Positions 1 to 32,000 of a stretch of 32,000 nt of DNA are shown in pieces. Numbering within the stretch: the stretch's first letter is position 1; every line of letters begins with the position of its first letter. Source of the stretch: Promethearchaeota archaeon. Its GTDB lineage: Archaea > Asgardarchaeota > Lokiarchaeia > Sigyniarchaeales > Promethearchaeaceae. The stretch lies in NCBI GenBank assembly GCA_016933055.1, contig JAFGBS010000001.1:60001-92000 (forward strand), given 5' to 3'. The notes beneath the pieces were generated by a model. The model saw nothing but the letters and a program-made list of their open reading frames with translations, was not told the DNA's origin and searched no databases. A program made the position numbers and the translations under genes.

Positions 1-4
1 GAAT

Positions 5-1054
5 ATGAATAATCCCTCTTTTTTGATCAGATTGAATCAGAAAACTCTAATCACTATTGCACTCAATTCAAGTTTACTGGAAATTCGAACATGGCCTAAA
101 CCAGGAAATGTTCATAAAACTCAGAATTTCCTTAAGACAACTTATACGGACTTTCTCACCGCAATATATAATGGAAAATCCGTGTGGAATGATTTACTTC
201 AAACATTAGAAAGTTCGAAAGATAACACAAGCACTATCTATGTGAAAACTTTAATGAAGGCTGTAAAACAGATGCGTTCAGTTCAATCGGGTGGTAACGT
301 CCTACTTGGGCATTACCTTCTAAATATCCCTTTATTTATGGGCGCCTTCTATTGCATGAAGCATGAAATATTGGATGAATCACAATTTTGGAAATATATA
401 CATGAAATTTTCAATAAATCTTCCTCACATGATACAATTGTTTTATTTAACGCGATTCGTTTAGCTCAACCGGGAGGAATGGGAACACGGAAGAAATATG
501 ACTTATACAATCAAAACGTAGAATCAGAATTAATTAAGGATGATATAAATCTACTAAAAATATTTGAATTAAGTAAAAATTATGACACAATTAGTGAACA
601 ATTAGTATCTAATTATAATTTTGCCCGAACAACAATCATATCCATCTTAATAAAATATCAGTCCGAATATCCCGATATGAACACAACATTTCCTAGGATT
701 TGTTTAAACCAGATTTTACAACAAGATGTCATTGAAATTTCTGAAGATTTGAATGAATACATCGTAAGAGTATTTTTACATATCTTGTCTCAAAGAATAG
801 ATACTCTTATTGCTAGAAAAACATCCGTATCCCAAGCAGAACAAGTGAGTAAAAAAGCAAAAAAGATCGTGGATCAATTTTCACGTGTTGCAAGAGATGA
901 TTGGTTTGGTCTAGTACTGCAATTTGATAGTGAATTGCAGCGATTTAATGGAAAATTAAATCCTGGTACTACGGCTGACTTATTGGCCTGTTCGTTATTC
1001 ATATATCTGATTAAACAGCAATTATTCAACAAGAACCTAGTGAATTCCTTGTAA
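5..1054 (+). CDS. citG: CitG/MdcB-family triphosphoribosyl-dephospho-CoA synthase-like protein (archaeal stand-alone type)
   Basis: N-terminal LLEIRTWPKPGNV and C-terminal LNPGTTADL motifs are typical of the CitG family. The start is at the window edge and could lie further upstream. Confidence 0.85.
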   Translation: MNNPSFLIRLNQKTLITIALNSSLLEIRTWPKPGNVHKTQNFLKTTYTDFLTAIYNGKSVWNDLLQTLESSKDNTSTIYVKTLMKAVKQMRSVQSGGNVLLGHYLLNIPLFMGAFYCMKHEILDESQFWKYIHEIFNKSSSHDTIVLFNAIRLAQPGGMGTRKKYDLYNQNVESELIKDDINLLKIFELSKNYDTISEQLVSNYNFARTTIISILIKYQSEYPDMNTTFPRICLNQILQQDVIEISEDLNEYIVRVFLHILSQRIDTLIARKTSVSQAEQVSKKAKKIVDQFSRVARDDWFGLVLQFDSELQRFNGKLNPGTTADLLACSLFIYLIKQQLFNKNLVNSL

Positions 1055-1570
1055 TTCAAGAATTCTTTTGACAATTATCTCAAAAGCCCCCATAATATTT
1101 TCTCCCGTCTTAGATGAAATTTTGATATGTTCAAATAAATTCAGGGGTTCTAAGAACTCTTGAGCATAATCATCAGGCACAGAAATATCCTCCACTCGAT
1201 CTAATTTCGTCCCCACAAACAAAATTGGCAAATTGGGATCATGCCTTCTACAGATTCCCACCCATTCTTGTAATTTGTCTAAGGTCTTCATCCTTGTTAA
1301 ATCATATAATAAAAGAGCTCCTTTCGCCCCCATTACATAACTATCCAGCATGAATCTAAAGCGTTCTTGTCCCCCAAAATCCCATAACTGTAATGAACAC
1401 TCCACGGAATTCACAGGCATATTGAGGAGGAAAAATTCAACTCCAATAGTTATCTTCGTGTCTTCAATGAATTTACCATGAACAACTCTATGGAGTAATG
1501 TTGTCTTACCTACTCCTCCAGCACCTGCAACAAGAACTTTGAAAATATATTTTTTTGTAATAATTATCAC
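1037..1570 (-). CDS. Rab-like small GTPase (Asgard eukaryotic-signature type), no C-terminal prenylation Cys
   Basis: G1 GAGGVGKT, G2 TIGVEF, G3 WDFGGQERF, G4 TKLD, G5 SSK. The annotated start is GTG; an alternative ATG lies at 1589 (see findings). Confidence 0.93.
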   Translation of the reverse strand: MIIITKKYIFKVLVAGAGGVGKTTLLHRVVHGKFIEDTKITIGVEFFLLNMPVNSVECSLQLWDFGGQERFRFMLDSYVMGAKGALLLYDLTRMKTLDKLQEWVGICRRHDPNLPILFVGTKLDRVEDISVPDDYAQEFLEPLNLFEHIKISSKTGENIMGAFEIIVKRILELQGIH

Positions 1571-1800
1571 CTTGTATGATGAGACTCATGGGTTAAAGAT
1601 TTGGAGTATACCGATTCGTGAGTAAAGTATCGTAATTTTAATCCTCAGTATGAATTGGCTAATTCTAACCTATATGGTTTATTTCATTACTCTTTTTTAG
1701 CTACTATATTTTGTAAATCCTTAATGTCTTTCCAAGAAAAATAACGGGGAGGAAGAAATAATTCTAAAAATTTTTCCGATAGCATAATCATATAAATATA

Positions 1801-2235
1801 ATGAATCTTGTCATTCTTGATGCCAATTTTTTGTTGGTACCCTCTCAGTTTGGAGTAGACATCTATGACGAAATAAGAATGCAATTAACTGGGAGTTTTC
1901 AATTCGTCTATGTTCCGGAAGTTATAGATGAGCTTAAGAATAAACAAAATAGAAGTTCAAGTAAAAAATTTAAAAGATCCGTAGACTTAGCGCTAAAATT
2001 ACTAGAATTTAATATGTCTGCCAAATCCCAGAATTTCTTGATAAACCCTCCCAACAAACCACAAAGTATCCCTGTTGATGAATATTTAATAAAACTAGCT
2101 CAAAATTTTTTGGAACAAAACATCGAAACTGTTTACATTGCTACCAATGACAAAGAATTGAAAAAATCTGCACTCACTCATGGTATACGAGTTATATACT
2201 TGCGACAGAAAAAATTTATCGAATTGTCCGTGTGA
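1801..2235 (+). CDS. PIN-domain ribonuclease, archaeal Fcf1/Utp24-like
   Basis: ILDANFLL...DIYDEI, VIDEL, VDEYL and VYIATNDKEL carry the acidic PIN residues; 144 aa fits the family. Confidence 0.85.
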   Translation: MNLVILDANFLLVPSQFGVDIYDEIRMQLTGSFQFVYVPEVIDELKNKQNRSSSKKFKRSVDLALKLLEFNMSAKSQNFLINPPNKPQSIPVDEYLIKLAQNFLEQNIETVYIATNDKELKKSALTHGIRVIYLRQKKFIELSV

Positions 2236-2349
2236 TGGGACTAAATTCAGAAATTAATTGGAACAAGTTTATAGCATTGAAATTTTATACCATATTAACG
2301 GCATAATTATGACGAACAAACCAAAATCCCAAAAAAAAAATAAATCAAG

Positions 2350-2541
2350 GTGAAACATTTGACCACAACTGAAGGCATTCCAATTGATAGTTCTTCGGGG
2401 GACGAACCATTATGTAATGATGTGCCATGCCCGAGATGCCCGAAATGCTATAGCTCAACTATAGAACGCATGATATGGGATAAATTTAAACCGAAAAAAA
2501 TTATCCAATGCGAGGTATGTAAATTTTATTGGGTACTATGA
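2350..2541 (+). CDS. Small Cys-rich zinc-ribbon protein
   Basis: CPKC...CEVC-xx-YW ribbon plus two extra upstream Cys. The ORF fills the gap between PIN and DUF167. Start is GTG 2350, or TTG 2359 after an AGGTGA SD-like sequence. Confidence 0.6.
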   Translation: MKHLTTTEGIPIDSSSGDEPLCNDVPCPRCPKCYSSTIERMIWDKFKPKKIIQCEVCKFYWVL

Positions 2542-2838
2542 ATTATCGGATTTTAAAATATTTAATATCTCTTCCTTCTGTTTTGAATCACTATTTTCTA
2601 TTAATATAGTTTTATTTTTAGATTTGTGTCCTGAAATAATTGATAGTTGAGTCTTTGATAACTTAAATACGCTGGATAAATATATTAAAAGCTCTTTATT
2701 CGCTTTACCTTTTACAGGGGGGGATTTTATAAACACAATAATATTTTCAGTATTGCTTTTGATTTGATTTTCCCTGCTATTTGGTTTGATTACTATATTG
2801 AGGAGTAGTCCTTTTTTTATTTCTCTAACCAAAGGCAT
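2536..2838 (-). CDS. DUF167 / UPF0235 (YggU-like) family protein
   Basis: IVIKPNS...SPPVKGKANKELL...IISGHKSKNK is the family pattern; 100 aa. Confidence 0.9.
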   Translation of the reverse strand: MPLVREIKKGLLLNIVIKPNSRENQIKSNTENIIVFIKSPPVKGKANKELLIYLSSVFKLSKTQLSIISGHKSKNKTILIENSDSKQKEEILNILKSDNS

Positions 2839-2842
2839 ATTG

Positions 2843-3982
2843 TCACATCTCTAAATTTTTTACATATTCATTTCCATAATTTTCTCTCGTACCTATTACT
2901 AATTGAAAAAATGGAGATGATGGATTTTTTCCACTATATCTTGCCACTATATCATGTGGTGGATTTTGAATCTGCTGGAGTAAACCACAGATTTCAATTC
3001 TATTCCCTCGTTTGTAATATCCAATGTTTTCATGTTCGAAAATGAGAGCTCTACATAAGTTTGAGGATGAGACCTTTCCTTGTACTAGTCCTACAAAATG
3101 AACATCGTCTAGATATACTACACCAGGGTAATAATAGAGCCAATCATCATTCACAACAGTTGCTTGAATCACCATTCGCGAGTATTCTGGTACATTAATA
3201 AAATAAGTACTATCCAGCGCTAAAGTATTATTCTGTATCTCTTGTTCTGAGGGATTAAAAGCCATAGATAGATAAAACTTGGAAAAGAATAGTAAAAAAG
3301 GTTTATTTGTAATAAATACCGTACAATCTTCGATAGACATACCGGATTTTTGAGAAAATTTGTGCGCATTACTGACATTTTCCATCAAAGTCGGAGTACG
3401 TAGTTGTGAATGGACATTCACTAATCGGTGTATATTATAAAGAAATGCCATTAAATTTGATTTTCCATAAATTATTAAATCGATATCTGAATGTTTGTGT
3501 ATTCCCCCCCAGAGAATAGAGCCCGTAATCCCCATATCCCTTAGTGGTATATTTAGTTCGTTCTCAAAAACATGTGCAATTTCAACTGCGAGTTTTTCTT
3601 GTTCAGCTAAAGAATGAAATTTACTCTTAGGTGTATCAATTAGTTGTTCCAATTTTTTACGGGGACTTAGATAGAATTTTATTTTATTTTTGGGATATTG
3701 AATAAAATCTGAACCATACAATTCGCTATGTTCTCGGTAAGGATGGGATTCAATTATCGAAGCAGCAGTAGAACTGGAATATTGAGTGATAAGACGTTTG
3801 TAAGAATGATGGGTGATATCTGATTTCCAAAAAAAAATGTTTTGATCTTCTATTGTTTTTTCATATTTCTGTAAACAATATAGAGTATCCCTTGGATGCA
3901 CATATCCAAGAACTTGGTAAATTTGATCATCCTCATCATAGAAATAATCTCGATCATTCGGGAATTCGGGAATCATAGTCAT
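2843..3982 (-). CDS. Predicted archaeal nucleotidyltransferase (Pol-beta superfamily, COG1665-like)
   Basis: GITGSILWG...SDIDL signature and N-terminal RDYF...VLGYVHP. Start moved from 4015 to ATG 3982 (or 3976) to avoid overlap with the upstream DHH gene. Confidence 0.75.
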   Translation of the reverse strand: MTMIPEFPNDRDYFYDEDDQIYQVLGYVHPRDTLYCLQKYEKTIEDQNIFFWKSDITHHSYKRLITQYSSSTAASIIESHPYREHSELYGSDFIQYPKNKIKFYLSPRKKLEQLIDTPKSKFHSLAEQEKLAVEIAHVFENELNIPLRDMGITGSILWGGIHKHSDIDLIIYGKSNLMAFLYNIHRLVNVHSQLRTPTLMENVSNAHKFSQKSGMSIEDCTVFITNKPFLLFFSKFYLSMAFNPSEQEIQNNTLALDSTYFINVPEYSRMVIQATVVNDDWLYYYPGVVYLDDVHFVGLVQGKVSSSNLCRALIFEHENIGYYKRGNRIEICGLLQQIQNPPHDIVARYSGKNPSSPFFQLVIGTRENYGNEYVKNLEM

Positions 3983-3986
3983 CACA

Positions 3987-5384
3987 TTAAAGGGGAAAAT
4001 ACTGATCAATTTCATTTTTTAATTTCTTATAACGGTTTGGCGCGATCTTATATCCACCTGCTAATTTATGTCCTCCTCCCATCCCCCCATAGATTTTCTT
4101 TAGTTTTTGGATGAGAAGATCGACTCCTTTCCCTTCAATCAATGGAGGATACTGATCTGTACAACGTATGCTTAGCTTCACGAAATTTCCATCAATACCT
4201 CCTAAAAATAGGACCTTTTTTTGATCATACAGATGATTTACGCTTGCATAACTAGCTACATCTGACCAAAAATTAGGAGATAAACGTCGGGTTGCATCCA
4301 CAAAAAGAACTTGATCAGTCACTTCCTTAGGCGAAGTAACAAATGAAGTCAGATTCTTGGTAAGATTTCGAATATAGTTCTGGTATATTTCGGTGGACTT
4401 GATGGGTGTGGAACGCAATTGGAATAATCGTTCTGCTTGATGAGGGGATTTGAATGCTAATTGACTAATGAGCAATCCGTGTTCGAATGCATATCTTAAT
4501 ATCCCTTTTTTCTCAGGAAATTGGATATATTTACCTAATAGTTTTTCGGGAAAACGGTCATTAATGAACTCTACCTCAATTGAGCTCAATTCTGCAACCT
4601 TTTTATTAGCTGGTATTTTCAACTGCTCCAAAATCTCACGAGCAATATTGGGATCCCCCCCCACCTCTTTAATATATGGATATAAAGAATACGCAAGCGC
4701 ATTTTTTACAGATTCATGTGTAGCACCATAAACCATCAATCCCTGTTTGAGGTTTATTTGTTCCTCCGCTTTTGCTTCTTCTACTACCATATGATTGTAT
4801 GATCGATAGTCTTGTACATTCATTAATGTATCATTACTGATACCAATTAAGGCTATCCATGCAGTTTTGATGTTGTTATGAGAAATTGATTTTGCAAAAA
4901 GGTACACTAAAGCGGAACCCGCAATCTCTTTTAATCCATCATATCCGTATGTCGTGGGATTGAGAAAAAAGAAGTTATGGGGTAGTTTTTCTTCCTCCAC
5001 AATGTCCATTTCATGGTGATCCAAAATAAAAACCGCAATATTTTTAGTACTAAAATATCTGCCCAATTCGTTGATTTCTGAACCGATATCAGAAAATATT
5101 ACTGCCAGATTTTCAATATAATCAAATTGTGGAATGATACTATCTAAATATTGCTTCCAAGTGTTTTTACGATTGTAATATCGCGTACTGTAATTGATTC
5201 CCTCTCGTTCCAACATGATTTTTAATATAGCAGAACATGCATATCCATCAGCATCTCTATGAGAAATTAGTAATACATGATCTAAATTATCCTTTAGATC
5301 CAAGAAATTTCCCGCTATCTGAGTTAATTTTACCTCAAACTCATGCTCTTTTATTTCACGCAAATTTTTATCTAAGTAATCCAT
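3987..5384 (-). CDS. DHH/DHHA1 phosphoesterase, archaeal RecJ/Cdc45-like nuclease
   Basis: SHRDADG, SDIG, LDHH, C-terminal SIR and GGGHKLAGG (DHHA1) motifs. Confidence 0.88.
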   Translation of the reverse strand: MDYLDKNLREIKEHEFEVKLTQIAGNFLDLKDNLDHVLLISHRDADGYACSAILKIMLEREGINYSTRYYNRKNTWKQYLDSIIPQFDYIENLAVIFSDIGSEINELGRYFSTKNIAVFILDHHEMDIVEEEKLPHNFFFLNPTTYGYDGLKEIAGSALVYLFAKSISHNNIKTAWIALIGISNDTLMNVQDYRSYNHMVVEEAKAEEQINLKQGLMVYGATHESVKNALAYSLYPYIKEVGGDPNIAREILEQLKIPANKKVAELSSIEVEFINDRFPEKLLGKYIQFPEKKGILRYAFEHGLLISQLAFKSPHQAERLFQLRSTPIKSTEIYQNYIRNLTKNLTSFVTSPKEVTDQVLFVDATRRLSPNFWSDVASYASVNHLYDQKKVLFLGGIDGNFVKLSIRCTDQYPPLIEGKGVDLLIQKLKKIYGGMGGGHKLAGGYKIAPNRYKKLKNEIDQYFPL

Positions 5385-5532
5385 TGGTTTTCCTCAATAA
5401 GTTAATTGTACCACAGAATATTATTAATAATCCATTATAGTGTTTATTCTGAATACAAAAAAGATTTTATTCATTACAACTTTATACGAAATCATCACTG
5501 AGTAAATACACATAGCAGAGTTTAATATCAAC

Positions 5533-7179
5533 ATGGTAACGATCCGTAGAACGCGTATAATATTTTCGCTTATTTTTATAATATCGATTAGTTTGACATG
5601 TTTCACCGCATTAGATATAAGTTTCCACTCAAATTCGAACCAAATGGAATTAGTACCCATTTCTAGTACGGAAGACGAAATCAATTATACTCCATTAGAT
5701 GAGGATGGGATTCAACCTCTTGGCAATCTTACGATTGAAACAATCCATCATCTGGGAAAAGGTGAAATGGAAACAAACACTGTCGGGATCGATCCTACAA
5801 CAATTAAAATGACTTACATTGATTATGAATTTTGGGGGGTTCAACAAATTGCTGTTGCTGATAGTTTTCGAACCGATTATGCATCTGGAAATATTGAAAT
5901 TCGTCTTAATGAATCTGTGAGATATGATTACTGGGAAAATGATAGTCTTACGTTGCTGAATTATAAATCAGAACTTGCTAGAGGGGAGATTATTGAAATG
6001 TATATTAACTCAACACCCATCGATGATATATCCAAGGTAGAAAAAAGTAGCGCCGGGGGTTTTAACTATAATTATTCGGAGTATCATAATGCGAATCCGA
6101 AAGGATCGTTAATTGTAGATTATGTATTTGATTACAATGTTACTATGAGATATTGGAGGTTATTACAGAAGAGATATCCCTCAGCTCCTGAAAAAACTCC
6201 ATTTATCACCAAGAACCAAGCAGAAATTATAAGTTATTATAATTATACGTGGCAAATGGGGGATTTCAATGTAGATTTGATTGTAGATTTAATTTTAAAC
6301 ATACCCGATATCACCTATCTACGTGATCTTGAATGGAAAAAAACCTATAGTTTAACCAATACCACGGTGTTTACAGGTTATACACAATTAGTTAATTCTT
6401 CTTTTCGACTTGCGAATCTTCCCATCGATGCAAAAACCTTCACCATCGATTTTGTGACTAATCACACGATTGAAATCGCAAATAAATTCAGCGATTATTG
6501 GAGAAAAGACTATCTAGTAAATGGTAGAAATGAAAGAGTTCGGTTATTTGACATTTCCGTAATAGAAGGACCTCCTTCTATTTTGGTCAGTAACTTTCTC
6601 TTAAACTTGACCGAAGTACATTTTAATGAATTTATTGATGTCTCCAGCAATTTTGGGAGAAGTTTGACTTTTCACAACATGTGGACAGAGTATGGGCGAA
6701 AAACCAATGGCACAACAATCGAGTTTTTCGGAGGCGAGGATTATCTAGCTTCGGATTATTATCTTGTTTTAGGGGAAACTGATGTTATCTCTATTACTTA
6801 TCGTGCATCGTCTTCTCTGCAATTTACTGTAGTTGATAAAATTAACAATCCTTTAAGAAATGCAGAAGTTATTTTGTATTTCGGTAATGCAACGTATGGA
6901 ACCTACATTTCAGAGGATCTCAGTATACCCTACGCTGCTAAAATCACAGATGGTAGCGGTATTATAACTCTTGATGAAGTTCCCCGGGGGAACTTTCTTG
7001 TGGATGTGGTATATAAAGGACAATTAGTTGCGGATAAAGTAGCTATTGATACTGAAGCGGATGATTATGTAATTTCTACGTCAGTTCCTCACTTTCCGAT
7101 ATGGATGATAACGTTTGCAGGTTTTAGTTCAGCTATCGGAATTATTGGTTATGTTATATTCAAAAAAGCTAAGATTTAA
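5533..7179 (+). CDS. Membrane-anchored cell-surface (glyco)protein with a C-terminal carboxypeptidase-regulatory-like beta domain
   Basis: Basic-then-hydrophobic N-terminus (signal or TM). About 14 N-x-S/T sequons. FTVVDKINNPLRNAEV...TDGSGIITL...VPRGNF beta-sandwich pattern. C-terminal TM followed by KKAKI. Confidence 0.7.
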   Translation: MVTIRRTRIIFSLIFIISISLTCFTALDISFHSNSNQMELVPISSTEDEINYTPLDEDGIQPLGNLTIETIHHLGKGEMETNTVGIDPTTIKMTYIDYEFWGVQQIAVADSFRTDYASGNIEIRLNESVRYDYWENDSLTLLNYKSELARGEIIEMYINSTPIDDISKVEKSSAGGFNYNYSEYHNANPKGSLIVDYVFDYNVTMRYWRLLQKRYPSAPEKTPFITKNQAEIISYYNYTWQMGDFNVDLIVDLILNIPDITYLRDLEWKKTYSLTNTTVFTGYTQLVNSSFRLANLPIDAKTFTIDFVTNHTIEIANKFSDYWRKDYLVNGRNERVRLFDISVIEGPPSILVSNFLLNLTEVHFNEFIDVSSNFGRSLTFHNMWTEYGRKTNGTTIEFFGGEDYLASDYYLVLGETDVISITYRASSSLQFTVVDKINNPLRNAEVILYFGNATYGTYISEDLSIPYAAKITDGSGIITLDEVPRGNFLVDVVYKGQLVADKVAIDTEADDYVISTSVPHFPIWMITFAGFSSAIGIIGYVIFKKAKI

Positions 7180-7967
7180 TCCATTTTTTCCCGCTGCACT
7201 AATTCCTTAACAAAAAAAGTTGCAACATCTTCTGCTACAGTATTTGAACCAAAACCAGCATCATATCCTAATTCTTTTGCTAATTCTTTAGATATTCGCG
7301 CTCCACCACAAATTAACACAACTTTGTCTCGAATACCCTCCGCTTCCAACAGTTCTACTAAATTAGATAAATTCTTCACGTGGACCCCTTTTTGAGTGAC
7401 AGTTTGGGAAACTAATAGTACGTCTGCATTCAAATTTATTGCTTTTCTCACAAATTCTTCATTTAAGACTTGAGATCCCAAATTATACGTTTCTATCATT
7501 TCATAGCGTTCTAAGCCATGGTGTCCATGATAACCTTTCATACTCATAATTGCGTCTATCCCTACCGTATGGGAATCTGTTCCTGTTGTTGCACCAAGCA
7601 CGATTACTTTCCTTCGTAAATGTTCGCGAATAAATTCATCAATCTCCTCCATGTTCATGGATTTAGATTGGTGAGAAACCATTGCCACTTTTGACACATC
7701 TACGGAATGTACTAACACTCCATACACAATGAAAAATGTAAAATCACTTTCAAGACTTTTCTGAAATACAATATCGATATCCTTTAATCCCATTTTTTTT
7801 GACAATCGTTTAGCTGCAATGGTAGCTCGGTTAGTGTTCGGAAGCGGTAAAGTAAAACTAATTTGTATTTTCCCGTCGTTTATTGAATCACCATAGGGTT
7901 TTATTCTTTTTAGATCAAACTTACCGAAAAATCCGATTTCCTTCATCTTTCTAATATGCTTACCCAT
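7176..7967 (-). CDS. kamE: Lysine 5,6-aminomutase beta subunit (adenosylcobalamin/PLP-binding)
   Basis: B12 motif DSHTVGID, PLP-lysine context MKGYHGHHGLERY and LLVSQTVTQK. TAATG coupling to kamD. Confidence 0.96.
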   Translation of the reverse strand: MGKHIRKMKEIGFFGKFDLKRIKPYGDSINDGKIQISFTLPLPNTNRATIAAKRLSKKMGLKDIDIVFQKSLESDFTFFIVYGVLVHSVDVSKVAMVSHQSKSMNMEEIDEFIREHLRRKVIVLGATTGTDSHTVGIDAIMSMKGYHGHHGLERYEMIETYNLGSQVLNEEFVRKAINLNADVLLVSQTVTQKGVHVKNLSNLVELLEAEGIRDKVVLICGGARISKELAKELGYDAGFGSNTVAEDVATFFVKELVQREKMD

Positions 7968-9520
7968 TATGCAACCCCCCTTTCCATAAATATTTCAATA
8001 AATGGATTGAGATATATATTTCCCTTTCTATATACTCCCTCTAATCCCTTTCCTCCGTTTTTTGACCTTTTTATTCCCGCAAATGTGCCATTTTCGAGGG
8101 TTTGAAATAATCCTTGCTCTTTTATAATACTCAATAATTCATCTGCTTTTTGAAGTGTTTGGGTAGCCCTTTGATTAATAATTCCATCTGGTTTGAAACT
8201 AAGTTCTTCTGAAATACTATGCAGATTATTAAAAATATATTGAGCAATATCAATTGCAATTGCACGATCAGACATAAACGGAGTATGAATTGCTTCGGTC
8301 AACATTCCCAAGAGACAAATTCGTTGATCTGTGAGTTTCGTAATAATATTAAATAGTGCATTTTGAACACATCCCATGAAAATGTCTCCAGTCATATATC
8401 TTGTTGGTGGCATATATTTCAAGGGAGCATTTGGAAATATTTCTCGAGATAATTGAGCTTGAGCAAGCTCATATAGGAATCCGTTCCTAATAGAGGGATC
8501 CATCTCAAAGGCATGTCCTATACCCATTTGTTCTTCTGGAATCCCAGCAAGTAACGCAAATTGCTCATTCATCAACTGAGAGGTCAGAACTGTAAATCCT
8601 TGTTCTACAGCATCTACAGTTTTAATGTAATTATCCTCCCCAGTATTAATAATCACGCCTGAATAACCATTAATCATACGGGAAAAATGTTGATCAATTA
8701 TGGTTCTTTGCATGTTAATGTCCCGAAATAAGATCCCATACAACGCATCGTTCAGCATCACGTCTAGTCGTTCTAAAGCTCCCATTGCCGCTATCTCGGG
8801 CATGCATAATCCGGAACAATAATTGCATAATCTTATATATTTTCCCAGTTCCCCCCCTACTTCATCCAAAGCTTTTCTCATAAGTCGAAAGTTTTCTTGA
8901 GTAGCGTATGTTCCACCAAAACCTTGTGTAGTGGCCCCATAGGGAACATAATCCATTAAACTTTGTCCTGTGCTACGAATGACGGCAATAATGTCAGCTC
9001 CTTTTCTCGCAGCTGAGTTTGCTTGAATTATGTCTTCATAAATATTCCCTGTAGCTACAATTACATATAATAACGGACCTTCTTTATCTCCATATGTCTG
9101 GATTAATTTTGTACGAATTTCACGATTTGCACGGATTTTTTCAGCTCCTTCATTCGCAAGTGATATTATAGTTTTTTTTATACCGTTAATATCCCCCATG
9201 GGGAGTTTTTTCAGGTCTAGTTTTTTTTGCGCTATTTTCTCTGCAATCTCTTGAGGATTAAAACCGGTTTGGATGATAGCATTCCCCAAAAATACGGCAG
9301 CCCCAATATCGACTTCAATATTGCTCACAACAATATTTGGAAGGGGAATTCCTTCTTTACTTACTCCATCAATTCCTAAAAGTCTACATATTGTTCGTTC
9401 TATAGTTGTTGTCGTGTATTGGTTGATGAATTCCTGCATATCGTGTGCAATAATACGAGCTTTCGCTCTTGCTTGTTTAATTAAAGAAACATCCAAGTTT
9501 AGTTTGTTCTGTCTTTTCAT
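7967..9520 (-). CDS. kamD: Lysine 5,6-aminomutase alpha subunit
   Basis: TTIERTICRLLGIDG, YVIVATGNIYED, STGQSLMDYVPYG, NYCSGLCMPEIA and KYMPPT; directly upstream of kamE. Confidence 0.96.
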   Translation of the reverse strand: MKRQNKLNLDVSLIKQARAKARIIAHDMQEFINQYTTTTIERTICRLLGIDGVSKEGIPLPNIVVSNIEVDIGAAVFLGNAIIQTGFNPQEIAEKIAQKKLDLKKLPMGDINGIKKTIISLANEGAEKIRANREIRTKLIQTYGDKEGPLLYVIVATGNIYEDIIQANSAARKGADIIAVIRSTGQSLMDYVPYGATTQGFGGTYATQENFRLMRKALDEVGGELGKYIRLCNYCSGLCMPEIAAMGALERLDVMLNDALYGILFRDINMQRTIIDQHFSRMINGYSGVIINTGEDNYIKTVDAVEQGFTVLTSQLMNEQFALLAGIPEEQMGIGHAFEMDPSIRNGFLYELAQAQLSREIFPNAPLKYMPPTRYMTGDIFMGCVQNALFNIITKLTDQRICLLGMLTEAIHTPFMSDRAIAIDIAQYIFNNLHSISEELSFKPDGIINQRATQTLQKADELLSIIKEQGLFQTLENGTFAGIKRSKNGGKGLEGVYRKGNIYLNPFIEIFMERGVA

Positions 9521-10572
9521 AATTCACCACCTAACACATCAAAGACTGGAAGGGATAATTGGCTTCGTAATTGAGTCATAAAATCTTTTCGGTTAAATTG
9601 AAATCCATATGGGGAGATTGGATTTGCGGTAACTGCAAGAATATTGATGGGATCTAACACTTTAATTGCGCCCCCCTTATTATACCATTGCGTTAATATT
9701 TGTTGGGATGTGAAAATTTTTGTTCCATCTTCAGCGATTATGGTGATGTTTTCTGCATCAACATTCGATTTTAATAGATTTTGGATTAAATCTGACCCCA
9801 CAATCCCCTTTATTAAAATATACTTGGATTTAGAGGTTAAGGAACTAATGATAAGAGGTGTGGCGTTTAATGCTGTAGAAACATCAAAACTAATTATTGT
9901 GTTATCCTCCTCCATTATACCTGCTTTCGAAGTTTTAAAAATGTCCTTGATTTTTTGTATTTCATTTCCATTCGTTAGGGGGGGAATTGTGAGTTTTTTG
10001 ATTGTAAATCGTGTTTCCTCCACAACTTCCTCCATGTTATGTGAAACCGCTGCTCCTGTCGCTAAGATCGTAGCGTGGGCAAGTAACGGGGACGCAAAGG
10101 ATTTTCGATCGAAAGCTCCATCGATGAGAATTAATTCGGCACCAAAATCAGTTAACAAATTGCAAACTAATTCCAAGTCCTTTACGATGGAAGGACCACT
10201 TAATTCAATATGACCTTTACTTAGGGATTTGGCGAGTACAATCTTACCTAACGCAGAAGAGACGTTTGTGGTTTTAAGGATCTTTTTCTGGAATTTTGAA
10301 CGTAGTAAACTCTCTTCAGCAGTGGCGATTAAATTCCCAGGAGCAACAAATATCTTAGGTTTTGGTTGTTCAGTCAAAATGTCTTTTTTCTCCCCATCTC
10401 TACCAATAGAAGTTAAACCTAATGCATACTTGGACTTTATGTGGTTAATGATGTAATTAAACGTGGTAGTTTTACCCACATTTTTTGCCATCCCAATAAA
10501 TGAAAATATCTTCTTAGACTTAGCCGCTTCGAGAAAGATATCAATAAGATCCATTCTAGGTTCAACATCCAC
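9517..10572 (-). CDS. kamB: KamB-like P-loop protein (putative lysine 5,6-aminomutase reactivation/accessory factor)
   Basis: SFIGMAKNVGKTT P-loop-like motif, GLTSIGRDGE and LIDGAFDR. Lies between kamA and kamD, as in bacterial lysine clusters. ATGA overlap with kamD. Start is GTG 10572 or ATG 10554. Confidence 0.72.
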   Translation of the reverse strand: MDVEPRMDLIDIFLEAAKSKKIFSFIGMAKNVGKTTTFNYIINHIKSKYALGLTSIGRDGEKKDILTEQPKPKIFVAPGNLIATAEESLLRSKFQKKILKTTNVSSALGKIVLAKSLSKGHIELSGPSIVKDLELVCNLLTDFGAELILIDGAFDRKSFASPLLAHATILATGAAVSHNMEEVVEETRFTIKKLTIPPLTNGNEIQKIKDIFKTSKAGIMEEDNTIISFDVSTALNATPLIISSLTSKSKYILIKGIVGSDLIQNLLKSNVDAENITIIAEDGTKIFTSQQILTQWYNKGGAIKVLDPINILAVTANPISPYGFQFNRKDFMTQLRSQLSLPVFDVLGGEL

Positions 10573-11808
10573 TTATTTCTTACGTTTTCGACGTGCCAAA
10601 TCTGCAGGTTCTAAAGTAATACGGTTACCACGCATCAAACCCGCAACTCCCGATAGTTCATTCTCATGGTCTGGACAATGGCAATCAGGAATATAATCTG
10701 TTGGCTCTGTGTAGGCACAAATCACTCCTTCATAATTCCGAAGAATAACTTGGTGGTCTCCATGGCTTATTAAGTAATTAGGCATGACTGGAATTTTTCC
10801 TCCACCGCCAGGTGCATCTACAACAAATGTAGGAACACAAAACCCAGAAGTATGCCCTCTAAGACCTTCAATAATCTCAATTCCCTTTCCTACAGAAGTG
10901 CGGAAATGATGTAAACCAACAGATAAATCACATTGATAGATATAATAAGGTCGTACTCGAATTCTTACCAGTTCATTTACTAATCTTCGCATAACATGAA
11001 TGCAATCATTCACACCTGCTAAAAGGACCGATTGATTTCCTAAAGGAATGCCTGCATCAGCCAGCATTTCACACGCTAGTTTTGAATGTTCATTTACTTC
11101 GTGCGGATGATTAAAATGGGTATTCAACCAGATAGGATGATATTTATGAAGCATATCCACTAGATTTTTGGTTATACGCATTGGCATAACAACTGGGGTT
11201 CTACTTCCAATCCGTATAATTTCTACATGAGGTATCTCTCGAAATCTTTTAATAATATATTCAAGCCGATTATCAGCTAATAGAAAAGGATCTCCTCCTG
11301 ATAATAAAACATCCCGAATTTGGGGAGTATTGCGAACATAGTCTACTGCACGATCGATCTGCTCAATTGAAGGATTCAAATCATGATGTCCTGCAAATCT
11401 TCTTCGGGTGCAATGTCGACAATACATCGAACAATTCTCTGATACCAATAATAAAACCCGATCGGGATAACGATGCGTCAACCCAGGTACTGGGGAATCG
11501 ACATCCTCATCTAATGGATCTTCTAGATCTACTTTATCTCGTATTAATTCATTAGCTGTGGGGATAGATTGGGCACGTATAGGATCATAGGGGTCATTGG
11601 GATCAATAAGAGAAAGATAATATGGTGTTATAGCCATGCGAAAGAGTTTTAGACAGTTCTTTGCTCCCTCTTCCTCATCATTGCTAAGCGGGATGAGTTT
11701 TTTTAATGCATCTACAGTTTCAATTCGATTTCTTACTTGCCATTTCCAATCATTCCATTCTTCGTCCGAAATATCTGGAAACAACTCATGCCTTCGATAC
11801 ACTTTCAT
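10573..11808 (-). CDS. kamA: L-lysine 2,3-aminomutase (radical SAM, PLP)
   Basis: CSMYCRHC radical-SAM motif, [15 protein letters not shown] and [10 protein letters not shown] (PLP Lys); lysine-pathway context. Confidence 0.97.
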
Positions 11809-11839
11809 ATTGAACCATACCTTAAGTTAACATAAAAAA

Positions 11840-12883
11840 TTATGTGTTTACATATTTTTGTTCAAATAACTCACGCAGCTTCTTACTCTCTCGCAATTCC
11901 TCAAGAGTTATTTCTGCGTGATCTTTTGTATATCCATTCCCAATTATCATTAATACATCCTTTCCAATTCCTTCTGCTCCTAACGCGGCTCGTGTAAAAC
12001 TAGTTGCCATGGAAAAGAAATACACAATCCCCCCATCACGGACTGGTAAAATACTGGACATTTCACATTCTGGGATGTTTAGACAATTAATAGAAATATC
12101 CACTTCCTTTCCCTCGTTAATAGAAAGAATTTGCTCTAGGATGGAGGTTGCATCCTTAGCATCGGAAATAATCACCTCATGACAATAACCGATGTCTTTC
12201 AGATACTTAGCACGTGTTTCATTACGTGCCAGACCAATTATTTTTCCCGTAGGTCCTGCGCGCTTTTTTGCCTCATAGGAACACAATATTCCAGATTTTC
12301 CTGTAGCACCCAGAATAAATACGGAGTCTCCTGGTTTGACCAATTTTGCGGTCTGGGCAGGCGCTCCCGCTACATCTAAAGCGGCTAATGCAAGAGCATC
12401 GTCCATATCCTCGGGAAGTTTTGCATAAATTCCACTTTCGAATAATATAGCTTTTGCTTTCACATCCACTCGATCGATGTCCATTTTGATGTCTATGATC
12501 TCTTGGATTTTCAAGGGTGTTAATGATAAGGAAACTAAAGTTGCAATTCGATCCCCGATATTCAAATTGATTTTGTCCATAAGTGCATCCCCGATTTTTT
12601 CAACTGTTCCCATTAACATTCCACCCGAACCGGTTACAGGATTTTGCAGTTTTCCTCGTTCTTGTACAATTTCAAGTATTTTGTTCTTTATTGCTTCAGA
12701 ATCCTTATTCGCCTCGTCCTTTAACTGGGTAAAACTTGCAGAATCAATATTAAGGGATTTCACATTTATCAAAATTTCATTATCAAACAATTCCATATCA
12801 TTGGAAATTTTATATGCTGTTTGAGGTAAAACACCCTTGGGTTCGATAACTCGATGGGTTCCATATCTGTTTCCTTTTTTCAT
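11840..12883 (-). CDS. kdd: L-erythro-3,5-diaminohexanoate dehydrogenase
   Basis: N-terminal YGTHRVIEPKGVLPQ, LNIDSASF, NPVTGSGGML, FFSMATSF and IGNGY match Kdd; immediately upstream of kamA. Confidence 0.95.
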   Translation of the reverse strand: MKKGNRYGTHRVIEPKGVLPQTAYKISNDMELFDNEILINVKSLNIDSASFTQLKDEANKDSEAIKNKILEIVQERGKLQNPVTGSGGMLMGTVEKIGDALMDKINLNIGDRIATLVSLSLTPLKIQEIIDIKMDIDRVDVKAKAILFESGIYAKLPEDMDDALALAALDVAGAPAQTAKLVKPGDSVFILGATGKSGILCSYEAKKRAGPTGKIIGLARNETRAKYLKDIGYCHEVIISDAKDATSILEQILSINEGKEVDISINCLNIPECEMSSILPVRDGGIVYFFSMATSFTRAALGAEGIGKDVLMIIGNGYTKDHAEITLEELRESKKLRELFEQKYVNT

Positions 12884-13017
12884 AATTGATCAGTTCTTGG
12901 GAATTTTAGGTGAGCTAATGATTCAATACATGAAGAAAAATCTTTGTTTTGAAGAAAGAGGGAATTTTGAATCCCAAAACTATGGGATTTTTCACGTAAT
13001 GCAAAAAAGGGAAGAAA

Positions 13018-13797
13018 TTATACTTTCTTTGGAAAGATCATGCCATTAGGATCGATAACTTCATGAAGGATACGTAGATCTTCTTCTGTTGGCGGTTCAT
13101 TTACACCTACCTCATCTGCAATCTTGATCTCAAATCCTGTTGCTTTTTTCACATCGTCAATAGAAATTCCCGGATGAGTTTGACTTAATCGCATCACCTT
13201 GGTTTTTGGATCAAAATCAAACAAACAGAGATCTGTTATTACGCGTGAGGGTCCAGTGCCTTCAAATAATCCCCATTCTTCTCGTGAACCAGGACCATCT
13301 AAATATCCTGGAGTTGTGATAAAATCTACTTTTTCTACAAATCTACGAGGACTATGCCTATCCATGATTATCATGGTCTCCCACGCTAATGAGCCGAAAT
13401 CGTTTGCACCTCCAGATCCTGGAAAACGAACTTTTGGTATATTATAGTTATCTCCGATCATGGTTGAATTCAAGTTTCCGTACTTGTCTATTTGAGCTCC
13501 TCCTAAAAATGCATAGTCAACATATCCTCTTGAGATGATATCCATTATATCCACGAGTGTGGTTGCCATGAGAGCTTTGTGAATTGTGCGAGAATCTCCC
13601 ACCGAAATAGGCAAAGTTGGTAATTGAGGAGCAACACCTCCAGCTTCAAAATTGATCAATAAGTTGGGAGCGTGGGTTTGTTGTGCTAGCATGGCAGCAG
13701 CCATAGGTAAACCTGTTCCTACAGCAACAGATTTATTATCTTCTAATTGGCGAGCAGCGACCACACACATAAGTTCGCTTACAGTATATATCGTCAT
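13018..13797 (-). CDS. Family I CoA-transferase beta subunit (GctB/PcaJ-like)
   Basis: GTGLP, FEAGG (catalytic Glu position), LGGAQIDKYGNLN, GSGGAND and ITTPG. Confidence 0.88.
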   Translation of the reverse strand: MTIYTVSELMCVVAARQLEDNKSVAVGTGLPMAAAMLAQQTHAPNLLINFEAGGVAPQLPTLPISVGDSRTIHKALMATTLVDIMDIISRGYVDYAFLGGAQIDKYGNLNSTMIGDNYNIPKVRFPGSGGANDFGSLAWETMIIMDRHSPRRFVEKVDFITTPGYLDGPGSREEWGLFEGTGPSRVITDLCLFDFDPKTKVMRLSQTHPGISIDDVKKATGFEIKIADEVGVNEPPTEEDLRILHEVIDPNGMIFPKKV

Positions 13798-14793
13798 TTA
13801 GGCACCTCCTCTCAAAAATTCAAGATCAACTAGTCCTTGTAGCCTATCCTCTCCTAGTTTTTTCAGATATTGATCGAAATTATCAAGACTGTACACCCAT
13901 TCATCAAGCCATTTTTCTATAACGGTGGGGTCTTCATCTCTACCTGCAGTTAAATAATCTTGGGTGAATTTATTATCAAAATAATATCTATACGGCATAT
14001 TTCCGGGGTGCGAACCCCATTTTTGTTCGATGACCGCATCCACCATGAAGTATGGAACAACTGTATTTTGAGGATTAGATCGAATCACTTCTGTATCCAC
14101 GATCTCCTCACATGTTACAATGATCTTTTTGGATGCACGTGCCTGTAAATCATCTTTCACAATATGCCCGTCAATTTGGCAATTACCATATTTATCTGCA
14201 CGATGAGCGTGCATAATTAGAATATCCGGATTTAAGGAGGGGAGAAGAAGAACTTTTTTCCCTGTAAAGGGGCATTTCACCACTTTTCCCGGTGAATTCC
14301 GCATGGTATCAGTTCCCAACATGACATTCACTGGAATGAATGGAATTCCTTGAACACCCGCACGAAGTCGAAACGACATAGAACCGTTCGTATAATCAGT
14401 CATCTTCACATTACCACTTTCGAACTGTCTTCGTTGCACTCCTGATAATCCACGCAATTCAAATCCTACAACATAAGCTATTTCAACTCCAATAACGCAA
14501 TTTCCTGCCATTAAAACATCAATATCTTGGACAGCGGTGTGCCCCGCAACAGTAAGGTTTTTCTTTCTTTGGCGAACAATTTCGTAAATGGTCGCCATTG
14601 GAATTCTAATATGTCCGAATCCTCCAATCGCAATATATTCTCCATCTAGAACAAATTTCTCTACTGCTTCCTCTAATGGCATGGTTTTATCAACAAGTGC
14701 ACGGGTTTTTGTTCGTGCAAATTTTCGTGCATCCATAGGGGTGTTCGGACATAAATTCTTACCTTTACCTTCATATAGTATTTCCATATTCAC
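13798..14793 (-). CDS. Family I CoA-transferase alpha subunit (GctA/PcaI-like)
   Basis: IAIGGF, RLRAGVQGIPF, HAHRADKYGN and WGSHPG. Abuts the beta subunit, with a GGAGGTG SD in its 3' end. Start is GTG 14793 or ATG 14787. Confidence 0.88.
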   Translation of the reverse strand: MNMEILYEGKGKNLCPNTPMDARKFARTKTRALVDKTMPLEEAVEKFVLDGEYIAIGGFGHIRIPMATIYEIVRQRKKNLTVAGHTAVQDIDVLMAGNCVIGVEIAYVVGFELRGLSGVQRRQFESGNVKMTDYTNGSMSFRLRAGVQGIPFIPVNVMLGTDTMRNSPGKVVKCPFTGKKVLLLPSLNPDILIMHAHRADKYGNCQIDGHIVKDDLQARASKKIIVTCEEIVDTEVIRSNPQNTVVPYFMVDAVIEQKWGSHPGNMPYRYYFDNKFTQDYLTAGRDEDPTVIEKWLDEWVYSLDNFDQYLKKLGEDRLQGLVDLEFLRGGA

Positions 14794-14912
14794 TATTCCT
14801 CTTGTTATGCATCTGTTTGTATGTGTCTATATGTAGCTGTGACCCTTAAAAAAACTAAATATATCTTGATTGGACACAAAGTATTTTTGTGAAATGGGAT
14901 TAAGTGTTCATC

Positions 14913-15749
14913 ATGAGTGTAAAAAATAAATGGATATTAGTAACAGGGGCGAGTTCGGGAATTGGAAGGTATACTGCAGAGTTATTGGCTCAAAACGGAT
15001 TTAATGTGTATGCCAGTGCACGAAAAAAAGAGGATATCGAGGAATTAGATAAAATTCCGAATATTACTGGTATACAATTAGAAGTAACATCCGATGAGAA
15101 TATTCAAAAAATATTACCACAATTTGAGAAAACAGGATTGTACGGCATAGTTAACAATGCTGGAATCGCCCTTGGTGCTCCGTTAATGGATTTGGACCTT
15201 GAAGAACTGAAACGCCAATTTGAAGTTAACCTCTTTGGGATTCATCGAGTGACCAAAGCAATCTTTCCCCTAATATTGAAACAAAACGGGAGGATAATTA
15301 TGATTAGCTCTAATTCTGGGAGTTTTGCAGCACCATTTTTTGGACCATACGCGAGTTCTAAATATGCTTTAGAGGGATATTCAGATTCGTTGCGCAGGGA
15401 ATTGATGCTTCATGATGTTAAAGTAGTGATTATTAAACCAGGAAGGATCAGGACTTCGATCTGGGAAAAAGGAGAAAAATTATTGAAATTATATGACGGT
15501 TCAATTTTTAACAAAGTAGCAACAGTATTGGGTAAATCAGCAATCGAAGCAGGAAAAAATGATTCGTTACCGCCCATAAAAGTAGCAGAATTGGTTTTAA
15601 AAGCACTTACTGTAAAAAATCCCAAACCTCGTTATGTAATTGCGCCCAATCCCTTTGGGATTTGGCTTCGAGAACATCTCCCTGATAGAATTGTGGATGC
15701 TATGGTAAAGAAAAAATTAATGGATGCAAAAAATTCGGATGTTTATTAA
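14913..15749 (+). CDS. Classical short-chain dehydrogenase/reductase (17beta-HSD/RDH-like subfamily)
   Basis: TGASSGIG, VNNAG, catalytic Ser and YASSK. ATG 14913 preferred over GTG 14904. Confidence 0.92.
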   Translation: MSVKNKWILVTGASSGIGRYTAELLAQNGFNVYASARKKEDIEELDKIPNITGIQLEVTSDENIQKILPQFEKTGLYGIVNNAGIALGAPLMDLDLEELKRQFEVNLFGIHRVTKAIFPLILKQNGRIIMISSNSGSFAAPFFGPYASSKYALEGYSDSLRRELMLHDVKVVIIKPGRIRTSIWEKGEKLLKLYDGSIFNKVATVLGKSAIEAGKNDSLPPIKVAELVLKALTVKNPKPRYVIAPNPFGIWLREHLPDRIVDAMVKKKLMDAKNSDVY

Positions 15750-15784
15750 ATCGGTCTAAAATAGAATCCTCGAAATTTGAAAAT

Positions 15785-15826
15785 TCTTTTTTCTTTCTTT
15801 TCTCTTTCAATTTCTTCTATTATTTC
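15785..15826 (+). terminator. Pyrimidine/oligo-T tract after the SDR gene, possible archaeal intrinsic terminator
   Basis: TTCTTTTTTCTTTCTTTTCTCTTTC tract about 35 nt after the stop codon. Confidence 0.35.
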
Positions 15827-16056
15827 TACGAATTAATGACAATACACTCTAAACCTGTGCTTATTGAGGATGAAAATGGAAAAAAAATTCTACCACGATA
15901 TCTGCAATGTATTTTCTCTATGGATATTCGGATATTTTCTTTTTCAGAGTAGATGCGCTATCGTTATCTTTTGAAATATATCCGAAGTCTAAAAATATTC
16001 ATTTGTGCTTTCTTATTATCATCAAAAAATCATCAATATGAAGTGTGAATAAAAAA

Positions 16057-16512
16057 ATGGCAAAAACTATTCCTTATTTAGTAATGAAAGGTGTTGGCGG
16101 TGCGAAAAAGGCAATAAAATTGTATAAATCGGTTTTTGGAGCGAAATTGATTGATACTATGAAATATAATGAAAAAATAGGTAAACAAATGGGATTTCCC
16201 GACGATTTTGATTACGAAAACAGTACGATGCATGCCGAAATTGAAATTGATGGTGCACCAATCTATTTGGCTGACGATACCAGTGGATTTGGGGATGAAA
16301 AAACTCCACGTAGAAGCTTTGGAAAGGTTGAAATAATGTTATCGGTTGATTCAAAGGAAAAATTCGATGAAATATGGAAAAATGTATCGATCCGAAGGGG
16401 TTTTGTAGTACTGTTACCCGCTCAAAAAACCTTTTGGGGGGCATGGTTTTGTCGATTCATCGACTCCAAAAAGATTGCATGGCAAATCAATTATACCATA
16501 CCTCAAAAATAG
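16057..16512 (+). CDS. VOC/glyoxalase superfamily protein, PhnB-like
   Basis: IPYL...AIKLYKSVFGA, MHAEIEIDG...LAD and TFWGA...FID...WQIN. ATG 16057 preferred over GTG 16045. Confidence 0.85.
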   Translation: MAKTIPYLVMKGVGGAKKAIKLYKSVFGAKLIDTMKYNEKIGKQMGFPDDFDYENSTMHAEIEIDGAPIYLADDTSGFGDEKTPRRSFGKVEIMLSVDSKEKFDEIWKNVSIRRGFVVLLPAQKTFWGAWFCRFIDSKKIAWQINYTIPQK

Positions 16513-16535
16513 ACACCTATAAGTCTACTTTTACA

Positions 16536-17366
16536 TCATCCTTTTTTTAATTGTAATAATCTTCGAGTTTCATTTGGATCCGCAATCTCTCTACCCATAA
16601 TTTCCGAAATTTTGACTACCTTATTTACTAATTCTCCGTTAGATTTCGCAAGAATCCCTTTGGAAATATATAAATTATCTTCAAATCCAACTCGTGCATG
16701 CCCTCCCATTGCAATCGATTGTGCAATCATGGGAAATTGATAGCGACCGATTGCTGTTACTGTATATGTGCTTTCTTTCGGTAAAGAATTCAAGAGAAAA
16801 ACTAGATTTTCGGTAGTTGCGGCAATTCCCCCAAGAACTCCTAACACCAAGTTAAAATGCATGGGGTGTTTAATATAACCCTTTTTATGTAATCTGTTTA
16901 TGGTATCAATCATACCCTTATCAAAAATCTCTAATTCTGGTTTAATTTCTAATTCTTTCATTTTTTCTGCAAACTCAACTATCATCGATTCTGTGTTCAC
17001 AAATATCTCATCACCACCGAAATTCACGGTACCACAGTCCAGAGTCGCTATTTCTGGAGTAGGATCTAAATAAATAGGTTGTAACCGTTCTTCTGCAGTC
17101 ATTCCTATAGCTCCTCCCGTCGAAGGTAGAATAATTGCTTCGGGACATCGACTACGAATCTCCTCAAAACATTCCCGGAACCTTTCTTTATCTTGTGTAG
17201 GAGTTCCGTCGTCATAACGAACATGTAAATGGATTATACTTGCTCCTGCCCAATAAGCTGATTCTGCTTGAATCCCAATCTCTTCCACTGTATAAGGGAC
17301 ATTTGGATTTTGTTCTTTTGTGACCTCTGCTCCGCATATCGCAGCTGTTATGATGAGTTTTTCCAT
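16536..17366 (-). CDS. kce: 3-keto-5-aminohexanoate cleavage enzyme
   Basis: MEKLIITAAICGAEVTKEQNP, HLH Zn ligands, STGGA, LDCGTVNFG and RVGFEDN; lysine context. Confidence 0.95.
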   Translation of the reverse strand: MEKLIITAAICGAEVTKEQNPNVPYTVEEIGIQAESAYWAGASIIHLHVRYDDGTPTQDKERFRECFEEIRSRCPEAIILPSTGGAIGMTAEERLQPIYLDPTPEIATLDCGTVNFGGDEIFVNTESMIVEFAEKMKELEIKPELEIFDKGMIDTINRLHKKGYIKHPMHFNLVLGVLGGIAATTENLVFLLNSLPKESTYTVTAIGRYQFPMIAQSIAMGGHARVGFEDNLYISKGILAKSNGELVNKVVKISEIMGREIADPNETRRLLQLKKG

Positions 17367-17367
17367 T

Positions 17368-18624
17368 TCACATCAATCTTTTTGTCTCGTTCAAAGATTC
17401 ATCGATCATAGTTGCTGTATACTCCAAATCTTCTTTTGTATGCCGATAACAGATATAACCATGATGATAGGGTTGGAGGAATACTTTTCTACGAATCAAT
17501 TGTCGATAAAATTCTTCACGGAGCGTTTTATATAATTTCTGCTCATCTCGTCGGAAAGTAATGTAGGGCATTGATGCACCACCCGAATATACAGCAGGCA
17601 CACCGCTAGAGTCAATACTTTCTTGAATTTTTTTCTCTAAAACGCTCCCTCGATTCTTAATAGTATTAATAACATCATTTTTTTGCATAAAATTGATTGT
17701 TTTTAAGGAAGCGATTTGAGATAGGCTGTTTGGGAAAAAAGTGGAGCTAAGAAACACATTATGTTCTAATACATCCATAATTTCTGCTTTACCAACCAAA
17801 GTGCTGATAGGATATCCATTACCCATTGCTTTTCCAAAGCATGCTAAATCCGGAATCACTCCGAACTCTTTTTGAGCACCTCCCATATTTATACGAAAAC
17901 CAGTGCGAATCTCATCAAAAATGCATATAGCCCCATACTCATGAGCGAGTTGCTTTACGGAGCGTAAATATCCCGGTTCTGGTAACTCTACCTCATTTCC
18001 GCCTGGAGTATGGATTGGTGCGATAAATACTGCAGCTATCTGGTCTTTGTGCTGCTTTAAAGTTGTCTCGAGATGAGGGAGATTATTGAATTCAAACTCA
18101 ATTGTGTCATTTCTGATTTTATCGGGTATTCCCGCGTCAATTCCATACACATCTGAACTCCAATCATGCCAGCCTGCATAAGTTAGCGTCTTTAAAATTT
18201 TTTCTCGTCTTGTATACGCCCGAGCAACTCGAATAGCAGCTGTTGTAGCATCCGACCCCATTTTCATAAATACCATCTTTTCCGCACATGGGATCAGCTC
18301 TCGAAGTACTTTACCTAATTCATTTTGCACGGGTTGTGTTAACGACATGCAAAATCCATGATTTTGAATTTGATCCATAACCGCGTTATCAATTTCTTCT
18401 TCACGATGCCCTATTATTATCGGTCCATAGGCGCATAAATGATCCATATATTCATTTCCGTCCACATCAATGACTTTTCCACCTTTAGCTGTGTGAAAAA
18501 AGATGGGATATTCACCTTCTACAAAATTATAAGGCCTTCTTATACCCAAAATAGCACCCGGAATAAGTTCCAGCGCCTCTTCATATAATTTGAATGAATT
18601 TTTAAGATTTAATTTGTCAGGCAT
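17368..18624 (-). CDS. kat: 3-aminobutyryl-CoA aminotransferase (class III, HemL-like fold)
   Basis: GIRRPYNFVEGEYPIFF, LCAYGPIIIG, FLSSTFFPNS and VFLQPYHHGYICYRH closely match my recollection of the characterised Cloacimonas Kat. The gene ends 1 nt before kce. Start moved from 18675 to ATG 18624 (GGGAG SD). Confidence 0.85.
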   Translation of the reverse strand: MPDKLNLKNSFKLYEEALELIPGAILGIRRPYNFVEGEYPIFFHTAKGGKVIDVDGNEYMDHLCAYGPIIIGHREEEIDNAVMDQIQNHGFCMSLTQPVQNELGKVLRELIPCAEKMVFMKMGSDATTAAIRVARAYTRREKILKTLTYAGWHDWSSDVYGIDAGIPDKIRNDTIEFEFNNLPHLETTLKQHKDQIAAVFIAPIHTPGGNEVELPEPGYLRSVKQLAHEYGAICIFDEIRTGFRINMGGAQKEFGVIPDLACFGKAMGNGYPISTLVGKAEIMDVLEHNVFLSSTFFPNSLSQIASLKTINFMQKNDVINTIKNRGSVLEKKIQESIDSSGVPAVYSGGASMPYITFRRDEQKLYKTLREEFYRQLIRRKVFLQPYHHGYICYRHTKEDLEYTATMIDESLNETKRLM

Positions 18625-18761
18625 GTTGTATCTCCCATTTCGACTGATTAGTATATTCTTCTTACATTTTCCCACTTAATATTTTTTATTTCCAACTGGA
18701 ATTTGAAATACCGTAAATTTTTTGACATAAGTTGTTCAACATAAAATAGATAAATCTCCAG

Positions 18762-20783
18762 TTGGTGGACTCAATTCCGAAAGGCTATAATGGTAAAATT
18801 CTCTGGATCGATCTAAGTACTACGGACATTAAAGATGAAACTCTTGAGAAAAAAGTATATAGACAATATTTGGGGGGGTATGGATTAGGTGCGTATATCA
18901 TCTACTCACGAATGAAACCAAAAGTTGATGCACTCGGTCCAGATAATATTATCGGATTCTGCCCGGGATTACTTACGGGGAATCCTGCTCCATTTACAGG
19001 TAGATTTATGGTGTGTGCAAAGAGTCCTTTGACCGGTCGAGTTGAAAAACACCAACCCCTTAGAATTTCGGGTGGTTGGGGGGATGCAAATTCAGGAGGA
19101 TTTTTTGGTGCTGCCATTAAACGTGCTGGATATGATGGTATTTTCATAACGGGGAAAAGTAAAAAACCATGCGTTATCTCCATTGAAAAAGATGCTACTG
19201 AAATAGTCCTGACAGATGAGCTCGTGGGTAAGTCAGTAAGTGAAACGGAAACGCATCTAAAAATGAAATTCGGTAGATCCTCGCAAATCGCTTCTATTGG
19301 AGTAGCAGGAGAGAAATTATCCCGAATTTCAGGAATTGTTACGGATAAGGGTCGAATTGCTGCACGAAGTGGCTTAGGCGCTGTTATGGGCTCTAAAAAC
19401 TTGAAAGCTATATGTATTTCTCGTAAGAAGAGTCTTTCTGTCCATAATAAGGATACTTTAACTCAATTATCACGATCCTATACTCAAGAACTCAAAGAGA
19501 GATATTCTTCCCCTTCTACGGAATTGTTGGCGCGTAATGCCCCCCAGATCGCATTTATCATGCGTTGGTTGAAACAAGGAGTGAAAAGTAATGTAAATCT
19601 GCATGCTAAAACCTTGCACAAATGGGGGACGTCTTATGCTACCGGAATTTCTTCAGAACTTGGGGATCTTCCCATTAAAAATTACTTAGGTGCGGGATAT
19701 ACCGACTGGCCGCAAACAATTGCAGAAAAATTCTCGGGACAATATTTATTACGATATAAAAAGCGTTCCTATGGGTGTTTTTCATGCCCCTTGCAATGTG
19801 GGGCAATTCTCGAAGTACCGGAAGCAGGATTAGAGGAAATTCACCGGCCCGAATATGAAACTCTTGGAGCATTCGGGGGATTGATACTCAACGATGATAT
19901 AACTAAAACTATTCGGGTGAATCACCTACTAAATGAAGCGGGAATGGATACAATATCTGCAGGTGCTGTTCTCGCCTTCGTTTTGGAGTGTGTAGAAAAA
20001 GGGATCTTAACAAAAGAAGATTTTGTATCCGCATCCTATCCAGATGGATTTTTACCCACTTGGGGAAATCCCGATTATATTATTCCTTTGATAACTATGA
20101 TGATACACAGGGAAGGGATTGGTGATACACTTGCTGATGGAGTTAGAGTTGCTAGTTTAAAAATTCAAAAAGGTTCAGAGGGGTTTGCTTTTCATTTTGC
20201 CGGTCAAGAACCGGGTATGCATGATGCACGATTAGTTCCTGCGTTAATGATTGCATATGAAGCCGATCCCACCCCTGGTCGACACACAACCGCATGTTTA
20301 GACTATTTTGAGCAAGGAGAAATTAATAAATTTCTCCATAACTATACATTTTCGAACTCTACTGATCCCATCGAGAAAGGTAAAGCGAATGGACAATTTG
20401 CAAAGTTTCTGCAAACTATTAATGCACTGGGCTTTTGTGAGTTTGCTCTGTGGATGGGGGAATATCCTTTACTAGAAATCATCCACGCTGTAACTGGCTG
20501 GGAATTGAATATTGATGAATTTTTGGAGATAGGATGGAGAATTCAAACCTTGCGACAACAATTTAATGTTCGGGAAGCTGCATTGGAGATTGCATTCAAC
20601 AAGAATAGATTATATGGCAATCCCCCACTTCAAAATGGCCCCTTAAGCGGAAAAACCCTAAACAATGTTCAAGAACTCGTAGCTGGATATTTTGAACATC
20701 TTGGGTGGGATTCAGAGGGAAAACCACTCCCCGAAACCTTAGAAGCTTTAGGATTAAATATAATTAGTGAGAACAATGAGTGA
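18762..20783 (+). CDS. aor: Tungsten-type aldehyde:ferredoxin oxidoreductase family protein (copy 1)
   Basis: GGYGLG, AKSPLTG, AARSGLGAVMGSKNLKA, CFSCPLQC (4Fe-4S), EYET and GMDTIS. Confidence 0.92.
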   Translation: MVDSIPKGYNGKILWIDLSTTDIKDETLEKKVYRQYLGGYGLGAYIIYSRMKPKVDALGPDNIIGFCPGLLTGNPAPFTGRFMVCAKSPLTGRVEKHQPLRISGGWGDANSGGFFGAAIKRAGYDGIFITGKSKKPCVISIEKDATEIVLTDELVGKSVSETETHLKMKFGRSSQIASIGVAGEKLSRISGIVTDKGRIAARSGLGAVMGSKNLKAICISRKKSLSVHNKDTLTQLSRSYTQELKERYSSPSTELLARNAPQIAFIMRWLKQGVKSNVNLHAKTLHKWGTSYATGISSELGDLPIKNYLGAGYTDWPQTIAEKFSGQYLLRYKKRSYGCFSCPLQCGAILEVPEAGLEEIHRPEYETLGAFGGLILNDDITKTIRVNHLLNEAGMDTISAGAVLAFVLECVEKGILTKEDFVSASYPDGFLPTWGNPDYIIPLITMMIHREGIGDTLADGVRVASLKIQKGSEGFAFHFAGQEPGMHDARLVPALMIAYEADPTPGRHTTACLDYFEQGEINKFLHNYTFSNSTDPIEKGKANGQFAKFLQTINALGFCEFALWMGEYPLLEIIHAVTGWELNIDEFLEIGWRIQTLRQQFNVREAALEIAFNKNRLYGNPPLQNGPLSGKTLNNVQELVAGYFEHLGWDSEGKPLPETLEALGLNIISENNE

Positions 20784-22167
20784 AAAGAAAAAACCAACAG
20801 ATGCATTACAAGAGCAATTGGATAAATATCTACCAGAATTGCAGAAAATTTATGGTTCCCTTAAAACAAACCTACTCAATCCAGTAGGAAATCTCCTCAA
20901 CCGTTCGAGTAATAACTTATCCGATACTATTCAACTCGGTGTTGATCTCATCAATAAAGAATTGCGAGGAAAACATACAAAAAATTATTGGCGGTATTCT
21001 TATGAGGAACTAAACAAAATCCTTAAAGATGAAATGTGCCCCTGTGCCTTTCTTGATTTGGAAAGCTTTGATGAAAATGTGGACTGGCTAGATGAAGAGA
21101 TCCAAAAATACGGTAAAAAAGTACGGATTGGGACAAAATCCATCCGTGTACCGGAATTAACCAATCGAGCACTTAAAAAGCCCAATATTGAAGGGTTGTT
21201 TATTTTTCATCCAAATGAAATACAATATTACCAAGAAAAATATAAGCAGAAAGATTTTCTTCTTGCGTATCCCATTTATAACCGTCCCGAAGCGGATGTG
21301 TTAAGTAGTGCTATTAAAAGAGATTCTGAGACAAGAGTGCACGTGATGGTTGATTCTCCCGCCCATTTATATCTCTTGGAAAAGTCTGCAGCGAAACACC
21401 ATGTGAAATTAGGTATTATTGTGGATTATGATGCATCAGTAAATTTCATGGGACAATTAGCAGGAGTTATGAGATCCCCGTTACGCTTACCAAAAGAGGT
21501 AGTATCCCTTGCCCTTCAATGTAATGAATTCACACATTTAGAATTTCGGGGGATTATGGGGTATGAAGGTCAAGAGGCCGGTATTGGGGACTTTAGTGTG
21601 ATATATTCATTAATGAAGCAAAAATCCCGAAGAGAAAACGTCGCACGCAGGAGTGCAATTGTAAAAGCTCTAAAAGAAGCAGGATTAGAACCAGAGATCG
21701 TGAATGGAGGGGGATCTGGATGTTTTCAAGATACCGCAGATGAAGATCCCGTCACTGAAGTAACCATTGGCTCGGGATTGTTCAAATCCTATATATTTGA
21801 CCCTATTGAATCGATGGATAATTTTAAACCCTCCTTGTTCATGGCATTGCGGATTGTAAGATTTCCTAAAAATGGGGTAGCAACCTGTTTCTCTGGCGGA
21901 TATGTTTCCTCTGCTATAAATAAAAGCCCAAAAGTGGTTCTACCCGAAGGATGTAAAGAAACGCCACGTGAAGGATTTGGAGAAGTCCAAACTCCAATTC
22001 TTTATAATCCTAATGAAGTGTTTTTCAATTTGGGAGATATTATAATCTGCCGACTGGCTAAAGCAGGAGAACCTATGGAACGATTCAATGAAGTTGCAAT
22101 AATTTCCAAAGGAAAAATCGTTGATCATTATCCGACTAATCGAGGGTGCGGATTATGGTGTGGATAA
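20776..22167 (+). CDS. Fold-type III PLP enzyme, DSD1/D-threonine aldolase/alanine-racemase-like, with N-terminal extension
   Basis: AFLDL, RIGTKSIR (PLP Lys), GIMGYEGQEAG, VNGGGSG, EVTIGSG and GFGEVQTP. Start overlaps the aor stop. Confidence 0.82.
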   Translation: MSEKKKPTDALQEQLDKYLPELQKIYGSLKTNLLNPVGNLLNRSSNNLSDTIQLGVDLINKELRGKHTKNYWRYSYEELNKILKDEMCPCAFLDLESFDENVDWLDEEIQKYGKKVRIGTKSIRVPELTNRALKKPNIEGLFIFHPNEIQYYQEKYKQKDFLLAYPIYNRPEADVLSSAIKRDSETRVHVMVDSPAHLYLLEKSAAKHHVKLGIIVDYDASVNFMGQLAGVMRSPLRLPKEVVSLALQCNEFTHLEFRGIMGYEGQEAGIGDFSVIYSLMKQKSRRENVARRSAIVKALKEAGLEPEIVNGGGSGCFQDTADEDPVTEVTIGSGLFKSYIFDPIESMDNFKPSLFMALRIVRFPKNGVATCFSGGYVSSAINKSPKVVLPEGCKETPREGFGEVQTPILYNPNEVFFNLGDIIICRLAKAGEPMERFNEVAIISKGKIVDHYPTNRGCGLWCG

Positions 22168-22184
22168 AAAAATAAAAAAATATT

Positions 22185-23645
22185 TTAAATTCCTAATTCG
22201 GCTTTCTTTTGCTCAATCATCTTTTTCTTATCGCCTTTAATATCGTAAATCAAAGCAAATAGACCAATGAAAATGGCAAGCCCGACCGAGGGAACGATAG
22301 CAAGTAATCCTCTTATTCCAAAGGTAGCTGCGGGATTCTGCAATTGCCCAAATGGCAAAGTTTCATCGAAATTGGTTAGTATATGGACAATAAGTGTTAC
22401 GGCTGTGAAGACAATGATCATCAACCGTCCAAAGAACACATTAATACCGACAAACACACCGGAGTCTCTCTTCTTGGTCTTGATGCTTAATTCATCCAAA
22501 ACTTCCGCAAAAACTGGTGCTAACATCGTCCACATTCCTCCATTTCCGAATCCTGCTATAAAGAAAAACGGCATTGATACAGTATAATCTGTTATGAAGA
22601 TAAAGGGAGTTGTTAAAAGGGCTTGTCCAAAACCCGCGTATATCATTGTTTTCCGAAAACCTATTTTTTTGGAGATTATTGTCCAAACCGGCACTGATAC
22701 TAATTGACCAATAATAAATAATGCAAGAAGTATAGTCATAGAGTCAGGATCTTTAACCAAGACATATTTGTTCCAATAAGGTAATGTACCGAGAACAAAT
22801 TGATCCCAAATCTTATTTCCCACATAAAAGCAAAGATATGCAACATAGCTCTTAGTAGCCAACCCTAATTTCAGGTACTTCCAAAAAGATTCTTGTTTTT
22901 CCTCATCTTCATGCCATTCTATTGCTTTTCTACGGGGACTCTGACGAGTTCCATATAATACTCCAGCAGATGGTATTAAAGCAATCGCTCCAATAACGAG
23001 AGCCATCATTCCATAGGATCGAATATCATCATACTCATATAATAGTGGGGGTAAGAGATTACCAACAAGGACTGCTGCAATTGCTAAATATAACCTCCAA
23101 ACATTTGCTTTTCTCTTGGTTGCGTCATCTTGGAACTTTTCCGGAAATTGCGCAAACCAATGCACGTAGAAAAGGGAGTAAAACGTATCAGCAAGACATA
23201 ACATGACGAACAACCAAAGGAACAAGATATAGTCGAAGAACCATGCAGGTTGGCAATATTCCGTATAACAAGTCGGTATCAGGAAGCCAGGTGGGGTAAA
23301 AACGGCTAGATAACTTATGTATAAAAGGGGAATACAAATCGCAGTCCATAAACCTCGTTTACCCCATTTCTTCCAGAATGGTCGCTTTCTCTCCGAAATA
23401 AAACCCAATAGAGGATCGTTTACAGCATTCCAAATCGCAAACAAGACATTCGCGGCTAGCAAGAATGCAGGTCCTAGATAGAGTTCCGTTTCATAGAAAA
23501 AGAAATAAAGAGCCCCAAATGAATTACCAACTAGTTCAACGGCAAATGAACCAAACGCATAAGAAGACATCGTCCAGTGGGACTTGTTTCGCTTTTCCCA
23601 GCCATCTAATTGGGAGTAATCTATTTTCGAAGTATTTTCGCTCAT
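22185..23645 (-). CDS. MFS transporter, GPH/MelB-like family
   Basis: About 12 hydrophobic segments; IWNAVNDPLLGFISE...WGKR; C-terminal YDIKG. ATG 23645 follows an AGGTG SD. Confidence 0.9.
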   Translation of the reverse strand: MSENTSKIDYSQLDGWEKRNKSHWTMSSYAFGSFAVELVGNSFGALYFFFYETELYLGPAFLLAANVLFAIWNAVNDPLLGFISERKRPFWKKWGKRGLWTAICIPLLYISYLAVFTPPGFLIPTCYTEYCQPAWFFDYILFLWLFVMLCLADTFYSLFYVHWFAQFPEKFQDDATKRKANVWRLYLAIAAVLVGNLLPPLLYEYDDIRSYGMMALVIGAIALIPSAGVLYGTRQSPRRKAIEWHEDEEKQESFWKYLKLGLATKSYVAYLCFYVGNKIWDQFVLGTLPYWNKYVLVKDPDSMTILLALFIIGQLVSVPVWTIISKKIGFRKTMIYAGFGQALLTTPFIFITDYTVSMPFFFIAGFGNGGMWTMLAPVFAEVLDELSIKTKKRDSGVFVGINVFFGRLMIIVFTAVTLIVHILTNFDETLPFGQLQNPAATFGIRGLLAIVPSVGLAIFIGLFALIYDIKGDKKKMIEQKKAELGI

Positions 23646-23713
23646 ATTATACACCTAATATACCATGAAATGGTTAGTGATAGTTTACCTTAAAACTATT
23701 TAATAGTTTGGTG

Positions 23714-23738
23714 AATTCTATATACATCTATAGGAATT
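23714..23738. promoter_or_regulatory. Putative operator, TTCTATA-N6-TATAGGA imperfect palindrome, in the MFS/creatininase divergent promoter
   Basis: Half-sites at 23716-23722 and 23729-23735; the same half-site recurs in 29242-29318 and 30395-30434. Confidence 0.45.
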
Positions 23739-23780
23739 TTTAAAATTCTCTGAATTCATAAAAATGGTAACATCAGCAAT

Positions 23781-23795
23781 AAAATAAATATAAAA
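23781..23795 (+). promoter_or_regulatory. Putative BRE/TATA box of the creatininase-family gene
   Basis: A-rich run followed by TATAAAA (23789-23795), starting 31 nt upstream of the ATG, which fits a leaderless archaeal promoter. Confidence 0.45.
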
Positions 23796-23819
23796 CCACT
23801 ATCCATAGAGAATGTCATC

Positions 23820-24581
23820 ATGAAAAAAAACACTATTAGGTTGGATGAATATACATGGGAAGAGATACGATCTCTCATAGAAAACGGACATAAAACGGTC
23901 GTGTTCGGCATCGGTGCAACCGAACAGCACGGTCCTTCTCTGCCATTAATGGCGGATGCACTTCAAGCTGATGAAACTGCAAATATTATTGCTCACGAAC
24001 TACCAAAAGCTCTTCAAGCTCCCACTATTCGAGTAGGGTATTCGAAATATCATATGCATTTCCCAGGAAGCATGACATTACGAGTATCCACCCTCCAAGC
24101 GCTTATTGAGGATTATATTGATAGTTTTGTGCATCATGGATTCAATAAGATTGTGATCTTTGTTTCCCATGGAGGAAACGTTCCATCCACACAAAAAGTT
24201 GTTGCCGAGAAACACCAACAATATCCTAACGTAAGAATAGTGTATTATTATGATCAAGATGCTATGCCCGTTATTGGGAAACTCGCGATGGAATTTCAGC
24301 TAACTCCTGGGCAAATTGGGACCCATGCAGGTCACATGGAAGCGAGTATGGTACAATATTATGCTGAAGACCTCGTAGATAAAGACCGCTTGGTGGAGGG
24401 ATATACTGGTGAATGGAATGAGGAAATGCACCATAAAATGCATGAGAATGGGATGCATACCATTTCAAAAAACGGAATCTTAGGAGATCAGCGCGGTTCT
24501 AGCAAGGAAATGGGGCAAAAATACATTGATGCGTTGAAACCTGTTATGATGAACTACATTAAAAAGAATTTAGAAGAGTAA
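23820..24581 (+). CDS. Creatininase/creatinine amidohydrolase family metallo-amidohydrolase
   Basis: GATEQHGPSLPLMAD (E/H/D ligands), HMHFPGS, SHGGN and HAGHMEAS. Confidence 0.9.
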   Translation: MKKNTIRLDEYTWEEIRSLIENGHKTVVFGIGATEQHGPSLPLMADALQADETANIIAHELPKALQAPTIRVGYSKYHMHFPGSMTLRVSTLQALIEDYIDSFVHHGFNKIVIFVSHGGNVPSTQKVVAEKHQQYPNVRIVYYYDQDAMPVIGKLAMEFQLTPGQIGTHAGHMEASMVQYYAEDLVDKDRLVEGYTGEWNEEMHHKMHENGMHTISKNGILGDQRGSSKEMGQKYIDALKPVMMNYIKKNLEE

Positions 24582-24588
24582 ACTTCTT

Positions 24589-25560
24589 TCAATTCATTAA
24601 TATTCCATCCTTTAGGATAACTTGACCATCTATTTCGATGGTTCCCCTTCTCATTATTAAATCATAATGCAAACTTGCGGTTACAGTTCCCCCAAGAGTG
24701 ATATTGGTTCCGATACCAATATGCACAGATCCAAGTACTCCTTCATCTTCCAGCATGATACCCTTGAATGAACACTTAGGATTTAATCCGATCCCCATTT
24801 CTGCGATGTTATAAACAAAAGGATCCTCTTTGGATTCAAGATTTTCACTAAGCATCTTAGCTTGGTATCCCCCATCTATCGAATCAATCATTCCATTTTT
24901 TACAACACATGTTACGGGTTCTTTCAGTAAACCTATTCCGATATAGGGAATGCTAGCATCTGCAACGATTACGCCATTTGCAGACCCCTCCACTGGAGAA
25001 CAATTAGCTTCTATAGTCGGAATCGTGGAAAATTGCCCTGGTTCTACGATACCGTATAGGGCATTTCCTCGTCGTCCTTCAGCAGAAAATGTTAGATCGG
25101 TTCCTTTACGAGTAGTCAAATGAACATTATTTCCCACCTCTAAAAGCCTGGCATATTTTTTGCAGATAGGAGCGATCTGCTTGAAATCTGCTTCTATTCC
25201 CCCTCCTATTAATAATTGTTCCGTAAATTGGGTCAAGAGAATTCCACGTGTTCCGTTTTCAACGGCATTTTTTACTGCATTAGTGTGAGTGATGGATGTT
25301 TTTACAGCCGATATGAATACATTGCTGTTCAATATGGCATTTGCTACGATATTGGGTGGTTCTTGTCCATCGGAATCCCTTGGTAGGATTGAAATAATCA
25401 CGGGTTCTGCGTCTACTTTTTGGACTTCTGATGCCACAGAATTCGCAATAGATACCATGCCAGATTCGGTGAGAATTACTACAAGATCTCCTGGCTTTAC
25501 TTGGGCACAAGTTTGGACTATAGTTCTGGCTCCTCGAGCCATTTTTTCGCGATTATTCAT
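24589..25560 (-). CDS. Peptidase M29 / aminopeptidase T-like metallohydrolase
   Basis: PTIEA, IAEMGIG, EDEG..GSVHIGIG and SLHYD retain the E/E/E/H/H/D dinuclear ligand set. Confidence 0.85.
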   Translation of the reverse strand: MNNREKMARGARTIVQTCAQVKPGDLVVILTESGMVSIANSVASEVQKVDAEPVIISILPRDSDGQEPPNIVANAILNSNVFISAVKTSITHTNAVKNAVENGTRGILLTQFTEQLLIGGGIEADFKQIAPICKKYARLLEVGNNVHLTTRKGTDLTFSAEGRRGNALYGIVEPGQFSTIPTIEANCSPVEGSANGVIVADASIPYIGIGLLKEPVTCVVKNGMIDSIDGGYQAKMLSENLESKEDPFVYNIAEMGIGLNPKCSFKGIMLEDEGVLGSVHIGIGTNITLGGTVTASLHYDLIMRRGTIEIDGQVILKDGILMN

Positions 25561-25640
25561 AGCGAATCATTTTGATTTTTTACTTCCGATTAAGCATCCA
25601 TTCATTAGAAAAATTATAATTCGTCATCTAGAAGCTATGG

Positions 25641-27356
25641 CTAATTTATTTTTTTCTTAGTTCGGATTCTCATATGGCTTGCAGGTTTTACTTCAACATC
25701 AATTATTATGGGATAATCTTTAGTAAGGGCATCTCTCAGTTCTTTTCGTAATTCATCTGCCTCAGATACGCATATACCTTTCAATCCCATTGCTTCAGCA
25801 ATTGCTGCTAAGTTCGGTCTTTCATAATCACAGAATTTCCTTCCTTTGCTTGAGAGATAATCCCTAACGTTCCCATAGCATCCGTTATTGATTACTACGA
25901 TAATCGGGTCAAAATTATACTGCTTCATTGTCTCAAAATTATAAAGACACATGAGAAGTGATCCATCTCCCTCCACTGCGATGGTTTTTCCTTCAGTATG
26001 GATCATTGAACATGTCATTGCGGCGCTAGAGGCCCACCCCATCCCAGCAGCACCAAAGGGACCAATTAACTGACCTGCTGTTTTCGTTTGGAAGAGTTTA
26101 GTGAACCACATACGATTATTTCCCGCACCCAGTATCAATTTATCATTTTCCCTGATCACTTCATTAATTATTTTTACAACAACCTCAGGATTTAATGGTG
26201 TCTCTTCATCATCCATCATCTTATGGTGGAACCAATTATTCTCTGGATCTTTCTTACGATCATTTAATTTCTTAATTCGCGCTTGAACGTCAATTTTCGG
26301 TTTTTTCTCTTTAATAATTCGAATTATCTCTTGAAGAGCTATTTTTGCATCTGATGTCACTCCCATATCGATTGGATAGGTCCATCCGGCATTTCTGGGT
26401 TCAATATCAATCTGAATAATTTTCTGCCGAATCGGATCAATAAATTCATCACTACAATTCATTGTATTATCTGGAGCTAGCGCAGAACCAACAACAAAAA
26501 TTATATCAGCTTCTGCAATTTTTTCGTTTGCTAAAAGTTGACTTAATGCACCTGTAGTTCCGAGGGCAAGATCATGAGTCTCGGGTATGATTCCTTTTCC
26601 CCCATAACTCGTAGCTACGGGAATTCCTAATAGTTCGACTAGTTCCAATACTTCCTTTTCTGCTTTGGATGCAAAAGTTCCTCTTCCACATATCATTACA
26701 GGGTTTTTAGCCTTGATTAACTTCTCTACTATATTTTCTGCATCGTTCAAACTGATCGAAGGGGGACTAACTCGTAAATATCCATCAAGTGGCCATAAAG
26801 GGGGTTCTACATTTGACATGGTATCTACCGAGGCTAACATGACATTCCATTTTGCAATGACCGCTACCGGTCCGGGACGCCCGGAAGTTGCATGTTTAAT
26901 AGCAAGTTGAATTGCATAAAGGAGTTCTTTTGGTGAATTCGCTTCAGTTACATATTTACAGTAAGATCCATATAAAGCTCGTAAATCTACCGTTCCATAT
27001 TCCCCCGTCCCTGATTGATATGCACCATGGTGGTTAATTCCATACCAATCCGAGTATTCAGTGATTATCACTAAGGGAATTCCCGCAAAATAGGATTCTA
27101 CAATACCAAAACCCCCATTTGTAGCCATCCAGATTCCTTGACCGATCAGAATCCCCGGCTTTCCGGTCATACGACCATACATATCCGCCATAACTGCCGC
27201 TGCCCCTTCATGATGCGTCACAATTGTAGTGAACTCATTGGGACGCTTGTAGAATTCTTCGAACAAGAAGGGGGCGACTCCTCCTGGTAAACCAAATATA
27301 TGGGTTAATCCGCTTTGTACAAACATATCCGCAATAATTTCAGTAATTTTAGGCAT
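25641..27356 (-). CDS. Thiamine-diphosphate-dependent enzyme (AHAS/POX-like architecture, non-canonical active-site motifs)
   Basis: IFGLPG, catalytic HHEG, middle domain IQIDIEP and ThDP-binding GDGS...NNG. GGAGGAG SD lies in the end of the upstream aor. Confidence 0.88.
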   Translation of the reverse strand: MPKITEIIADMFVQSGLTHIFGLPGGVAPFLFEEFYKRPNEFTTIVTHHEGAAAVMADMYGRMTGKPGILIGQGIWMATNGGFGIVESYFAGIPLVIITEYSDWYGINHHGAYQSGTGEYGTVDLRALYGSYCKYVTEANSPKELLYAIQLAIKHATSGRPGPVAVIAKWNVMLASVDTMSNVEPPLWPLDGYLRVSPPSISLNDAENIVEKLIKAKNPVMICGRGTFASKAEKEVLELVELLGIPVATSYGGKGIIPETHDLALGTTGALSQLLANEKIAEADIIFVVGSALAPDNTMNCSDEFIDPIRQKIIQIDIEPRNAGWTYPIDMGVTSDAKIALQEIIRIIKEKKPKIDVQARIKKLNDRKKDPENNWFHHKMMDDEETPLNPEVVVKIINEVIRENDKLILGAGNNRMWFTKLFQTKTAGQLIGPFGAAGMGWASSAAMTCSMIHTEGKTIAVEGDGSLLMCLYNFETMKQYNFDPIIVVINNGCYGNVRDYLSSKGRKFCDYERPNLAAIAEAMGLKGICVSEADELRKELRDALTKDYPIIIDVEVKPASHMRIRTKKKIN

Positions 27357-29174
27357 TTATATCTCCTCCTTTAAAGTGGGTTCTGATTCATCCCATTTAC
27401 GTAATTTATAATATCTTGCTATCATTTCTTTGGTGGGAGGGGTGTTCTTTTTTGTTCCCCCCTTCGGGATGCTAATGTGAAAACGTTCATATAGTCTATC
27501 ATCCTCTTTTGTTTGACCCGCCGCGATGTTAAATGCTCGTTTCATACTGATTAAATCTTGCCCAACTTTCATCCACGAATCGACAGAATATTTTTTTCCT
27601 GTTATCGCATTGAGACAATCGATCCATGGCTGAATTTCTGGAATAAAATTAAAACCAAATATACAACCACCACATGCAGAATATGCCTCACTGGCATCTT
27701 GAATCTTAATCACGGTTTCGGGAGCGGCTTCTGCATCAAAACGTTTGACAGCAGAATCTAATCCAATTTCTTTTTTATAATTCATGGAGGTGGAAAGATG
27801 CATTGGCATGTAACAATGAAACGCCCCTCGGGGAGTTGTAATATAGTCTAATGCGGTCATATTATTAGCACGAGGTTCATGTGCGGGGACTTCCAATCCT
27901 TTTACATGGGTTTCGTATATTTCGGGTAATTTATGCTTCTTACAGAACGATCGAACCCCTTCACCCAAATCGAATGCTATATCTCCCTCCCGATATGCGA
28001 TTTTTTTTATCATTTCTTCAATAGCGGGAACTCCACCCCAAGTTTGGAAAATGACTCGTTTTTCTGGATCTGGCCTAAAACCTAATTCTTCCAGTTTTAC
28101 GGGGACTTTTCCCGAATTGGCGAGTTCTAAGAACATCGCTAACACTCCCCCCAAAGAAATAGTATCCATACCAAGATCATTAACTAATACATTCCAACGG
28201 ATTAATGCATCTAAATTATCGACTAAAATATTGGCACCCATCATCGCAAGAGTTTCATATTCTGGCCATCGTACCCACTCTCCCTCATATTCCACCATTC
28301 CGGTGCATCCCGTCGGGCATGCATAACAATGATGTTTTTTCACTTCTTTTTCAGCAAATATCGCATTAGCACCGATATTTCGCAATCCCGGCCATCTGGA
28401 TTGAGTGTAATTTTGAATGGGAACATCACCGATACCTGCCATGGAATCAATTCCGGCAGGAGTACCGAACTGTTTATATACGCCCTCCATCGGGCTTTCT
28501 TCAAGTAATTCGCGTATGTGTTTTACAGCTTTTCTTAGATTCTCGGGATTTTTGATAACGGGTTTAACGGTCCCCTTCACAGCTATAGCTTTTAGCTTTT
28601 TAGATCCCATTACCGCTCCAAGACCACACCTTCCTGCAGCTCTATCTTTTTCATTCATAATGGATGCGAAATTTACAAGATTCTCTCCCGCAGGACCTAT
28701 AGAAGAAATTTTTACTGTACCATCCTTTAAATCTTCCATTATTAGTTTTTCAGTTTCCCTCGTTGTGTTACCCCAAATTTTTGAAGCATCCCTAAACTCT
28801 ACTGCATCATTAGTAATAAGCAGATAAACGGGTGTTTTACTTTTCCCTGTAATTAAAAGGTGAGAATAACCGGTTTTTCTTAATTCAAAGTTCCAAAATC
28901 CCCCACTAGATGCTTCCCCCAGCAATCCTGTTAATGGGGATTTCGATAACACAAAATGTCTGCCACAATAGGGAACAGAAGTGGCGGCAAAAGGACCAAC
29001 AGAAAAAATTATCACATTTTCTTCATCAAATGGATCGATTTTCGGATCTACTTCGCGAGTAAATATCGCCGTGGCGACACCCATCCCACCAAAGTATTTT
29101 TCTTCCAGCTTTGGATCTAATTCTTCAGAAGTGAATTTGTAAGTGGTTAGATTAATTCTAAGTAGTTTTGTCAT
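27357..29174 (-). CDS. aor: Tungsten-type aldehyde:ferredoxin oxidoreductase family protein (copy 2)
   Basis: GGMG, SKSPLTG, AAGRCGLGAVMGSKKLKA, CYACPTGC, EYET and GMDTIS. Confidence 0.92.
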   Translation of the reverse strand: MTKLLRINLTTYKFTSEELDPKLEEKYFGGMGVATAIFTREVDPKIDPFDEENVIIFSVGPFAATSVPYCGRHFVLSKSPLTGLLGEASSGGFWNFELRKTGYSHLLITGKSKTPVYLLITNDAVEFRDASKIWGNTTRETEKLIMEDLKDGTVKISSIGPAGENLVNFASIMNEKDRAAGRCGLGAVMGSKKLKAIAVKGTVKPVIKNPENLRKAVKHIRELLEESPMEGVYKQFGTPAGIDSMAGIGDVPIQNYTQSRWPGLRNIGANAIFAEKEVKKHHCYACPTGCTGMVEYEGEWVRWPEYETLAMMGANILVDNLDALIRWNVLVNDLGMDTISLGGVLAMFLELANSGKVPVKLEELGFRPDPEKRVIFQTWGGVPAIEEMIKKIAYREGDIAFDLGEGVRSFCKKHKLPEIYETHVKGLEVPAHEPRANNMTALDYITTPRGAFHCYMPMHLSTSMNYKKEIGLDSAVKRFDAEAAPETVIKIQDASEAYSACGGCIFGFNFIPEIQPWIDCLNAITGKKYSVDSWMKVGQDLISMKRAFNIAAGQTKEDDRLYERFHISIPKGGTKKNTPPTKEMIARYYKLRKWDESEPTLKEEI

Positions 29175-29241
29175 AAAATCATACTCTATCTTATTAACTA
29201 TATCGTATGGTTTGTCTTATCGCAATATAAATCTTTCAAAA

Positions 29242-29256
29242 TCCTATATTTCTATA
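29242..29256 (-). promoter_or_regulatory. Putative operator (tandem TATAGAA/TATAGGA) upstream of aor copy 2
   Basis: Minus strand reads TATAGAA-A-TATAGGA-N12-TATA (TATA begins at 29229). Confidence 0.4.
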
Positions 29257-29343
29257 TATTTAATCTACTTGCTCAGTGAATCAGTATAAAACTCTATAAA
29301 TAATCCATAGATTCTATATTTATACAATTATTTTTGATCTCAG

Positions 29344-30375
29344 ATGTATCGAAGAAAAATCGTGTTAACGGGTAAAAGCTCTTTTGTGGTAACATTGCCA
29401 AAGGAGTGGGTAGAAAATAATAAACTTAAGAAAAAACAGGAAATTTATTTTCTCACTTTGGATGATGGATCTCTTTTACTGACCCCATATCTTAATAAAA
29501 AGAAGTACCGTAAACTCCTAAAAGTGACTAAAGATATCAGTCATCTCAAAAGACTGATTTATGCAACTTATTTGGGGGGTTATTCGGAAATGAAAATTAG
29601 CAGTGATTCAAGCATTGATTCGGAAACGAGATCAGAAATCAAACAGATTTCTAATGCTTTAATGGGAGTTGAAGTTGGAGAGGAGACCCCTGATTCCATG
29701 ACTTTAAAGAATATGGTGCAAGATTCGGGGATTAATTTTCAAGATATCATTTCCACTATGATGGAAATGACTCTATCCATGTTTGAAAGTGCCTTTAAAG
29801 CCTTGAAAAATAGGGATGAAACAACAGCGCAGTTTGTGGTGGATCGCGATAAAGAAGTCAACCCGAAAAACCATGCGATTACTCGAATAATGAATACATA
29901 TCTTCAAGATTTAACTTTAACACAAAGTTTAGGAGTATCCTTAATTGAAGCTCAGTCAAATTTTGCATTAAGTATGTTTCTAGAGAGTTTGGCGGATTTT
30001 GCCGTACTGATCAGTCGAAATATAATCAATATGCTTGAACAAGGTATAGATATTGCTTCTATCAGCGAAATTGTAAAGATAGGAACTAAATATACAGAAA
30101 TTATGACTCAAATATTTTTTAATTGGAAAAATGATAATAAAGATGGTGTTCGGCAGCCTTTAGATGAGAGTAATGTATACCAAGCTAATCTATACCTTGA
30201 TCAATTGGGTGTTGTCAAATTGGAGTGTGCAAAATTGATGGAAAGATTTCGAAAACAATCAATTAACTCCTATTTATATGTTATCCTCGAGAAAATTCAA
30301 CAATCCATCAAAACATTGTCCAATATCGCTTTAATTTCAATTGACATCGTAGAGGGCAAGCTTCCCCAAGACTAA
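29344..30375 (+). CDS. AbrB/SpoVT-domain plus PhoU-domain regulator (archaeal PhoU-like regulator family)
   Basis: N-terminal RKIVLTGKSSFVVTLPKEWV swapped-hairpin DNA-binding motif; YLGGY; helical PhoU-like repeats (DRDKEVN, ESLADFA). Confidence 0.85.
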   Translation: MYRRKIVLTGKSSFVVTLPKEWVENNKLKKKQEIYFLTLDDGSLLLTPYLNKKKYRKLLKVTKDISHLKRLIYATYLGGYSEMKISSDSSIDSETRSEIKQISNALMGVEVGEETPDSMTLKNMVQDSGINFQDIISTMMEMTLSMFESAFKALKNRDETTAQFVVDRDKEVNPKNHAITRIMNTYLQDLTLTQSLGVSLIEAQSNFALSMFLESLADFAVLISRNIINMLEQGIDIASISEIVKIGTKYTEIMTQIFFNWKNDNKDGVRQPLDESNVYQANLYLDQLGVVKLECAKLMERFRKQSINSYLYVILEKIQQSIKTLSNIALISIDIVEGKLPQD

Positions 30376-30394
30376 AGATTATTTATCTCCTTTT

Positions 30395-30435
30395 TTCTAT
30401 ATAGGAAATATCAAAATTATATATATCTATAGGAA
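30395..30435 (+). promoter_or_regulatory. Putative operator sites upstream of the aminotransferase
   Basis: TTCTATATAGGAA (30395-30407) and ATCTATAGGAA (30425-30435). The latter 11-mer is identical to 23726-23736. Confidence 0.4.
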
Positions 30436-30446
30436 CAACTAATTGG

Positions 30447-30453
30447 TATAAAC
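30447..30453 (+). promoter_or_regulatory. Putative TATA box of the class III aminotransferase gene
   Basis: TATAAAC starts 30 nt upstream of ATG 30477 (leaderless spacing). Confidence 0.45.
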
Positions 30454-30476
30454 AAGATAATTGATTGTGATGCACC

Positions 30477-31901
30477 ATGAAGTATGAAGAAATTATACAA
30501 AGATTGGAGAATTTACGTGAAACTCCACCTGTAGATGTATCAAATTCTGTGATCGAGCCAGCGATTCAAGAATTTTATAAGAGATACCCGAAATCTCTCG
30601 CAATGTTCGAAGAAATGAAGAAATACATACCTGGTGGAATTGAACATATGAATTCCATTCAATATCCCTTCCCAATCGTCATAAATAAAGCCCAGGGACC
30701 TTATCTATTTGATTTGAATGGAAACAAATTTATAGATTACCTTATGACCTCGGGTCCATGCATTTTGGGTCATAACTATCCTGAAGTGCGAGACTATGTC
30801 ATTGAAGTATTAAGAGAAAATGGACCTGCTACAGGAGTCATGTGTGAATATGAGTTACTTGCTGCAAAAAAGATATGCGAGCATATGGAGAACGTAAGTA
30901 AGGTAAGATTCTATCAGAGTGGCTCTGAGGCAAATATGGCGATGGCTCGAATTGCGAGGTTGTATACGGATAAGAAAAAAATCATCAAGGTGGAAGGGTC
31001 GTATCATGGATGGGCGGATCAGTTTGTCACGGGACTTCATTTACCAGGGACAGGTCCTATGTTCGCTCATGGCATTCCTCCAGAGCATTATTCTAATACC
31101 GTAGGAGTTATGCCAAATGATATTGAAGGGATAAAGAAAGCGATTTCTGATAATAAAGATAAGGGGGGTACAGCTGCAATTGTGCTAGAGGCATGTGGGG
31201 GGGATTCTGGTACTTTTCCTCCCGCTCCCGGATATTTGGAGGAAGTTAGGGAAATATGCACAGAAAATGATGTGCTACTCGTGTTTGACGAAGTTGTTAC
31301 GGGTTTTCGACTTAGTATGGGTGGAGCTCAAGAATATTATGGAATTGATGCAGATATATCAGTTTTAGGTAAGATTGTGGGTCACGAATACCCTAGTGCA
31401 GGCGCAGTTGGCGCACGAGACGATATCATGCAGATGATTTTGGGAAAGGGAGGAAATAATTCTGAAATCGGTCAAAAAGTCTTTACAGCAGGTACCATGG
31501 CTGGGACTAACTTAACCAGTGCTGCAGCTTATAAAGCAATTGAATGCATCGAAAAAACAAACACTATTGAAATTGCCGGCAAGGTTGCGGATGAACTATC
31601 CAAGGGGTTGAATAAAATCTTCGCAGATTATAAGCTTCCGTTTTTCACATATAATTTCAAATCTATAATCCAGCTGCGTATGTCAGGTTTTTATACTGTA
31701 GATCTAACTAAACCTAACGCAATCAAAGAAGTTTTACAGCGCAGAGAAAACGCAGCAAAATATCAAATATTAGAAGCTCTAGAGGGAATCAACACATTAC
31801 AATCTATCCGAATGTATACCTCATTGATGCATAATGATAATAAACTAATCAATGATACTCTTGTTGGATTCGAACGTATTTGTCAAAAATTATCAAAATG
31901 A
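30477..31901 (+). CDS. Class III PLP aminotransferase (HemL-like but divergent)
   Basis: DLNGNKFIDY, SGSEA, SYHG, FDEVVTGFR, GKIVG (PLP Lys) and GT. Confidence 0.88.
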   Translation: MKYEEIIQRLENLRETPPVDVSNSVIEPAIQEFYKRYPKSLAMFEEMKKYIPGGIEHMNSIQYPFPIVINKAQGPYLFDLNGNKFIDYLMTSGPCILGHNYPEVRDYVIEVLRENGPATGVMCEYELLAAKKICEHMENVSKVRFYQSGSEANMAMARIARLYTDKKKIIKVEGSYHGWADQFVTGLHLPGTGPMFAHGIPPEHYSNTVGVMPNDIEGIKKAISDNKDKGGTAAIVLEACGGDSGTFPPAPGYLEEVREICTENDVLLVFDEVVTGFRLSMGGAQEYYGIDADISVLGKIVGHEYPSAGAVGARDDIMQMILGKGGNNSEIGQKVFTAGTMAGTNLTSAAAYKAIECIEKTNTIEIAGKVADELSKGLNKIFADYKLPFFTYNFKSIIQLRMSGFYTVDLTKPNAIKEVLQRRENAAKYQILEALEGINTLQSIRMYTSLMHNDNKLINDTLVGFERICQKLSK

Positions 31902-32000
31902 AAGCTAGGCAAAGATAAAAACAGCAACATCACGAATTCCCCAAAATTAAGGAATTAATAGTCTCCGGGAGTTTTACTTCGGATTCTCGGAGTTTTTTCC

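Follow-up and report, generated by a model that had tools for sequence, protein, structure and literature searches.

Gene content of the locus

The window analysed is a 32,000-nucleotide stretch from an uncultured Asgard archaeon, and it carries a gene set that also occurs in further Asgard archaea and in several anaerobic bacteria. The earlier note had described a seven-gene cluster at 22185-31901; all of these open reading frames lie where it placed them, and their families are backed by Pfam. The extent it claimed is too narrow, as AOR1 and a PLP enzyme belong to the same conserved set. Because an orthologue of this PLP enzyme (70%) also lies beside the core in another lineage, the start of the module was moved from 22185 to 18762. 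The features are listed below.

18762..20783, + strand: AOR1, second tungsten-type aldehyde:ferredoxin oxidoreductase (AFOR_N 4.7e-66, AFOR_C 1.5e-88)
20767..22167, + strand: DTA-like, divergent fold-type III PLP enzyme (Ala_racemase_N 1.2e-09)
22185..23654, - strand: GPH/MFS_2-type transporter (Pfam MFS_2 5.5e-45)
23655..23819, no strand: promoter region from which the MFS and creatininase genes diverge, with TCTATAGGAA at 23727-23736 beside a TTTTTAAAA TATA-like box
23820..24581, + strand: creatininase-family binuclear metal amidohydrolase (Pfam Creatininase 1e-56)
24589..25560, - strand: NicX/M29-like metalloenzyme, 323 aa (Peptidase_M29 1.7e-08, residues 5-58 only)
25641..27356, - strand: ThDP enzyme, AHAS-like, uncharacterised clade (Pfam TPP_enzyme_N, M, C)
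27357..29174, - strand: AOR2 (Pfam AFOR_N 6e-75, AFOR_C 1.3e-87)
29175..29343, no strand: AT-rich promoter region from which AOR2 and the regulator gene diverge; the word TCTATAT is repeated in it
29344..30375, + strand: AbrB/SpoVT-PhoU regulator (MazE_antitoxin, AbrB-type, 1.7e-08; PhoU 9e-08)
30426..30435, + strand: second exact TCTATAGGAA, just 3' of a TATA-like run; the AT2 start codon follows 42 nt further on
30477..31901, + strand: AT2, class III (GSAM-like) aminotransferase (Pfam Aminotran_3 3.8e-46)

The 3' end of AOR1, which has its CxxCxxxC motif at residues 339-346, overlaps the start of the DTA-like gene. The DTA-like protein matches the PDB entries 6qkb (3.5e-09) and 7yqa (4e-08) and is predicted to resemble D-threonine aldolase or D-3-hydroxyaspartate aldolase. 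The transporter is a probable importer, and the AbrB-PhoU protein is probably a local regulator. AT2 displays the DEVVTGFR and LGK motifs.

The possibility that these are housekeeping genes (true AHAS, HemL and ArfB) lying side by side by chance arises from the top NCBIfam names, which are those of AHAS and HemL. All scores were far under the cut-offs. The ThDP enzyme reached 284.7 bits against 538 for AHAS (TIGR00118) and fell under the cut-off of every NCBIfam model; AT2 reached 278.8 against 527 for hemL (TIGR00713); and the protein at 23820..24581 obtained 107 against 235 for creatininase proper (TIGR04448) and 109 against 172 for MftE. The curated-model search gave no ArfB match for the window genes. 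By these models no gene maps to the functions that the earlier note had named as housekeeping candidates. With the patchy distribution, the synteny with AOR and hydrolases, the missing RFDDR motif described below, and no IlvN-like small-subunit gene among the open reading frames adjoining the ThDP gene, chance adjacency is hardly credible.

The shared promoter motif claimed earlier held only in part. Exact TCTATAGGAA occurs twice in the window (23727 and 30426), both times in promoter regions of the module; for this word, which was picked after inspection of the sequence, shuffling predicts 0.11 copies, and none of 100 shuffles reached two. Allowing one mismatch, as in the copy at 30398, gave no enrichment in the window (5 against 3.5), and the related loci do not contain the word. 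Region 29175..29343 holds no exact TCTATAGGAA 10-mer. The congener has a conserved counterpart of region 23655..23819, with 2 nt inserted.

The ThDP enzyme and its coupling to AOR2

AOR2 is predicted to be a tungsten aldehyde:ferredoxin oxidoreductase similar to AOR sensu stricto. It is closest to the P. furiosus AOR (PDB 1aor, 1.1e-108) and carries the motif CYACPTGC at residues 283-290. In the window, the AOR2 and ThDP genes occupy one frame with TAA alone between them: AOR2 ends in ...KEEI-TAA, the ThDP ATG follows immediately in the same frame, and GGAGG is located 8 nt 5' of this ATG. The arrangement suggests that the two genes are translationally coupled. On three contigs of one Asgard lineage, the two are a single AOR::ThDP fusion protein (P0002, P0011, P0012) with a conserved linker, and in locus L005 the AFOR_N, AFOR_C and TPP_N, M and C domains lie within one open frame. 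The coupling of the ThDP enzyme to AOR, as previously proposed, is thereby strongly supported by three natural fusions.

Within the ThDP enzyme, Glu50, which we take to be the catalytic Glu by analogy with AHAS, is conserved, and the GDG...NN motif is present. In AHAS, the FAD-associated RFDDR motif ends in an arginine that binds the acceptor 2-oxo acid. Sequence comparison detected neither this motif nor the loop bearing the herbicide-site tryptophan of plant AHAS in the ThDP enzyme. We propose that the gene product may act as a 2-oxo acid decarboxylase. Two points count against the catabolic route put forward below: the top PDB match and nearest solved relative, BbmA (5e-54), is no known simple decarboxylase, and the sequence is no proof of decarboxylation over lyase or ligase chemistry. 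A decarboxylase-like His-His pair was also considered and dropped, as the pair is not conserved.

The relationship to BbmA further bears on a biosynthetic role, in which AOR would reduce an acid, the ThDP enzyme would ligate the resulting aldehyde with a 2-oxo acid to give an acyloin, AT2 would aminate the ketone and so yield an amino alcohol or secondary metabolite, and the MFS protein would export it. BbmA-type enzymes may form acyloins, and AORs are described as reversible (PMC9295118). Such a role is nevertheless very improbable, given that the acceptor-binding features of AHAS are missing from the ThDP enzyme, that tailoring, NRPS and PKS genes are absent, and that the neighbourhoods are dominated by hydrolases, importer-type GPH transporters, RidA and dehydratases.

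Gene neighbourhoods in other genomes

The ThDP enzyme is encoded by an accessory gene: an orthologue with at least 48% identity is present in 20 of the 400 Asgard genomes and in 12 of the 85 genera. Of the 21 Asgard places, 12 have an AT2-like gene no more than 10 kb away, and 10 have an AOR within 10 kb or fused, set against rough chance expectations of ~1.5% for an aminotransferase (1-3 copies per genome) and ~7% for an AOR (13 matches, ~9-10 genes, in G000). The grouping of these genes is non-random. Three observations count against the catabolic route: neither an aminotransferase nor an AOR is near ~40% of Asgard ThDP loci (L004, L007, L008, L020, L023), the AT2 family occurs in 149 of 400 genomes, mostly distant from ThDP, and the ThDP-linked aminotransferases belong to more than one clade.

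The synteny expected by the earlier note was observed, the whole set being syntenic in the congener (L001), while around the ThDP gene subsets of orthologues recur both in further Asgard families and among bacteria (L005, L006, L031, L034, L036, L044, L054, L055, L080, L087). In L036, M20, MFS (62%), ThDP, creatininase (53%, immediately 3' of ThDP) and DTA-like (70%) genes are co-directional; AT2 (65%) and a PhoU regulator are transcribed divergently from this string. L031 contains MFS, AOR2 (68%), ThDP (63%), M20, AbrB-PhoU and AT2 (68%). The MFS_2 orthologues of both loci (62-63%) lie beside ThDP, and both have proteins of the AbrB-PhoU architecture (25-26% identical) divergent from the AT2 orthologue, itself at 65-68% identity. 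Further DTA-like orthologues occur in L005 (65%), L044 (44%) and L034 (35%), and in family f3 loci the AORs adjoining the AT-ThDP pair share 41-44% identity with AOR1. AT2 relatives at 37-48% identity adjoin ThDP at further Asgard loci and in bacterial genomes. AT, ThDP and AOR are consecutive in Spirochaete and Leptospirales MAGs (L080, L087); ThDP is followed by AOR in L078, L084, L085, L124 and L055, the two are near each other in L054 and L077, and AT adjoins ThDP in L071-L076 (except L074) and L033. Gene families, catalytic-motif conservation, conserved synteny and the gene fusion are established here.

Other neighbours of the ThDP gene would be makers of 2-oxo acids. These are a split UxaA-type dehydratase (SAF and GD_AH; L054, L082, L089, L090), a DSD-like enzyme with RidA, LarA-like and ApbA. 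They bear on a route in which AT2 would be an omega- or amine-transaminase acting on a hydrolase-freed amino alcohol, amino sugar or alpha-aminoketone, the ThDP enzyme a C-C lyase or hydrolase of an alpha-hydroxyketone or dione, and AOR the oxidant of the aldehyde fragments. ThDP enzymes that cleave C-C bonds include benzaldehyde lyase, IolD, cyclohexane-1,2-dione hydrolase and Xsc. Class III aminotransferases usually take omega-amines or aldehydes, and GSAM-like ones typically amines and aldehydes; omega-amine transamination by AT2 would give the aldehyde directly and leave the ThDP step without a role, which counts against decarboxylation. Also in favour of the amine route are the PDB neighbours of AT2, which include GSAM, CrmG-like and beta-transaminases, and those of the ThDP enzyme, which include BbmA (closest), Cdh and benzaldehyde lyase. 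On the same side, the creatininase family includes the C-C hydrolase IolN (a weak match, 1.5e-09), L025 has a ceramidase-like gene, L044 contains orthologues of AT2 and AOR2 but none of ThDP, and an aldehyde from ThDP cleavage would explain the AOR::ThDP fusion equally well. We consider this amine route rather improbable, as the 2-oxo acid makers flanking ThDP in many loci better fit a 2-oxo acid and the curated Xsc, IolD and Cdh models were nowhere near their cut-offs.

In the creatininase-family protein, the residues at all six P. putida creatininase active-site positions are identical in the alignment; the gene occurs in 9 of 41 relatives. The protein at 24589..25560 is better described as NicX/M29-like than as plain M29 and is a probable amide or peptide hydrolase. 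Its top PDB match is NicX 7cn3 (2.6e-12), and its Atlas clusters are 97-100% PF26233. It has Glu where NicX has an iron-ligand His, and retains HxD; E254, H298 and D300 are conserved in most aligned homologues, and E270 and H280 are shared by the nearest homologues. An orthologue (52%) lies immediately 3' of ThDP in a SAR324 bacterium (L034 = L073), whose locus holds AT, ThDP, NicX-like, MFS, a C45 enzyme, MFS_2 and DTA-like genes. Elsewhere, the creatininase and M29-like proteins give way to M20, Amidohydro_3, C69-like, penicillin amidase and C45 enzymes, the hydrolases being interchangeable accessories. Since they are swapped between loci, a single substrate shared by the two window hydrolases is only putative.

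This variation, which counts against one fixed route, is what a loose island would show, that is, independent amino-acid and peptide catabolic genes that collect in accessory regions beside the lysine-fermentation operon, with only AOR2 and the ThDP enzyme, perhaps AT2, cooperating. Five transcription directions in the window, a creatininase-MFS pair without ThDP in another genus (L011-L013) and the lack of M29-like orthologues at most Asgard ThDP loci agree with it. So does the MFS_2 family, whose family-level evidence is weak because it is hugely expanded (~38 genes in the genome). We judge the loose island unlikely; creatininase, DTA-like and NicX-like orthologues (52-70%) are co-directional with ThDP in unrelated lineages (L036, L034), and the divergent regulator/AT2 layout is kept in L031 and L036.

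Proposed route and comparison with known systems

We favour, by a little over even confidence, a regulated, horizontally mobile catabolic module with AT2, the ThDP enzyme and AOR2 as its core. The gene set most likely serves the uptake of an amide-linked amino compound, its release, deamination, decarboxylation to an aldehyde and oxidation by a tungsten enzyme. The MFS_2 transporter would bring in the precursor, and the creatininase-family and NicX/M29-like metallohydrolases would open or deacylate the amide, exposing the amino group. AT2 would then convert the free amino acid to a 2-oxo acid, the AHAS-like ThDP enzyme would decarboxylate this to an aldehyde, and AOR2 would oxidise the aldehyde to a carboxylic acid while reducing ferredoxin. 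The last two steps combined would amount to a CoA-independent 2-oxo acid:ferredoxin oxidoreductase. For a beta-hydroxy amino acid, the DTA-like enzyme and AOR1 may provide a parallel entry, in which either aldol cleavage would give an aldehyde or deamination would give a 2-oxo acid. The AbrB-PhoU protein would control the gene set. We infer all reactions, the order in which they occur and the direction of flux. The context points to amide-released non-standard amino acids (e.g. D-, beta-hydroxy-, N-acyl, cyclised or amino-sugar acids) and gives no pointer to the twenty standard ones.

The single Ehrlich-like route suggested by the earlier note is partly supported: synteny, the non-housekeeping nature of the genes and ThDP/AOR coupling speak for it, but its hydrolases are interchangeable, the module is longer, and the logic had already been described. 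The earlier note did not recognise the combination as a described pathway; the three-step logic is known from Aromatoleum phenylalanine catabolism, whereas no description of these enzyme families, the AOR::ThDP fusion or the accessory set was found in the literature that could be searched. Debnar-Daumler et al. are said to have described, in 2014, a transaminase followed by phenylpyruvate decarboxylase in Aromatoleum. In the anaerobic route of Aromatoleum aromaticum EbN1, phenylacetaldehyde is oxidised by Pdh or a tungsten AOR. The sequence of transamination, ThDP decarboxylation and tungsten-AOR oxidation is alike, and a role of the tungsten AOR in phenylacetaldehyde oxidation has been reported for EbN1 (PMC6365974). 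The window differs in its class III (GSAM-like) aminotransferase, its AHAS-like rather than IPDC/PDC-type decarboxylase, and an AOR2 nearest the archaeal P. furiosus enzyme. Judged from the ORF list alone, AorA- or AorC-like subunit genes are not evident beside AOR2. Further differences are the translational coupling or fusion of AOR with the ThDP enzyme and the attached hydrolases, transporter and fold-III PLP enzyme.

Like POR, VOR, IOR and KGOR, the proposed system would convert a 2-oxo acid to CO2 and reduced ferredoxin via ThDP. It would do so with two enzymes and two cofactors (ThDP and tungstopterin) and a free or channelled aldehyde intermediate. As no acyl-CoA would be produced, no substrate-level ATP would follow; giving up the ATP that the acyl-CoA route via OFOR enzymes yields counts against the proposal.

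The arginine transaminase pathway of Pseudomonas aeruginosa comprises AruH, AruI and KauB, and D-phenylglycine catabolism comprises D-PhgAT, benzoylformate decarboxylase and benzaldehyde dehydrogenase. Both resemble the proposed route in joining an aminotransferase, a POX/AHAS-superfamily ThDP decarboxylase and aldehyde oxidation for a non-standard-route amino acid. AruI-type (NF005712, 5.3e-56) and D-PhgAT-type (2cy8, 5.6e-45) relatives were detected, both far under family cut-offs. These routes use NAD(P)-dependent aldehyde dehydrogenases instead of AOR and have no hydrolase/transporter set.

The Pseudoalteromonas ong cluster acts on the oxidised chitin sugar GlcNAc1A with OngB (deacetylase), OngC (D-amino-acid-deaminase-like) and OngD (RidA); the deacylase frees a D-configured 2-amino acid, which the PLP enzyme converts to a 2-oxo acid with RidA alongside (PMC9537276). 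The window lacks Amidohydro_3 and RidA, and its fold-III enzyme is just 20-24% identical to DSD-like ones. Where the proposed route would finish with a ThDP enzyme and AOR, the ong route has KDG kinase and aldolase as its last steps. The ong-type set recurs in the family f3 versions of the module (L006, L022, L024, L029), in which Amidohydro_3, DSD-like, RidA and GPH genes stand beside AT, ThDP and AOR.

Gene content and enzyme families of the cluster

The source genome (G000) is an Asgard MAG of 3.76 Mb that is 91% complete, and the window corresponds to C16:60001-92000. The earlier note had grouped seven clustered genes into one Ehrlich-like oxidative catabolic module for a nitrogenous substrate, and all seven open reading frames were recovered where it had placed them. 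The gene families it had named were likewise matched throughout, although the M29 call was supported by only 54 N-terminal residues. The module extends upstream of this set, as AOR1 and the DTA-like gene belong to the same picture. Further upstream, a complete lysine-fermentation set was identified, in which a Kat-like class III aminotransferase lies immediately upstream of Kce. The promoter 10-mer word was absent from the loci related to the window module, and its degenerate forms showed no enrichment.

Features of the window discussed here
7176-18675: lysine-fermentation set (KamE, KamD, a 351-aa gene without assignment, KamA, Kdd-like, two-subunit CoA transferase, Kce, Kat-like)
18762-20783: AOR1, second AOR
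20767-22167: DTA-like gene, divergent D-threonine-aldolase-like PLP enzyme, start overlapping the end of AOR1
25641-27356: predicted ThDP enzyme
27357-29174: AOR2, predicted AOR
30477-31901: AT2, predicted class III aminotransferase

A Ras-family small GTPase, a typical Asgard eukaryote-like signature gene, was also observed at 1037-1570 (Pfam Ras, 6.6e-37).

The PYR, middle and PP domains of the ThDP enzyme were all detected (Pfam TPP_enzyme_N, M and C), and Glu50 together with the GDGS...NN ThDP-Mg motif was invariant across 14 orthologues. Glu50 is presumably the catalytic Glu, by analogy with AHAS. By these features the protein is assigned to the POX/AHAS-like three-domain ThDP superfamily. 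It scored 284.7 bits against the IlvB equivalog model TIGR00118, which has a cut-off of 538.35. In the alignment, the RFDDR of plant AHAS corresponds to 'APDNT' and the Trp-loop segment to a gap; we take RFDDR to be the FAD-associated motif, and the Trp loop to hold the herbicide-site tryptophan of the plant enzyme. As both elements are missing, the enzyme is unlikely to act as an AHAS-type carboligase of 2-oxo acids. A biosynthetic IlvB was rejected on the same two absences, the score below the cut-off, the patchy distribution and the gene neighbours, which are AOR2 and the NicX-like gene rather than an adjacent IlvN small subunit. A PDC-like His-His pair at residues 109-110 was also discarded, being not conserved among 117 homologues. 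The genome holds 13 TPP_enzyme_C hits, with no ThDP paralogue at the AHAS cut-off. In a second neighbourhood (G000:C22:111000-119200; L056 7061-15166), an AOR and an MFS_2 gene accompany an AHAS-like ThDP enzyme of 636 aa. This enzyme shares 25% identity with the window enzyme, and IolD and Xsc models are among its top NCBIfam hits, below cut-off. The neighbourhood may represent a paralogous module that serves a different substrate.

AOR2 contains AFOR_N and AFOR_C domains (Pfam) and the 4Fe-4S cysteines, with CYACPTGC at 283-290 plus C501 and C504. Its best match was the P. furiosus AOR (1aor, 1.1e-108), ahead of FOR, WOR5 and BamB, and on this basis it is classified in the AOR family as an AOR sensu stricto. 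There are 13 AOR matches (about 9-10 genes) in the genome. At the junction of AOR2 with the ThDP gene (27354-27359) the two frames are the same and separated by one TAA, with a GGAGG 8 nt before the ATG. The corresponding junction of a sister lineage reads through as an open linker, SWLDRPKVRPRR. A single substitution could therefore interconvert the split and fused forms. The fused form was seen at locus L005, where AFOR_N, AFOR_C and TPP_N, M and C lie within one open frame. Three AOR::ThDP fusion proteins emerged from database searches; they come from three contigs within a single lineage, are all truncated by contig ends, and have a mutual identity of 66-86% and a conserved linker. The searches also gave more than 1000 homologues with E below 1e-100. 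By the classical 'Rosetta stone' argument, such fusions suggest that both enzymes act on one metabolite stream.

AT2 carries an Aminotran_3 domain (Pfam, 3.8e-46), and both its PLP Asp motif, DEVVTGFR, and its Schiff-base Lys motif, LGK, are kept in the window protein and five relatives; it is accordingly assigned to the class III aminotransferases. HemL (glutamate-1-semialdehyde aminomutase) was rejected as its identity, since its score against TIGR00713 (278.8) is far under the curated cut-off of 527.3. An AT2 paralogue elsewhere in the genome also fell short (286), and no GSAM-like aminotransferase in G000 reached this cut-off.

The creatininase-family protein was identical to P. putida creatininase at all six aligned active-site positions, which we take to be the binuclear metal ligands (Glu, His, Asp, His, Glu) and the catalytic His, and it is assigned to that family (PF02633). 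Creatinine amidohydrolase proper, MftE and ArfB were rejected as its identity on curated scores: TIGR04448 gave 107.1 against a cut-off of 235, TIGR03964 (MftE) 108.9 against 172, and the curated NCBIfam search returned no ArfB model. In three loci of one Asgard genus that hold no ThDP enzyme (L011-L013), a creatininase orthologue (38-40%) forms an operon with an MFS_2 transporter, adjoining class III aminotransferase, ADP-forming acyl-CoA synthetase-like and 3-hydroxyisobutyrate-dehydrogenase-like genes.

The putative M29 peptidase appears better described as NicX/M29-like. PF02073 matched only residues 5-58 (34 bits), NicX (7cn3) matched residues 90-318, and 97-100% of its Atlas neighbours belonged to PF26233 (TM 0.92-0.97). 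It is ∼80 residues shorter than classical M29 enzymes. E254, H298 and D300 were conserved in most aligned homologues, and E270 and H280 in the closest ones. A Glu occupies a position that we assume to be that of an iron-ligand His in NicX, presumably as in M29 peptidases; in an anaerobe, this substitution is easier to reconcile with a hydrolase than with a dioxygenase. Its relatives in 40 related genomes were at paralogue level only (34% or less), and the true orthologue was found in a bacterium. Among the transporters, ∼38 MFS_2 (GPH-type) genes in the 3.76 Mb exceeded the Pfam cut-off, a striking expansion.

Recurrence of the gene neighbourhood

The ThDP enzyme was used as an anchor, up to 10 kb was fetched on each side of every match, and the ORFs were compared with the window proteins. 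The enzyme is accessory: orthologues at no less than 48% identity came from 20 of 400 Asgard genomes, which represent 12 of 85 genera and belong to a single class, and it was absent from three closed genomes of the same family. With ORFs called stop to stop, many contigs short and related genomes not independent, an AT2-like aminotransferase lay within 10 kb of the ThDP gene in 12 of 21 Asgard places (8 of 12 genera), and an AOR lay within this distance or was fused in 10 of 21 (6-7 of 12 genera). The expectation for a random 20 kb, estimated from copy numbers, is ∼1.5% for the aminotransferase and ∼7% for the AOR; these chance estimates are rough, and the evidence for the module is all comparative.

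The proposed clustering was borne out by this search, as the gene set is syntenic in a congener (L001), where the whole arrangement is kept at 75-86% identity. All of the window accessory genes also have orthologues adjoining the core in other places (L036, L031, L034, L005 and L044).

Gene content of loci related to the module (identities to window proteins)
L036, archaeal contig of 195 kb: co-directional M20, MFS_2 (62%), ThDP (55%), creatininase (53%) and DTA-like (70%); AT2 (65%) divergent from a PhoU-type regulator
L031: MFS_2 (63%), AOR2 (68%), then ThDP (63%), M20, AbrB-PhoU and AT2 (68%)
L005 and L044: DTA-like, creatininase-like and LarA-like genes added
L034, SAR324 bacterium: AT, ThDP, NicX-like (52%), MFS, C45 hydrolase, MFS_2 and DTA-like
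L096, L103, L110-L112, L115, L117, L119, L121, L130, L133 and L140: distant-branch loci with paired ThDP paralogues

Elsewhere the hydrolase slot is taken by Amidohydro_3, M20, C69-like, ceramidase-like, penicillin amidase, MlrC or hydantoinase genes. L036 and L018 also hold relatives of the lysine-fermentation set in the vicinity of the ThDP module (CoA transferase 47-53%, KamA 53%). In three loci of one Asgard genus (L004 9929-10652, also L023 and L026), the ThDP gene is flanked by a toxin-antitoxin-like HEPN/nucleotidyltransferase pair and by URO-D-like and cyclophilin-like genes, with no aminotransferase or AOR.

The route proposed below also occurs in MAGs of SAR324, Spirochaetota, Thermodesulfobacteriota and Abyssobacteria. 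When one genome per GTDB species was surveyed, 80 loci were obtained, of which 27 are bacterial and fall in the clade with at least 41% identity. Within this clade, an AT2-like gene lay beside the ThDP gene in 7 of the 27, and a split UxaA-type dehydratase immediately followed the ThDP gene in 3. An AOR was present in 7, among them loci of Spirochaete and Leptospirales MAGs (L080, L087) where aminotransferase, ThDP enzyme and AOR are consecutive. The NicX-like protein of the SAR324 locus was more similar to its window counterpart than the ThDP enzyme itself. No AT2-like gene or AOR was found near the ThDP gene in ∼44 loci at 34-41% identity, mostly from Dehalococcoidia and SAR202; the association therefore defines one clade, and the module is confined to at least 41% identity. 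The ThDP-linked aminotransferases form two or three clades, and a single clade was rejected.

In the distant Dehalococcoidia/SAR202 branch (35-39%), a second ThDP paralogue (24-26% identical) regularly lies a few kb away instead of an aminotransferase or AOR. In MAGs of the Deltaproteobacteria type and of Abyssobacteria (L032, L033, L053 and L054), the ThDP gene has a MerR-type regulator of 490-508 aa as its neighbour. The long C-terminal part of this regulator matched no Pfam or NCBIfam model, and the protein may sense the ligand in the bacterial version.

A possible route and its substrate

The simplest reading of these genes is a five-step route, each reaction of which we infer. A precursor would be imported, its amide hydrolysed and the product deaminated to a 2-oxo acid, which the ThDP enzyme would decarboxylate; the resulting aldehyde would then be oxidised with reduction of ferredoxin. 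The DTA-like enzyme coupled to AOR1 would open a second, parallel way in for beta-hydroxy amino acids. This reading would cover the fusion, the AT-ThDP-AOR gene order and the frequent neighbouring enzymes that form 2-oxo acids, namely UxaA-type dehydratases, DSD-like enzymes with RidA, and LarA-like and ApbA proteins. The main rival, in which the ThDP enzyme is a lyase or hydrolase acting on a ketone delivered by an amine transaminase, accounts for the fusion equally well.

As for the substrate, the context, which includes D-aminoacylase-family, DSD/DTA-family and RidA genes, GPH transporters and varied amidases, leans towards amino acids that are D-configured, beta-hydroxy, N-acyl or cyclised, or towards amino-sugar acids. 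The data singled out none of the individual candidates considered, namely lysine or arginine 2-oxo acids, D-phenylglycine-like acids, glucosaminate/KDG, homoserine, 2-oxoglutarate, taurine, allantoin and ectoine. More speculatively, and with clear doubt on our part, the AOR-ThDP pair, fused in one Asgard lineage, might constitute a 2-oxo acid:ferredoxin oxidoreductase system that has so far gone unrecognised and that depends on tungsten and ThDP but not on CoA. Together with its own class III aminotransferase and exchangeable amidases, the pair would make up a pathway common among anaerobes, in which non-standard amino acids (such as D-, beta-hydroxy- or N-acylated amino acids or amino-sugar acids) from necromass amides are used, and which has moved horizontally between Asgard archaea and sediment bacteria.

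Significance and relation to known systems

In anoxic sediments, Asgard archaea are presumed to feed on amino acids and peptides. They encode many AOR, AHAS-like and GSAM-like paralogues, most of which, to our knowledge, are without an assigned role. The module brings together one paralogue from each of these groups in a three-step route that is open to testing, and suggests a source of reduced ferredoxin from amino compounds that standard 2-oxo acid oxidoreductases refuse. The fusion is a ready-made construct for aldehyde-channelling tests, and could interest biocatalysis for the CoA-free decarboxylating oxidation of 2-oxo acids.

In the non-subscription literature, searches on BbmA/CsmA, on the gene combination and on an AOR with a decarboxylase in Asgard archaea gave no description. 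The ong cluster (PMC9537276) resembles the neighbour-gene context used for the substrate lean. In the anaerobic phenylalanine catabolism of Aromatoleum, a tungsten AOR oxidises phenylacetaldehyde (PMC6365974), and the module shares the three-step logic of this route and of Ehrlich-type routes. It would work like the Aromatoleum-type transaminase/Pdc/AOR route without being a member of it, as the families differ at every step: the aminotransferase is class III rather than class I, the ThDP enzyme is AHAS-like rather than IPDC-like, and AOR2 is closest to an archaeal enzyme. Relative to the literature searched, the logic of the route is already known, and the AOR::ThDP fusion and the accessory set are new.
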